Below are positions 1-64,000 of a DNA stretch of 64,000 nucleotides, piece after piece. Source of the DNA: Botryllus schlosseri (Eukaryota); NCBI GenBank assembly GCA_051294905.1, contig CM119380.1, positions 21,886,001 to 21,950,000 of the forward strand, given 5' to 3'. Every line of letters starts with the position of its first letter. Positions within the stretch are counted from its first letter, which is position 1. The position numbers and the translations under genes are program-made. Below the pieces are notes generated by a model, which made no database searches, was not told the origin of the DNA, and worked only from the letters and a program-made list of their open reading frames with translations.

Positions 1-605
1 CCCGACAGTTTAACGTGTTCGTTGATGTTTCAACCGTGTATTCATTAATCGAAACGTTTATTGCTAATAAACCAATGATGATTATTTGGATGTTGGCCTA
101 CGCCGTGGTGATGTGAAAGCAGTTATAGTACCGAGGAAGTATGCTCATTGCGAAGCCGTACTTCGTATCTTGCTCGGACCTGCCGCGTATAAAAGCGAAA
201 TGCTGCCTCGTCAAAATGTTTGCGATCACACAATGGGGCTCATTAGCGAGTCACTGGCGATTCCTTATTGAAAAGTAATTGCCTGTTGCGAATAGGCGAG
301 CAATCGCTACGCCTTTTTTGTTACAATATCTTTTGTTGTGCGCGCGGCTGCGATTGTTCCGTTCGTTATTATGAATTTATGATTGTGACGCGAGTATGGG
401 AACCCGTTGTAATTACAACGCGTGATTGCCGCTGGTCTTGTTCTAAGCTACAGCAGAGTCCCCATGTTTACGGTAGATATTTGTAGCTACAGAAATAATA
501 TGGGTATTGCGTAAGCTATGATAAATCCCTGCTAAGTCACTCATCACTATGACTCGCAACGATGGAACAACGGCATCGGCTGTGTGTTGAGTATCGGCCT
601 TCGAG

Positions 606-973
606 TTGGATTATGAATAAAATAGTGTTTACGGTGACCAATTCCAATATTTATCATTATTTACTATTACTATTTTATTCTAATCCAAATTTTTCGACGG
701 CAATAACTCCGCTTCCACTGGTTGGAATTGAACCAAACTTGGTGAACATCGTTTCTATAGACAACCTAACACTTTCATGGGGTGAACAGAAAATTTTCAA
801 ATTTGTTGTTATTGATTTTCATATGATAAATAGAAACTTTCTTGTCCAGTAGCAATGCGGCCATTGGTTGGAATTGAACCAAATTTGATGTGTGGGCTTT
901 AATTATGTAACCTAACAATTTTATCACGTAAACAGTACGATTTGAGAAAAAAAGTCATTTTTGAAGAACCCTA
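606..973. mobile_element. Partial copy of palindromic hAT-type MITE (family A)
   Basis: Matches the right half of 2602-3140 (ttggaattgaaccaaa; gtacgatttgagaaaaaaagtcatttttgaagaacccta). Confidence 0.75.
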
Positions 974-2601
974 CTGCTCAAGCTCAGTATCAACGCAGTA
1001 CCAGTGGCTTACGGAAATTCGATCCAAGTATATGATAAAGTATAATGGTGTTTAAAAAACCGACGCTTTTCTGCGTGAGAATACCCGTATTTATGGATTA
1101 CGATGAATAGTCGTGATTTTACTCAAGAATCAGGCATGTTTAAAATGCGATCGATTATGATCTATCGAAGAGAGGCGATTACGATTGCCAGATGTTGTGT
1201 TGATAGTTGACAAGCGAAATGTAGAGGAATGCGCTGGTCCCCGATTGTACGTACTAGTTCTTTAATTTTACTCTTTTTATCTTGAAACAATGTTAAAGCG
1301 GGGCCTACGCACTTTATCGCGGAAAAATTATAACACTGGTCATGTTTTTATGACGACCATGCTTAAATTTTGCGGGTTTTCGATGGGGGCTTCGCAAAAT
1401 CTAATCGAGTATATATCATTATGACGTCTTGTACATAAGGGGAAATCTGAAATGTGTACCTTTCACTCGACAACAAATAAGATATTCCCGTTTAAATAGG
1501 TAAGAATTTCCTGAGTGGCTACCAAAAATATGACAAAGGCCACTGTGACAACACAGCGGGTTAATCGCTACTTCAAAGAAATGTCGCTTGAACATGCGTA
1601 CTTCGTAGCCATTTGCCAAATGTTTCGGATGCTGTGGTGTGAAGGAATTATCCTCGAAAATATAATTCTTAGCTCACGGCCGCATTCCAGGGGATAGTCG
1701 TAATGAACTAACTGATGGGCGCCAAATACCCATGTTATACTGTCTATGTCTAATGTCCATTGTACATTTCCGGCGAGCTCCGGATTAATCTATTTATTGA
1801 TCTTGGCTTACTGTACGCGCCGAAATCGCGAGTGGTAATGTTATGAATAGTCTCTAGGATTCACGAATGAATTTCGTCATGAATATTGGTAGTTTCACAT
1901 ATTACTACTATCAAACAATTATCCGTTCTCAGCCCGTGTGATCAGATTCACCGGTCGAGTTGACGGAGGGGTTGCTTCCGGAAATTTATGGCACGTTGTA
2001 AATGATGACGGTTCTTCGGGTTGGCCGATGGTTATATTAGTCACTTTGTTGCGTGCAGTTATTTGTTGACATTCGATCAGGATTGTCGAAATGTCGATTA
2101 TAGTGGAAAGACATTGGAATCGCCCAAACGTACCAGGAACAGAGTTTTTTCGTGATGAGAGCACGATTTCGAGTTGATATTTCTATATGGGCGCATCATT
2201 TTCCTCTGCTGTTCGCATATGTACAGTAGGGCTCAGATTACAAATGGGTATTACTATAGGGCCATTCCATACACAGACAAACTATGTTCACATCACTACC
2301 TCTTCAAATCTCCTGAAATTTGGTACGCGCAGAGATAAACTTATTCCGAACAGGATGAACTTTATTTTATGAAAATTGGACTTTGGGGTCAAAAGTTACG
2401 TCACTTTGAAAATTGACAATTTTCTGCTCATCATTTTTCTGCTCATTTTCTGCATCATCATTGTGTACGACTCTACTTGTCGGCTATGCATTCCGTAGAG
2501 GTGCTGTTCGAGGAGCGATCCAGCGCACTATCTGCTTGATAGGAATAAATTCAATACTATTGGGATACGCGATCGTGGATGTATATTTTGGTTATATTCA
2601 G

Positions 2602-3140
2602 TAGTGCTCTTCAAAAGTGACTTTGTTTCTCAAATCGTACAATAAAAAATTTGAAAATTTTCTGTTCACCCCATGAAAGTGTTAGGCTGTCTATAGAAAC
2701 GATGCTCACCAAATTAGGTTCAATCCCAACCAGTGGAAGCTGAGATATTGCCGTCGAAAAATTTGGATTTGAATAAAATAGTATTTACGGTGAACGATTC
2801 TTTGTTTATTTATTATAGTTGTGCTCACCGTAAATACTATTTTATTCAAATCCAAAATTTTTGACGGCAATAACTCCGCATCCACTGGTTGGAATTGAAC
2901 CAAATTTGGTGAGGATCGTTTCTATAGACAGCCTAACTCTTTCATGGGATGAACAGAAAATTTTCAAATTTTTTATTATTTATTTTTGTATAATAATTAG
3001 AAACTTTATTCTCCTGTAGCAAAGCGGTTACTGGCTGGAATTGAACCAAATTTTGTGTGTAGGCTTAAATTAGGTAACCTAACAATTTTATCAAGTAGCC
3101 AGTACGATTTGAGAAAAAAAGTCATTTTTGAAGAGCCCTA
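2602..3140. mobile_element. hAT-type palindromic MITE (family A)
   Basis: TIRs TAGTGCTCTTCAAAAG / TTTTTGAAGAGCCCTA, internal arms of about 180 bp in inverted orientation, perfect 8-bp TSD ATATTCAG (2594-2601 and 3141-3148). Confidence 0.9.
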
Positions 3141-3214
3141 ATATTCAGTTTATATGCGTGTTCGTGGTCCTGCGTGCGACTCAACTCACCCTTTTCGGGC
3201 GACGTTTTCATCGA

Positions 3215-3255
3215 ACTTTATGACGTCACATTAACCGTCGCCATTTTCAGAGCTC
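3215..3255 (+). promoter_or_regulatory. Possible promoter of the unassigned gene (CRE plus YY1-like motif)
   Basis: TGACGTCA and GCCATTTT within 30 bp, with a candidate donor GTGAGA near 3393. The link to the 8627 gene is inferred. Confidence 0.3.
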
Positions 3256-4294
3256 CTTTCACGGAGGGCCACTGGAGAGCTTGCAGTTGATGAGCGAGAA
3301 TCATCAACGGGCCGCCCGACAAAAGTCGCTGTCCACGAACAGCCAGAGGCTGCAGAGGAAGTTTTTGGATCGGCAAAAGATTAAAATGCTGAGTGAGATT
3401 TTACCGGGCGCGTCGCGCATGCGCTGGATGACTCATTTGTTTACCTTTCTCGTGCCACAGAACCATTGGCGGCGCACAAGAACCAAAATAACCTCCCGAA
3501 ATTTTACGAGATGTCGCCGTCCGAATTGTGAGTTTTTTTCTGTTCTATGTAGACACTGTGTTACGCGGTGCAGGCTTTTCGTAGCAAACTGCTGATACAA
3601 GATAAGACAGACAGGCCAGGCGGCGGATACCGCGCTCTCGACAAGTTGTCTATATCGTGTGGGCTGAAAATAAATGAACCTATGTGTTCTACCTCCTACG
3701 TCAATGTTGATTGTGCTAGTTTGAGTGGATTTAATAAGAACGTTTGAGGCTTATCTAGGCTCATCCCCGCCATATCATCCGTGTAAGCGGTGTCTTCTAG
3801 AGAGCCTAGAAGTGGGCCATGCTACAAGTCGGTATCTACGGAATCAAATGAAAATTAGCCTGGTGTACATGACCATGACCAATTGACCATATACTGGTCG
3901 ACAAGCACCGTGAATACCACAAACAAACAACGTTGTATCTGTTCAGTTCAGTTCAGTTTATTTATAATATCATCATTTCAAAACACGATAAAATAGCTAT
4001 GAAATGAGACGATAGCAAGATTACGTATGTTCGTTCAGAACCGTATTTTTGATTTCTAGGCTGTGCAAAATCGAGTCCCTCAATGATTCGATTTGTTGTT
4101 GTTGTTTTCATAGTGTTTTTCTACATCAATGGTCATTTAAAACAGGCCGATATTATTTATTTTGATTCCGTAACTGTTGGCTGGTAGTCGGCGCACTTCT
4201 AGGCTTTTATGACACCGCTTTCGCGGATCAGATGACGTGGAGGAGCCTAGATAAACCTTCAACGCTTGGGATGGGATTCTAGAGTCGATCTCGG

Positions 4295-4890
4295 TCGGAC
4301 TATAGATAACTAACCTACGGATAGATAGTAGATACGCAACACCGGTCGTCACGCTCTCTTGCCCGGAGGAAAATACTGCTCAGCAATCTGAACGCAGCAT
4401 AATTGCTAATCCCATAGCTGACAACCTGAGATCTCAAATTACAAAAAGTTGATCTTATTTGAAAGCTACTGTCGCCTTAATTCTGAAAATACACATTAAA
4501 AGTTCATTAAGGGAATGAAACCCGCTCGAAAGAGCCTTCAAAGTATGAAAATCGGCATTGTTGCTAACAATGGCAGCGACGCAGCACAATGACCATAACA
4601 ATGGCCCTTGCATGGTTGCGATTGTTTACAACAATGCAGATTTTCAGACTTTGAGGTGTATTTTGAGTGGGTTTCGCTGCCCTGATCAGATTGTAATGTA
4701 TATTTTCGAAATCAGTGCGACAGTAGCTTTCAAATAAGATCAACTTTATTTAAATTGAGCGCTCAGGTCATCAGCTATGGGATTAGCAATTATGCTGCGT
4801 TCAGATTCCTGAGCAGTAATTTCCTCCGGGCAAGCAAGCGTGACGACGGGTGTTACGTATCTATCCGTAGGTTAGTTATCTATAGTCGGA
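4295..4890. mobile_element. Foldback/MITE-like element with inverted arms of about 200 bp
   Basis: 4295-4500 is the diverged reverse complement of 4690-4890 (GACTATAGATAACTAACCTACGGA / TCCGTAGGTTAGTTATCTATAGTC). Confidence 0.8.
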
Positions 4891-5082
4891 CTCGAACCCG
4901 CAACCTATTGGCGTTACACCTGTGGATCATACCACGGCAACTTCACGACTAGGGCGGCGAAAGATCGATTACCTGGGCTGGGTATACCGAGTACACAAGG
5001 CTCCGAGTCGACTATTCAAATATCACTCATTATGACGTCATAAAAGTTTGAATCATGTGGATAGTTCATATGCATACATTTT

Positions 5083-5611
5083 TAGGGCTGGGCAAAATCG
5101 AGTACCTGAGTGATTCGATTCTGAATCACGTATTATGCTTCGAGTCGAGTCGAATCATCAAGTATCAATCATTATGACGTCACAACATAATGTAATATGT
5201 CAAAATTAAGATATGTACCTTTTATGCACCCACAAAGAATATAATGCCTGTTATATCCATCATATTTAAGATACTTCGGTATTATTTCGACCATACTGGT
5301 TTCATTGCACTAGTTGACAATGTTGTGGGATGATCATGACTTCGGAAATGTGCAATTTCCAGTAACGTTCGTAGCTATAGGTACTACATGTATATGTTTC
5401 GTATGCTACAATACGGTCACTCACTGTTTCAAGGCTACAACAGTGAAAATTAGTTTCGAAACTATAATTTTTATTGATAAATTAACTTTCAATTGCGAGG
5501 AACGTATAATTTCAGTACGCGAAAAAATCGTCTTTTACTACTCGACTCGAATCATTAAAATTAATACTCGATTCCCAGATTCGAGTACTCGAATCATTGT
5601 GCCCGGCCCTA
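5083..5611. mobile_element. hAT-type MITE (family B)
   Basis: Ends TAGGGCTGGGCAAAATCGAGTAC / GAGTACTCGAATCATTGTGCCCGGCCCTA, perfect 8-bp TSD TACATTTT. Related fragments near 4057, 4950, 12320-12400, 28460 and 36700-36764. Confidence 0.9.
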
Positions 5612-7199
5612 TACATTTTATGCGATCACTAAGAAATCAATGCCAGTTTTAGATCACGTTGAAAATAATTTGGTATATTTTCGACCAACCCATTTCATAC
5701 ATTTCGTGACAATGCTGATGGGTTGATCACGACGTCGCAGAAATGATATTCCCGTCAACATGCGTAGCTTTGTACTAAGCTTCGTATGCTGCGATACGGC
5801 GTACGACCAATCGGGGTTTCAAGGCTTCCACTATGGGGTACATTGCATCGAAAGGAAAGAGGCGTATATGAATTCAGGACTCGAAAAAACATCTTTAACT
5901 ACGCGACTCGAATGATTACAGTTGATATTATCTGTCTAATATCCGTCGCCACTGCTGGTCAATATCGTTTCGTTAGATTTTGTGGCAACGGAGAAATAGG
6001 TATGCGGAAGACAACTGTTCTTGAAAACTTCCGTACGCGGTCTGTTTTTGACCAAGTCAATGATTCGTTTTGTGGTGCCGGGAGTTTGCTCAACTCTTTC
6101 TCGAAGACGGGATTGATGTAGTTGTTATAACTGCTTTGTGTTTTATTGAATCAATTCGATAATATCGTCATTAGTTTTACCAGGCCTATTCACCGTGGCA
6201 CTCCTTTTATGTCGGCACCCGCCGTTGGCATTTGCATTGTTAGCGCCGGGTTTTGGTACAGGATATAGCCTACTCAGCGGAGCATAGGCATGTAATAGTC
6301 TCCGTATGGAAGTCAGATTTTTTTGGCGGTTTTACCATACGGTTTGAATCCTCGATGACGTCATAATATAAGACTCTAAGTACTGTAACCAGGAGTTTTA
6401 AAGGTCGTGGACATATGAGGGCAATAGAGCAAAAGCAATTGAGCGTATTGGCTGATGTTATGGTTAGGATTGGACCTCGGGTTACGGATAGTTTGGGGTT
6501 ATAAAGTCGCATGCTAGAGTTTGGTATGTTCAACAGTCATATTTATTCATTGTGGCACATGTTCAAATGTAGGGCAACCAGTTTACAACGCGAGATACTA
6601 CCTCTCGAGTACAGCACGAGTTCAAAGCACGCCGTGCATAAGGCCTGTGGAGGTTATTATGAATGTGTTGTTAGATCATATATTGTTTTGATACCATAGC
6701 ATAGTAAGACTACTATACGATGAGTTCACGACGCATTTATTCTAACGTAGTCCGATCGCTGACACGATTGCTTCTTTACCTCTGATTGTATAATGTATAT
6801 TCATTTCAATACGAATAAACTATTCTATTGTATATTATTATTTGGGATTTTGTCGACCCTTACAAGGCGTGTTGTCCGTTAGGTGTCGTCGTAAGCACGC
6901 GCTATTACAATATAGATAACTAACCGTAGGTATTACAATAACGTAACGCTTGCCACCTGTGCGCCCCGCTGGCGGCTCTGTCTTGTTTATAAAACTCTCC
7001 ATGGCTCCACTCGAATGGAGTCGTGTTGTAGCAACAAGTATGTCACGTACTATGACGGAATTCTTTAGTAGTACAAGCCGAATGATGGAAGCGCATTATT
7101 TATCTTTCGAGCCTATGTTGTTTGACACAACAGAGCACAACGACTCTGTGGAATTGTGTATAGGCCTAAACGGTGCGAAATGGAAATAACAGGATAAAT

Positions 7200-7500
7200 T
7201 GAGGCATCACCTGTCGGCATCATAACAGTTGGTGATGCGTAGTGGAATATGGCAATAAACTTCAATCAAATTATCATTGATACTGCGATCGTGCACTTTT
7301 CCATACCAGTCATATTATTGAAATCACCGAATATTTTTATGAGCGCACCTCGCTTATTTCCAAATCTGCTAAGCACATGAAGAATGCCGATTCACTAGCC
7401 GAAAACTCGAATAGTTACGATTGGATTGATCAACTCCGCCGGTACACGGTAATCCGTGATTGCAATTGCAATCGCTTCTTCGAAAAGTTTCCCACCGCTA
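7200..7500 (-). pseudogene. Very degenerate BEL/Pao-like LTR retrotransposon integrase remnant
   Basis: Minus-strand LHVLSRFGNKRGALIKIFGDFNNMTG resembles the integrase motif LxRFxxRRGxPxxIxSDNxTNFxG. Stops on both sides. Confidence 0.35.
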
Positions 7501-8626
7501 TGAATAGTTTCTGTTTATACTAATGCTAACCAGCGATGCTGCTTTAATTAGGATTTTCGTTTTTGTCTACAATTTGAATGCGTAAAATGCCGACTTTATC
7601 GATGTGTATTTCGGCGCTGATGTACCATACAGTTGCCATTCCATCCCGGTCGGCAATTACGAAATAGTCAGCCTCCAACCATTACCAAGCTTACTTTCGC
7701 GTAGCGTCACCGTGTTAATGTTGACATTCGCATCTCGCTAATACGATTTGGCCAATCTCAACACAATTTTGCAGAATGTTGCAATTATTACACTCTCGCG
7801 TATTCAAGTTGAAAGCAAACGCTGACCGCGTCGCCAATAGGAATAATTACGCGTCCTCGCGCACCATCGGAAGAATCCACTTATGTCCTTGAAGCCGGTC
7901 GAATTACCTTCTCGGGTGTCATTGTATTACGCGGGTCGCGATTGTCAACATCGATATGACATATTACTAGCCGGGTATTATAGAAATATCGTGTCACGTG
8001 TGTTGGTACATACCTCGACAACAATGGGCCTGATATTATACGCCAACAGATAGCATTGCTGCCTAAACGCGCGGTTCGCATATCGGTCTTGTTAGGTCGG
8101 AAGGTGCTATAACCGGGGCGATTAATCGTTTGGTAATGCCTTTTGTCGCAGAGTTGGGTATATAATGTGTTGCTTTATGCCGCGTGTCTACCAGTATCGG
8201 CTGGATTACTCTGCAGGGTAGTGCTCTTCTTAGTTGGCTGTATGAGTCTTATTACATTCCGGCTGTTTGCTAATAAGTCCTTTCAGGGTGACTTGAAGTG
8301 GGGTCTTGTTATTCTAGTATCCACTCGAACACCCAATCTGCGCGAAAGTAGCAGGGTGGTCATAGTATCCGCCAATTCCCGACTTCAATTTAGCGTTGCC
8401 GACGGATAGCGCTTCAAGAGATTCAAAATGTTATAAATATACATAGCCAGTGATTTATAACCATCGGAATCACTTGATAAACACGCCAATTTCTTCAGTA
8501 TCGTAGAAACGTGTTTGCTAATATAAGGTCAGGTGACGCGGCGGCAGTAAAGACGTCTCAGTGCAGTCTGCTGATGCAAAGTTCATTATTATAAATATAA
8601 GTTTATGTTGATGGATTGCTGGCATC

Positions 8627-11600
8627 ATGGTTTCAAGTAAGATGGTGGATATAAAGCAAGCCGGTCACGACGTGAAAAAACTCGCAGAGTTGATGGACAG
8701 TTATCATAGCTTGAGTCAGGTGTACGACACTAAACCGAAAGCTACGTTAAAGAAACGGACTATAGATAACGAAAGAGTCCCGCCGCTGTATAGAGAGGGG
8801 GGTGATTTTGCAAATTCGAACTCTATCCCAAAACCGGTGCCGCCTTTGATACAAAGAAAGGGCAGAAAATACAACCAAATAAGTGGTCACGATTCTTTGA
8901 AAAAACGGGGCAAGCCGGATTCGAAACCGGGCAGGGAAATGCCGGCCAAATTCCATTCGGGTAAAGGTGTCGGCGTCAAAATTTTCAAATTGAAAGACGC
9001 GAACTCGGAAGGAAATGTATTGCGGTCCGTGCCTGTGTGTCAAGACGACTTGAAGTATGCCTTTCACAGAGAGCCTCAAAAATCCATCTCACCCGACGAT
9101 ACATTGTATCAAGAAGCTTTAACGTCGCCCAGGAAATACGCCAATTTGAACAGTCGAAATCACACATTGAAACCCCGCCTCGAGACGCTAGGCAGTAAAA
9201 GAGCCCAGTTCAAATTGGACAAAGCAAATACCATTGGAGACGTGGATTTCGATCGTGAAAATGCGCAGAAAAGAGATTACCGCTTGTCCCGCGGATATGT
9301 AAACGATGTGTTTGCCAAAGAGAATTCGGACGTATTTGTCGAGGCTAATCTAAGGACAGTGGATAATGTTGGTATAGATACCATCTCGAAAGGAACGGAG
9401 ATTGGTAAAAGGAGAGGTTTCACACAAAACCCAACTCATTGTGATGTAAAGAACGCAGTTCAGAATGGTGGTCAGACACGCTCTACGCGATTCGCGGATA
9501 ACTCTGACATTGACATAAGAAGGCGGCAGGCAGCGGACATTTTCGAACAAAATCTTAAAAAGGCTTCGGAGAAGATTACGGAAGCCGAGTTTGAGATGGA
9601 CAAAATACCGGGAGTTTTGAAAATGCCGAAATTTGTGCGCGCGGTCGAAGAGATTAACGCCGAAAATAGTTTTCGGAGAAGCGGAAGAATGTTGGCGGAA
9701 AGGGCGAATACTCTGTCGGCGAGCAGTTATTACATATCCGCTCAACCTTATCTAGCTTCGCTCAGTTCGATTACGGCTTCCGATCAGGTTTCGCGTGTAG
9801 ATTCGAGAATTTCTGACGGAAGTCCCGCGGCACCTGCCAATACCCCCCAGTCTAAAAACACTCCGTTTTCCTCGCCGAGAAACGCGGGGACATCGCCATT
9901 GCCACCCGCGACTAAAAGAAATGATCCCTCAAAATCGAATAGAGTTGCGTCCATTCCAAAGGGGCGCGATGATATTGGCAGGAATCGTGCCTCAGATTTG
10001 AAAAAAACTCGAAAGGTGATGGCGGGGAACAAAGGGAAAATTCGAAAGTCTGGCTCGTTGAAAGATCCGAACTTAGAGACTTGTGTGCAGGGCCGGTCCT
10101 TTTCCAATGCTGTCAGTGTGTCGGATGGGACAGAATCCCCGAAACACGTTGGTCAAAGCGAGGGTGAAAATTCAAGAACAATTCACGAACGAAGCACAGG
10201 CAACGGCAGCAAAGACGTTGAAAATACTGACGAAGTGAAAAAAGGAGGTGACCGGCCAATTTTTGACGTTTGCGAAAGTTTCGTGATACGTGCAAAGCAA
10301 CCGGCACGGCACAGATCCTCACAAACATCCCCCGATGAACCCAAGACGCCGAAAATAACGCGGGTGCCGCGTAAAAAGCTTTCACCGCTGCACACGGAAA
10401 CTCGGCGCAGCAAATTTATCCTAGCGAGAACCGATAAGAGTTTGACTGGGCTGGAAAAGGGCCCCGTACGCTTGGTGTCGGACCCAGTCTCGTTTTCCGT
10501 GCGTCACCCGGTTTATGCGTCCTGCGACGCAGAGGTATCGCAAAGTATACCAAAATTGTCTAGAAACGTGCTACTCGGCAGGAGTGCAGACTTTGGCGAT
10601 ACTAGCGTTAAACAAGATTCAGCCACTGTAGTATTTTATCATCACGAGTCACGGGATAGTGAATTCAAACGGAAATATGAAAAGAACGATGCAATGCCGG
10701 GATCTGATGAGCTTAATTCGAGAATAACTCCAGACAAACAGCTGGTGGGGAGTACAGAAAGTGATAATGCTGGTGCCAACATGACAAGTCATGACGAGAA
10801 CAGGTGGACTCGCAAAACCGGTTTCCCTCTCTTAAAAATAGCGGAAACGGAAGACCGTGGGTCACAGCGTTTGAACGAAGATCGTGTCACGTTTTTACGG
10901 TTGATGGAACGCGAGCTGACTAGAGAAACATTGCCGATTACGAAAAGCCTCCGTGCGGTAGCCGATATCGAACAGGAGATTTTACGTAGCCCTTCGCTGT
11001 CTGCAATGTGGAAAAAATTCTCGTTGGGTGAAGATGCGCCAACAGCGCAATCCTACGCTACGCTCGCTTCGAAATGCCCCATCAAACACGACGGGCCTGA
11101 GGAATTGAAGGTTGAAATCGAAAACACGCCACTGTACGATAGTAAAAGCAAGCAGTTAGCGTTCAAGTTGAACTATGTTCTGTCTGACGCAACAAGGAGA
11201 TATACATTCCCGTTTGGGCCCCCGATAAAACCACAGATTAAATCGGTGAAATCAGTGTCGTCAGGTAGTGACGAATCCGGTCCCAAATCCTTGTCGATCA
11301 CGGATTTAAACTTAGAATTAAACCCCGGCGATCGGCACAAGCATTGGTTTACACCAAATGTGAAAGGGGAGTTTGGACGTCGAAAACGGAAACGTGTGTC
11401 ATTGGATGATGAAGCGCCGGGATGCGATGATTTTCAGTCTTCCTTAGCACCCCTGCCTGAAATAGCAAAATCGGGAGGAGGCAGTGTGAACGGGGCTCTG
11501 TCTTTTTATGTGGATCGCAAGTGAGTGGATTGTTGGGATTGAGGTTTGTGGTCGAGTTTGGGATGGTCGTCGTAGGCTAGTTGTGTCTCGATGAGTATGT

Positions 11601-14600
11601 CACAGCCATGAAGTTAAGATGAGTTCTGAGGAGTGTGATTATTGCTTCATGCAACCGCTTTCAGCTGTTGATTCCGCAGTATTTCTAAAATATACAATGT
11701 GCGCAAGAGGAGCAGTGCATTAATTCTAGATCAGGGTCGGGCAACATATGTCCCGTGGGCTGGATTAGGCCTGTAAAGGAATTTTAAACGGCACGCGGAG
11801 AGTTTCTACCATGAAAGTGAAATATTGACGAATTTTATGCGTCACAGAATGAATCCAAGTTTGCCAACCTGAGAGAGATGGTTATGAAACTACTTGCTCT
11901 GTTCGGGTCTACATACATTTTCGACCATGAACTGATCATTACGAGACAAGGCGCCGTTTCAATATAACTGATGCTCACGTGTAGCTGTTACTAAGGGTTT
12001 TTACGTACGACATGCAGCCAGAGTTCCAAGAATTCGTTGACAACTTTGACCGACCACAAATGTCTGATTGACTTCAACAGCTATTGTTGATAAATTCATT
12101 AAATACTGTTTTTGTCTCCATGCTTTGAACTTGAAGTTTACATTAAAAAAATGATTCATTTCTCTGAAGTCGTGATCGACCCGCAGCATTGTCACTAAGT
12201 GCAATGAAAAGATATGATCGAAAAAATGCCAATTGTCTTTATGTAGGACTGTCATTATTTTCTTTGTGTTTGCAAAAAGTTGCACGTTTTAACTTTCACA
12301 TAATCCACACTATTTTGACGTCATAATGAGTGATACTTGACTAGAAGCCTAATACTCTATTCGGAAATCAATCACTCAGTTACTTGATTTTGCTCTGCTC
12401 TAACCACTGGCCAGAGTTACCACTGTCAGTGCCGGTCCCAAGTCCAAGGGTTGTGGCTGGGATGGTACCTGGCATAGAAAACAGCCAATTTAAATAATCC
12501 TGTTCACTGATCCGCTGTGACAGCCCCTGCACGAGGTATTACAAATGAGAGACATATTTTCAGTGCTGACACATTGCGATGTTTCAGTTCCGCGGCAATA
12601 CTACCCGATCCGGGAAGCACGTACAGATTCGCGCACGATGTTTCCTTCGATGAAGGCTCGCGATACCGCACCACGGATCTACACAACGGTTTCAAAGGGA
12701 ACCCTTCGGACCACGGCTTGAACGGGCTGACCAGGCAATTTTCATCGGCTGTTGCAATGAGAAACCAGGACAACGGGTTGGGTGGCGCGGTTCTAACTAC
12801 CTCTTATGGCGACATAACGAAGTTTATTTTCAGACGATCCGATTTGAGGATATCCAGTCGCGATCATTCGTCGAACGGCAACAATTCCAATGCAAAGGAT
12901 GCTGCTCGCTCGTCAGCGTCAAATGACAAATGTGAGTCGCCACTGTTGTTGATTTCGGATCTTGGAAAAGGTGGACATTAGGGGTGCTCAAAGTAGTCAT
13001 CGTTATACGCAAGTAGAGGTAACGATTTCCCAGTAAGTAAAACAATATTAATACTAAAAACTCTCAAGTAGAAGTAATCAAAATTCATAATCACTGGTGG
13101 ACATATGAACATGCGACACTTGAGCATATGGGTTATAGTTACGGTTTGGATAATATTCAGGGTTGGGCTAGGGGGTGGTGTACAGTAGGGTTAGGACTAG
13201 AAAAAAAAAAATTTCGCCCGTAGCAGGAATTAATGAACATTTTGGTATAAATTAAAAAAATTATATTCATTTTGGTCAAATCGAAAAAAATGTCCCGCAC
13301 AAACCAACTTCAATTTTCGACACTGGTCCGAATGTAGAAAAAATTTACAATTCAAAGGTATTATTTGCTACAAATTTAATCTTCATATATATGTCCTTTT
13401 GTACTTCTGGTAAAGTTTATCCATGAATTTGACTTCTCTTTCTGTTATTATGGTAGTGCCAGGGACATCTACAACGGAAATATCCGACTTCCAATGGGAT
13501 TTTAAGGCACTTTATCGCTGAAGGACATTCGAGTGCAAAAATAGCAGCAAATAATCTTTGGTATACTCTAGAGCCCGATCGATATTGGATTATTGGGTCG
13601 ATACCAATAAAACCGATATCTCACACCTTGACCGAGAACCCCAATACATTCAGCCGATATTCAAAACAAGTTGGATATACATAAGCACATTGTCAAAGCT
13701 TCAGAGCATTTATTTGAACATCTTTACAGCCATTGTTATATTTTAACATCAAGTAAACTAGAAAGGCTACATCTGGACACCTGTTAAATGTAAGCTATGT
13801 GACATATATCAATGTTCTCAGTCTAGCGGTCAAAGATTATAGTTTTCTGACTTCCTACTGCCATGTTGTGACGTCACGAAAATTGCCGATAATTTTTCAG
13901 CTTCAATGGCTGATACCGATAATTCTAATTCTTTCAAAGTGTGATATCGTCCCGATATTATCGGCGAACCGATAAGCAGTCGGGCTCCAGTATATTCCAT
14001 CTATAGACATCTGGTTAGAATACCAGGCTTCCTGACACGCATTCGCGAGGAATAAGCATGATATCTCAAGAGTTACTCTCCATCTGGGGACTTGGAAGTA
14101 CGGAATTATAGCCCCTGAGCTCCATCTCGCATTGCGTAGAGACGGAAGTTTATGCCATTTGATTACTGGTAAACTACTATTTTCTCTGAAAGAGCGGTAT
14201 GCTCTGCACAGCACATAGATAAACTTAAAATCATCCCTCCATCCTCGGTTTTCTAATATTTTCATTTGAAATCCTGGCTTGATGGTCTGTACCAAGTTTT
14301 CGTAGTGTTTTACCATATCATCTCCAAATTTGTAGCTGAGAGTTGGATTTGTTGAGGATGTTGGATTGAAGAACTTTGATATATGCTTTAAGAATCGATA
14401 ATATTATGTTGGCAACCAATGTATTGTGGTTTATGAAAACCCTAGCTCGTCATTGCAATTTGCAGTTTCACAACAACGCCATTCCGCCGACCAGTATCAA
14501 CAGATGCTGAGTCACATATGCTATGACATTTTCAAATTTTCATCATATTCCTCTAATCGGTTTTCTAGACCGCTGAAAATATGTTAAGTTGTTCTACTTT

Positions 14601-17600
14601 CGCCTTTTCGAACAACCAGTTCGATTTGTGTCAAACAAATTGAAATTATACGATCTATACAGTCTACATCTAAAATCGAAATCAATAATTATTTATTAAT
14701 TATTTAATTTTGACTGTAATTAAGAAAACGATAGAAATAATTCAATATGAGCGATCAAAATTTACCAAAATACTATTTTAAATCTTCGTAATTGGAATTT
14801 TGTCAGTTAAATTCAAATCAGTCGGTATATATAGTTTATATAGTCTGTATCTACAAAAAAAGCCTATCCTTCATACCGTGAAAACTGGAAAATTTTTGTG
14901 CAGGAGATTTTTGTTTAACCAGTCTTAACTTTTGGTATTTTTGCAATCAGGACACAAAAGTTCATCGTTTGTGACTACAGGACACACAAAATTTTGAATT
15001 TTTTTTCTAGTCATAACCCTAGTGTACAGGGTTAGGGTTAGTTTCGGGGTTATAAAGTCAGTAACGCATGCTTAAGTGTTGGTTGCTCAACTGTCGTTTT
15101 CCATTATGTCGCACGTTCAAATGCCGGGCAACCTTTGGAAATGTCACTGGTTGGGAATAATTGTCATTGTTGCTGATATAGCTGTGATTTTGTTAGATTA
15201 TTAATTCTCAGCCCAGTGTCAAGTCTATACTTGCAAAAAGTACCTCACACCTTGCCCCGTTGCGAGCATCATAGTTTAATGGCATTTTTTGCAATGCCGG
15301 TTTTTGAGCAGGTGTGAGAATTATATATCATAATTGACCTGTAGGAGCAATTGAAATTTGTGTAGTTAATTGTCGTTAATTTTTCAAGTAGGCTACTTGG
15401 GATACTTAGATATTCCGTGATTCTGATGCACATCAAATGTGCTGTCTCTCCCCCAACTGCAGTCGAATCAAATCATTTGCAATACGAGTCACACAGTTTT
15501 CAATGTAATGACAAGTTATCTTGTCTTCCAATCACGAGTTGGTTCGAGTGTCCAACTCACGCGTCACATAGACACAACACACAACTACTATGGGTATGTG
15601 AGACGGACTTGAGTCAAGTCATGTTTTAGTTATCCCGCTATCATGTTATGTAGCCAGATAATGTATTATTAGCAAATATCTATTCACCGTCACTAACCTT
15701 ATCCAATTAGTGAACTAGATAGAGACACTGATATTTTTATAACCCATGTCCTGGCCACGCAGGTGACTTGCCTCCGACATTGTCTCCGACCTCACCAACC
15801 ATATCTCCTGCCGTCGCCGCGTCTAGTTCGAACACTGCGTTTATACCACCGCCGAGTGCTTCGAGACAGAACGCACCAACATGTACCACTGTACCACCCA
15901 GTAATATTACTTTTCGACTTCACAAGGAAAAACGCAATTGGAATGACAGACTTGGAGGTAAGACTGCGGCATTGATCCAAGTAGGATTCACTCGCTCACT
16001 ATCAGAAGCTGGTTGGTTATATTTTTTCTGTTGAGTAGAACAGGCCGTCGGTAACTATGTACTTTTAGTTTTTCGAGGTACTCGAGTAGGATTTGCCAAC
16101 TTGCTCAATTGGTGATGTTTGTAAACTACCGTAATTTTCCAAATTTAGTGCACCCCCATGTATAATACGTAGCCTTAAAATGACGTGTATATTCTGGGAA
16201 AAAGCCTGTACCCATGTATAGTACGCACCCTGCATTCGCAGTACATGAGTACATGAATAGTTGCGGTTTAGTATTCGATGTTGTTCTGTTTTGCGATGTC
16301 ACTGTCGAACAATCATGACATAATGATCGCTAATCATAGTAGCCTACAATTAACGGCATTGTCTCTAAACGAGAGTAGATAGTAGCCAAAGCCTGTGAGG
16401 TCGGCGACGCGATAGCTCAGGCTAGCGACACACGACATCTTGCGCACGAGGCCTAATACAATTACAGATGCAATTGCTCAGGCCAACGGTTATGTCGGGC
16501 GCACCAGTCCTGTTGGAGATGCGACTGATTACGCAAACGATTATATCTTGCGCACATGGCCTCTAGTGTATGCGATTGTTAAGGCCTGTCGTTGACGCGA
16601 TGAATCAACAAGGATTGCCGCGCACGCTTGTAGCAATCAGCGACCTGATTTCGCTCGCGTACAAACTGTAAACCAACTCAGCAAGAGATCGCGTGCTTTG
16701 CAGACGACTCTCGTTAATTAGAAACACGCTTTTCGTTAATTGGCTTCTCTATTTGGCAGCGCATCACACTCTATAATACGAATTACGGGGCCCAATGGCT
16801 AGAGGTGATGCGCGATTTAAACAAACATGAAGAAAGGTGTGAATCCAAGTTTTTGATCGAGGGATTTTTTTTCAAGGCTTGCTGTACCCATGTATAATAT
16901 GCACTCCCCTATTTTAGGGCAAAAAAATCGGTAAAATTTTGCGCATTATACATGGAAAATTACGGTACTTGCATTTCTACTCGACAGTTTTTTAAACAAA
17001 ACTACATTGACAATTTACTTCTTTGTGTAGGTACTGGAAAACGATTTATGAATGCAGTAAGGCCATCTGTCGGCAGCTACGTAAGCAAAGTAATCGTCAC
17101 ACTGTTTGAGTGATCGGCCACTATTTTTAGTCATAACAAACCTCATACTTGACAATGTCCCGATTCTGTCTTCTAAGATTGAGCGTTCTGAAAATCATAG
17201 CGGGGTTTTGCGTTGCAGATTTATCGATAAACGGCGGCGGATATTCAAACTCGCATTCCGCCGGCAGTAACGCGAAGTCCGACGCAGAGCCAATGTTGAG
17301 GATGAACATGACGTCGGCAGTGCAAAGGAGTTTGCAAACCAGAGAAAGGGCGTTAGCCGTAGCTACCAAGTAAGCCGTTTTATCTGTGCGTATAATTGAG
17401 TTTTCTTGATCGGGGGCATGTTTGCCGACAGGTCGAGGATATCGAGTCGGTACAGCAACAAAAATGGCAGCGCCTCGTCGGAACCTAACTACTCCGTAAG
17501 TAACTTTGTAAAATTTGGAACGATTTCTTAGACACAAGCACCCACATTTTATAGTTTGTACAATGTAGGACGAGTTTTACCTGCTAAGTGACTTCGTTTT

Positions 17601-20600
17601 TCGACTACTTCCACTTCTAGTTGAACAGTTCTTTAGGCAAAACTATTAAAATTGTACTCTTTGGACATGAAATAGGCTTTTCGAAGTACATAACTTCAAT
17701 ATTGCAGCAAACAATACGTTCATATTGCCAAATTTATTGCCCTGGAACCTTTTCGACTGGCTCTCGTCAGCAGTGAACGCCAGTAAATGAGGTTATCCAA
17801 GTTCGAAATCTAGAAAGAATTTTGTCTTTGGATTTTATACAGTAAAAAATAATTTTGGGGTATGTTTGCATCTCTATTATGAGTGAAGTCGTCACAACAA
17901 CCGAGCGAAATGCATTACTCCTACTCAGTGACGTGCGGTGAGGTTCATGGCTGGTGAGGCACGGACCCCCCCCCCCCCCACACACACACACACTCACACA
18001 AACAAACACGCAGGTGAAGTAACTGATTAAGAGACCCAAAATGTGAATAACAACAACAGCGGGTATAGAGAGCATTTTCTTTGCACACTGATAGCGTTGC
18101 GATTCCACATTCTACAATACATGTAGGGCTGCTCGCTATTGTGCTAAATGGGCTAATTTAGACGGATAATAAATACTATCTCTTCAATTACCGGTAAAAA
18201 TTATTTGAAGCACATTTTTAAGTAAAAAAAAACATGTTTGCCGAATTTCGAAAGAAAAGACACTAGGACACTACTAGGTCGAGTCAAAATACACCAGCAC
18301 TAGGAGTGGAACCCCTCCACTGACCGCAGACAACGACAACACAGGCTATGTAAGTATATAGCTATCACATACCACAATTAGGGTTATAGGCAGGCCGTGT
18401 TATTTTTGGCATTTCAGGAGCCAGATGCCAAAACTGCCAAAAATAAAAATTTGAAAGTGCCAAAAATAAGCAATTTTTGGCATATGCCAAAAATAACACG
18501 GCCTGCCAAATAGTGTATTTCGTTCATGGTGTTGTGTTAACAGGACCGCGTTACAAGCGAGAAGAGCGTTTGTGAAAGGCAGGTTTCTTAATGTGGGTCC
18601 AGCCCACCCATTAGGGGTGAAAGCATGGTGTCCTAAATGGTGTGGGCACAGCGAGATTGAACGGCTGACTGCATTTGGTTTACGTCATACTTTCCATTTG
18701 TCCAAAGGCAATTTTACGACCATTTTTGACCGGCTTGTCGAGCGCTAAATCTGATAAAACGGGTATCAATGAGAAGCGGCCGCAGTACTGATTATTAAAA
18801 TATAAATTATATTCTGCTCATGGAACTGGAACTCCCGAAATCAACCACGATTTTTGCATTGTGATCGAGTTGAACATTGTGACGCAACAAACTGTCTGGC
18901 TATTTCTGAGCTGCATAGTCTCGTTTTGCCAGACAGTCTTGTTGCGTCAATGTTCTTAAACAAGCTAACTTTCCCAGGACTCTTCCATCCGAGTTGGTAA
19001 TATTAAAGCCACCTGAAGTGAAAAAATGTCCTCCGAAAATATATCGGTAGACTAAAGGAGAAATGATAGTCGGGCTACTACATAGAATGTGTTGAGAGAC
19101 AACACAGGAAACTCCTGGAAAAGGATCAGGAAGAAAATTATTTCCGCGATGAGGTCGATGGCACTGGCGAAGTGATCTCTTTTCATGATGCATGGAAGCC
19201 GGTTCGGCCCTCCAAAGATTTTGAAGCTCTGAAAACCTTTTGTGGATGACTGGCAACATTCTTTCCCTCAGCGGCTACTGTTGAAGCCGATATTTCCCAG
19301 ATTCGCTGGGCAAGAAATGAATTTAGGAGAAACTTAGCTGACCTGAGTTTGGAAGCACTGCTACAGTGCAAACGACTTAAGTCTATTCAACAACTGTGAC
19401 AATCAGCTGTTGAGCGTGTTTGTTAGGCTTTTTTTTTGCTTATTGGCACCGATTCCGATGGATACTGCACATTTTGTGGTATCGTTTGATATAATTAACC
19501 AATGAAATCGTTAGGTTTTTTCTTCTCTGTTTGTTGGCACTGATTATACGTGGATGCTGCACATTTTGTGGTGTCTTTTGACAAACTAGCCCAAATAAAG
19601 CGTTTTTGTGACTAATTCGAGGCTGAAACTATCTATTTAGAGGATGATGCCAAAACTGCCAAAAATAAAAATCGAAAAATGCCAAAAATAAGTTATTTTT
19701 GGCAGTTTTGGCATATGCCAAAAATAACACGGCCTGGTTATAGGTATTGCAGTTGAACACAGCATAAAGGCCACAAACACCGATAATGCAGCCTATGAAA
19801 GTAGCTATCACGTACCACAATTTAACGTAGCTTTGGATGGAAAATACATGTACTGCTACATAAGTAAGGGAATGTATTTGCTCCGCATTACGTATTGGCC
19901 GTCGCTACTATATAATTCCTGCAAGACTGATGTTTTAAGAAATCGTTACCGCGTTTCATTGTGCTGCGATTGTCCAATTCTTAGCGAATAGTGCATGAGG
20001 CAGATTCGTTTGTGCCTCACCTGGCTATCGTTTCTCTGCGATGGCATTGTCTGTAATAAAGCCGAATGTCACCTTCCTTGGCGATTTTGGGAGGTTCTGT
20101 TGCTCTGACACTGTTAATATTTGGATTTTCGGAATCAGTGTGACGATAGCATTTGATTGATACCAGTTACTATGAATTCCGAGCTATTTATGACGAATTG
20201 CATTGTCGCAGGTGAGGCACGACGCGCCCGTGCCTCACCTAGGCCTCACCTCTCCTTTCGCGCTGTATTTTTGAATACTATTTATTGAAAATTGATCATG
20301 GGTGAAAAAATGTTCAAATTTAGTTATTTATGAGCATCTATGTAAAATGTCTATAATCATCGACTCTTCGAGGGTTTTCATAATTTTCACTTAATCACCC
20401 TGACGACAGGTGAGGCAGTGCCTCACCTGCCTCATTGGACCGCACGTCACTGCTCCTACTTCTACTTGAGTACCAAACTGACTAGATGACCACCTCCGTT
20501 GGCACCACTGAAGCACATTATTTGAATTTGATAACGGCATTGTTTTGGAACACCATGATACTACTCCATCATTCTTGTTTATACTGGCCTGCCAAGGAGT

Positions 20601-20962
20601 AAAAAGGACGCCTTTACCCCCCACCCCCATCCCAACCTAATCGTCGACTAGGATTTAGTGATAGCTCTTGTCTTGTTACTTCACTGCCTCACGATGGTCA
20701 CGTTATTGTTTAAAAGAATTAGCGCAAATTACTTGAACAACTTCCTCCTGGTTTCTCCTAGACTAGAATGCAATCGCTTTATAACTATTGTTTGCCGGCA
20801 ACACGTTCAGTATACAACCGTTACTTGCAGGATCCATGCATGGCGGCGCCACCGTCTTTTCAGCAACGCCTCATGGACTTGAGCATGCTCGAAAGTGAAA
20901 CCGTTAAATACGAGCGAAATCGGAAATTAAGGCGAAAAAAGAACCAAGACAAAGACTCTTGA
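8627..20962 (+). CDS. Unassigned multi-exon protein-coding gene, about 1270-1290 aa, largely low-complexity, with a helical/basic C-terminal motif
   Basis: 965-codon ORF ends at donor AA|GTGAGT (11520, phase 2). Phase-consistent GT-AG exons follow: 12564-12931, 15763-15957, possibly 16044-16050 plus 17031-17080, 17219-17369, 17432-17495, 20831-20962 (DPCMAAPPSFQQRLMDLSMLESETVKYERNRKLRRKKNQDKDS*). In-frame stop at 8609 precedes the ATG. No family recognised. Confidence 0.8.
13569..13989. mobile_element. hAT-type MITE
   Basis: Ends TAGAGCCCGA / TCGGGCTCCA, TSD GTATACTC / GTATATTC (7 of 8), repeated CCGATA subterminal motifs. Confidence 0.8.
16127..16967. mobile_element. TA-flanked non-autonomous DNA transposon (Tc1/mariner-like, family C)
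   Basis: Ends TACCGTAATTTTCC / GGAAAATTACGGTA with internal degenerate tandem repeats. An inverted copy lies at 31870-32818. Confidence 0.85.
17926..20452. mobile_element. Non-autonomous hAT element (outer member of a nested pair)
   Basis: TIR CAGTGACGTGCGG / CCGCACGTCACTG, perfect 8-bp TSD CTCCTACT, subterminal GTGAGGCA repeats. Confidence 0.9.
18391..19735 (+). mobile_element. Inner hAT-like element carrying a transposase C-terminal remnant
   Basis: TIR CAGGCCGTGTTATTTTTGGCA and its reverse complement, perfect TSD GTTATAGG. About 19100-19398 translates SFHDAWK..FEALKTFCG*LATFFPSAATVEADISQIRWARNEFRRNLADLSLEALLQCK. Confidence 0.85.
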
Positions 20963-22021
20963 TGTTTCTTTTCGAACGTTTTTTTATATTTGTTTGCAAT
21001 TATCTGGTGAGATTCTTCACTGTACCGCGACATGACTACTGTCCAAAATACGTTCCTTTTCAAAGCTGCATTTACCACTTCTACCGATGTTTCGTTCGTT
21101 TCGTACTGTGACTTCATTTTTGAGCTGCTTGCGTATTTCCAGAAAACCATCTGAAATATTTAAAAACGCTTTCTAATGATCCATCCGAGTTATTTCGGAT
21201 CGCGTTTCTCACTCCGCCGTGACTTGTGAGAATTCGAAGACACTGTTCGTGCGACATTCTCCACAATATACTTCTATCGTTGCCCGTTTTTAAGAGTATG
21301 CCAAATATATTTTACTGAGTGAAAAGTCGCTTGTGATGATTGCAGACTGTGGTGGGTCTATTGATTTCCGTTTCCCTTTTACGATGTTGCGTTTTGGAAA
21401 TTGTTTCTCCCCTGACTGCAATTTAATCTGGTGTCTGGATTACTGCCATCGGTTTAAAACACCACAAGATTGGGATGCAGCGAGAAGCAATGCAACTTAC
21501 TAAGAGCAATGTGCGGAAGTTGTTAATTTCTGAAATATCCATACCATCAGCGTCTGAATTCTATATGTAAAGTCTTGATAGAGTGGCACAAATCTTGCTC
21601 TTGAGATTGGCAAACTTGACTGGGTATTCTTTCCGTTCAATGAGAAAAATTGAGAATACTTGTGCTGACAAACGAATGATGGACGACTTCGAAGTGAGGC
21701 TGTGCGGAAGACCACAACACGACGTTGAAATTATCGTCGAATAGCTCGTAATTCCAGTAGTAGAACACTATATAGCTTCTGTAAATCACAGCGCTTATTT
21801 GAGAATTCTAGTGTTGCTGCGTTTTTCTTACTTTCAAAGAAACATTCGACTGCACAAACCACAGCATTTTGCTTTTGCATGGGTCCCGAGGTACTTGCTC
21901 AATTCGCTCTCGTGAGGTCAGTTGCGGTGTCTGTCTTGTTCAGTCCTTTACTTCAAGATCATCATGCACTACACAAACACAGCTGCACACCAAATTTGGT
22001 TCAATTGTGACAAGTATAACT

Positions 22022-22928
22022 ATCATCATTGGTTTATTAGCAATTTTATCAGTTCAATACACCACAAAAAATGCGATACAATGAAAAGACAGGAAGATGT
22101 CGAAGCGACAAGGAGTAGTCTATGGAATCTGACACCCATGGAGGCATGCACACTGAATGAAAGTAAAGAATACGGTATAGAAAAAGAAAGCGACAAGAAA
22201 TAGGGCGGCATGTCATGGGAAGCGAGATCGATAGGTCAGTCGTGGTCCGGTAATCTTGAGGATGGACTGTATTTATCTAGTAGTAATTGCTTGTATTTCG
22301 ACTTGAATGTGGACAGGACATGCTCGTCGACTGTCGGATAACATAACATAACATGGTTGGGTTATATTTTAATCTGAACAAGTCACACACAATGTACAAT
22401 GCGATAAGACACAATGCGATGTCATGAACAGATAGGAGGATGTAGAACGACACGCATCAGTAGCGATCCTTTACTCTAACATCCACCTCGGCCTAGAGTG
22501 CCCGATGTCACAGTTCTTTTTCGATGTTGATCTCTTTGAAGCCGCGGCCCTTTCTACTAGTTCTTTTCCATTCATTGTGAGTGCTTTCTTTCGTCGGGTC
22601 TTTTTCCGGGCTTTTTTGTCGCCGTAAGAACGGCAACGGCAGGGGAAGAGGAGCCCAGATAAACCTCCGGCGGGAATCGAACGCGATTCGCCTGCGTGCT
22701 GGGCGCTTATCGTAACCACTACACTATCTCCCCTGCCGGCGGGATACTGTTCCACACATAAGGTCGGGCATATTTGATAGAGCGATGATCTTTTCGGTCG
22801 ATCATATGATATTTGGACGACGGGGACGCGCGTGTGTTGTACTTGTGCGCTTTTGATTCCGAGGTAAAGAAGTCATTGAAATATTCGGGGCAACGACCGC
22901 AGTGGAACTGATACATAAACTTGACGAT
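22022..22928 (-). mobile_element. 3' fragment of a non-LTR retrotransposon (L2/Crack-like), interrupted by a SINE
   Basis: 22022-22339 plus 22734-22928 are the reverse complement of much of 43975-44504, including KFMYQFHCGRCPEY..HKYNTR..VWNSIP. Confidence 0.85.
22340..22733 (-). mobile_element. tRNA(Val)-like SINE, full length
   Basis: Head GGGGAGATAGTGTAGTGGTTACGATAAGCGCCCAGCACGCAGGCGAATCGCGTTCGATTCC has A and B boxes, followed by a body of about 320 nt and an (ATGTT)n-like tail. Confidence 0.85.
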
Positions 22929-23056
22929 ATAAGAGAGAGAGAGAGAGAGAGTCTTTATTTTCATCCAACCAAAATACATAACACACGGCAGTGATGGTGG
23001 TACAGAAAATATGCTTGCACAGTATTCGGTATTAGATAGGAATGATCGATAAGACA

Positions 23057-23398
23057 GGGGAGATAGTGTAGTGGTTACGATAAGCGCCCAGCACGCAGGC
23101 GTCGGAGGTTTATCTGGGCTCCTCTTCCCCTGCCGTTGCCGTTCTTACGGCGACAAAAAAGCCCGGAAAAAGACCCGACGAAAGAAAGCACTCACAATGA
23201 ATGGTAAAGAACTAGTAGAAAGAGCCTCGGCTTCAAAGAGATCAACATCGAAAAAGAACTGTGACATCGGGCACTCTAGGCCGAGGTGGATGTTAGAGTA
23301 AAGGATCGCTACTGATGCGTGTCGTTCTACATCCTATCTGTTCATGACATCGCATTGTGTCTTATCGCATTGTACATTGTGTGTGACTTGTTCAGATA
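23057..23398 (+). mobile_element. Second copy of the same SINE (B box deleted), running into the gap
   Basis: Near-identical reverse complement of 22340-22733, lacking GAATCGCGTTCGATTCCCGC. Confidence 0.85.
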
Positions 23399-23534
23399 NN
23401 NNNNNNNNNNNNNNNNNNNNNNNNNNNNNNNNNNNNNNNNNNNNNNNNNNNNNNNNNNNNNNNNNNNNNNNNNNNNNNNNNNNNNNNNNNNNNNNNNNNN
23501 NNNNNNNNNNNNNNNNNNNNNNNNNNNNNNNNNN
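23399..23534. other. Assembly gap (Ns)
   Basis: Run of 136 N. Confidence 1.
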
Positions 23535-23832
23535 ATCTAGTCTGATCACACCAGTATCAAACAGGTACACTTGACTCTAAGCAGTCTGGCTGTAAAAAAG
23601 GTTACAGTAGTTAAAAAAATAAAATAGAAGAAAAATTAAACGATGGTAGCAAATGATCAATGAAGCAATGTCTGGGCGAGGTAGGGCAACAGTGTTAGTG
23701 TAACGACAAGAGGTGATCAAGTAGGGCTTTTTTGAATCTATTATAAGGCAATTCACGGATGTGTGGTGGTAATGCATTCCAGATGATAGGTCCCGAGTAG
23801 TCGATAGATCTCTTAGTTAGGTTGCTATTGGG

Positions 23833-24207
23833 GGTGTCCTGTCAATACCGAGAAAACCATGACCGAGAATGCCATTACCGAGAATGGACACCACCGAGAA
23901 TGGACATTACCGAGAATGGACACCACCGAGAATGGACATTACCGAGAATGCAATATATGCAATGCAGGCATGTTATGCATATGAACAGGTCGTGTGCGAG
24001 CACCGCGTCGTTGCCACATTCAGTATCGATGCTCAGGTATAAATTTATCGACAACGTCAGTCCCAGTAAGCTATATTCTTGACATTGGCCATTCTCGGTA
24101 ATGTCCATTCTCGGTGGTGTCAATTCTCGGGAATGTCCATTCTCGGTAATGGCATTCTCGGTATTGTCCATTCTCGGTAATAGTTTTCTCGGTAATAGTA
24201 TAGAACC
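23833..24207. mobile_element. Foldback element with inverted 15-bp tandem arrays (Mutator-like)
   Basis: (ACCGAGAATGGACA)n on the left and (TGTCCATTCTCGGT)n on the right, GG..CC ends, 9-bp TSD GCTATTGGG. Confidence 0.85.
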
Positions 24208-24699
24208 GCTATTGGGTGGGGGTAAGTAGATATTTCCTTTAGACGAGGATCTCGTGTAGTGGGAGGATCAGCAGATCCAATTAATTTTTTTAATTTACTA
24301 GGGAAAATTAAAAAAGAAATTCAAATTTGTCTGTCAACCCCATGAAATTGTTAAGCTGTCTTCAAACACAATGCAAAACAAATTTGACTCAATTCCAACT
24401 GGTAGAAGCGGAGGTATTTGAGTTTTTCGTTGATAATTCTCGGATTATCCTTGATTGGTGTTTTTTTTTATTGTTGTTCTCTACCACCACCTTGCGACCT
24501 GTGACCTGAAACCTTTGATGTTTTCTTCGAATGTTGCAATCGCTGAGCTATGGATTGACCATGATCGGAGTAATCGGCAGTTGTGGAGGACTTGTATACT
24601 AAAAGAATTGATGTTTATGCGATAATTGATAACTACCAAAACCGTCTCACAGAAGCATCTGTGACCATAGCATCTTTAAAAACATTCCCACGGTAATGT

Positions 24700-24745
24700 A
24701 AATTAAATTTGATTGGACATTCGCTCTTCGACTTCCGGGTTCACA
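24700..24745 (+). promoter_or_regulatory. Putative CCM2 promoter
   Basis: Reverse CCAAT (GATTGG) and ETS-like ACTTCCGG just upstream of candidate ATGs at 24745/24760. Confidence 0.35.
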
Positions 24746-24787
24746 TGCTCGACACACCCATGCCCGTACCAATTTACCGGGATGGGG

Positions 24788-24812
24788 TCATCATCATCAT
24801 CATCATCATCAT
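24788..24812. repeat. (ATC)n microsatellite
   Basis: About 8 perfect TCA units. Confidence 0.95.
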
Positions 24813-25623
24813 TTGTATTATTATGAATTCGAAATACTACAATAATTCTGATGGTGTGAAGAGGAAGGATGGAGTCTACAACCTGGTGAAGTCAATCAAA
24901 CTCCACCTTGGCCTATAGTGTAAAAAATGGAACGTGTTTGGTTAGAGAGGCATATGCAGTCAATGAGAAATCATATATGCATCATCAAAAATGCGTAGGC
25001 GATATAGAGGCATGCAACAACTCTGGGTATAGGCGAAGTCGGTGTGTAAAAATCGATCCTGTAATCTCAATACGCAGGCTATAGTATTTATCCAGAAGAA
25101 ATTGCTTGTTTAGACTTGAAGGTGGTCATTACTCATTACTATAGGGAGTCCATGATGGCCTGAGCGCTGAAGGGTGTATTTATAGACCAGACCAAATGCC
25201 CATATCAAGGATACCCATTCGATAAGTGTGCGAAGATAATAATTTATTGGGCTCCGTTTTCGTTTTTGTCGTGTTTTGGCCCGTGGAACTTGATATAATA
25301 TACCTGCTAACGCTATAGGCTATAGTTCTATAAACATTAGATTGACATGCTCAAGGTTGTCGAGGAATGATGATAGCTCCTATATTAATGTGTAATGATA
25401 CATGACAGATTTACCATAGCTGGAGTTTATAGAAATGTTTTGGCTTCAATATTTTGATATTCATGGAGATCTTTGTTTTGGAAGTATCAGGGAAGAGAAA
25501 TGGTGATTCTTGTCCATTCTGAAATGGATAATGATAATCACAGGGGCAGCAAGAGGGTAAGTTGAAAAGTCCTAATTGTGTAACTTCTAAATGTTCCAAT
25601 ATTATTTCCTCGTATCGTATCAG

Positions 25624-28600
25624 GGATTATTCAAGTGGATACCAAGTCGAGCTCGAAATTCTCCGCCAAACCGAAGGTCGTCCAGAGTGAAAGACAGTTT
25701 ACCTACCGAGAGGCGCCCTCTGCGTTCTGTACCAGTTGTTGGACCGGATTGCAGAGTGGAACCGGAGAGACTAGTTGCCGAATATGTCGAAAAGGAAGCT
25801 GCGGTAAAAATTATTGTCAGCGTACATTAAAAAAAATTATAGGACTGCTATTCTGATACTAACTTCACTTCTAGGCCACCAAGACATATATTACCATGTA
25901 AAATCTTATTAGTGATAGAGACCTTGGTAAATTATCCGACACTAGGCCAGGCTGTCGTGTCATATACCATTGTATTTGATTACCAGTGAACTCGGCACTT
26001 GGTGAATTCGGCCGGACAAACTCGGCACTTGGTGAACTCGGCACTTGGTGAATTCGGCCATTGGTGAATTCGGCCATTGGTGAACTCGGCCCTCGGGAAA
26101 TTTTGTAATAAAAATGCATTAAATATATATATCAGATAATGAAGAATCACGTGCCGTGGTAGATCGCGTAGCGGTAACGGTCACCATGATTGGTTACTGG
26201 AATGTTTGCCGGTGAACTCGGCACTAATCTTGAGATACCCCAACCCACCTCCAATCCCCCTTTTCCCCAACCGTAATATCCCCCTCTCACAACCCTAATA
26301 TACCCCTATCCCCAACCCTAATCTTGGGATACCCAACCCCGACTTTGACCCTAACCCACCTCCAATCCCCCATTCTCTAACCCCAATCTCCCACTAACTC
26401 CCTACCCCGCCTCTCCCAACCCTAATCTTGGGATACCCTAACCAACCGCCAATCCCCCTTTCCCCAAACCCTAATATCCCCCAACCCTAATATCCCTCTT
26501 TCCCCCAAAACTAACACCCCCTTCCCAACCCTAATATCCCCCTTTCCCCCACCCTAATACCCCCACCCCAACCCTAATATCCGTCTCTCCAAAGGCACAA
26601 AAAAAAAACAATATATTTTGACGTATAAATTTTTGTTCGTGTTCGTGGGAAACATTTATTGGTGATCCTTTAAAACTTCGTTATTACATCAGAGATCCAT
26701 CTTCTCAAAAGTCGTACGTCCGTCCCTCGCCAAGTCAAATCAACACTGAGCCGACCACGCGTGGTCGATATGTGAACGTCGCGTTATCTCCCGCGCTTGC
26801 GCAATCCGTGATCACATGATCTAATCACGACGTGACTGCGTGATCTACATATGCCCTGACCTCCTTACAAGATTGACGAATCACTTGATAATACTATTAT
26901 TAGTTTAATAATTCATATTAATAGCTGTTAATACACTTTAAATTCATATTCATAGTTGTTAATACACTTTATTACAAAATTTCCCGATGGCCGAATTCAC
27001 CAAGTGCCGAGTTTGTCCGGCCAAATTCACCAAGTGCCGAGTTCACTGGCAACCTTGTATTTAATTGCTTCATTGATCATTTGCTACCATCGTTTAATTT
27101 TTCTTCTATTTTTTTTTACTACCGTAACATTTTTTACAGCCAGACTGTTTAGAGTCAAGTGTACCTGTTTGATGCTGGTGTGATCAGACTAGATGACCTT
27201 CACGGTCTTATCGATCATTCCTATCTAATACCGAATGCTGTGCACGCATATTTTCTGTACCACCATCACTGCCGTTTGTTAGGTATTTTGGTTGGATGAA
27301 AATAAAGACTCTCTCTCTCTCTCTCTCTAATCGGTGTCTTGTGAAGGGCTCCACTCATTTTTTATTCAGGCTTCAAAGCCGGTATTGCTGAATCATGTTA
27401 GGATCTTCATCTTTAGACCTATCGACTGTATTACCCTGACAGTGATATTCTGATATTTTCTTTTAGCTGTTCGGTACTGTTCCAAACATTGAGACCAAGT
27501 TTGATGCTACCGACAGAGCTGCCTTATTGAAAATATTAGATGAACAGCAGGTATGTTTGGCATGTATGTTAAGTATAGTGCACTATAGCGCACGCGCCAG
27601 TTTCATGAAAGTATCAGAATTTTTAGGCACTGTTATGCATACCTAGAGGATTGACTGCCCCCATATAAGATGCAGGCTACGTTAGGGTTGTTAAAAAAAC
27701 TTTTTCTTCAGATTTCACTGGCTGCTTGATAAAATTGTTAGGTTTGTTAAAAAGAACGCTGCACACCAACTTTGGCTCAATTCCAACCAGTAGAAGCGAG
27801 GTTCTTGCAGTAGAAAGTTTTCAATTTATCATTAAAACATAGAAAAAAAAATTCAAAATTTTTCTGTCGACCCCATAAAATTGTTAGGCTGTCGGTAGAG
27901 ATGATCCACACCAAATTTGGTTCAATTCCAACCACTAGAAGCGAAGTTATTGCAGTAGAAAAATTTGGATTAGAATAAAATAGTATTTGCGGTGGCTACT
28001 CTTTAATTATTTATTATAAAATCATAGAATTAGAAATTTTTCTACTGCAATAACTTCGCTTCTAGTGGTTGAAATTGAGCCAAATTTGGTGTGCATCTTC
28101 TCTACTGACAGCGTAACAATTTTATGGGATCGACAGAAAAATTTTACAATTTTATTTTTATATTTTTTAATGATAAATTCAGAACTTTCTAAACTGCAAG
28201 AATCTTGCTTCTACTGGTTGAAATTGAGCCAAAGTTGGTATGCAGCGTTTTTTTCACCAATCTAACAATTTTATCAAGTAGCAAGTGAAATCTGAAGGAA
28301 AAGTTTTTTTTTTCAACAGCCCTAATGTACGTCTTATCCCTTATACATAAGAATAACGTTTTTTTTAATACTCCCTTGTACCCCAGCTTTTAACAGCTAT
28401 CCACATACAATGCATGTGGTAGCTTTGTACTCAATTCATAATAAGAACCAGAATACAAAACCTGGGTAATTCGATTGTGAATCGAGTATTGGGCTTCAAG
28501 TCAGTCGAGTATTTGAGTATCACTCGTTATGATGTCATAGCAGTATGAATGTCGCATTTTCTAGCTTTGGCAGTATGCCTGACTGCCTGTAGCACCTACA

Positions 28601-31600
28601 CCCAGCTAACTTTCCTGGCTTAAAGTTCGTCCATTTGTGCAAATTTCATCGGTAAAATCGTTTCAGAATGTTGCATTCTAAATACGCAACGATTTGTTAC
28701 ACGTTTTCAGACATCTCTAACTGTAACCTTGATAGCCTATTTGCTGGCATACACATAACCATGGTAACAAGTGCATTTTTTCCGTCTTCAGGCAGTGGGA
28801 CAGTTAAAAAGCCATCTCTTTCATGATGACGATATTATCATTACGTTTTCTGTACACAATATCAAACTCTTGCGCAGAGACGGTAAGTAGCCTAATTGAT
28901 ATTTGCCGAGTCTTTTGTCAAGCGCGATAACCAATCCTATCCGGTCCAGGTGAAAAACTTATCCAAAGAATCGTTACTCATAAAATCGCCGCTGTAGGCT
29001 ATGTCCGTGACGACCAACAGCACATTGTATTCATCAAATTCGGTAAGAGTAAATATCATTTTGTAACCGTTAATTAAACGTGATTGGTGAGACTTAATGA
29101 CAGCCTTTGATGATTCAGGTTTCGAGGTATGATTATTGTGTTTTCATAAATTTCTGGTAGTGCACCTATTCCTGAGCGTTTGTCATCACCAACTTTGTGT
29201 ATCAGCATGATGAACTCCCCGATGTATGTGTTATGCAATTTTGTCTCTTTGATTAACCGTGATTAAGGACATAGTCAATAAGACATTCATTACTGCAATG
29301 GCCCATCCTCAAGTACCAATACATTTACAAGAAATTATAGCTCCTGATGTTGTTTTTACCACCCATGATATTGCTGGTTTGCATTGCGGTATATATTATG
29401 AAACTTGATACCATGTAATATACTATAGTCTGGTACATTTTATTATATATTTATGCATATACCTTTCATTCATTTTACAGCTTCAGAGACAAACCCAAAG
29501 ATGTGCAACTTGACTTTACTCAATTGCAAGAGTAAGGTAGGTCTATGGAAATTCTAACTTGAAATTCTAACTGAATCAAACAGGCTGTATTCAACTTTGA
29601 GCGATGATATTCAGTGACAGTAAATGTAGTTGATAGTGCAATCTTCGAAGTATGTTATTCATCAAGATTTTTGAAATTAGTGATGGATAAGAGGAATATG
29701 ATTTTAGCTTGAATCACAGAAGATTGATGGTATATACATTTTATAGCACTAGTACACTTATCACTTATCTATGAGTCAATTGTTATTTTATTGCTTCTCT
29801 AAGAATTCCTTCACTATGTTCTAGCCCTTTGATGAGGCTTTTTGCCCATTCAGGTGCAACGAAGCATGTCGAAATGGGGATATTTATAAGAGGTTTAACC
29901 AGTAAACAATACTGTAGTAATGGTGGATGTTTCGTCACAGTCTTGTGGCTATATAAAGAAGCGTTTCTATATTCTCCAGCCATATCCTATTTCGTCGGCG
30001 TACCTGAACAAGCTAGTGTGCTGCCCTGTTTTCCAAATCGTATGACAAACACTTATGATAGGCTGCCTGTTAAAAACGTTTTGTCAAGTTTGTTGCAATT
30101 GATATACTTTTGAATCCTTGAAATAAATTGCACTTGTGACATAATATGACAACATGGATAAATTTAATTACAACAAACAAAAATCCATGGTCATCTGTTT
30201 GTCTTGGTATTTAATAGAATCATCTTTAGTGGGACTGGGTAATCTTGCCCTTGCCTGGATGTATGTGTCACACTTTTAGGCTAATAATCAAGCGGTACAC
30301 AACTGTTGAGCAAACGTTTTCCGTTTGTAGGACGCCGCAGAAGAAGTTTGCTCCTTGGCCCGCCAAATATTCCAGCTGGTGTACACTGACTCGGCGATTG
30401 ACTTTCTTGACAAATCCATCATGGTCGGTGCTATTACTCCAAAAAATCATTCTTACAGTACCGGTGAGATTTTACGTCTTTTGTATACTGGTAGTTGGCA
30501 GTATACAGTATCTTGGTGTTCTTTTGTTTCCTGTTTTCTTTTGCCCTTTTATTTAATTGAAAGTCGATATATATATATAGTTGGCAGCGTTGAATCAGAA
30601 AGTGCTCTTGATTTTTATCACTTTTCTTTTTGACCGACTTCCTGGACTAGTTGCATTTCAACTTGCACAGTTTTGCAGCTGGATCACTGTATGCCTTTTT
30701 GGATTTTCCCCGAGTCCATCAAGATTGTATATATATATATTCTTTTATCACTACATCCATCGCAAGGATACATATATTATAACTCGAAGACCTTTCAGGT
30801 GCTGTTATCAAGAGTTATCGGCGCACCAAAGCTATATGAAATTATTAGGCAAAATATGACGCTCGGTTATAGGCGCCGAAAAGTCTTGCAATAAATGTAT
30901 TCTCGCAATCTATGTTTTGATGAAAGCAGCATTCAAGTACTGTACCATAAACCAGCTATCTAACATTCATATTTGCTATCAGAACTTTGGTACCGGCACA
31001 CCTATCCCTAATACACTTGTAGGGTCTCGATCGAGTAATCTTAAAACTGTTTGCGCCATCGTGAAACAGTTGCTCCCTGTCTTGCAAATCGCTGCCGTTT
31101 CGTCAGCCTTTGATGCTCGATTGTTCATTTATTTGTTTATTTTTTAGACGATTCTGAAAAAAGAGATCCTGTCACTGTAATAACTGACGACAACACCGAA
31201 GAGTAAGTGCTCCTAGTCTCAAAACTTGAAGTTCTGCACCTCGAAGAGTGTCTGTGAAAATTGAAGTTTTCTGCTCATTTAGGCAAAGACGTAAAAGCAC
31301 AGAGTCACTACCTACCTCAAACAGCGCAAACAGACACGGAACTTCCAATACAGACGTTCGATTTCGGCCCAGCACCGGTCAACTGTACGCGCTGCCGAAA
31401 TTACTATGAACGTTCCCCAATTACATTGCACGCATGATTTGCAGCTCCGAGATGCGTCCTAGGTCCAGCTCGACCTTGCCGATCATGTCGCGAACGCACC
31501 GGCGTTCCGGTAGCAGCGGTTCTTCCGGCACCAACCCGGTTCCGTCCTCGAGCTCGATTCATTTGAGAAGTCCGACAAGCTCCGCGAAACGCACAGGGGC

Positions 31601-34600
31601 GCAAGCGGAGTTCCAAATCCCGGACTATCTGGCTGTTGTAAGTTTGCTGTAGGCTATGACCGGGGACTTGACATGAATATCTGTATGGGGTTTCTTGTCA
31701 GCAAAATTTGCAACCGAAGGAAGATGTGGAAACGACCAAGTATGGTAAAGTAGTCGTAAAGTAGAAGTAAGTGTTCTAGGCTTAGTTTTGCCTGAAATTA
31801 AATCTGGTAATTAGATGTATCCTTAAATCAAAACCACATGAGTTTGAGTATGCATTGCAACTATTTGAGTACCGTAATTTTCCATGTATAATGCACAAAA
31901 TTTTCACGATTTTTTGCCCTAAAATAGGGGGGTGCGTATTATACATGGGTACAACAAGCCTTGAAAAAAATCTCCCTCGATAAAAAACTTGAAATCACAC
32001 CTATCATGTTTGTTTCCAATCGCGCATCACTTTCAGCCAGCGCGCGTAGTAATTCGTATTATAGAGTGTAACGCTGCCAATTACTGGGAAGCGTGTTGCC
32101 AATTAACAAGAGTCACGCGATCTCCTGCTGAGTTGGTTTGCCATTTGTACTCGAGCGAAATTAGATCACTAATAGACACTCGCGCGCGGCAATTCTCGCC
32201 AATTCATCGCGTCAACGACAGGCCCGAACAATCGCATATGCAATTTATACATATACAAGAGGCCATGTGCGCTAGATATAATCGCTTGCGTAATCACTAA
32301 TCAGTCGCATCTCCAACAGACCTGTTGCGCATGACATAACCGTTAGCCTAGGCGCAATCGCATCTGTAATAGGCATCGGGCGAAAGATGTCGGTTCGTTG
32401 GCCTAAACTAACTCGCAGCCGGCCTCACAGGCTTTGGCTGCTATCTACTATCGTTTAGAGACAATACCGTTAATTGTATAATGATTAGCTATCGCATCTG
32501 TAAAAGGTCTCCTAGTGCTCAAGATGTCGTGTCGCTCGCCTGAACTATCGCGCCGCTTGCCTCGCAGGCTTTGGCTGCTATCTACTATCGTTTAAAGACA
32601 ATCCCGCTAATTGTCTAATGATTAGCGATCGTTGTGTAATGATTGTTCAAGAGTGACATCGCAAAACAGAATGACATCGTGTACGAAATCGGAACTATTC
32701 CTGTACTGAAATGCAGGGTGCGTACTATACATGGGTACAGGCTTTTTCCCAGAATTTACATGCTATTTAGGGGTGCGTATTATACATGGGGGCGTACTAT
32801 ACTTGGAAAATTACGGTACTTCTAAAAAGTAGAAATAGGCTACTTTGTCACCGAACATCCCTGTTCTCAATCCTATATCTACCTTAACCGACTGGTATTA
32901 ATGCCCAACGTAGCAGTGTCCAATCTTGATGTTTCTTTTGGCGCTGCTTCGCGCTTTTCATTCATCGAGTGATCTTTCTATAGGATTTTTTGTAAAGTTA
33001 GGAACAGCGGCACACGTGACGAGGTTAGAGTTGGTCAGAGTAGTCTACGTTTCTGCTCGAATAGAAGTAATGTCGCAAATTTCTACTCGGGTACAAGTAG
33101 AAGTAGTAATCTAAAATGATAACCACCTTAGGAAGTAGTGAAAGTAAGCATAACTTTCTTGAGAACTTCAAAAAAAGGGAGGTACTTTGCTACTGAGTTC
33201 CACTGCCAACACTTTGAAACTATCGGCAGCCCGGATTCGAGCCGCGGTCTCTCGTGCCAATGGCGGTGGTACTAGCCCTGACCGTCCGCGTCAACTCTTT
33301 AGTCCTTGTTTGTAAAGCTTGTGCTGAGGACCTGCGCCATTTCAGCTTCAAAAGGAATTTACCCGCAATGAACTGCGCGAGTTCGCCGACCTGTTGCAGC
33401 AGTTTCGAATGGGAACGCTGACTATACGCGATCTGTCGGTTAAACTCTGGGAGCTGTACACCGACACCCGGAAGCATTTGCTGCTTGGTGGGTTTGCCTT
33501 CTTCGATTTCACCAGGTTGCTTTATGAAGTTGCCAGTGAATCTGGTACTTAGTGTATTCGACCAGGTTGTAACTAAGACGCAAGGTTCCGAGTCACAAGT
33601 CAATCTCATTTTTATAGTTTTGACTCGAGTCAAGTCCGAGTCCAAGTCTGCTAATAAAGGGTCGAGTCTGAATCAAAGTGTTTTGACTCGAGTCCGAGTC
33701 ATTATGCTCACAGGTCAGTTTTCAGTTCAATTTGCTTCAACCCACTTTTTCAACTCTGCTCAAATGATAGAATGGCTCGGCATTCATAATATTGTAATTT
33801 TCCTCAGTCTTAGCAGTTTCTGGCCAATTTTTTTAGGATCAGGACTGATAGACGAGGCGCCCGTAGTGTGGTGCCTTTACTATTCTTCGGAGTTACAATG
33901 AAATGTCTGTCTTGGCCATCCTAGTCTCGAGTCATGTGATTTGGTTCGACTCGTGCACAATGACTCAGTACAAGTCGAGTCAATACAAAAATTGACTCAA
34001 GTCAGGTCGTTTTACGTATTCGAAAAAATCACCATCCTGGAATTCGGCACTTGAATTTGACATCAGAATTACAACTAACATAATGATGCGATGCATTGGA
34101 TGCATCGATATTGCATTAATGAATTCGAAATTGAATGTTTCACTTGACATGAGCTTGAGTTGTGATAGTACGGCACTTGGTGAATTTGGAATTAGAAATG
34201 CAATAACTAAATTATAACTATATACAAAATTCATCAATATTGTAGCACTAAATTTAAAAATGAATGATTCGTTGAATATGAGCGTGAATTGCGATATACA
34301 GCACTTGGTGAATTTTGCAAGTTGAATTTAGCGATAGAAATAGAATAGCCATTATTATTATTATCATGAAAGCGTTTCATCAATATCTAATTTCAAAATG
34401 AATATGAGTGTGAATTGTGTATCAATGTGTTCGTGTTAGGATTAGCTGTCAAGTGCCGAATTGACGGATAACCCCTAACGGTGATTTTTCTACGTCAGGC
34501 ATGCGGCACTTCATCCCAAACCCGACCGACTTGTCATACTTTGACCAATTTTTGAAAGACCATCAAGCCGATCAGAGCTCTTCGGATTCTGCCTCGTACG

Positions 34601-37600
34601 GGTGCGTTTGAGATTAGGTTACGCGTGTTTGGCTATGGGTAACGCGTTTGAATTTTTAAGATGGTGGACAGAGGCGCCGCGTGTCTCGAGCTCGGCGCAA
34701 TCGGAAGACGGCAGCGTTTCTACCGGGGCACATGTAACCGGTAAGGCCCACGCTTTCACTAGTATCTGCCGTTAATATTTTCCCTGGTGTTCTGCCTTGG
34801 TTTGTGACGTATAGTTGAGAAAAAAGGTGGTTAGTTTTTTAATGATAACATGGCGTCACTGATACTCCGTGACATAGTAAGAACATATAATTTCACAATA
34901 TCCTAGTCGATTTGCACATCCTGTCGACTCAGACAGGTGGGTGTGGGGCTAGATTTAGATTTTTGTTGTTGATTGATTGTATATAGGTTAGGTATTCCGG
35001 GGGAATAAGCCTTAATCCTACGAATTGCAGCTAGCCCTCTCTTATGTTTACAATTGAATAGTATATTCATATTAAATGAACCCGAAGATTTTCGGCTGGC
35101 ACTCGTCAGGGGTAATCGTCAGCAACTAGTAGAGAATTGGAAAGAACATTGTATATCGACAATCGTATCACGAAATATGACGTCACCGGCATGAAATGAA
35201 ATCTCAAATAAGAGAGCGTTCAATGTACTATTTTAAAATGGTACACGTCACACGAACTCATTTTGTAGACAAAGCTTGGGCTGATGTATTTTCATAAAGG
35301 TCGTCCCCAAGGCACACAGGTCAAAGTGTGAGCGGTGCCTCCCAATGAGGCGAAATTGGTCGTCTCGATAATTTTTTTCACAAGCGAGATTGCCCTACAG
35401 ATGTTCACCAATGGCAGAATTTATGGCCTTTGAATGTCGCTTAGCCTCAAGCTTGAGCGGATGAGTTAGGGGTGAGCTTTTCACCGGGCCAAGCTTTGCC
35501 TACAAAAGGAGTTCGTGTACCATCTTATTTGAGATCTCATTTCATGCTGGTGACATAATATTTCGTGACACGATTGTTGATATACAATGTTCTTTCCAAT
35601 TCTCTACTAGTTACTGATGATTATCCCTGACGAGTGTCAGCCAAAAATATTCGTGTTCATTTCAATATGAATATACTATTCAAATGTATATTGAAGCTCT
35701 GCACCTCCAAGAAGCTCTTAACTTTACATAAACTGAGTTCTCGTTGAAGCGAATCAATAGTGATTCTTTTGTTGCAAGGCTGCTTGGTGTTCATATGGTA
35801 GTAATGTAATCTATTAGTTTCTTCATATTCTTTGTCGTCGTTCCGAGATATCGGTGGAACAATATCAACTACAAAACAATCAAGCCATGTATTATAGCCT
35901 ATTGTTATTTGTTAACGAAAATATCAATGGGCATTGTGTGGGAGACGAGCCACCTCCGTCATTCTTGATGAGAATGGCCAACTTTTTCCAATTACGAACG
36001 AGTGATATGGAATCGCGTCAAAGCAAACGGCAAGCATCGGTTGTGTTATAGACCTCTCGTCGAGCGAATCCGAACACACTCTAACTCCTCCTGTCCTGCC
36101 GTACAAAGACGGCGGGATATTTGACAATTTTGTGATGAGCTCCTATGCCAGACCGAGGCCAACGAAATCCGGTAAGGGCTGCTTGGCACGTCCACTAACA
36201 CCCGCGTGTCTTGCGAGATGTCCCAAAAATAACTTGATTCATGCCTATCCTTTTGTGCTCTACTCTTGCTATGTCTCTTGGCGCAATCTACATACTGGTT
36301 ACTGGGACGATTTGAGTGGAGTGTGCATTGTAACGATGGATTAGAGTAGGTTCGATTTCTACGAGTATGGTAAAAAAAGAGTCGCCTTCACAAACAGGGT
36401 AATATTCATTTAATCAACGGCAAATGTAGTTTCAATACTACGGTCGAACCATCGAAACCTTGGCTGTCCGTGGTTCAGCATCGCTAAAACACGTCGCACA
36501 GGGCTACGAATGTTCATGCAACGACATTTTTGTCCAGTAGGGGTCGACCCTCAAAATGGTAAAAAGCACTACGAAATATCTGGGTTTAGAAATAAGAAAT
36601 TTATTTTGAATGGTGTGTAACTGGCAACATTTTGATTTCGGTCAGATATATATTTGAACTTTTCAAGATATTATTGGTGTTGTTTTTTCATAATACGTGG
36701 TACTCGAATACTTGACTCAATTCGGAATCATCTAGTTACCAGTACTCCATTTTGCCCAGCCCTCTTGGTTAGAAACCACAGAGTGTGCATCTTGTAATAG
36801 CTGTTTTTTGATGGTGGTTAAATTTCTTCTTCCATGTTGGCCGTTGGGTGCCCACACCCATAACAGCTCAATGCTCTATTTTCCGTGTTTCCGTGCTCTA
36901 CAGATTAATTTGAATCTTTCGAAGCATTTTTCATCTGCTATCGGGCATTCTTTCGCAAGGCTAGCCCTTAACGCTGTTTGCCTCGATTTTTCAGCGAACG
37001 GAACACCACCAAGACGGGCTTTTCACCTTATTGACTCGCCGTTCGTTGATGAGCCATCTTATTCCGCACTTCATGTAACTTCGGTGGCTGCTGTTCCATC
37101 AGGTTTTGGAGATACGTCCAACGATTCAGGTAGGCAAGATTGACTGCCGCTCTGTCGGTAGTGCGGGTGAGGTGGTCAGTAACAAAGTGGAGTACTAGAG
37201 TAGGTTTAGCCTACTTGTACTACTTACTCAAGTGGGTATGTTTTCGGCAGAACTACCTACCATTTTGATAGTGTATACTTATGCTTGAATTGAGCAGATA
37301 TTTATGACGTTACTTGTAGTTGAGTGGCAAATCTGACTACTTCGGCCACCACTGGTGCCGTTTTAAGCGATTGTTCTTTTTATTCAGATTCAGAGACGAA
37401 TGTAAGCAGGACTTCAAGCGCAAAGATGGTATGTTGACAATGTTGGTCTAACAGGCGTCCACATACTTCGGCAAACCGAGTGACTGCCTCAAAGTCTGTC
37501 TCATCCCTAATACGACGATAACACCACTTACAACTTCATTACCACGTGTTTGAGTATGTGAGAACCATGCTGACGGCTCTCAACTTGTCCTGGCGATACA

Positions 37601-38356
37601 AAATTTTATCTGTAGTAGTCATCATCCAGATGTTTCCAAAAGTTATAATTGGGGCGATTTTTTGTCATGTCAAAAAAAAGGTCAAAATTGTAGCGTTAGG
37701 TCAAAAAATTACCGTAATACGTGGGGTAGGGCCAGATTCGTACAGACAGTTCGAACCAGAAATGAAGATAAGTACTACAATTCTAACATTATATGGGAAA
37801 ACACCTAATTTGCATACGTTGGGTCAAAATCAAGTTTTTTGAGGTAAAAAAAAGTCAAAATGTTGATTTTTAGGTCAAAATCTTCCGTTTTTTAGGTCAA
37901 AAAAATCGCCCTAGTTATAACATTTGTGATGACACCAGGGTTACCATATTTTGGACATATCCTCCTAAAAGAGGACGTATGTTAACCCTATATGACACCC
38001 ATTCATGTTCCATTGACTGAATCAGGATTACCGGGTCCAATGAAAATAACTCGTTAGTGGCAATCCTAGATTGAAAGATCAACCTCTCACCGACCGCTTA
38101 CAATATCCAAATGCTAGTCGAGTAGCAGACCGTTTGTGTATTCTAATCCTAGACGCCATCAAAGGACGACACAAACGTGCGACAGCGAAGGCAAGGTAAA
38201 GAAAGGCGGAAATCAGAGCTGTCTTCGAACGAGTCCAAAAGGCCATCATCAGAACACTTCGCAATGCCACCTCTTCAGGATTTTGATGTCAGGCAACAAA
38301 AGGAGCATAGAAAAAAGAAGAAACACAAGAGGGACTCGATTACTGTCGCATTATGA
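25624..38356 (+). CDS. CCM2: CCM2/malcavernin orthologue (PTB domain, harmonin-homology domain, long C-terminal tail); first coding exon uncertain (24745-24765 or 24823-24885)
   Basis: Exons 25624-25803, 27467-27550, 28792-28882, 28950-29042, 29481-29536, 30331-30463, 31148-31202, 31283-31384, 31445-31637, 33346-33487, 34499-34601, 34661-34740, 36052-36171, 36995-37129, 37388-37428, 38153-38356, all phase-consistent. Peptides [96 protein letters not shown] match recalled human CCM2 (TERRPLHTV, HDIAAVSYVRDD, VYTESTIDFLDRAI, LRPFIP). Confidence 0.93.
25978..27054. mobile_element. Foldback DNA transposon with long repeat-built TIRs and an internal CCCTAA-rich array
   Basis: Inverted arms of (GTGAACTCGGCACTTG)n, perfect 8-bp TSD TTGTATTT, internal degenerate CCAACCCTAAT repeats at 26230-26580. 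Confidence 0.88.
27063..27328 (+). mobile_element. Retroposon 3' end with AATAAA and (CT)n tail
   Basis: An inverted copy lies at 22933-23056 plus 23535-23670, where the SINE and gap interrupt it. Confidence 0.75.
27683..28324. mobile_element. hAT-type palindromic MITE (family A)
   Basis: TAGGGTTGTT..AACAGCCCTA ends, long internal palindrome, degenerate TSD (GGCTACGT/ATGTACGT). Confidence 0.8.
31870..32818. mobile_element. Family C TA-flanked element, second copy in opposite orientation
   Basis: TACCGTAATTTTCC / GGAAAATTACGGTA ends, internal sequence is the reverse complement of 16127-16967. Confidence 0.85.
33563..33982. mobile_element. GACTCGAGTC-rich hAT-type MITE (family D)
   Basis: Colinear with 39426-39965. 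A short copy at 54287-54405 has TIRs and a TSD. Confidence 0.75.
35051..35686. mobile_element. TA-flanked foldback MITE with arms of about 220 bp
   Basis: 35051-35285 is the inverted copy of 35482-35686 (CAATTGAATAGTATATTCATATT / AATATGAATATACTATTCAAATG). Confidence 0.85.
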
Positions 38357-38658
38357 TGTTATTGAAGATACTCCGTCCGCATCGTGCATGCTACAAACGA
38401 ATTGACCCACTAACCACGTAGCCTGACTAGAATACTTTTTTTTCAACTAGAATGGCGCTTCCCATGTTCCTGGTAACTATCTAATTCAAGGATGTGCTGC
38501 TAGTACCAGTCAACAAGAAACCATTCTATGATATTTTTATGTATTGGTTCATGTGTTACTATATTTAATATTTCGAGCCGCTATAGAATAGCTCTTTGGT
38601 GCTCTATTATACTACTTTCTGCATGTCCGACAATGCCTTTTCTATCCAACAAGTTCTT

Positions 38659-40540
38659 TCAAACTGCATTTGTTCCTTGTACGGATGCGGCGGGCAGCAC
38701 CTTGGATTGAGGGTTATGGCTAATGGCAGTTTCAAGTATGTGATTGAAGCGGCTGCACACTTCTTGCGCCATCTCCTGCAAAACGAATCGGGGTCATGCC
38801 GCTGTTAAGATCGCCCGTCTGTGATGCGCTCATGCTCACCTTATTTCCGCATTGGTAGGCGTGGATGTCATATGGTCCATCAGGAGACGCAGTTGCCCGG
38901 ATGCATTTTACTGCCAGCATGGTATTACCGAATATTCCGTCGTCAAATATGACCAACCTCTCTATCAGGTGGATAGGTACACGATATATCACTGGCTGAT
39001 GTGAAGAAATGTATTGAAAGCAGTTATGTGACATGAACAAGTAATATCTTACACCATTATTGCATTTAGTAAGCTTAATCCCGTGGACAGTGAGCGACAT
39101 GATCGCCTCTTCGTTCACATACAGGGGAAGTTCATTTTCTTGCTGGTAAAAATCAAATGTAAGTAAAAGGTGCATGACGCAAATAACTTTCAGTGCCTTA
39201 CCTGAGCTATGTCGATCAGGTTGATCACATCCAACGGCCCGCTTCCGAGACCGCATATATTCTCAATGCAGCCGACAATTCGAACACGAAAATCTGCCTC
39301 ATTTGCCTCGGGAGGCAAAACTAAAATGGTAACAGACTTATTGCAAGTGAAGTATTCATGATTGTAATGGTTACGATTGTGGCTGGTCACGTAATGATGC
39401 CAGATAGGCTAGCTAGTATGTAGGCCAGGGTTGTAACCAAGTCGCAAGGTTTCAAGTCACAAGTCAATCTCACTTTTATAGTTTTGACTCGAGTCATTTT
39501 CAATTCACCACCGAGTCAAGTCCGACTACAAGTCAACGAACAGAGGCTCGAGTCTGAGTCATGGTATTATGACTCGAGTTGAGTCCAAGTCATTGTGTTG
39601 ACTGACCAGTTTCCAGTTTAAGTCTTGCTAAATCCACTTTCTGTAATTCTGTTTGGTGATATCGAATGGCTCGCATTCTTAATATACTAATTTTCCTCAT
39701 TTTTAGCAGTTTCTGGTCGCGTTTTCAAGTACCAGTACCAATAGACGAAATCCCAATAGTGTGGTTTCTTAACTATTCCTCGAAATTACAATGAAATGTC
39801 GGTGTTGGCCGTCTGCGTCTCGAGTCATATGACTTGGTTCGAGTCCAAGTCGAGTCAATACACAGATTGACTCGAGTCGAGTCATTTCCGTATTTTGACA
39901 AAATGACTCGAGTCAAGTCGAGTCATCATAAAATCGTGACTCGAGTCATCACCATTTCGTCACTGTGGATCGAGTATCTTATGAAATCAAAATTTTGTAA
40001 GATTTTCTTTCGGCCTTATTTTGGCCACAATGTGACAAACGTAATCGTGGCCAAGATAACGCCGAAAGAAAATGAGAATCTTACAATAACTTGATTTTTT
40101 CATATATGTATAAAATGGATATAAAAATCACGACATTGCAATACGGTGGAGATACATTTGTAGGAACCAACTACTAAAGTAGGCCTTGTCATTCATCCGT
40201 TAATTCAGATTTTAGTTAGCAAGTTAGGCTGAACGCGAAAGGATGTTGACAGAATACTATATCATGCTAATGCAAACGCACCTGAACTTTGAATTGATGA
40301 TAAACTACCACCTCTCCCTGAATTTGCTTCGGGGCTTGATAGGGTGCTAGACTTGGATAAACCGTCTATCGAGTCCAAGTCTAGTGACTAAAGAAAATAG
40401 GTGTTGAGTCTTAGTAATAATACATTAGGCCCAAATCCATATTCCCCACGAACCTTGCTCTTCGAGCTTCCTTGACTTCTTAGAGATAGCTCGCTACCGT
40501 CAGCACTAAGCTGTGCCACCTTGGTTTGTCGTCGTAACAT
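38659..40540 (-). CDS. ITGB1BP1: Integrin beta-1-binding protein 1 (ICAP1) orthologue, 224 aa, Ser-rich N-terminus plus PTB domain
   Basis: Exons 40540-40454, 40387-40282, 39320-39202, 39142-39053, 38995-38840, 38775-38659 (675 nt, all GT-AG, phases consistent). MLRRQTK..SKSK|SLDLDSIDGLSKSST, ADFRVRIVGCIE..GPLDVINLIDIAQ|QENELP, IERLVIFDDGIFGNTMLAVK, AYQCGNK|EMAQEVC match recalled human ICAP1 (AEFRIKYVGAIE, GPLDLINYIDVAQQDGKLP, RMVCYDDGLG). Confidence 0.93.
39426..39965. mobile_element. Family D MITE in an ICAP1 intron
   Basis: Starts CAGGGTTGTAACCAAGTC, many GACTCGAGTC motifs. Confidence 0.75.
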
Positions 40541-41029
40541 GACATTCTATGATGGGGGAGACTTTCACATCAGACCTATACCGTACTTTTCGTTTCTTTT
40601 TCATTCATTTTTATCGTGCCTATAAAGAGAGGGTTTCCACCCAAAAAACATCAAGTTTACAATCGAGCGCTGACAAATCATGTCTAATGCGTGCAAAGTT
40701 CTGGCAGCAATCCTCCATTTTGATCTGCAACTTGGACAGTAATTATAGTTTAATTATACCCCGCTTCTGCGTGACCGTTGTCGTTGAAGTGCATTTGTAT
40801 TATGAGAAGGATACTTCGTAGAAAATAAATTATGATGGGCGTGGGCCGACGCGGATGACTGGTTTCGACAATATATTTGACATCAGACTCCAGAGAATGA
40901 GCATAGATTAAATCTACGGAAATATACATGACATTGATATGAAACGATGGGCTACAGTTTCTCAACAAGGTTCACCGAATTATATTGCAAAATAATATGC
41001 ATCGGTAATCCTGAGAGGTCAGTTCTGCA

Positions 41030-41075
41030 TCACGTGATTAGTATGAACCAATGAAATGGCGCGCAACAGGCAATG
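41030..41075 (-). promoter_or_regulatory. Putative ICAP1 promoter region
   Basis: CACGTG, CCAAT and AAATGGCG are clustered. The first coding exon has an acceptor at 40547, so a 5' UTR exon is needed (candidate donor at 40975). Confidence 0.3.
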
Positions 41076-41460
41076 AGTGAAAAGCTGAACCTCAGTCCAT
41101 AAAGTAGCGGCGAGCGTGTTCAGTGAATTGATGTGGTTACGAAGGATGTATCAACGAGAGTATGATCGTGAAAGGTCAATTATAGTTGGTGGTAGTGCTG
41201 TGTTTTTGGTATATATATAGAAAGTGTCATCTTTTTCGGCTAATACGTTTCCACCTCCTACCGTAACTCTATTCACTCTGTCACGTTTCTCATTATTTCG
41301 CAATACCCCTGTTTGGAATCGGCGTCCTGTGCTCACACTATATTTTATTTTTTAATTATTTTTTATTAAATTACTTCAACTTGGAAAATCATCGCTGCTC
41401 ACCTGATATATCAGGCAAAAAGGCCAGCGATTCCAATCAGGGCAATACCTGTATAGTATA

Positions 41461-41913
41461 CACTACAAAAAAAAATTAGACAATTTGGTCTCAAAATTAG
41501 ACAAATTTGGTCTCAAATTTAAGAAATGAGGTTGATTTGGTCTCATTTTACCACCCACTCACCATAAATGCTATTTTCGACTCAGACAACCATATATATA
41601 TTGATCTGAATGGTATACGTGAGTAGTAAGTGGCATGTACCTTGATAACTATATCTAGTGAATACCTTGTAAACTTAGTACAGGATCATCTCAACACTGC
41701 AATTTCTGGTCTCTCTCATCCTTCCCCTCCTCCGCTCAGACCCCTAACATTGAAAAGGATGCCCCCAAGGCACTGCTACCATTTTCGATCAATTTCTGGC
41801 TTACTTTTGAGACATAAAGTACTTGGTAAGACTAATTTGTCTTTAAGACTTTTTCTGCTAAAAAATCGATTTGAGACATTGAGACCAAACTTGTCTAATT
41901 TTTTTTTGTAGTG
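41461..41913. mobile_element. CACTA/EnSpm-type MITE, copy 1
   Basis: Ends CACTACAAAAAAAAATTAGACAA / TTGTCTAATTTTTTTTTGTAGTG, TA on both sides, 453 bp. Confidence 0.88.
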
Positions 41914-42399
41914 TATAGCTCGAAGCTAAAACCCGTCCACGAACTCCGGACCGTCAAAAATCCAGTTTCTATATGCGCAAATGAATTTATTGAATTCACG
42001 GGACTGTGATGGAAATATACATATTGAAACTGATATTATACGAGAAAAACAAATTGTTTTTAACATAAATACCCGCTTGAACCTTTCTCTATAGGAAATG
42101 ATCATGAATTCTAGGAAAAAGGTAATGCAGAGGCGTCCAGGTCCGCTAATCTAATTGACGAACCTACGGGGCTCGTTCACTTTCGGACCAAAAATCAATT
42201 TTCTCCATAAGGATGTAGTAGAATTGGTCCTCAAGTGAACGAGCCCCGTCCCGGTCCGTATTGGGGCGCGTGTAGTCGCGTTTGTCGCGGGCGGACAGGG
42301 GTATCGGCGGTTGTTTTTGTTGTATTTCTGCGTATTCGGGTCGGATTCCGTCGCATATTTTGTTTGTGATTTTTTGCCGAGAACATATTAAAAAATTAA

Positions 42400-43560
42400 T
42401 AAAAATGTTCGTGGTATCAGAGGATTTACTCAGATATCTACACCATCGAATGTTTACATTCGATATAGAAGCACTGTTGGAGCTCAAAAACTACCCATGC
42501 TTTCCAAATGAAAACCTGATTTTCAGTGCTGACATAAATGTATCACCGGCCCATCTGCATCCAGAGGCCTGCCCTTCTCTTTTCAAAGCCTGAATCTGAT
42601 CCTTGTTGAAAAAACCTTCCTATCCTCCTCCATCTGTTCCTTGTTATCCGAGCTTACATCCAAGTTCCAAAACGATCATAAATTGTGCAATTCCGCTATT
42701 AATCACATTCGGGTATCTTGTATGGTTTTCATTGTGTATTTGTATCGTCAAAATGCTACAATTAATTTCACAATGATTTCGCATTACCAGCGATTTCAAC
42801 CGCGCGCGCAATTTCTTCGTCTTTCTCCCTGAATTTCTTTGCACTGTATTCCGTGGCACACAAGACCTAAACAGGTGATAAGGGCCACTCTATAAACTTT
42901 TAATCATAATAATAACGCGCAATTTCTTCATCTTTCTCCTGACACCGGCCTTGTAGCTGCAAATTGTAAGATGGGTGACTTTATATCGTATTGGGTGGTC
43001 TATCCTGTTACAGTATGTATGCGGCAAGTTTCTATTGGCCATATTGAATCTTACTAGCTCCATCTCCTGCTTCAACAGGATACAATTCTCACAAGAAGCC
43101 TTTAGGTTGAGATTCTAAATATATCGCCATATGTAGGCCTACAATTCGTTGATGCAGCCCAGAAATGCATTTTGCTGTGGTAGTCCGGGGTGATCTGAAA
43201 TAAAAACGACCAGCAGACAACGAAAATACATAAATTCACCTTGGTTTCTATGTCCAATATACCAGTTGCGGGCGTAATCCCATAAATATCACTGCCAATA
43301 TGAACGAAAACTACAGCCTCACACATAGGTTCAGGCTGTTTTTGTGGTCTTTTGAGACCAAAATGGATGCCGCAACGTAACAGTGGCATGACGCAACAAT
43401 GACCTCGCACTTCTTGCCCTTCTACATTCTTTGGGCGCAACCATTCCGTATACTTTTTCGCTCTTCATTTTCGCCTTTGGTGGGAGGGATTCGAGCCCCG
43501 GCGCGGCGTGGCGGCGAGGCAAGCACAGTGCTTATACCCATTAGGCCACGACGCCCTCGA
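42400..43560 (-). pseudogene. Degenerate P-element/THAP9-like transposase remnant
   Basis: 42610-42490 reads FNKDQIQALKREGQASGCRWAGDTFMSALKIRFSFGKHG*, like the FxxDQxxALxR..RWSxETIxxALxLRF motif. Frameshifted THAP-like pieces (KHCAC, RIPP..EW, RCGIHF) lie at 43330-43545. Confidence 0.6.
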
Positions 43561-43784
43561 GAGCGGGAGACGATACGCGGCAATTCGAGTTCGCACGCTC
43601 GCGTCATCCGCTGGAGGTCTCTCGCATAATCCCGCGGTTCCCGCCGTCCGCGAGCGGGCTCGTAGTTTGGGGCCGGGCGAACACAATGGCACGGGCACTC
43701 AAAAATGAACAGAGTAACAATTTTAAAGATTCTAATCGTGTAGTGATACATGATTTCTTAGCGTACTGAAATTAGACGATCCTG

Positions 43785-44504
43785 TCGAAGTTACATTATG
43801 GCATCCACTGTTGGGGGGCTGCCAGTAAAACTGCACTCAAGCCACTGCAGAAACTACAGCATAAAGTGCTCCGAATCATAGCTAGGGCCCCAAAGGGGCC
43901 TGGCTGCTCATCCAATAAGTCGCTGCTGAAGAGATTCGGCGTCCTAAACATAGAAGATATGCGGAAACTAGAAATCGCCAAGTTTATGTATCAGTTTCAC
44001 TGCGGTCGTTGCCCCGAATATCTCAGTGACTTCTTTACCTCTGAATCAAAAGCGCACAAGTACAACACACGCGCGTCCACGTCGTCCAAATATCATATGA
44101 TCGACCGAAAAGATCATCGCTCCATCAAATATGCCGGACCTGATGTGTGGAACAGTATCCCGCCGGCCATCCGACAGTCGACGAGCATGTCCACATTCAA
44201 GTCGAAATACAAGCAATTACTACTAAATAAATACAGTCCATCCTCAAGATTACCGGACCACGACTGACCTATCGATCTCGCTTCCCATGACATGCCGCCC
44301 TATTTCTTGTCGCTTTCTTTTTCTATACTGTATTCTTTACTTTCATTCAGTGTGCATGCCTCCTCTTTACTACGCCTAGGCCAAGGTGGGTGTCCGATTC
44401 CATTGACAAATCCAAGTCGCTTCGACATCTTCCTGTCTATTCATTGTATCGCATTTTTTGTGGTGTATTGAACTGATAAAATTGCTAATAAACCAATGAT
44501 GATG
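43785..44504 (+). mobile_element. 5'-truncated non-LTR retrotransposon (L2/Crack-like ORF2 C-terminus plus 3' UTR)
   Basis: SKLHYGIHCWGAASKTALKPLQKLQHKVLRII..HKYNTR..GPDVWNSIPPAIRQSTSMSTFKSKYK, stop at 44267, tail AATAAACCAATGATGATG. The same tail occurs at 61-83. Confidence 0.88.
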
Positions 44505-45644
44505 TCGCTAAGAGTTAATTTATAGTTTCGAAGTAATTTCCCAACGCATTGCGGCATACGAAGCGGGGTGCGTCATTGTATATGAGATATCTGTGAAGTC
44601 GTGGTCGAGCCGCGGCAACAGTGACAATGGATGCGCAATAGGACTGTTGAAAAATAACCTTTATTTCTGAATCTTGCTGGTTACGTGATTAAATCGATAA
44701 AACGACGTACACCAGATTCGAATTCATTCTAACCAATATTCGCGGATTTAGTACAGCATGAAAATTTTGAATTCCAAGCATTTTGAATTCCAAGCCGTAG
44801 AAGTGGAGTGATTTCAATTTTTCTTTGATAAATCTTTGATAATTCCGGGATTATCCTTGATCGGTGGATCACCCCAGAATTATCATCAAAAATGCGCAAT
44901 TAAACGGGTACGCTCGAAAAATATACCTGTCCTGTCGCAATTACATTTAATCCGTTGCGAAACTGACATTTTATTCGCTGTGGCCACTCTACATGTGTAA
45001 TTTGTATACATTTCAACTTTCCACGCCGTTCTCATTGATAATCGAACACTCGACACGACTCGAAGCCCAATACACATTGTCGTCTACTTATGACCCGTCG
45101 TTTCTAAAAGCTTATCGCTCTTTCAATTTAGAGTCCCAATTTCCAGCGCGGCGCTCGACGCTCAGGCTATCGCTCTCCCCCGTGGCGAGCGAGGGCCGAT
45201 CAAAATGGGCTTTTGCCGCGTTGTAGTACTGGTTGGCGACGTGGCAGAACCGGGCTGCGGTCATCGCCTGAACAGGTCTGAACTGCCCCTCAGACGATCG
45301 CGGGTCAGATGGGGCTGCGGGTCTTGCTAGCTCCGCGAAACGCGGCTTTAGGAAGTAGAAGTGTTAATTTTGCACAGCTCGATCGAGCCGCCCCGCCGTC
45401 GAAAACCGGTCGTTTACGCAGCCGTCTCGCGCGGATCCGGAACTTGCGCGCCGGTCAACGCGCGAACACGTTCCGCCCCGCGAACCGATTCGGATCGGTC
45501 GGCCACTTCCGGGGTCGGCGCCACGGCCCGGGTCACGACGAACACTAGCACAGAAAGCCGTGCCCCGACCGGCGTCGGCCGTCGCCGAGAGCTTCATCGT
45601 TTCGTTCGCGTCTGCTCGTTCGGCAGTCGTTGGTTATATACGTA

Positions 45645-46097
45645 CACTACAAAAAAAAATTAGACAATTTGGTCTCAAAATTAGACAAATTTGGTCTCAA
45701 ATTTAAGAAATGAGGTTGATTTGGTCTCATTTTACCACCCACTCACCATAAATGCTATTTTCGACTCAGACAACCATATATATATTGATCTGAATGGTAT
45801 ACGTGAGTAGTAAGTGGCATGTACCTTGATAACTATATCTAGTGAATACCTTGTAAACTTAGTACAGGATCATCTCAACACTGCAATTTCTGGTCTCTCT
45901 CATCCTTCCCCTCCTCCGCTCAGACCCCTAACATTGAAAAGGATGCCCCCAAGGCACTGCTACCATTTTCGATCAATTTCTGGCTTACTTTTGAGACATA
46001 AAGTACTTGGTAAGACTAATTTGTCTTTAAGACTTTTTCTGCTAAAAAATCGATTTGAGACATTGAGACCAAACTTGTCTAATTTTTTTTTGTAGTG
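45645..46097. mobile_element. CACTA/EnSpm-type MITE, copy 2 (apparently identical to copy 1)
   Basis: Same 453-bp length, ends and orientation. The ORF track gives identical 93-aa translations at 41630 and 45814. Confidence 0.88.
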
Positions 46098-47427
46098 TAT
46101 GTATCTATAGCGCACTGTGATGAACTTTCGCTACATTTGTTATAACTGCGGAATGCAAAAGATTCTGGCACGAGATATTGAGCATTATACATTACTGTTG
46201 ATTGTATACCAACCACCGGCACCGAGTGTGTGTGGTATGTGGTATAGGCCTATACTGTTTATAGTGGTTGGTGATATCTGCCTGTCTATAGTTGATTCCT
46301 GATTATGGAGGATTGTTGTGTGCAACCATATACCATATATACGATACCGCACTTGATACGTGAAACCGAAGCTGCATTAGAGCATATAGACTGTTATGAT
46401 ATGAATATGTAAGAATACTGTTGTGTGATTTGTCTTGAGGCTGTGTAGATATTCATGTTTGTGGTAGAGGTGGATGGCAACGTCACACAATTTTATGTTG
46501 AATTACATAATTACTATACTATGCAAGAAACCCATCTGTCACACGCTATTCATTGCGGACAACCCTGTTTACAGTCTGTTTATACAGTATATAATGCTGG
46601 AATAGCCATTACATGAATTTTGTAGAATTTGGCTAACGCAACCTCGTGTATCGAAAACCACATGCAGACCATGTTGATATGTAATTTTCCTGTGACAATG
46701 AGACTTAATCTGCCTCAATTAATTTTCCTTGCATCATATTTCCCTCTAATCATGTCGCTAAAGACTTCAGCAATAAATTTTGCCATCGTAGCTATACCAG
46801 ATAAATTATTTCTGCAATTTGTTAGATCACATGAATTTCCCCATAATTAATATTTGGAAATGCCTAATTAAGAATAAATCGACAATGTGTCGTTGCTTAC
46901 CGTAATTATTCGAGTATAATCATTAATGTTGCGTCACATTGTGAGCGACTTGTAGTTGGAATCGAAGTAGCTTGTGTCTATTTTTTCAAATATTGAGATC
47001 CTTCTTTCAAACTCATAGAAAATCAAGATTTTTTGGTAAAATTTTCATTTTATTCTGTCATATCTTGACCTTGTTTATGTTTATCACATTGTTTCTAAGT
47101 TAATCACGACCAAAGATATAGCTGGAAGAAAATGAGAACTAATTAGTTTGCTAAATGTGTAAAATGGACGTAAGTTCGCCTACTGTATAATTCGACATCG
47201 AAAATATACCTGCTATAGTATCAACAGTTGGCCTGAACCGGCAGCTCTATAGTTTTATGAAAATAGCGGATTAAATAATGAATGAAATGTATACCCCTTT
47301 AGTTCCGAAAAATTAATTACTTAATACAGAAAAACTGCGACTGTTTGATTTTTTACCAGTGTATTTCTTAGGCTTAATTAGGCTTAGGTCAAGTTGCTCT
47401 TCTCCAATTGCAACTTGTGACTGCACA

Positions 47428-50400
47428 ATGGCGGATAATCCCGGTATGGGTGGTGGGAAAATCCGTCCGCGGCGTGCAACCTCATCTAGGAAACCGTACA
47501 GCAGACCGTCGTCTCAACAAAAGGTGCTGTTACTCTGGATAATTTGGCCAAACCCGCTCTATTAACCGTACTCTGTCTGTAGTCCCTTTTCAGTAAAGTT
47601 TCCGACTCCGTCAAGTCTTGGCTGAATCCGATCACTCCACGTTGGCTCATGAATTTAGGGGGGCAAGGACAAAAGCGAAATGCGTCGGAATCGGATGATC
47701 AAGGTTCCTTAATCTTGCTTCATACATTCCGCATGTTTACCATAGTGTTGTTTGCCTTTGATGATCAGCCTACATTGTTTGATACCTCGCGCAGTTTTTG
47801 TGTGAGGTTTTCTCGTGATGATAGCTATCTGTCTGTTCTGAGGCACTTGTTTACATTGGCATCCAAATTCAGCGTGATTAGGTTAAATTGATGAAAATGT
47901 GCGTATTACACATGGAAAATTACGGTACTTATTGTGATGTCATGGCAGTGATATTGACCTAAACTCAAATTTGCTTGCGGGCCACGGCATCAATAATAGG
48001 GGTATTCAATGTCTTTCCAAGCAGGCAAGTAGGCCTTATCTGACGGACCTTGCAGAATGACATTCCACACCCTTCATGAAACTGTTATTTACAGTGTAGT
48101 AATTCACACCTGACCCGAAAAAAAAGCACATTTTGAAATGTTCGAATAAAATCGTTTCTGCACTTGCTTTCGATGTGGGCTGCACAAAATGTTTCCGCGT
48201 GCCGCGTGTTGACCCCTGCGTTAGCGGGTACTAGAAAATAATGCCGATTGCACATTGTCCACAATACTTTTTGTGTTTCTTGACCGTAACTACTTCGTAG
48301 TGCTATGTAACAATCCCCCGGTTCGATCACTGACTCGTAGAAATGCAGTTCCGACAAGGCAACAAACATGCATAGCTTTGCAACATATTTTTAATGCTGC
48401 GGCTCCTGCCATGGGAAGAAAGCGTCAAAGCTATATTTTATATGGACAAAATAACTCCTTAATGTGTAGGGGGCGTATATTTTAATTACTCAAAAACATC
48501 GACTGGTACTACTTGACTGAAACTCTCTCAATTTATCCATGCCTCGGGTTTGAACACTTGGATTGTACCTAGCTCTAGGTACAGTCATAAATGTAGTTGT
48601 TGAGGTAATGTCATGGATTTTTGGTTTTTTGCGTTTGACAGCATTTTTACATTGATTGATACTGCTCATATTTTTATTTTCAATGGGGAATGCGTTGAGT
48701 TTCATAGCCTTTAGTGTGATGGTAATACACTCATGAGGAACGCAAGATGCGGCCGATCCATTTTGACGACACCATTGACATTGCCAGATTGAATCCACCC
48801 ATGAGATGTGAAAACAACATAGTTAGCAATTTCTAGTTACCTGTTGCATACTTGCCTTGCCTGATCCCTCTTTTCACTTCTGCAGGTGTGAGTGAACCAA
48901 GTCGATTGCAAAACCAAGAGGAGTCGGTCAGAGCAAGCAACAACTCGGACAGTGCTAGACTGACCAGGCCTCCTCTGAAAAATCATCAATCCACCTCGAC
49001 ATCATCTCAGTATTGCAGCACTTCACACACAGTATGCCGAATGCAATGCCGTGCGACTCTTTCTCGTCAGCTGGAATCTACCCTTCCGATTTAGATCTCA
49101 GCAGAAACGCGACCAAAGGAAGTGGATTATGGCAAAGAGGGTTTGCTGCGACACCTGAACAAGACCACAAAACGAGCGAGGATGGATGTGGACACGCCCC
49201 TCACTTCAGATTCGTCTATTATGCGGAGCGAGATGAAATTGTTGTCCACTAATGGTTTGTTATTTTGTAAATCAAATGCTTTATGCCAGCACCAACTTTT
49301 CGTTAATTACTATTTTTAGATAATGCGTCTGTTGCTTCATCCAGTGGATGCTCATCATCCGTTCAAATGGGGAGTCATAAGGGAGATTTTTCGGGTAAGT
49401 CGTCACTTTCTAGTTGTGCATTGTGGTATCCAACCTTTCCAGTTTGTGAAAGGAATAAGCGGCAATTACAATTCAATCATGAGTTGTCTGATTAGGGACC
49501 AGATCTTTTTCCTCTGTCATACTAAGGAAATTTGGTGAAATCTAATTCGAACGCGAGACCTTGGTCACGTAACTTGAATTTTTACATATAAATCTTGTGA
49601 ATTTAAGACGGTTACTGACAATCTATACTCGATGTCGCTGTGGTTGAAATACAGAATTATACTTGATATTTAGTGTGGTTGAAAAGATGCAAAAACTGGA
49701 CTGCCAAGAAGCAGAGTAGTATAGTTTTGTTCTAAAAGAGCCTGTGATGATCAGCCTACATTGTTTGAGGTTTCGCTCAGTATTTGGGTGAAATCAACAA
49801 TGATTTTCATTACGTAACTCTGAGGCTTTGTGCGACAGTATGTTTCATAATACATGGTTTAAATAAGTGCAACGATTGTAGTGGAGTACAAAAAATATAC
49901 AACTTCATGCCAAGCCAAGCGTAACATTTTATCGGCAAAAATATAGTTTTCATGCTTTATTTTCATGGTTGGAGCCTTAAAACCTAGGTTAGTTATATCG
50001 TAGAATTAAAAAACATATTTCAGGAGGCACATGGAACGACATTTCTGTCGAGTAGTGATGATTCACCCTGATAATGGTCACAAAACGCAACCGAATACGC
50101 ACACGCACAGTTCCGAGATATAAGATCAGTTTGTCTGGCATCATTTTCCTTGCGCCTGCAAAAAGGATACTTAATTCAACTTTTTAAGTCATTGTTACTA
50201 TTACGACATCATAAAAATCGGTGATACTACATACTAGTATACTATACTCGGAATTGGGTCACCCGGTTGCTCAAATTTTGCTAAGCCCTTTTTTCAAACC
50301 ACGATTTCTGCGTATTGATTCGCTTGCCTCTTACACAGATAACGAGTCTTTGACGAAAAATCTGTGGAACGCTTCGAGCCAGTCGAAGAATTCTCGACAG

Positions 50401-53400
50401 CAATCGACAATGGGCAGCAGTAAAAAGCCGCGATTCAATCCGTCAATATTTGGGATGCCCGCATTGGTATTGAAGTCTGCGTGTAATTACAGTACTGATG
50501 AATTGCTACTGTCTACTTTTATAGGGTGTCACCTCTCCCGAGCCGCACAGGAGCTCGTTTTACGATGGCGCTGTTAAGTTTGGCGGCGCCAACGCGTCGG
50601 GAAGATCACCCTATTTTGCTACTCCCTATAAGGTTGGTTTTGAGGCGAGTTTCCTCAGTCGGTTAGTGCTATTCAAATTTTGCGGTTCATCCAGATACCG
50701 TCTGTAACCAAAGTAAAAGTGCGTCACGTTAACCACCAAAGAACTCCCGCTCGTAATGTCGCCGTTCCTTCACGGAATGCCAGCCTGCCCCTCGACGACA
50801 ACATGAGCTCGTCGGCCCGGAAAATCTTGCAGACTCTGGAGAAGATATCGAGCCCGCTTAGTGTGAGTTTTCTTTGCCTTTTCTCTAGCTTGTGGCCGGC
50901 GTGCTGTATTGAGATTTATGCTACCCATGTCCCTGACACTCGATTTTTGGCAATTCCAAATTACTCTCCTAAGGGTCGGTGCCAGCATTTACATCAACAT
51001 AACCGTTTGCCAACAAAGCCTCAACTGATTTGAACATTCTTTGACGGACTATCTTCTTGAAAATTTTTAATTATTTGGCCATTGACTGGTGCGTGTTGTA
51101 TGTCATTTTTTTGTGGATTAGTGTATTTCTTTTTGTGTTATACTGTCTGATTCTGTTCTGTATGTCTCAACACTGATGCCGTGATGTTTGATATACGCGC
51201 TCTAGAGAAGGGATTGACCAGATCATTGGGTCTCCTTAGGACTGTTGACTTATTAGGGGGGGTCGCTTGTTTTCAAACATGTTGTATCTAACTTGCAATT
51301 TATGTAATTGCAAACGTTGGGAGATCACAAAACTTGAAAATATATGCACCTTGACCCGTATTGAAGACACATTACTCGGTGGTACCTGAATTATTTTGTT
51401 AAATGGGTCGGTTTTAAAACATGTTGGGAACCACTGGATTAGATGACAGTTGGGTTGTATTGTACCTGAAAATACTGCTTTTTCGTGTTTCCCTTGCGAG
51501 ACAAATTCAATTAACGATCTTTGTGTCAATCTCGCAGGATGCGCGGAGAATTCCGACGATGGCCAGAACTCCTTCGTCCTATGCGGTAATTGTGACGTTT
51601 TCCGTGTCAAAGTCGGGGCGTAGCCTGACACGATTTCCTGATTTTGCAGGCGGACAGGTCTAGGCGGCGAACCCTCGCATCCTCGACGTTGTTGCAGAAT
51701 TCTGCCTCTGCACCACCTATCACCGGCCTGTCGACACCGTCTCCCGCGAAACTACGCAGACGCACGCAAGTACCGACTACTAGCAGTCTCCTGGTTCGTA
51801 AGAAGGAAAAAGTACATTTCGAAGAAGATTCCGTTAAAAAGTGAGAGTTCTCGTCGCGAGGGTATAGGCAGATGTTCATTTCGGGTTTTTATCAATAGGA
51901 ATGTATCAGAGGACCCGGCCATTGTGCCGAATTCGAGGGCGATTGCTGCCCGTGGATTGCCGGCCCCTATTGCGTCTATGTCTTCGTCAGGTATGGTTGC
52001 GTTGGTTGGATTTTCCCATCGGCCCATGCAAAATTGTGTGAAAAAATCTCTAATCGAGATTTTGTACTTTCTAGCAATGCTATGGTCTAGTAGCCTCTCC
52101 GATAGGATGCTTGTAATCTTTAACTGTTTGTTACCGGCTTTTGTGCCTTGTTAGTAAACTAAATATACGCTCTCACTCGACTTAGAATTGAGGTGCTCAA
52201 TTTTTATGCCCTGTCCCATTTGCTTTGCCAGGTTCCGTACAATTTAATGAAATGCTGCATGCTATTTACTTCATTGTATGTCATGGTTACTCGCTCATTG
52301 CGGAATAGGGAATGCCGTAATGAATCTACGCTCGAGAGACGTGTCTATATGCTGGGAAATACAAACGCACTATTCCATCATTTCATTCCATTGCAGTATT
52401 TTAACAACCTCGATATAATTACAAACTTTGTGGTGTTTATGCTAATAACTGTAGATTGCCAGCTTTGTAAATTCGCTAAGCCGTTGAACATTATAATTTA
52501 TTGAATTTTCGCCACGTTTTTGAGTTTGTCCGATGCAATGTCACTCAGGTCTTGGGCCAAGCTTGGACCCTTGGAAAATTACGCAAGTGTGCGTTCCAAC
52601 ACCAGTTTATTAGCTAGTGATAATCCAACTGGAATCCTTCAGCCGGAATGGTGACGCCAAACACGAGGTCTCCGTTCTCCACTCCAAGTTCTTCTGGCGG
52701 AGGTAAAATCAAGCCGGGGAAAAAATCGTCGGCCCATTACAAGTCGCTGCCTCGTCCGGACGAAGAAGAATCGGTACGTTCCGGCGGAAAAGACAAGAGA
52801 ATGACGCAGAGTAGTCACACTGTACACATTTTGCCTTCGCAGGAACAAATGCAACTGCCGAATGTCAGTCTGCCAGTGTCGTCGTTACCGTCTTTCAATT
52901 TTGCCGCGGGAGGAATGACGTCCACTCCGGCGTGCCAGCCCGTCAAGGTTCCCGTAAGGAAACAGGTAACTGTGATAGTTCTATTTTAGACGCGACCGTG
53001 TCAGACCCGAGGCTTGATCAGTGAGAGTGGTATCTGTGGTTTCCCTGCTTGAAGTTCAGCATTCCTGGATAGCGTATGGCGGGTTGGTGCAGGACTTAGA
53101 GAGCCTTGCCAGGCTATTTCTGCATCTTCCTTATCTATCCAGTGGTACTTACACATCGTGCACTCATGGTGTGCATGTGCAACTGGGGCTGTTCAAAAAT
53201 AACTTTTTTTTTTCAATTTTTGACTGGCTACTGGATAAAATTGTTGATTTACCCAAGAAAAAACGCACACCAATTTTGGCCCAAAGTTTTATTTAACAAA
53301 AATGAATACTTAAATTTTCAAATTTTACTGACTGCTTGATGAAATTGTTAGGTAGTCTGAAAATATATGTGCAACAAATTCGGCCCGATTCCAACCAGTA

Positions 53401-56400
53401 GAACCGAAGTTACAGGAGTAAATCCAAAACTTTTTTCTCCTATAGCAATGACTCTATATGTTAGAATTAAGCCAAAATTGGTGTGTAGTGTTATTTTTAG
53501 ATAACCCAACAGCCCTAATGTGCACAGACCGTGTGTGTATTTTTTATGTAGGCTGTATATTATGAGTCGGTGTATATGCCATAAAAAAAATCAAAGACAA
53601 ACGTATATATCGTCCTATGGTAAGCTAATTATTGAGATAAAAGGTCAGCGCCGTTGTGACCCCTAGAGCCAGCAGCCCTCTATTTGGATTGCCGAAAGAT
53701 GCTGACCGGTGTCTTAACCTGTGCTGTCTCTAGACTCCGAAAGATCCAAAGTTCGATTTCGCTTCACCTATCGTCAAAACCGTCCAATCCGCTGACACGC
53801 CAACCTCCTCCGACACAGTAAGTCTTGTTTTGTTGAGACTGCCCGCCCACGCGTAGTTAACACCAGTCCTTTACGTCGCAGTTGAAGTATCAATTCAGCT
53901 CACCACAGACGAAGTGCCCCGCCGTGACGGACACTCCAAAGGCACCGTCGACAAAATCGTTTGGCGCGGGGTCAAAAGCCGGGGCGCCCTCGCTGGTGTT
54001 TGCACCCAATCCGAAGGTGATTTCCGCGGCAAAAGCGGCCGGTAGGAGGTCGTCGCCTTTCGCGTCTCCTAATGCGTCTTCTGCGGAACCGAAGGCTGCC
54101 GAACCACTCAAGAAAGGAAGCGTTATGGATATTTTAGGTGGGTTTGTAGCCGAGCTGGAACATTTCCAGATTTTCTAAATGAGATTGGAGTTATGATTAT
54201 AACTGCACGTTGTGCCTTTGTGTAGCTTGTGCTGTGTATCCACTGAGATTGAATGATTGATTAGGTACGTGTTGATTGTGGTTTAGCAGGGTTGTAATGA
54301 CTCGACACTCTACTCCGTGACTTGGACTCGGACTTGACTCGCGTCAAAACTATAAAAGTCAGATTGACTTGTGACTCGGAACCTTGTGACTTGGTTACAA
54401 CCCTGTAGTTTAGGTTATGGAAGCGTGCACAATTTTCCGGGGGTCGCCCTTGTTGTCGGGCTACCGTTAGTACTCGGTGGCAATTTCTTTTTTCATCGTT
54501 GCAGCAAACTTCACATACACGTTTTTTCCCGAATTATATTAGAATTACCGAATCCACAAAATGAATGCGACGAATATCAATCAAGTTCAGTTTATATCAA
54601 TTATACTTGTACTCTATCCCACGTTCGATTGGGGTTACTGAATTTGCAAAAACTTGGAAACTGAATTGAATTCCGATTCGGAAAGATATACAACAAAAAT
54701 GATTTTCAGTCCACCGGAGTCTAATCTCATAAGCGTGAGAACGGCAAATATCTGTACACCAAGCTTAGGTATGTTGGCACTATGCGGTTCACCTGAAGCA
54801 TTTTCAGGAAAGCCAGAAGTTAGATCAGAATTAGATTACAGGCATGTCGCTCTAATTTGTTCGATTTGTAGTTCGTTTGCGTGAATTCGGTGTGGTTTTG
54901 CGTGCTTTCGATACTTGAACGATTACGTTTCAGGCTACTTCCGCTTTTATGTGAGAGAAATTGCCGTCGGGTGAAATAGCACCCGTACCGCGGTAACCGG
55001 GCGTTTTCGAAAAGTGCTTGATTTGTATCGCCGTCATTGGTCACTTGGTGTTGTTGATTTCGAACGCGGCCCGCTCCAGTTCACTACTAAAAGTATGTTT
55101 CACCTCGATCGTCGATACTTTTCATTGCAATGAATCTGGCTTGACGGGCCCGCTGCTACGCCTTTACATTGTTTTCTGTTCAATGCCGTATTATTTTACA
55201 GGAAAAGGCTCGGACTCTGAGCGGCCAGAAGAAAAAACGCAACCTCCTCCGTTTAAGGCGAAAACGTCCGGTTGGTCTTGCGAAGTCTGTATGATTCCGA
55301 ATGACGAATCGGACGCGGTGTGCGCCGCCTGCACTACTCCGAACCCTAACGCGACTGCGAAACCTTCGACAAACTCGCCCGCGTCTAAAGACGCTATTAA
55401 AAAGCCGGAAACAGGCTTCAAATCAGCCATGTTTTCTAATGAAAAACCCGCGATATCGTTTGGCGACCCGTCTGCCAAAATCACCGCTAGTAAAGCGGCG
55501 CCGATTCCTGGATTTGGGACTGTAAAATCAGACGCCGAAAAGATTCCAGCAGCTTCTGTTAAATTTGGATTACCTGCGTCTTCTTCGGCTGTCAGGTAGC
55601 AGTTACCCGGTAGTCTAGTTACTACGTCGTGGTTGTATACCGTGTCCTGGTTTGCGTTTCAGCTCTGAGACGGCGTCTGGCAAATCCGCTTGGGGAAATG
55701 CGGGGAAGAAACAGACTGGCACGTGGGAGTGTGAAGTGTGCATGGTTCCGAATTCCGAAGACAGAAAGAACTGCGAAGCTTGCAGCAGCGCGAAGCCAGG
55801 TTAGCGTATTGTTTTGTATAGGGGGGCGCTTGTTGTTGAGCTCCCTCGTGTGGCTAACGTGAAACATTTTGAGGACAATATCGGTGTAGTTCACTTGACT
55901 GGATCAGTATGTCATCGGATCCGTGGCAGAGATGCGATTTCGAGTCCGTTTGATTACAAAATTTTCCAACAATTCAAATCACCGTGCCATTGCAGATTTA
56001 TGGGAAGAGAAGGAGTGATTGTAAAGTATAAGAAAGCTATTTTGCTTATTCATTCCATGTAAATATATCCAACTCTTTGTTTGCTGATACACTGCTGCAA
56101 TTTTATTACCCTAAACCTCCAGGGATAAGCAAGTCTGCAGGTCGTTTGCCACAAAAAGAGGGCTGTTGTAAATACGACATCCTGCTGGCCATAGGCGCCG
56201 ACTTTTATTTTTGCATAGGGTGGCCAGATGAAAAAAGGGAGAGGTTTGAAATTGTTTCAAATTTACCAAATTAGCATCAATTTATTACGGTTGAGTTCAT
56301 GCGTAAATGCCCATAATACATTGATAGGACAAGCTTCATCGTGTTGGCCGAATTAACCCGTATAAGCATGCGAGTCCAGCGGTTAATTAGCGATTCCTCG

Positions 56401-59400
56401 ATCCCGCTTCAATATCAACCATTCACTATTCGCCATCACACTCGCGAACAATTGAATACGCAACCTCGGTGACGACGAACTATTTGACAAATTAATATGA
56501 TTGAAGTCTGCTGTGGAATCTGTTTTGTAATGGCACCGATATCAGGCGATTCAGGCCTGCCGTATCTTTTGATGGCTCTACCTTAACACACATCTTCTGA
56601 TGTTTTAGTATTAGCTCTAATCAATTACGTACGTTCGAGTCTGTTCTTGGCCAATTGTGCAGATTCAAAGTTATTCCATTTCACGCTGTCATTCTTAAGC
56701 CAGTATGACATAACAATCACATAAGTAGTGACAGCAGGCAAATCATGCGAGGCCTGTAGCAGACGCTATAGTTTAGGCCAGCGATGTTATCACATGCGCT
56801 GGTCCTGCTGTAGACTCGATAGTTCAGGCTGATAACGATATCAGGCCTAGCCTGGTGCACACGATAGTTCATGCCGGCGATTATAGCGTGCAGGCCTGCA
56901 TGCGGACGCGCTAAATCAAACCACCGACGATAGTGCACATGGCATGTCAATGACGCATTTCGCATACAAATGATTCTCGCTAATACGAATTAGTGAATTG
57001 GCATTTCAAGAGGACGGGGTTTCTAGTCTTCAATGACAATCTCCCTGGCTACGCACCTAGGGTTTTAATACCAACAACGCGCTGGTTAATATCAGCCCGG
57101 GTCTTACGGTCTACTTTGGCCCCGATCAGCCAGTCGAATTTGATCGTGAAATGGTGCGATTTTGATTATCCATTATGTTGCAGCAAGAGCAATATGGGCG
57201 CATGCCGCGACCTTATCAATAGAATTACAAATCCTAAAGGTTTGAAATTCGAGCCGCGATATGGTTGCGCTCGATAGAGCCCGTCCAGCAATGAAGTTTA
57301 TTGGAACATAGAAGGTTTCCCGTTCAAACTAATCGAATAAATTCAGAATTTGCGCCACCTAGAATCTCGTGTTGCATCAATATTTGACTACGTAATTCAA
57401 CGCCGTGCACTGCACAATGCGCAGTATTAATAACTCGTCGCCTATGATGGCCGACACCCTGTAACTCGTCGCCCATGCTGCCGGCTATTTTGAAATAGCA
57501 ATGGTATTACGGTTTTATGCGTATGTCGGTCAAAGGGCCGCAATCGACGTCAAGGATCGACGTGTAAAACGGCATATTGCTCCGCTCTCAGGAACCAAAG
57601 CCGAAGCGGAAGCGTCTTTCAAATTTGGAGAAAAATCGTCGGGGCTGTTCAAATTCGGGACGCCAAAAGAGAAGGATGCGATAAACGTGACCAAGAGCCC
57701 GACCTCGGAGACGGCGACGCAGACGACGCAGTCCGTGGCACCGTCCAACGCCAAAGGTAGCCCGTTGGTCATTACTAGGGATGGTGCAAGTAGTCGTAGT
57801 TGCTACTCAACTAGAAGTAGCAATTTCGAAGACGTGTGGAAGTAGAAAATGGAATGTTTGAAAACTGCTAGAGTACCTGTACGGCACGTACTGTCAAGGA
57901 CAGATTTAGGCACTTAATCGGAGGCGATTACTTTTGATATTGCAAGATCTGTCTTCGCGTCTGAAGGCTGCTGCACACGGGGCCCCTCGCGACACGACAA
58001 AATGAGACAATTTTGTCGCGGTCTCAGTCACAACAGAAAATAAGAACCCGCTCTCATTTCGACGATGCTGTTGCAACCTTTTGTGATCGTTCCACTTCCC
58101 AATTGAACATTGTATCTTGGGTTTTATGGTGAAGGCTGTGTGGGATTGAGGCAGTGCGCTGCATGGTATCCATCAAGCCAAGAAAAAGAATGATTCAACC
58201 TCAAGTAGGAAAAATGAAATGAAGATGTATTTGATAACTAGATTACTATATATTCACAATACAAGATGAATAACAGAGAACATGACCGCTAGCCCGCGAA
58301 TGCCACTGATATGCTTGACATTACGAAAGTACCGGTAGACTTTGTCGGGGCGTCTCAACTGTTAGACACCTTCTTGTCTATATTCTTTGTATCTAGGGTG
58401 CTGTATATTGTGCATTTGCGTCTTGAGTTGAAGTAATAAACTGAGTTTTCAAATTTGAAATTATCTTACTGGCATTATGGTATATTCTTTACCAAAATTA
58501 CACATAGTAAACATGTCTGTAGGAAGTGTAGGAATTATCTTGATGTGCTCTTCAATAGTAATAACCAAGAATCTATACTTTTACGAAATTATCAAGTTGG
58601 TACAGAACGGATACGTTATGACTCGGTGTCCCAGTGTGCAGCAGATCGCAACTACCGCGATCGAGAGCGCGACATGATCGGGGAATTGCCTGTTTTAGTC
58701 GTGTCGCAAAGCCAGTGTGCAGCAAGCGGCAGACTAACGACACTACGAATAGAGAATCTTGGGAAATGTATTTAGTTGTAATCAACGAGACTATTTCACG
58801 CGGCTCTGTGATAATTTCATTCATGACAGCCAGCCAGAGATATCACAAAGGTACTTCGTGATTTTCAAAACCAATACGTCAAGTAGAAGCAAGAGAACTC
58901 CATGAACATAACCACATGAGTAAGTGGTGAGAGTAGGCAAAACCTACTTGAGCATTCCGAGAAAGTAGAATTACATTTTTACTGACCGTCTCTGCTTGTT
59001 TTTCTTGCGGGTGACTGTGTTACGCTTTCATATTGTAGAACCCGCGAAGCCTAGTTTTTCATTCGGAACGCCGACAAGCATTGGCAAGCCGACGGAGGCT
59101 CCCAAAGTGCCGAGTTTCGGAACCGGAAGCGTCACGAAACCGGACGGCCAAACGAATTTGTCGTTTGGTCTGAAGCAGCGAGAGAACGAGCCGTCGCAAT
59201 CCGAAACTAAAGACGCGGACGCGCAGAAACTACCTACATTCCAATTTGGAGCGCCGTTGAAAGTTAGCGCCGGTGAGTGGGTTACCTCTATGGTTTGCGA
59301 ATCGGCCAAGATGCTGTTGGTCGAGCGACGTGCCTTTCTCTGTCTCATGAGTACAGTTCTTCACGTTGTGTGGCCTTGAGCGTATTCAAACACACGCCGC

Positions 59401-62400
59401 AGATTGCATCCAATCTAGCTTTGTAAAGCTCATTCCAGATCCGATTCGTCTACAGAAATCTTCGACAACGTCTATTGTAGTGGTCATCAACCGGGGATCT
59501 GCGGATCTGCCCCTTAAAATATTAGATAACCTAATTTGTATTTTTTTTCTTCGTAAAATCACGAGGCAGTTTCGCTTCGTTACTGGTAAAACTACAGAGA
59601 TCCCATCAACAGATTGGCTATCTGATGTGAACTCTGCTGTGCAGAGTCATTTTAATTGCTAAATTGTCTATAGCCTACTGCTGTTTCGAGATGTTTTGTT
59701 GGGGACTGTCGAAATAAAATGGATGAGAAAGGTCAATCACGGTGACTTCGAAATATTTACAAAAATCCATTTTCTCCTGTGATGTAAATAACCATGTTTT
59801 CCACATACTAACTTCAAGATAAGCTGCTAGATATAAGTGACCGGGCTTGTCGTTATATGTTCATTATAAGAAAAAATGTTTGTCGATTTTGGTCGTACCC
59901 GAATGTGTCGACGGAAGCGTTACGAGTTACTGATTCATTCGCCACCACCTATATTTGTGGAAATGGATTTTCGGCACTTGTTCACATCAAATCGCAGGAG
60001 CGTGTTTTCAAGACACGACCACGTATTTCAAGAAGTCTAGTTGCAGGAATCGTTTTAAAATATAAGTAGTCAACCCAATTTTTACCTGAATAGTGTGGTC
60101 TTATTTTCAAGAAAAGTCATTTTCTTTGCTGTTTATCATTAAGCGTGCAGTTATCATTTGCACGAGACGCAGATGATGATTGTACGATAATTGAGCTAAG
60201 TTTGAACTGAAACTTCGTGGGGTCCGCGGCTTCCGTGACGGTTCGAAAGGGGTCCGCGAAGACAAAAAGGTTGAGAACCACTAGTCTGTTGTGTTTGCCC
60301 ATATATGCATTTGCGAGCGGTACTTATTTTTTGGCTATTCTCAACGCCTGTACATTTCTATCTCAGGATCAACTTCGAGCAAGCCTGCCGCGCCGCCAGC
60401 GACAAAAGCCCCAGCCATGTTCAGTGGTCCTCCACTCGGCACTTCTACCGGGGCGGCACCACAGATTGCCCCTACGCCGGTCTCCGTCCCACCCGTACTC
60501 TTTGGATCAGCGAGTAATTTCTATTCGTGTTACCGCATCGGGAGAGCCTCACTTATCCTTGTTAATTTTACCCAGCCGCTGGTGCGGGCCAGGCCACGCC
60601 GGTGTCTTCGTCTGTCCTCGGGGCGGCTGCGAGTGCCCAGATTCAGCCGAAGTCTTTCGCGAGCGATTTGAAACAAGATACAACATCAGGTAGTTGTTAT
60701 TTGAATGCTTCGTGGCTCTAGACTGCGATGTTAATCGTTACGTGTTTTCAGCGTCCGTTACAAAGTCTGCCGATGCGAAAGAGCCCATCAAGACGTTTAC
60801 GTTTGGTGTGAAGTCCTCTGGTGAGTTGATATGGATTGTTGGTATTTTGGCAAGCACGTTTTTAGGCTTGTTGTGACTTGAAATTTGTGATGCTTAAGAC
60901 TTTTTTTCCTGTACCCTCCTATCAATGTTCGTTTTATCGGTTGGATTTTCACAAGCAACTTATGCTTGTCGTAGGTCGAAATTGTCGAACTTCAACAAGA
61001 TTTTTCTTCTGTATCCCCTGTTAGCGGCCAGTTTCAAAAAACGTGTGCGAAACTATTTTTTGTTCACAGACAATTTGAGAAAAACCAGCGTTCCGACAAC
61101 GGCGCCCCCTGCCTTCTCACTGGGGGGCAAATCAACTGGTAAGCGTTGACCTGATGATCTAACTTACGATTATAATCAAGATTGTCTCGGTGCTCCATCC
61201 TTGAAATTTCTGCTTTTCTCCTACTAGGTTCAAGTCTGAAATTGCGCAGTGTTTGTCCATCACTCGTCATTGTAGTGTTCTTTGATCTAATCGAGAATGT
61301 GAAATTCCATTATCCCAGCTCCATGATTATAGCACCAATCATGCGTTACACTAGAAGCTTATCTTAAAATCAAATCCACTCATTGATTGTAATATCGCAA
61401 GATTCTTTAACGACGCGTTTACTCCCGTTCTGATCCGGACCTTAATGGGTCAAAGGCACGCTTGGATTATATTCCACCATTTTTTCAGGCACTACTGCGT
61501 TTGGAAGCGGGCCCGCGCAGGATAAACCCGACACCAAAGTCAGCACTCCTGTATTTAGCGGTTTTGGACAGAAGCCGACCGAAAACAAGTTGCCTTCCGC
61601 GTTCGGCAGTCCCGGTACGGTGTTTGACTCGTCTGAGCGTAATTGGGCTTTTGATATTATTGTTTTATAATGTTTTCAAGCAGGGATGGCGTTTACCGGG
61701 TTTGGGAAGACGTCTGAAGCACACGACGCTTCCAAAAGCGAGCCTGCTAAACCGATATTTAGTGGATTCGGTGCCGGTAGCACTGACGGTGCAGGTTTGT
61801 AACGATACCTCGGCGGATAACTACTGTGTTTGTGGTGCTGACTATTTACGTTGCGTTTGAAACAGCATCGAAGCCTGCGTTTTCTGGTTTCGGTAAGACT
61901 CCCGAGGCAAACGCGGCCTCTAAAAGCGAGCCGTCCAAACCCGTATTTGGAGGGTTCGGTACTGGGACTTCAAACTCTGCAGGTATGTTACAGTCTCAGA
62001 TAAATTGACGGTCGCTGGCTATGCCTTGTGACACGAGTGTTGTGTGTGATTTATGTGTAAAGCGAAGCGACATGTCGGTAATAAGAATGAACCCACAAAT
62101 TCCATATCAGTGATAATGCTTGGTAAACTTAACCGTGTAATGTTTACATTGTACAAGCTCTAATATGACCGTAACCAATATTCATCTTACTTATCGTAAT
62201 CGTTATGTTTGTCGGGCCGGTATATACGAATTGATAGCGAGATCCCGGTATGTGGAAGTTGCAGAAATGATGTAAATTTCTACTCGAGTAGACGTAAGGA
62301 AGTAAAAAGTTGAGCATAGAGACCAAAAGCAGTATTTCATGGATTCAATGCAGTTCAATAGCGGTTGAAGTCAATGGCACATCCGTGGCCGATTGGAGTT

Positions 62401-64000
62401 GTCATCAAGTTATTTGAACTCTGGCTCGATGTCGAACTTAGAAACCATTAGTAAAGTCTGCATGTGAACATTTGTTAGATTGGAACGCAGCATTGTCTTG
62501 TTAATGTTCATGGTCGAAAATGTATGTAGACCCGTACAGAGCAAGGAGTTTCATGACCATGTTTCTCACATTATTTTGTCAGGACGGAAACTGTTTGCGG
62601 GCCGTATGTTGCCCGCCCCTGTCTTAGAGACTAGTGTTCGACCCTCAACCCCGACTGACCTGCGCGTTATCTTTTGCAGGTGCAGGCGGCAATATTTTCG
62701 GATCTGCCCCCAAACCGACAACAAACAGCCCTTTCGGAGGGGGCGCCTCGAGCGGAGCCCCTGACAATAAACCCTCCCCCTTTGGATCTTCTTCCGGGAT
62801 GAAGAGCGCTTTCGGGACCGGGTCCGCCTTTGGCGCGGCGGGCCAGACCCAACGCGCGGCGCCTGCGTTTGGCAGCTCGGCCGCGACTCCGGCGTTCGGC
62901 AGCTCAGCCCCGGCAGCAGGCGGGGCTTTTGGCAAATCGGCAGCGGCTGTTTCGAACAATGTATTCGGAGGGGGAAATGCGGGAAAACCCGCGTTTGGAC
63001 AATCTTCGTCTGCGACTATGCTGGGCGCTAACAACCCGTCGACTGGTATGTGCGATGTTGGTTAAGCCTTATAAGTATATTACATCACAAGTAGAAGTAA
63101 ATCAAGTAATAATCGTCTCTCGACTCTAATTACAATTACCGACAAGATGGGGTAATTGTGGAGGTCGGGGGGGGGGGTCAATCCACGGTCTAGTCACACC
63201 TGATCAGTAGCACTGGTATCTGTGGCTTTGCCACTTGGCGCACAGCATATCACCCTGTTGCAGACTCGGTGCAGATTTTGCCTTGTAAGGCTTCGTAAGT
63301 CTTGCATCACCCCTCCAGCGGCATATGCACATCATAGACTCGAGCTGTGCACATGCACAGATCGTGTGTAAGTGTATCACGAGTCGGCGTATACGCCGCG
63401 ACAATCAAGGACAAGTAGGTATCCCGTCCTGTTCTAATTAATTGATGCTCGGTTACGACTCGAGCAGTCAAATCGTCGATGAGACACTGCGAACGGATGT
63501 TACCTTCGAAATATTGCTTGGTCACCGTGATGCTGCAAAAATTTCACTCGCAAAAGAGAACTGGACCTTTTGCGAAACTGCGTTTTACTTTACAAGCGTC
63601 AAATTGTCAAAAAGCGAGCGATCTTACTTTGCGGTAGTTCGAGTGGAAGGGCAATCGGTCTGTAAACGGAAAGGCTGCTGCATTACTCGAAATAGTGGAA
63701 GTAGTTCTTTACTTACCACCTCTGCTGAATAGAATTTCGGAATTCCGAACGAGTATCAATGCGGCAGAAATACTGCAACTCCAGCGCCCTGCAGGACCCC
63801 ACCCCGGTCTCGTAGCCAAGAACGAATTCCACTCCGGCTGTAGGCTACGTAACGGTGATCTTCACGCATTTCCATTCGACGCAGGCGGCTTTCAGTTTGG
63901 GGCTTCCAACACCCAACAAAACGCCGGATTTCAATTCGGGGCCGGCAGCAAGCAAGCGAGCAATCAGCCTAGTACAGGTTTCGCCTTCGGATCGTCTAAC
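47428..64000 (+). CDS. NUP153: Nucleoporin NUP153 (N-terminal domain, two RanBP2-type zinc fingers, FG repeats), 3' truncated by the window end
   Basis: 28 phase-consistent exons (about 1364 codons): 47428-47523, 47583-47703, 48886-49031, 49095-49254, 49320-49394, 50339-50466, 50525-50632, 50695-50862, 51538-51585, 51650-51840, 51899-51990, 52643-52773, 52843-52965, 53734-53817, 53882-54137, 55202-55595, 55663-55799, 57592-57756, 59039-59272, 60367-60513, 60576-60689, 60752-60820, 61070-61138, 61489-61614, 61684-61794, 61866-61982, 62680-63045, 63885-end. Motifs GGGKIRPRR, SKVSDSVK, SFYDGAVKFGGA, SSARKILQTLEKISSPLSDARRIP, WSCEVCMIPN..CAAC, WECEVCMVPN..CEAC and FxFG repeats. Confidence 0.96.
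47753..47845 (+). ncRNA. SNORD34: Box C/D snoRNA, SNORD34 (U34/snR62)-like, copy 1, in NUP153 intron 2
   Basis: Terminal stem TGCCT/AGGCA, C box TGATGA (47759), guide GCCTACATTGT followed by D' TTGA, C' GTGATGA (47816), D CTGA (47838). Guide is complementary to conserved 28S AACAAUGUAGG. CCTACATTGTTTGA matches recalled human SNORD34. Confidence 0.85.
49737..49829 (+). ncRNA. SNORD34: Box C/D snoRNA, SNORD34-like, copy 2, in NUP153 intron 5
   Basis: Stem AGCCT/AGGCT, C box GTGATGA (49744), the same 23-nt GATGATCAGCCTACATTGTTTGA as copy 1, C'-like ATGATT (49800), D CTGA (49820). Confidence 0.85.
53016..53156 (+). ncRNA. Candidate structured intronic RNA (possible H/ACA-type), copy A
   Basis: Shares TGATCAGT, TGGTATCTGTGG, CAGCAT, GGTGCAG..GCCTT..AGGCT..TGCATC, TCCAGYGGYA and ACATC with 63201-63335. 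Two hairpins can be drawn. No canonical H box found. Confidence 0.5.
53184..53517. mobile_element. Family A hAT MITE, shortened copy
   Basis: TGGGGCTGTT..AACAGCCCTA ends, flanks ATGTGCAA / ATGTGCAC. Confidence 0.7.
54287..54405. mobile_element. Minimal family D hAT MITE
   Basis: TIR CAGGGTTGTAA / TTACAACCCTG, TSD TGGTTTAG / TAGTTTAG. Confidence 0.85.
59478..60283 (+). mobile_element. Charlie/Buster-type hAT deletion derivative
   Basis: TIR TAGTGGTCATCAACC / GGTTGAGAACCACTA, TSD GTCTATTG / GTCTGTTG, remnant FW..YPNVSTEAL..FATTYICGNGFSALVHIK. Confidence 0.85.
63201..63335 (+). ncRNA. Candidate structured intronic RNA (possible H/ACA-type), copy B
   Basis: Homologous to 53016-53156. Hairpins GGTATCTGTG/CACAGCATATC and GGTGCA..GCCTT-gt-AAGGC..TGCATC, followed by an ACA-containing tail. 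Confidence 0.5.

Follow-up and report, generated by a model that had tools for sequence, protein, structure and literature searches.

The CCM2 and ICAP1 (ITGB1BP1) genes, whose products have been studied as separate KRIT1 binding partners in cerebral cavernous malformation, very probably represent ancient local duplicates that arose before the sponge-bilaterian split and are still physically adjacent, as judged from sequence comparisons. The pair was found in the window, i.e., the whole stretch of 64,000 nucleotides analysed here from contig CM119380.1 of the stolidobranch ascidian Botryllus schlosseri, where the two genes lie tail to tail with their stop codons exactly 302 bp apart (38357-38658). 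The adjacency of the genes across phyla, the sister relationship of their PTB domains and their shared introns together point to a duplication of this age. In vertebrates, KRIT1 is recognised by both products through its NPxY/F motifs; the PTB domain of CCM2 binds the NPxF motifs and its harmonin-homology domain (HHD) binds MEKK3, and the partners of ICAP1 are the first NPxY of KRIT1 and the tail of beta1 integrin (PMC13013565).

Gene models and the junction between them

CCM2 is complete on the + strand (24823-38356; 16 exons, 608 aa) in a hand model guided by exons from Styela and Clavelina, in which every junction is GT-AG and all 16 exons are in frame. The protein has an N-terminal PTB domain followed by a harmonin-homology domain, a long Ser/Thr-rich tail and a basic C-terminus. 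The earlier note had placed the start at the in-frame upstream ATG 24745, which would read through an (ATC)8 poly-Ile tract; the ATG at 24823 (MNSKYYNNSDGVKRK...), which opens exon 1 (24823-24885), is a better match to the N-terminus of Clavelina CCM2 (MVGFVKYYEMEDDGRRSKK) and is the more likely start on this comparison. Exon 2 (25624-25803; ...ERRPLRSVP...EYVEKEAA) ends at a phase-0 intron also present in sponge CCM2, scallop CCM2 and Sycon ICAP1. Exons 3-7 are colinear in alignment with the PTB domains of scallop, acoel and fish CCM2/CCM2L. Exon 3 (27467-27550) is followed, after ...LDEQQ, by a phase-0 intron common to every mapped ICAP1; exon 4 (28792-28882) has a phase-1 donor 5 nt ahead of the ICAP1 intron position; exon 5 (28950-29042) ends at a CCM2-specific phase-1 intron; exon 6 (30218-30264) has an uncertain acceptor (30218 or 30230) and a weak donor (GTGTCA); and exon 7 (30331-30463), encoding the C-terminal PTB helix, starts at a phase-0 intron common with ICAP1 and shows 89% identity to the Styela exon. 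Exon 8 (31148-31202) and exon 9 (31445-31637), a Ser-rich linker, were likewise guided by Styela.

The first half of the harmonin-homology domain is encoded by exon 10 (33346-33487) and the second by exon 11 (34499-34601; alternative donor 34595). The Pfam family CCM2_C (PF16545) matched the frame of exon 10 (33328-33549) with 32.6 bits (cut-off 27.3), and exon 11 gave a further 14.9 bits. Exon 12 (34661-34740; WWTEAPRV...) resembles WWAQAPRV in Styela and KWWDQPPE in Clavelina. In the tail, exon 13 (36052-36171) was placed by splice logic and a weak resemblance to a Styela segment, exon 14 (36995-37129; NGTPPRRAF...) resembles NGTPATSGT... in Styela, and exon 15 (37325-37428; alternative donor 37401) is the least certain of all exons. 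The last exon, 16 (38153-38356), and its stop TGA (38354-38356) are anchored by the C-terminus common to Styela and Clavelina. With 608 aa in the window, 697 in Styela and 727 in Clavelina, the ascidian proteins are long compared with the 388-416 aa of other invertebrates. The identity of the gene is supported by blastp against the Argopecten 'CCM2 homolog' (4e-32 over 327 aa), by a profile of its orthologues that matches human CCM2 (4WJ7) at 7.8e-43, and by an unrooted tree in which its PTB domain falls inside the CCM2 clade (support 100/99).

The PTB and harmonin-homology architecture is also that of vertebrate CCM2 and CCM2L, and fish CCM2L groups with the window gene in the tree; the latter is probably the single pre-duplication counterpart of both vertebrate genes. 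Unlike them, it carries the ascidian-specific tail, which is long, rich in Ser/Thr and basic at its end (...EHRKKKKHK...).

ICAP1 is complete on the - strand (40540-38659), with six GT-AG exons that encode 224 aa from the ATG at 40540 to the TGA at 38661-38659. Exon 1 (40454-40540; MLRRQTKVAQLSADGSELSL...) and exon 2 (40282-40387) precede exon 3 (39202-39320), in which the PTB domain starts and which ends with ...LIDIAQ at the shared phase-0 intron; the domain continues through exon 4 (39053-39142) and exon 5 (38840-38995) to exon 6 (38659-38775), which contains its C-terminal helix EMAQEVCSRFNHILETAIS. The protein shows 79% identity with a protein from a Logan transcript, and with 'integrin beta-1-binding protein 1-like' of Styela clava the identity is 64% (E 1e-84). 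PF10480 (ICAP-1_inte_bdg) was detected on the frame 38735-39262 (29.2 bits, cut-off 25), with 16.9 bits on the preceding exon. In the unrooted tree, which broadly matched animal phylogeny, the window ICAP1 was sister to that of Styela (100/99). A Ser-rich N-terminus, a single PTB domain and PF10480 are found in both the window protein and vertebrate ICAP1 (PDB 4DX8/4DX9/4JIF); the vertebrate protein binds beta1 integrin and KRIT1.

The arrangement in the earlier note, a complete CCM2 (+) and a complete ICAP1 (-) with stops 302 bp apart, agrees with both models and with the length of the spacer, which must contain both 3' UTRs or their overlap. An ATTAAA is present on the - strand at 38569, within the spacer. 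No AATAAA or ATTAAA was found on the + strand before 38800, hence the 302 bp contain no canonical poly(A) signal for CCM2, and the 3' UTRs of the two genes may for this reason overlap. Sequence comparison detected no conservation of the spacer between ascidians. A misjoin in the assembly at 36-39 kb, which the earlier note had listed among the findings that would refute its reading, has next to no probability as a source of a false adjacency. The sole run of N in the window is at 23399-23534, and no gap occurs within 24-41 kb and so none inside the pair; the last exon of CCM2 splices in frame to the upstream exons and carries the C-terminus conserved in ascidians; and the identical arrangement in the independently assembled genomes of Styela and Clavelina excludes a misjoin.

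Kinship of the PTB domains and shared introns

Profile comparisons placed the PTB domains of ICAP1 and CCM2 next to each other. An hhalign comparison of the ICAP1 alignment with the CCM2-PTB alignment gave a probability of 99.4% (E 1e-21, 142 columns). When the CCM2-PTB profile was searched against all PDB sequences, it matched CCM2 (7.8e-43) and then only ICAP1 (4e-8), with no further match up to E=10. The ICAP1 profile matched the human ICAP1 chain at 3e-58 and then CCM2 at 4.6e-15, ahead of GULP1 (2.4e-8), ANKS1B and ARH; the two domains are thus reciprocal next-best matches among solved structures. The Dab-like PTB adaptors GULP1, ARH/LDLRAP1, ANKS1B and X11 belong to the same fold class, but their scores on the ICAP1 profile are well under that of CCM2, and the CCM2 profile does not match them even at E<=10. 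Against 1.84 billion proteins the ICAP1 profile gave 83 matches. PF10480 was present in 75 of the 82 scanned (E<=0.001) and CCM2_C marked three of the 82 as CCM2-type (two at E<=0.001, and P0066 weakly, at 0.0034); none of the 82 contained a domain specific to any other family of PTB adaptors. The PTB domain of scallop CCM2 likewise scored 42 bits on Pfam ICAP-1 vs 24 on the generic PID. For the same protein, language-model features in the ESM Atlas placed the PID1 and Dab1 clusters (0.80) slightly above ICAP1 (0.76), all of these values being under the 0.9 reliability line.

In the unrooted tree, a branch supported at 100/99 had the CCM2 PTB domains on one side, and sponge sequences occurred on both sides. 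Both window proteins fell in their expected clades rather than in a different PTB family, an outcome that the earlier note had allowed for. The age of the duplication cannot be read from a choanoflagellate ICAP1-like protein, because the tree is unrooted. In the searchable reviews and structural papers, no mention of a kinship between CCM2 and ICAP1 was found, and CCM2L is given there as the sole paralogue of CCM2.

Introns were mapped as alignment columns in three CCM2 genes and in nine ICAP1 genes from sponge to ascidian. Phase-0 introns at columns 168 and 257 occurred in all three CCM2 genes; the former was present in 9/9 ICAP1 genes and the latter in 8/9, with Owenia as the exception. Each of the four PTB introns in Sycon ICAP1 (columns 138, 168, 203 and 257, all phase 0) matches an intron of Ephydatia CCM2 in position and phase, and the latter gene has an extra, CCM2-specific phase-1 intron that is conserved through to the window CCM2. 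The third shared intron is off the ICAP1 position by 5 nt in the window CCM2 and by 3 nt in scallop CCM2. The gene structure of ICAP1 is conserved from sponge to ascidian, and the five introns of the window gene have the positions and phases seen in Styela, Clavelina, Saccoglossus, Anneissia and Asterias. The introns that CCM2 and ICAP1 share may predate their duplication and may also occur in other PTB families.

Adjacency across animals and origin of the pair

Human CCM2 (chr7) and ITGB1BP1 (chr2) are unlinked, and the earlier note had suggested that the adjacency in the window may be ancestral. Synteny was surveyed in 12 non-vertebrate genomes, window included, from ascidians, a hemichordate, echinoderms, an annelid, a bivalve, a nemertean, an acoel and sponges. 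The two genes were adjacent in eight of them, representing Chordata (three ascidians), Hemichordata, Echinodermata, Annelida, Mollusca and Porifera, so the linkage is deeper than had been proposed. The orientation is convergent in seven of the eight, all bilaterian and belonging to five phyla. In addition to the window, these are Styela (ICAP1(+) then a CCM2_C gene(-), 2.7 kb apart), Clavelina (471 bp), the acorn worm Saccoglossus (2.9 kb), the sea lily Anneissia (3.6 kb), the annelid Owenia (7.2 kb) and the scallop Argopecten (6.6 kb, measured from the CCM2 side, with ICAP1 exons confirmed). In the demosponge Ephydatia, ICAP1(+) is followed by CCM2(+) in tandem, head to tail, at a distance of 237 bp, and the CCM2 exons were verified. 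No adjacency within 10 kb was found in the other four genomes, i.e., those of the starfish Asterias, the nemertean Lineus, the calcareous sponge Sycon and the acoel Symsagittifera. Since only two sponges were sampled, one linked and one unlinked, Ephydatia is the single genome that carries the linkage back before the bilaterians. The outer neighbours vary between phyla (TFIIS, NUP153, PIH1, TTC39-like), which indicates that the pair has outlasted its surroundings.

The earlier note had also considered a chance, lineage-specific rearrangement. An accident confined to this ascidian, or an independent origin in each lineage, is very improbable. The different orientation in the sponge is the only observation in its favour, but the same partners recur in the same convergent orientation in the seven bilaterian genomes, and the paralogy of the two genes and their common introns are as expected from a local duplication. 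By a rough estimate that assumes ~15,000 genes, the chance adjacency of two named genes is ~1e-4 per genome, and this pair recurs in eight, seven of them besides the window.

The second suggestion of the earlier note, a relic of the duplication that created the pair, also gained ground. The PTB domains are reciprocal closest relatives, the introns are alike in position and phase, and the head-to-tail order in Ephydatia resembles that of fresh tandem duplicates, which supports such a relic. Before the divergence of sponges and bilaterians, an ancestral, intron-bearing PTB-adaptor gene would have undergone duplication in place. One copy would have remained small and PTB-only (ICAP1), and the other would have gained the harmonin-homology domain and become CCM2. 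The head-to-tail order is still present in Ephydatia, and one gene may have been inverted in the bilaterian stem, a presumed direction and timing, to give the convergent 3'-3' order. That order would then have been kept in the annelid, the bivalve, the crinoid, the hemichordate and the ascidians including the window, and the pair would later have been separated in vertebrates, the starfish, the nemertean, the calcareous sponge and the acoel.

Persistence and significance of the pair

Two explanations can be given for the persistence of the pair. Selection could have maintained it through putative cis-regulatory DNA common to the two genes, through a single chromatin domain, or through 3' ends that are coupled or overlap, any of which would keep both KRIT1 adaptors expressed in proportion and make a break between the genes deleterious; we give this somewhat less than an even chance. 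The pair persists in ascidians, whose genomes are heavily rearranged, with very short spacers (302 bp in the window, 471 bp in Clavelina), it stayed together as flanking genes turned over between phyla, and the missing canonical poly(A) signal of CCM2 would permit 3' UTR overlap. Irimia et al. 2012 (PMC3514665) also ascribe conserved pairs mostly to cis-regulatory constraint. However, the orientation is not the same in sponge and bilaterians, the spacer has no detectable conservation between ascidians, and the linkage was lost but both genes were kept in several lineages and in vertebrates. To our knowledge, convergent gene pairs have no common promoter. Whether orientation predicts coregulation of conserved pairs was examined in PMC3514665.

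Alternatively, the adjacency could be ancestral and neutral; two small neighbours with a short spacer present a small breakpoint target, and they may simply not yet have been split in many slowly rearranging lineages. This is also plausible without reaching an even probability. At least four or five lineages, vertebrates among them, lost the linkage independently of one another, the spacers range from 0.24 to 7.2 kb without conserved sequence, and the orientation changed at least once. On the other hand, retention in eight genomes of six phyla, with three ascidians among the genomes, amid changing neighbours exceeds the expectation for an average gene pair, and according to PMC3514665 only a few hundred such pairs remain across metazoans.

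We tentatively suggest, as a somewhat doubtful extension, that ICAP1-CCM2 has been a two-gene unit under selection since before the sponge-bilaterian split, in which putative shared regulatory DNA or coupled, possibly overlapping 3' ends keep the KRIT1 adaptors in proportion. The row of NPxY/F motifs in KRIT1 may have co-evolved with the duplication, and vertebrates may have escaped the adjacency constraint only via whole-genome duplication and reciprocal loss. Human ITGB1BP1 (2p25), CCM2L (20q11), NUP153 (6p22) and TCEA1-3 (8q11, 20q13, 1p36) lie in what we take to be one known four-fold paralogy region, outside which CCM2 at 7p13 presumably falls. Such a region would match the observed TFIIS-ICAP1-CCM2 and ICAP1-NUP153 neighbourhoods.

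The earlier note was not aware of a description of the linkage, and none was found in the searchable literature; genome-wide microsynteny tables may contain it. ICAP1-CCM2 is a fresh case of a known class, the conserved paralogous microsyntenic pair. Like the linked paralogous pairs among the conserved ancestral microsyntenic pairs (CAMPs) described in PMC3514665, it has kept its adjacency across several phyla, and its genes are paralogous, as are the members of the 110 paralogous groups reported there; the pair is not named in the text of that paper. Unlike CAMPs, it is broken in human, so that human-anchored surveys would miss it, and its products bind one common partner in vertebrates.

If true, a sister-gene origin explains why neighbouring NPxY/F motifs on one scaffold are read by two related domains, and it makes a clear, functionally interpretable addition to the short list of adjacencies surviving since early animals. 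Ascidians, Saccoglossus, Owenia and Ephydatia would then be invertebrate models for adaptor co-regulation at a compact locus, and TFIIS-ICAP1-CCM2-NUP153 could serve as a marker locus for the way in which vertebrate genome duplications dismantled ancestral neighbourhoods.

Gene models and the spacer between them

The 64-kb window has a G+C content of ~40-45%, its genes are rich in introns and its sole run of N is at 23399-23534. The model of ICAP1 (ITGB1BP1) was derived by hand directly from the window sequence and comprises six exons on the minus strand (40540-40454, 40387-40282, 39320-39202, 39142-39053, 38995-38840 and 38775-38659), with GT-AG at every junction, a product of 224 aa and a TGA stop at 38661-38659. 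One exon frame alone passed the Pfam cut-off for PF10480. The predicted protein was 79% identical to a Logan transcript protein and 64% to the protein of Styela clava, which was its sister in the maximum-likelihood tree (support 100/99); by these matches and the tree, the window belongs to a stolidobranch ascidian. Only four tunicate ICAP1 proteins were obtained from word-indexed homologue searches.

For CCM2, 16 exons encoding 608 aa were modelled on the plus strand (24823-38356). A word-indexed search seeded with the window and Styela CCM2 exons retrieved no tunicate CCM2 protein, the matches being acoel-like CCM2 and one fish CCM2L only, and the model was therefore assembled manually, following splice logic and tblastn matches to the loci of Styela and Clavelina. 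Exons 2-5, 7 and 10-12 had clear counterparts in Styela and/or Clavelina, exon 10 passed the Pfam cut-off for CCM2_C, and the PTB exons were colinear in alignment with scallop, acoel and fish CCM2/CCM2L. The model is least certain at exons 13-15, which encode the tail, and at the acceptor site of exon 6. The last exon, with its stop at 38354-38356, was chosen because the C-terminus ...EHRKKKKHK...L* is common to three ascidians; an alternative frame at 38118-38402, with a weak Styela match, was dropped in favor of the frame at 38153-38353 with the conserved C-terminus. The CCM2 gene proposed in the earlier note was kept and its start, placed there at 24745, was moved to the ATG at 24823, which agrees better with the Clavelina N-terminus. 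The longer frame runs through a poly-Ile stretch caused by an (ATC)8 microsatellite at 24783-24806, just upstream of the likely start codon.

The distance of 302 bp between the two stop codons reported in that note agrees exactly with the stop positions of both models. An ATTAAA for ICAP1 is located in the spacer, 90 nt past the ICAP1 stop. Since no canonical poly(A) signal for CCM2 was found before 38800, the 3' UTRs of the two genes may abut or overlap, as far as can be judged from the sequence.

Kinship of the two PTB domains

The suggestion that the pair could be a relic of a duplication is borne out by PTB profiles that are nearest relatives and by PTB introns shared in position and phase. 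In the profile-profile comparison, ICAP1 (20 proteins) matched the CCM2 PTB (seven domains) over 142 columns with a probability of 99.4% (E 1e-21). When every PDB sequence was searched with the CCM2-PTB profile, CCM2 was followed by ICAP1 alone (4e-8), with nothing beyond these two up to E=10. The ICAP1 profile ranked ICAP1 first and CCM2 second (4.6e-15), with GULP1, ANKS1B, ARH and X11 behind, and the PTB of scallop CCM2 scored 42 bits on the Pfam ICAP-1 model versus 24 bits on the generic PID. Against 1.84 billion representatives, the ICAP1 profile gave 83 matches. PF10480 was present at E<=0.001 in 75 of the 82 scanned, three were CCM2-type by CCM2_C (a weak match at 0.0034 in P0066, E<=0.001 in the other two), and none of the 82 had a domain specific to any other family of PTB adaptors. 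A 3921-aa protein from Eumeta japonica named 'Titin, partial' (P0039), matching the profile in 19 separate stretches, all at profile positions ~49-110, was excluded from every analysis as a probable artefact of repeats or low complexity.

In the unrooted maximum-likelihood tree, the CCM2 PTBs and ICAP1 were split at 100/99 with sponge sequences on both sides, and therefore the duplication is older than the sponge-bilaterian split. An ICAP1-like protein of the choanoflagellate Diaphanoeca was basal on the ICAP1 side, a position which does not date the duplication because the tree is unrooted. This 184-aa PTB protein (P0064, from the Diaphanoeca grandis transcriptome; PF10480 at 35.8 bits) indicates that the ICAP1-type PTB predates animals.

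Introns were compared by exact mapping of nine ICAP1 proteins and scallop CCM2 onto their loci, together with the window and Ephydatia CCM2 models. A phase-0 intron after ...ID.AQ / ...LDEQQ was common to all ICAP1 and all CCM2 genes compared, and another, four residues ahead of the last-helix ...EVC motif, was found in every CCM2 and in every ICAP1 but that of Owenia. Sycon ICAP1 and the three CCM2 genes had a third phase-0 intron in common. The fourth intron (G|P after ...IK.......) was identical in all ICAP1 genes and Ephydatia CCM2, being offset in CCM2 by 3 nt in scallop and 5 nt in the window. Based on these comparisons, a sponge ICAP1 (Sycon) has four PTB introns, each of which matches an intron of a sponge CCM2 (Ephydatia) in position and phase. 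Assuming uniform placement over ~400 coding positions, the probability of four exact coincidences by chance is estimated at far below 1e-5, in a comparison that covers ICAP1 and CCM2 genes only; other PTB families may have these introns too. One extra phase-1 intron, kept from sponge to ascidian, was found in CCM2 only.

Adjacency across animals

ICAP1 and CCM2 are two paralogous PTB-adaptor genes and ancestral neighbors; in this ascidian they are still convergent, with very little DNA between them. ICAP1 or CCM2 orthologues from the exhaustive profile search, named via their clusters, were placed on their genomes and inspected with 10-kb flanks. The convergent order ICAP1-> <-CCM2 was found in the ascidians Styela clava (spacer 2.7 kb) and Clavelina lepadiformis (471 bp), the hemichordate Saccoglossus kowalevskii (2.9 kb), the crinoid Anneissia japonica (3.6 kb), the annelid Owenia fusiformis (7.2 kb) and the bivalve Argopecten irradians (6.6 kb; reached via isoform X1, as isoform X2 gave transcript contigs only). 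In the demosponge Ephydatia muelleri, the two are same-strand neighbors, ICAP1 then CCM2, with 237 bp between. The second Ephydatia gene was confirmed by CCM2 PTB and harmonin-homology exons; its PTB exons were read manually, and all 200 GT-AG paths kept from enumeration lacked the required motifs. In Asterias, Lineus and Sycon no partner was found within 10 kb of ICAP1, including by a search for unannotated CCM2, and in the acoel Symsagittifera no ICAP1 was found within 10 kb of CCM2. The acoel CCM2 itself (locus L009, 10001-11521) is one intronless exon of 506 aa, and one NCBI model joins it to a SUN-domain protein (846 aa).

The convergent pair in six further bilaterian genomes and the tandem in Ephydatia uphold the earlier proposal that the adjacency is the ancestral arrangement. 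In the simplest history, the two genes would have been adjacent already before the sponge-bilaterian split, one inversion would have occurred in the pair on the bilaterian stem, and several losses of adjacency, one of them on the line to human, would have followed.

Two explanations for the persistence of the pair carry roughly equal weight. The genes could be held together by constraint, through regulatory DNA that both use or through a coupling of their 3' ends, in keeping with the retention of the pair in ascidians at 0.3-2.7 kb and with the turnover of flanking genes around it. The genes could also have stayed adjacent by neutral inertia: the adjacency was lost repeatedly, no conserved spacer sequence was found when sought among ascidians, and convergent gene pairs do not have a common promoter. 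In vertebrates, KRIT1 is bound by ICAP1 at its first NPxY and by CCM2 at the NPxF motifs (PMC13013565). In line with the earlier note, full-text searches gave no paper tying CCM2 to ITGB1BP1 by synteny, paralogy or duplication; CCM reviews name CCM2L as the sole paralogue of CCM2. Supplements to genome-wide surveys of microsynteny (e.g., Irimia et al. 2012, PMC3514665) may list the pair. It is well supported as a new instance within an already known class, without being a new kind of system.

Neighboring genes and other features of the window

The outer neighbors vary by phylum: TFIIS is found in both ambulacrarians and NUP153 in the window, the sponge has PIH1 and Owenia a TTC39-like gene. 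Therefore, the pair has outlived its surroundings. TFIIS (TCEA) is head to head with ICAP1 in Saccoglossus (L002, 1-9500) and Anneissia (L012, 358-6840), thus forming a three-gene TFIIS-ICAP1-CCM2 block in Ambulacraria. In the window, a NUP153-like gene (47400-64000, plus strand) is head to head with ICAP1, ~6.9 kb off. It starts with MADNPGMGGGKIRPRR near 47.43 kb and has a RanBP2-type zinc-finger motif close to 55.3 kb and FG repeats in the region 62.6-64 kb; the Pfam Nup153 model matched weakly at 52624-52986 (E 2.7e-4). In the nemertean Lineus, Nup153 (L004, 14496-21869) is directly 3' of ICAP1, the place of CCM2 elsewhere. Exons of the window flanks (1-24 kb and 41-64 kb) had no match at E<1e-4 among all retrieved loci, and thus the ICAP1-NUP153 link between the window and Lineus is one of annotation and a weak Pfam match only. 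In Sycon, 358 bp separate ICAP1 from the gene of the nuclear-basket nucleoporin TPR (L006, 19614-29256), the two being tail to tail; nuclear-basket genes thus recur oddly beside ICAP1 (TPR in Sycon, NUP153 in the window and Lineus).

Between ICAP1 and NUP153, identical 93-aa frames at 41630-41908 and 45814-46092, ~4.2 kb apart, have the appearance of terminal repeats from a mobile element inserted there. The DNA between them is richer in G+C, and a frame like the tail of a reverse transcriptase is present there at 43776-44264, with a near copy at 22722-23144 (minus strand). Upstream of CCM2, a stop-free frame of 970 aa (8612-11521, plus strand), with raised G+C, strong positive GC and AT skew and no Pfam match, could be one large coding exon of some gene. 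Intron 2 of CCM2 contains, at 25900-27150, repeated units readable on both strands and a proline-rich tandem repeat (PNPNIPLSP-like frames, 26140-26560) with strong negative GC skew. Units similar to the former, of the form EF..SPSAEF, occur again in intron 10 (~34.0-34.4 kb).

Follow-up and report, generated by a model that had tools for sequence, protein, structure and literature searches.

The cerebral cavernous malformation complex has KRIT1 as its hub, and two PTB adaptors, CCM2 and ICAP1, bind to adjacent NPxY/F motifs of this protein. In a stretch of 64,000 nt of the Botryllus schlosseri genome (GCA_051294905.1, contig CM119380.1, positions 21,886,001 to 21,950,000 of the forward strand; hereafter the window) the genes encoding both adaptors lie side by side. 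This raises the question of whether the two are sister paralogues and, if so, whether their shared intron positions and their arrangement still carry a record of the duplication that gave rise to them.

The two genes of the window

The window holds single-copy orthologues of CCM2 (malcavernin) and ICAP1 (ITGB1BP1), composed of the following parts, with positions counted from the first nucleotide of the window.

25500-25800, plus strand: CCM2 5′ coding exons, boundaries approximate, located by tblastn with the ascidian CCM2 transcript protein P0004 (start codon region at about 25500-25556; second exon at about 25624-25800, last residues VEKEA)
27467-27550, plus strand: CCM2 PTB exon A, 84 nt, phase 0 end, corresponding to human exon 3 (84 nt)
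28792-28882, plus strand: CCM2 PTB exon B, 91 nt, phase 1 end within the Gly codon of RRDG, matching PDB 4WJ7
28883-28949, plus strand: CCM2 intron x1, 67 nt, GT..AG
28950-29042, plus strand: CCM2 PTB exon C, 93 nt, phase 1 end at intron c
29481-29536, plus strand: CCM2 PTB exon D, 56 nt, phase 0 end at intron d, before the C-terminal helix
30331-30463, plus strand: CCM2 PTB exon E (C-terminal helix), 133 nt, protein 90% identical to Styela
33343-33489, plus strand: CCM2 harmonin-homology domain exon (Pfam PF16545, CCM2_C; tblastn)
34498-38356, plus strand: remaining CCM2 exons by tblastn with P0004, at about 34498-34596, 34662-34742, 36985-37134 and 38165-38356
38354-38356, plus strand: CCM2 stop codon TGA
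38659-38775, minus strand: ICAP1 last exon (C-terminal helix, EMAQEVC...), coding 38662-38775, stop codon 38659-38661
38840-38995, minus strand: ICAP1 PTB exon, 156 nt, flanked by introns x0 and d, both phase 0
39053-39142, minus strand: ICAP1 middle PTB exon, 90 nt, flanked by introns b and x0, both phase 0
39202-39320, minus strand: ICAP1 first PTB exon, 119 nt, phase 1 start, phase 0 end after DIAQ
40283-40540, minus strand: ICAP1 N-terminal exons by tblastn with P0001, start codon at 40540, inner boundary approximate

The PTB domain encoded on the plus strand matches CCM2 better than it matches other PTB families: malcavernin (4WJ7) is the sole match of the CCM2 exons in the PDB, and a CCM2 profile aligns to the spliced CCM2 protein of the window with a probability of 100% in hhalign (E 4e-55). 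Two phase-0 introns flank exon A, namely intron a before LFG/YLG and intron b after DEQQ. Further downstream the harmonin-homology domain is present, with CCM2_C scoring 32 bits on 33343-33489 against a cut-off of 27.3, and the 3′ exons encode, among other parts, an ascidian-specific C-terminal extension.

The PTB domain of ICAP1 is interrupted by three introns, each in phase 0, and its exons match both PF10480 and the human ICAP1 structures 4DX8 and 4DX9. Taken singly, the exons of the window score 18-23 bits each against PF10480, in collinear order over model positions 60-176, and at full length the domain matches the model with 80 bits (P0001) and 92 bits (P0003) on ascidian orthologues that are 64% and 51% identical, respectively, to the ICAP1 query stretch. 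The A2 profile, used in testing for ICAP1, gave 142, 70 and 36 bits on the exon-bearing reading frames of the window, and the ascidian ICAP1 profile recovered human ICAP1 over the whole PTB domain (1.8e-25). A search with Styela ICAP1 returned three proteins, from ascidians only, and the ICAP1 sample is thus an ascidian one. Run over the whole genome, PF10480 yielded no candidates, as exons this short do not pass its first filter. As judged from orthology, the CCM2 of the window would bind NPxY/F motifs of KRIT1, and its ICAP1 would bind the tail of integrin beta-1 as well as the first NPxY motif of KRIT1.

All of the listed PTB introns of both genes are bounded by GT..AG, and the peptide strings and exon boundaries quoted in the original prediction were reproduced by translation. 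The transcript-derived ascidian proteins P0001 (ICAP1) and P0004 (CCM2) run uninterrupted over the exon junctions. In a sparse sample of RNA reads (about 6% of each run), four reads span the CCM2 junction from 29042 to 29481, which was the sole junction found; no read of this sample crossed the 67-nt CCM2 intron.

Kinship of the two PTB domains

The PTB domains of CCM2 and ICAP1 are each other's closest relatives in the Dab-like PID superfamily, and this relation is reciprocal in both sequence and structure. In hhalign the two profiles match over 122 columns with a probability of 96.6% (E 6.3e-10). Against all PDB sequences the CCM2 profile ranks CCM2 ahead of ICAP1 (6.7e-5) and ICAP1 ahead of GULP1 (0.004), and the ICAP1 profile finds ICAP1, next CCM2 (1.5e-4) and no other PTB domains. 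The ICAP-1 model PF10480 gives 37.4 bits on amphioxus CCM2 (cut-off 25) and the PID model 19.8; on tunicate and vertebrate CCM2 it is the generic PID model that scores slightly above the ICAP-1 model. Within the genome, CCM2 and ICAP1 match each other with 32 bits in blastp and all other PID domains reach at most 18 bits, while the hhalign probability of those other domains against CCM2 or ICAP1 is at most 49%.

Structural searches led to the same pair. With the CCM2 model (pLDDT 81.7) as query, Foldseek returned CCM2, CCM2L and ICAP1 (2e-9) from the Swiss-Prot models, with ANKS1A and GULP1 behind, and placed ICAP1 second in the PDB. For the Atlas model of Styela ICAP1 the nearest other family was CCM2 (TM 0.80). 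The AlphaFold model of ICAP1 (pLDDT 36.7, five aligned sequences) was left out of the fold searches. An Atlas feature search that filtered out PF10480 returned other PID families but not CCM2, whose clusters the same filter may have removed.

In an unrooted maximum likelihood tree, a split with 99/98 support set CCM2 and ICAP1 apart from six further PID domains; GULP, Dab, LDLRAP1 and EPS8 are not among the six families sampled. Both proteins sit on long branches, and long-branch attraction may be the source of this split.

As the two PTB domains are mutually closest, they most likely derive from one ancestral adaptor gene. The original prediction had regarded the genes as sister paralogues on the evidence of their introns, and we retain the first part of this claim as likely, in favor of which profiles, structures, Foldseek rankings and the split in the tree all speak, but not the second: the introns are no proof of kinship, since most of the shared positions are also found in other PTB-domain genes.

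Intron positions in CCM2, ICAP1 and other PID genes

Introns b and d, both in phase 0, occupy identical positions in CCM2 and ICAP1 in every alignment (hhalign, ICAP-1 Pfam coordinates and two MAFFT modes), as the original prediction of two equivalent phase-0 introns had it. Intron b falls where helix alpha-1 ends and intron d where the C-terminal helix begins; in the coordinates of the ICAP-1 Pfam model the coincidence reads 96|97. The middle exons likewise measure 90 nt in ICAP1 and 91 nt in CCM2, in agreement with the lengths first given.

These coincidences have to be read against the other PTB genes of the same genome. Intron d is found in the same column and phase in ANKS1 and in a NOS1AP-like gene, intron a of CCM2 (before YLG, phase 0) is common to ANKS1, Numb, the NOS1AP-like gene and Shc, and the middle intron of ICAP1, x0, is common to ANKS1 but not to CCM2. 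By count, CCM2 and ICAP1 share two introns, which is as many as CCM2 shares with ANKS1 and as many as ICAP1 shares with ANKS1. Thus, the same positions do largely recur in other PTB families, which the original prediction had itself named as the observation that would tell against it. The identities of ANKS1 and Numb were confirmed against the PDB, and the NOS1AP-like gene is provisionally named after the human sequence, together with a PID match; an Atlas search with its exon gave no match. Two Shc-like exon starts lacking an AG acceptor were left out of the intron map.

Only intron b coincides exactly in CCM2 and ICAP1 and nowhere else, and this exclusivity hinges on gap placement, with phase-0 introns of the NOS1AP-like gene and Numb lying 1-3 codons off at the same helix end. 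The pre-helix intron of Numb and of a GULP-like gene lies two codons downstream. With d present elsewhere and b exclusive in an alignment-dependent manner, introns confined to CCM2 and ICAP1 are not what the map contains: the shared introns are mostly heirlooms of the whole PID family and not a marker of this pair, for which intron b may nevertheless be special.

The extra intron of CCM2

In human CCM2, exon 3 measures 84 nt and exon 4 measures 184 nt (PMC6825194, Table 1). Exons of 84 and 184 nt are likewise found in amphioxus and Takifugu CCM2, both of which carry introns a, b, c and d but lack x1. The intron at 28883-28949 thus interrupts what human, Takifugu and amphioxus have as one 184-nt exon, as originally predicted, and has so far been seen in B. 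schlosseri only. In the Styela locus, which ends before the CCM2 PTB exons, no signal of exons B-D was found in the last 2.1 kb.

Two further claims about this intron found no support. It had been placed at about the site of an ICAP1 intron, but the alignment, which is free of gaps from the conserved IKL anchor to the conserved H anchor, puts x1 5 nt upstream of x0, in phase 1 as opposed to phase 0. It had also been taken for an ancestral intron kept in this genome, against which stand its absence from amphioxus, pufferfish and human and its being out of register with the ICAP1 intron. We suggest that x1 is probably a gain in the tunicate lineage. How far back introns b, x0 and d of ICAP1 go is a tentative estimate from the human isoform that lacks residues 128-177. 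We also considered that the human CCM2 gene might lack the pre-helix intron, given the 56 nt of exon D against 137 nt, and rejected this, the difference being a 27-residue vertebrate insertion with the same boundary in Takifugu.

Arrangement and origin of the pair

CCM2 (plus strand) and ICAP1 (minus strand) stand tail to tail, with 302 nt between their stop codons. In Styela clava, ICAP1 and a CCM2_C gene are also tail to tail, 2.7 kb apart, and the two genes are therefore immediate neighbours in two ascidians. ICAP1 was not found in the 10 kb around CCM2 in amphioxus (B. floridae) or pufferfish (Takifugu). The ancient tandem duplication of the original prediction fits neither observation, as the genes are convergent and not head-to-tail, and the 10 kb around CCM2 in these two species are free of ICAP1. 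The convergent layout of the two ascidians could stem from a local (inverted) duplication, the age of which we infer.

Taken together, we consider it likely that CCM2 and ICAP1 are closest-relative adaptors that arose from one gene. One ancestral adaptor gene would have given rise to both, introns b and d would be present in the two genes by inheritance and not by chance gain, and intron d, like the remaining old introns of both, would have come down from the whole PID domain family. Intron x1 would have been gained in the tunicate lineage, in a beta-turn beside the intron of ICAP1 and not at its site, and the adjacency would fit an inverted duplication. The original prediction in its full form, namely an ancient tandem duplication with the shared introns as marks of sisterhood and 28883-28949 as an ancestral intron homologous to the middle intron of ICAP1 and lost elsewhere, can draw on the two exact phase-0 coincidences, for which our own arithmetic (at least two of the three ICAP1 introns falling on five CCM2 sites among about 366 positions) gives P of about 6e-4, as well as on the middle exons of 90 and 91 nt, the adjacency in two ascidians and the position of the two families as nearest relatives. 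We nevertheless find it improbable, as d, a and x0 are common to ANKS1, the NOS1AP-like gene and Numb and the pair shares no more introns with each other than with ANKS1; x1 is off x0 by 5 nt and in another phase; the orientation is convergent, and neither amphioxus nor Takifugu has ICAP1 in the 10 kb next to CCM2. Moreover, an ancestral x1 would need at least two independent losses, given its absence from amphioxus, Takifugu and human. It is also improbable that x1 is an old PID-domain intron retained by tunicates only and common to the NOS1AP-like gene rather than ICAP1. That gene, located on C16, does have a phase-1 intron that precedes the conserved Ile of strand beta-5 by 11 residues and a split codon, exactly the spacing of x1, but its inserted exon in the loop makes MAFFT put the two introns in different columns, and separate losses would be required in amphioxus and vertebrates. 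As x0 and x1, 5 nt apart, are not both ancestral, parallel gain does happen in this turn, and GAC-GGT-GAA, the codons joined by splicing, resemble a donor site. We count the reported alternative splice end after 90 nt of human CCM2 exon 4 (PMC6825194) on the same side.

The adjacency itself can be read in two ways. The ascidian tail-to-tail pair could be the surviving original layout of the inverted local duplication that yielded both KRIT1-binding PTB adaptors, in which case intron b would be a derived character common to the two genes, and we put this forward tentatively, at somewhat less than even chances. Alternatively, the adjacency is secondary, the genes having been joined in the tunicate lineage by chance or through 3′-end co-regulation, in which case it would be uninformative on their origin. 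Tunicate genomes are heavily rearranged, there is no CCM2-ICAP1 adjacency within 10 kb in amphioxus or Takifugu, and the human genes lie on separate chromosomes (7p13 and 2p25), not tail to tail. Against a secondary origin we set our own estimate that two given genes become immediate neighbours in about 1 in 10,000 cases, the fact that the two neighbours are reciprocal nearest paralogues, and the retention of the layout in two ascidians with ICAP1 proteins just 51% identical over the stretch compared; on balance we regard it as rather unlikely.

Significance and comparison with known proteins

If CCM2 and ICAP1 are sisters, the cerebral cavernous malformation complex expanded through the duplication of one adaptor, and this would provide a simple evolutionary frame for the multiple KRIT1 motifs and for the residues that set partner specificity. 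If in addition the original inverted duplication is true, the KRIT1 module, with three NPxY/F motifs and two adaptors, arose via the duplication of one adaptor gene. The intron map calls for caution in such cases, as positions common to two PTB genes are mostly family-wide heirlooms. In the literature searched we found no statement of a kinship between CCM2 and ICAP1 or of the ascidian pair, though it may be implicit in the 2005 PTB-domain classification.

Human CCM2/malcavernin (Q9BSQ5; 4WJ7) has a PTB domain followed by a harmonin-homology domain, as has ascidian CCM2, whose predicted model superposes on 4WJ7 with an rmsd of 0.9 at 44% identity. Introns a, b, c and d and the exons of 84 and 184 nt follow the pattern of human, Takifugu and amphioxus, except that the 184-nt exon is split in the ascidian. 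Vertebrate exon 5 (137 nt) carries a 27-residue insertion that is lacking in its ascidian counterpart, exon D (56 nt), and the ascidian proteins are longer (683 aa for P0004 and 697 aa as called in Styela, compared to about 450), the surplus being the ascidian C-terminal extension. Human ICAP1/ITGB1BP1 (O14713; 4DX8, 4DX9, 4JIF) consists of a Ser-rich N-terminus and a PTB domain, the same as in the ascidian, with about 35% identity in the longest exon. The other Dab-like PID genes of the genome (ANKS1, Numb, NOS1AP-like, GULP-like and Shc-like) have the same fold as CCM2 and ICAP1, but their sequence similarity to the two is much weaker.

Results

The window is ascidian DNA, located at C10:21886001-21950000 of the genome searched (495 Mb, 219 contigs). 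Its CCM2 and ICAP1 are known genes, present here as ordinary orthologues.

CCM2 and ICAP1 features in the window
27467-27550, + strand, CCM2 PTB exon A, 84 nt
28792-28882, + strand, CCM2 PTB exon B, 91 nt
28950-29042, + strand, CCM2 PTB exon C, 93 nt
29481-29536, + strand, CCM2 PTB exon D, 56 nt
30331-30463, + strand, CCM2 PTB exon E, 133 nt
33343-33489, + strand, CCM2 harmonin-homology exon (Pfam CCM2_C, 32 bits, above cut-off)
38354-38356, + strand, CCM2 stop codon, end of the ascidian-type C-terminal extension
40540, - strand, ICAP1 start codon
39202-39320, - strand, ICAP1 PTB exon
39053-39142, - strand, ICAP1 PTB exon, middle, 90 nt
38840-38995, - strand, ICAP1 PTB exon, 156 nt
38662-38775, - strand, ICAP1 PTB exon
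38659-38661, - strand, ICAP1 stop codon

Human malcavernin (4WJ7) was the sole PDB match for CCM2 exons B and E. Exons of ICAP1 gave matches to PF10480 and to human ICAP1, the closest named protein being the Styela clava integrin beta-1-binding protein 1-like (51% identical). The transcript-derived ascidian proteins P0001 (ICAP1) and P0004 (CCM2) are continuous across the splice junctions (Logan contigs, 0.95 and 2.5 kb), and the CCM2 C-to-D junction was the only one found in the sparse RNA reads (4 reads). The exon strings and sizes quoted in the original prediction were all correct, including middle exons of 91 nt in CCM2 and 90 nt in ICAP1. In ICAP1, the 90-nt exon is separated from the 156-nt exon by an intron (38996-39052, - strand) that is 57 nt long, in frame and free of stops; if retained, it would add 19 residues in a turn of the PTB domain with the frame intact.

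Human CCM2 exons 3 and 4 measure 84 and 184 nt (PMC6825194, Table 1). Annotated proteins spliced exactly onto their loci gave exons of 84, 184, 59 and 136 nt in amphioxus and 84, 184, 137 and 136 nt in Takifugu. As 91 + 93 = 184 and the 184-nt exon is unsplit in all three, the intron at 28883-28949 (67 nt, here x1) is additional in the window CCM2 and splits that exon, as had been proposed. Exon D is the counterpart of vertebrate exon 5 (137 nt) without the 27-residue insertion that the latter carries, so ascidian and vertebrate CCM2 have both kept the intron before the C-terminal helix (intron d).

When profiles of 20 CCM2 PTB domains and of 5 ascidian ICAP1 proteins are aligned, the match is significant (probability 96.6%, E 6.3e-10, 122 columns) and places two introns opposite each other, both phase 0 in either gene: b, at the end of helix alpha-1 (CCM2 DEQQ|TLELLP, ICAP1 DIAQ|QENELP), and d (ASK|TAAEE, ENK|EMAQE). 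Each also falls in a single column under two MAFFT modes, and in independent exon-wise scans Styela ICAP1 and amphioxus CCM2 each have an exon boundary at 96|97 of the Pfam ICAP-1 model. The predicted equivalence of two phase-0 introns thus stands. By our own arithmetic, at least two of three ICAP1 introns would fall on 5 CCM2 sites among ~366 positions with P ~6e-4, so that the coincidence is a real one.

The third proposed match, between x1 and the middle ICAP1 intron (x0), does not hold. The stretch bounded by the conserved anchors IKL and H has 14 residues in both proteins and hence no gap; x0 lies after the sixth residue in phase 0, x1 is a phase-1 intron that interrupts codon five, and the two are 5 nt apart. 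That the exon lengths, 90 and 91 nt, are so nearly equal is due to an upstream two-residue indel in the same exon.

Other PTB genes of this genome were found by a six-frame search with the PID model, and exons were read with GT..AG sites in 20 kb around six of them. On a CCM2 structure model (pLDDT 81.7), intron a (before LFG/YLG) maps to strand beta-1, b to the final turn of helix alpha-1, x1 to a turn joining two strands, c (the conserved CCM2 phase-1 intron) to a strand end and d to residue 1 of the C-terminal helix.

Introns of other PTB genes in the same genome
ANKS1 (identity confirmed by AIDA-1 structures, 5e-15): phase-0 intron before YLG, equal to CCM2 intron a; phase-0 intron before HEIAEHEIHNISF, same column as ICAP1 x0; phase-0 intron before DVAYEIILTLGQAF, same column as d
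NOS1AP-like gene: a; d; phase-0 intron at the end of helix alpha-1; phase-1 intron at the same distance from strand beta-5 as CCM2 x1
Numb (identity confirmed, 1e-32): a; phase-0 intron after helix alpha-1; pre-helix intron two codons downstream of d
GULP-like gene: pre-helix intron positioned as in Numb
Shc-like gene: a

Automated alignments gave two shared introns for each pair: b and d for CCM2-ICAP1, a and d for CCM2-ANKS1, x0 and d for ICAP1-ANKS1. Intron sharing therefore fails to single out CCM2 and ICAP1, and the argument for kinship from introns is largely undercut by the refuting condition that the original prediction set for itself. Only b is exact in CCM2 and ICAP1 and in no other gene compared; NOS1AP-like and Numb have phase-0 introns 1-3 codons away, where gap placement is arbitrary. 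In the Shc-like gene (C2:8104931-8110220), PTB exons start before QFIANHQ and YITACHV without an AG acceptor in the upstream open frame, which may reflect non-canonical introns or assembly errors.

Discussion

On evidence independent of introns, CCM2 and ICAP1 are probably sister genes. Against all PDB sequences, the CCM2 profile found CCM2, then ICAP1 (6.7e-5) and GULP1 (0.004), and the ICAP1 profile found ICAP1, then CCM2 (1.5e-4), with no other PTB protein in either search. Foldseek with the CCM2 model returned CCM2, CCM2L and then ICAP1 (2e-9, 21% identity), ahead of ANKS1A, GULP1, CAPON, SHC1, LDLRAP1 and DAB2; in the PDB, ICAP1 (2.6e-9) again preceded GULP1 (8.5e-8), and the other family nearest to the Styela ICAP1 Atlas model was CCM2 (TM 0.80). 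Within this genome CCM2 and ICAP1 score 32 bits against each other (all other PID domains at most 18) and 96.8% by hhalign (others at most 49%). Amphioxus CCM2 scores 37.4 bits on the Pfam ICAP-1 model, above cut-off, versus 19.8 on PID; tunicate and vertebrate CCM2 slightly prefer PID. A maximum-likelihood tree of 19 PTB domains, drawn without GULP, Dab, LDLRAP1 and EPS8, with ICAP1 from ascidians only and both families on long branches, split CCM2+ICAP1 from six other PID domains (support 99/98).

Was x1 inherited from the ancestor, as originally predicted? CCM2 of amphioxus, Takifugu and human lacks x1; with tunicates as sister group to vertebrates, retention needs at least two losses versus one gain. 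Lying 5 nt apart, x0 and x1 cannot both be ancestral, which implies at least one parallel insertion in this turn of the domain. A minority possibility is that x1 is an old PID intron retained in common with the NOS1AP-like gene, whose phase-1 intron has the same spacing from strand beta-5. This gene (C16:1762038-1769914) carries a, an intron near b, one with the spacing and phase of x1, and d, which is the ascidian CCM2 pattern, despite only distant protein similarity. Gain of x1 in tunicates is most likely in our view. The spliced codons GAC-GGT-GAA resemble a splice donor, and for human CCM2 exon 4 an alternative end after 90 nt is listed (PMC6825194, Table 1), 1 base from the ascidian intron start (91 nt); both lineages may have a latent donor in the conserved RDGE codons.

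The two genes are convergent, CCM2 on the + and ICAP1 on the - strand, with 302 nt between stop codons. The arrangement recurs in Styela clava, with ICAP1 followed 2.7 kb further on by a CCM2_C gene on the opposite strand. No ICAP1 lies within 10 kb either side of amphioxus CCM2, where two acyltransferase genes are found; in Takifugu, CCM2 has XK-related, FAM167 and lebercilin genes beside it, and at both loci the ICAP1 profile matched only the 184-nt CCM2 exon. An ancient tandem duplication is therefore not borne out at these loci. Reciprocal nearest paralogues are unlikely to be immediate neighbours by chance, and we therefore consider local duplication a fair hypothesis. A great age for this event, and retention of the original order in ascidians, are conjectural.

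The introns also hold repeats. A dispersed repeat of ~470-510 bp, with many GACTCGAGTC palindromes, has two copies (81% identical, same orientation), one in a CCM2 intron (33540-34010) and one in an ICAP1 intron (39420-39930), and looks like a non-autonomous transposon family. After exon A, nested inverted repeats (27693-28310; 133-nt arms, 90% complementary, plus outer arms) form a hairpin-forming, MITE-like element, within which RNA reads gave an 'opposite strands' joint at 27907/28262. Another MITE-like inverted repeat of 140 nt in a CCM2 intron (35074-35213 / 35523-35662) has arms 91% complementary and 309 nt apart.

Our literature search, which did not reach the 2005 PTB classification, found no paper stating the kinship or the ascidian pair. 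What remains is modestly interesting: the two adaptors that bind KRIT1 look like sister paralogues, and ascidians keep them side by side, tail to tail. Ascidian CCM2 also extends C-terminally past the harmonin-homology domain (34662-38356), ending in a Lys-rich tail, and reaches 683 aa in P0004 and 697 aa in Styela (called), compared with ~450 in vertebrates and amphioxus.
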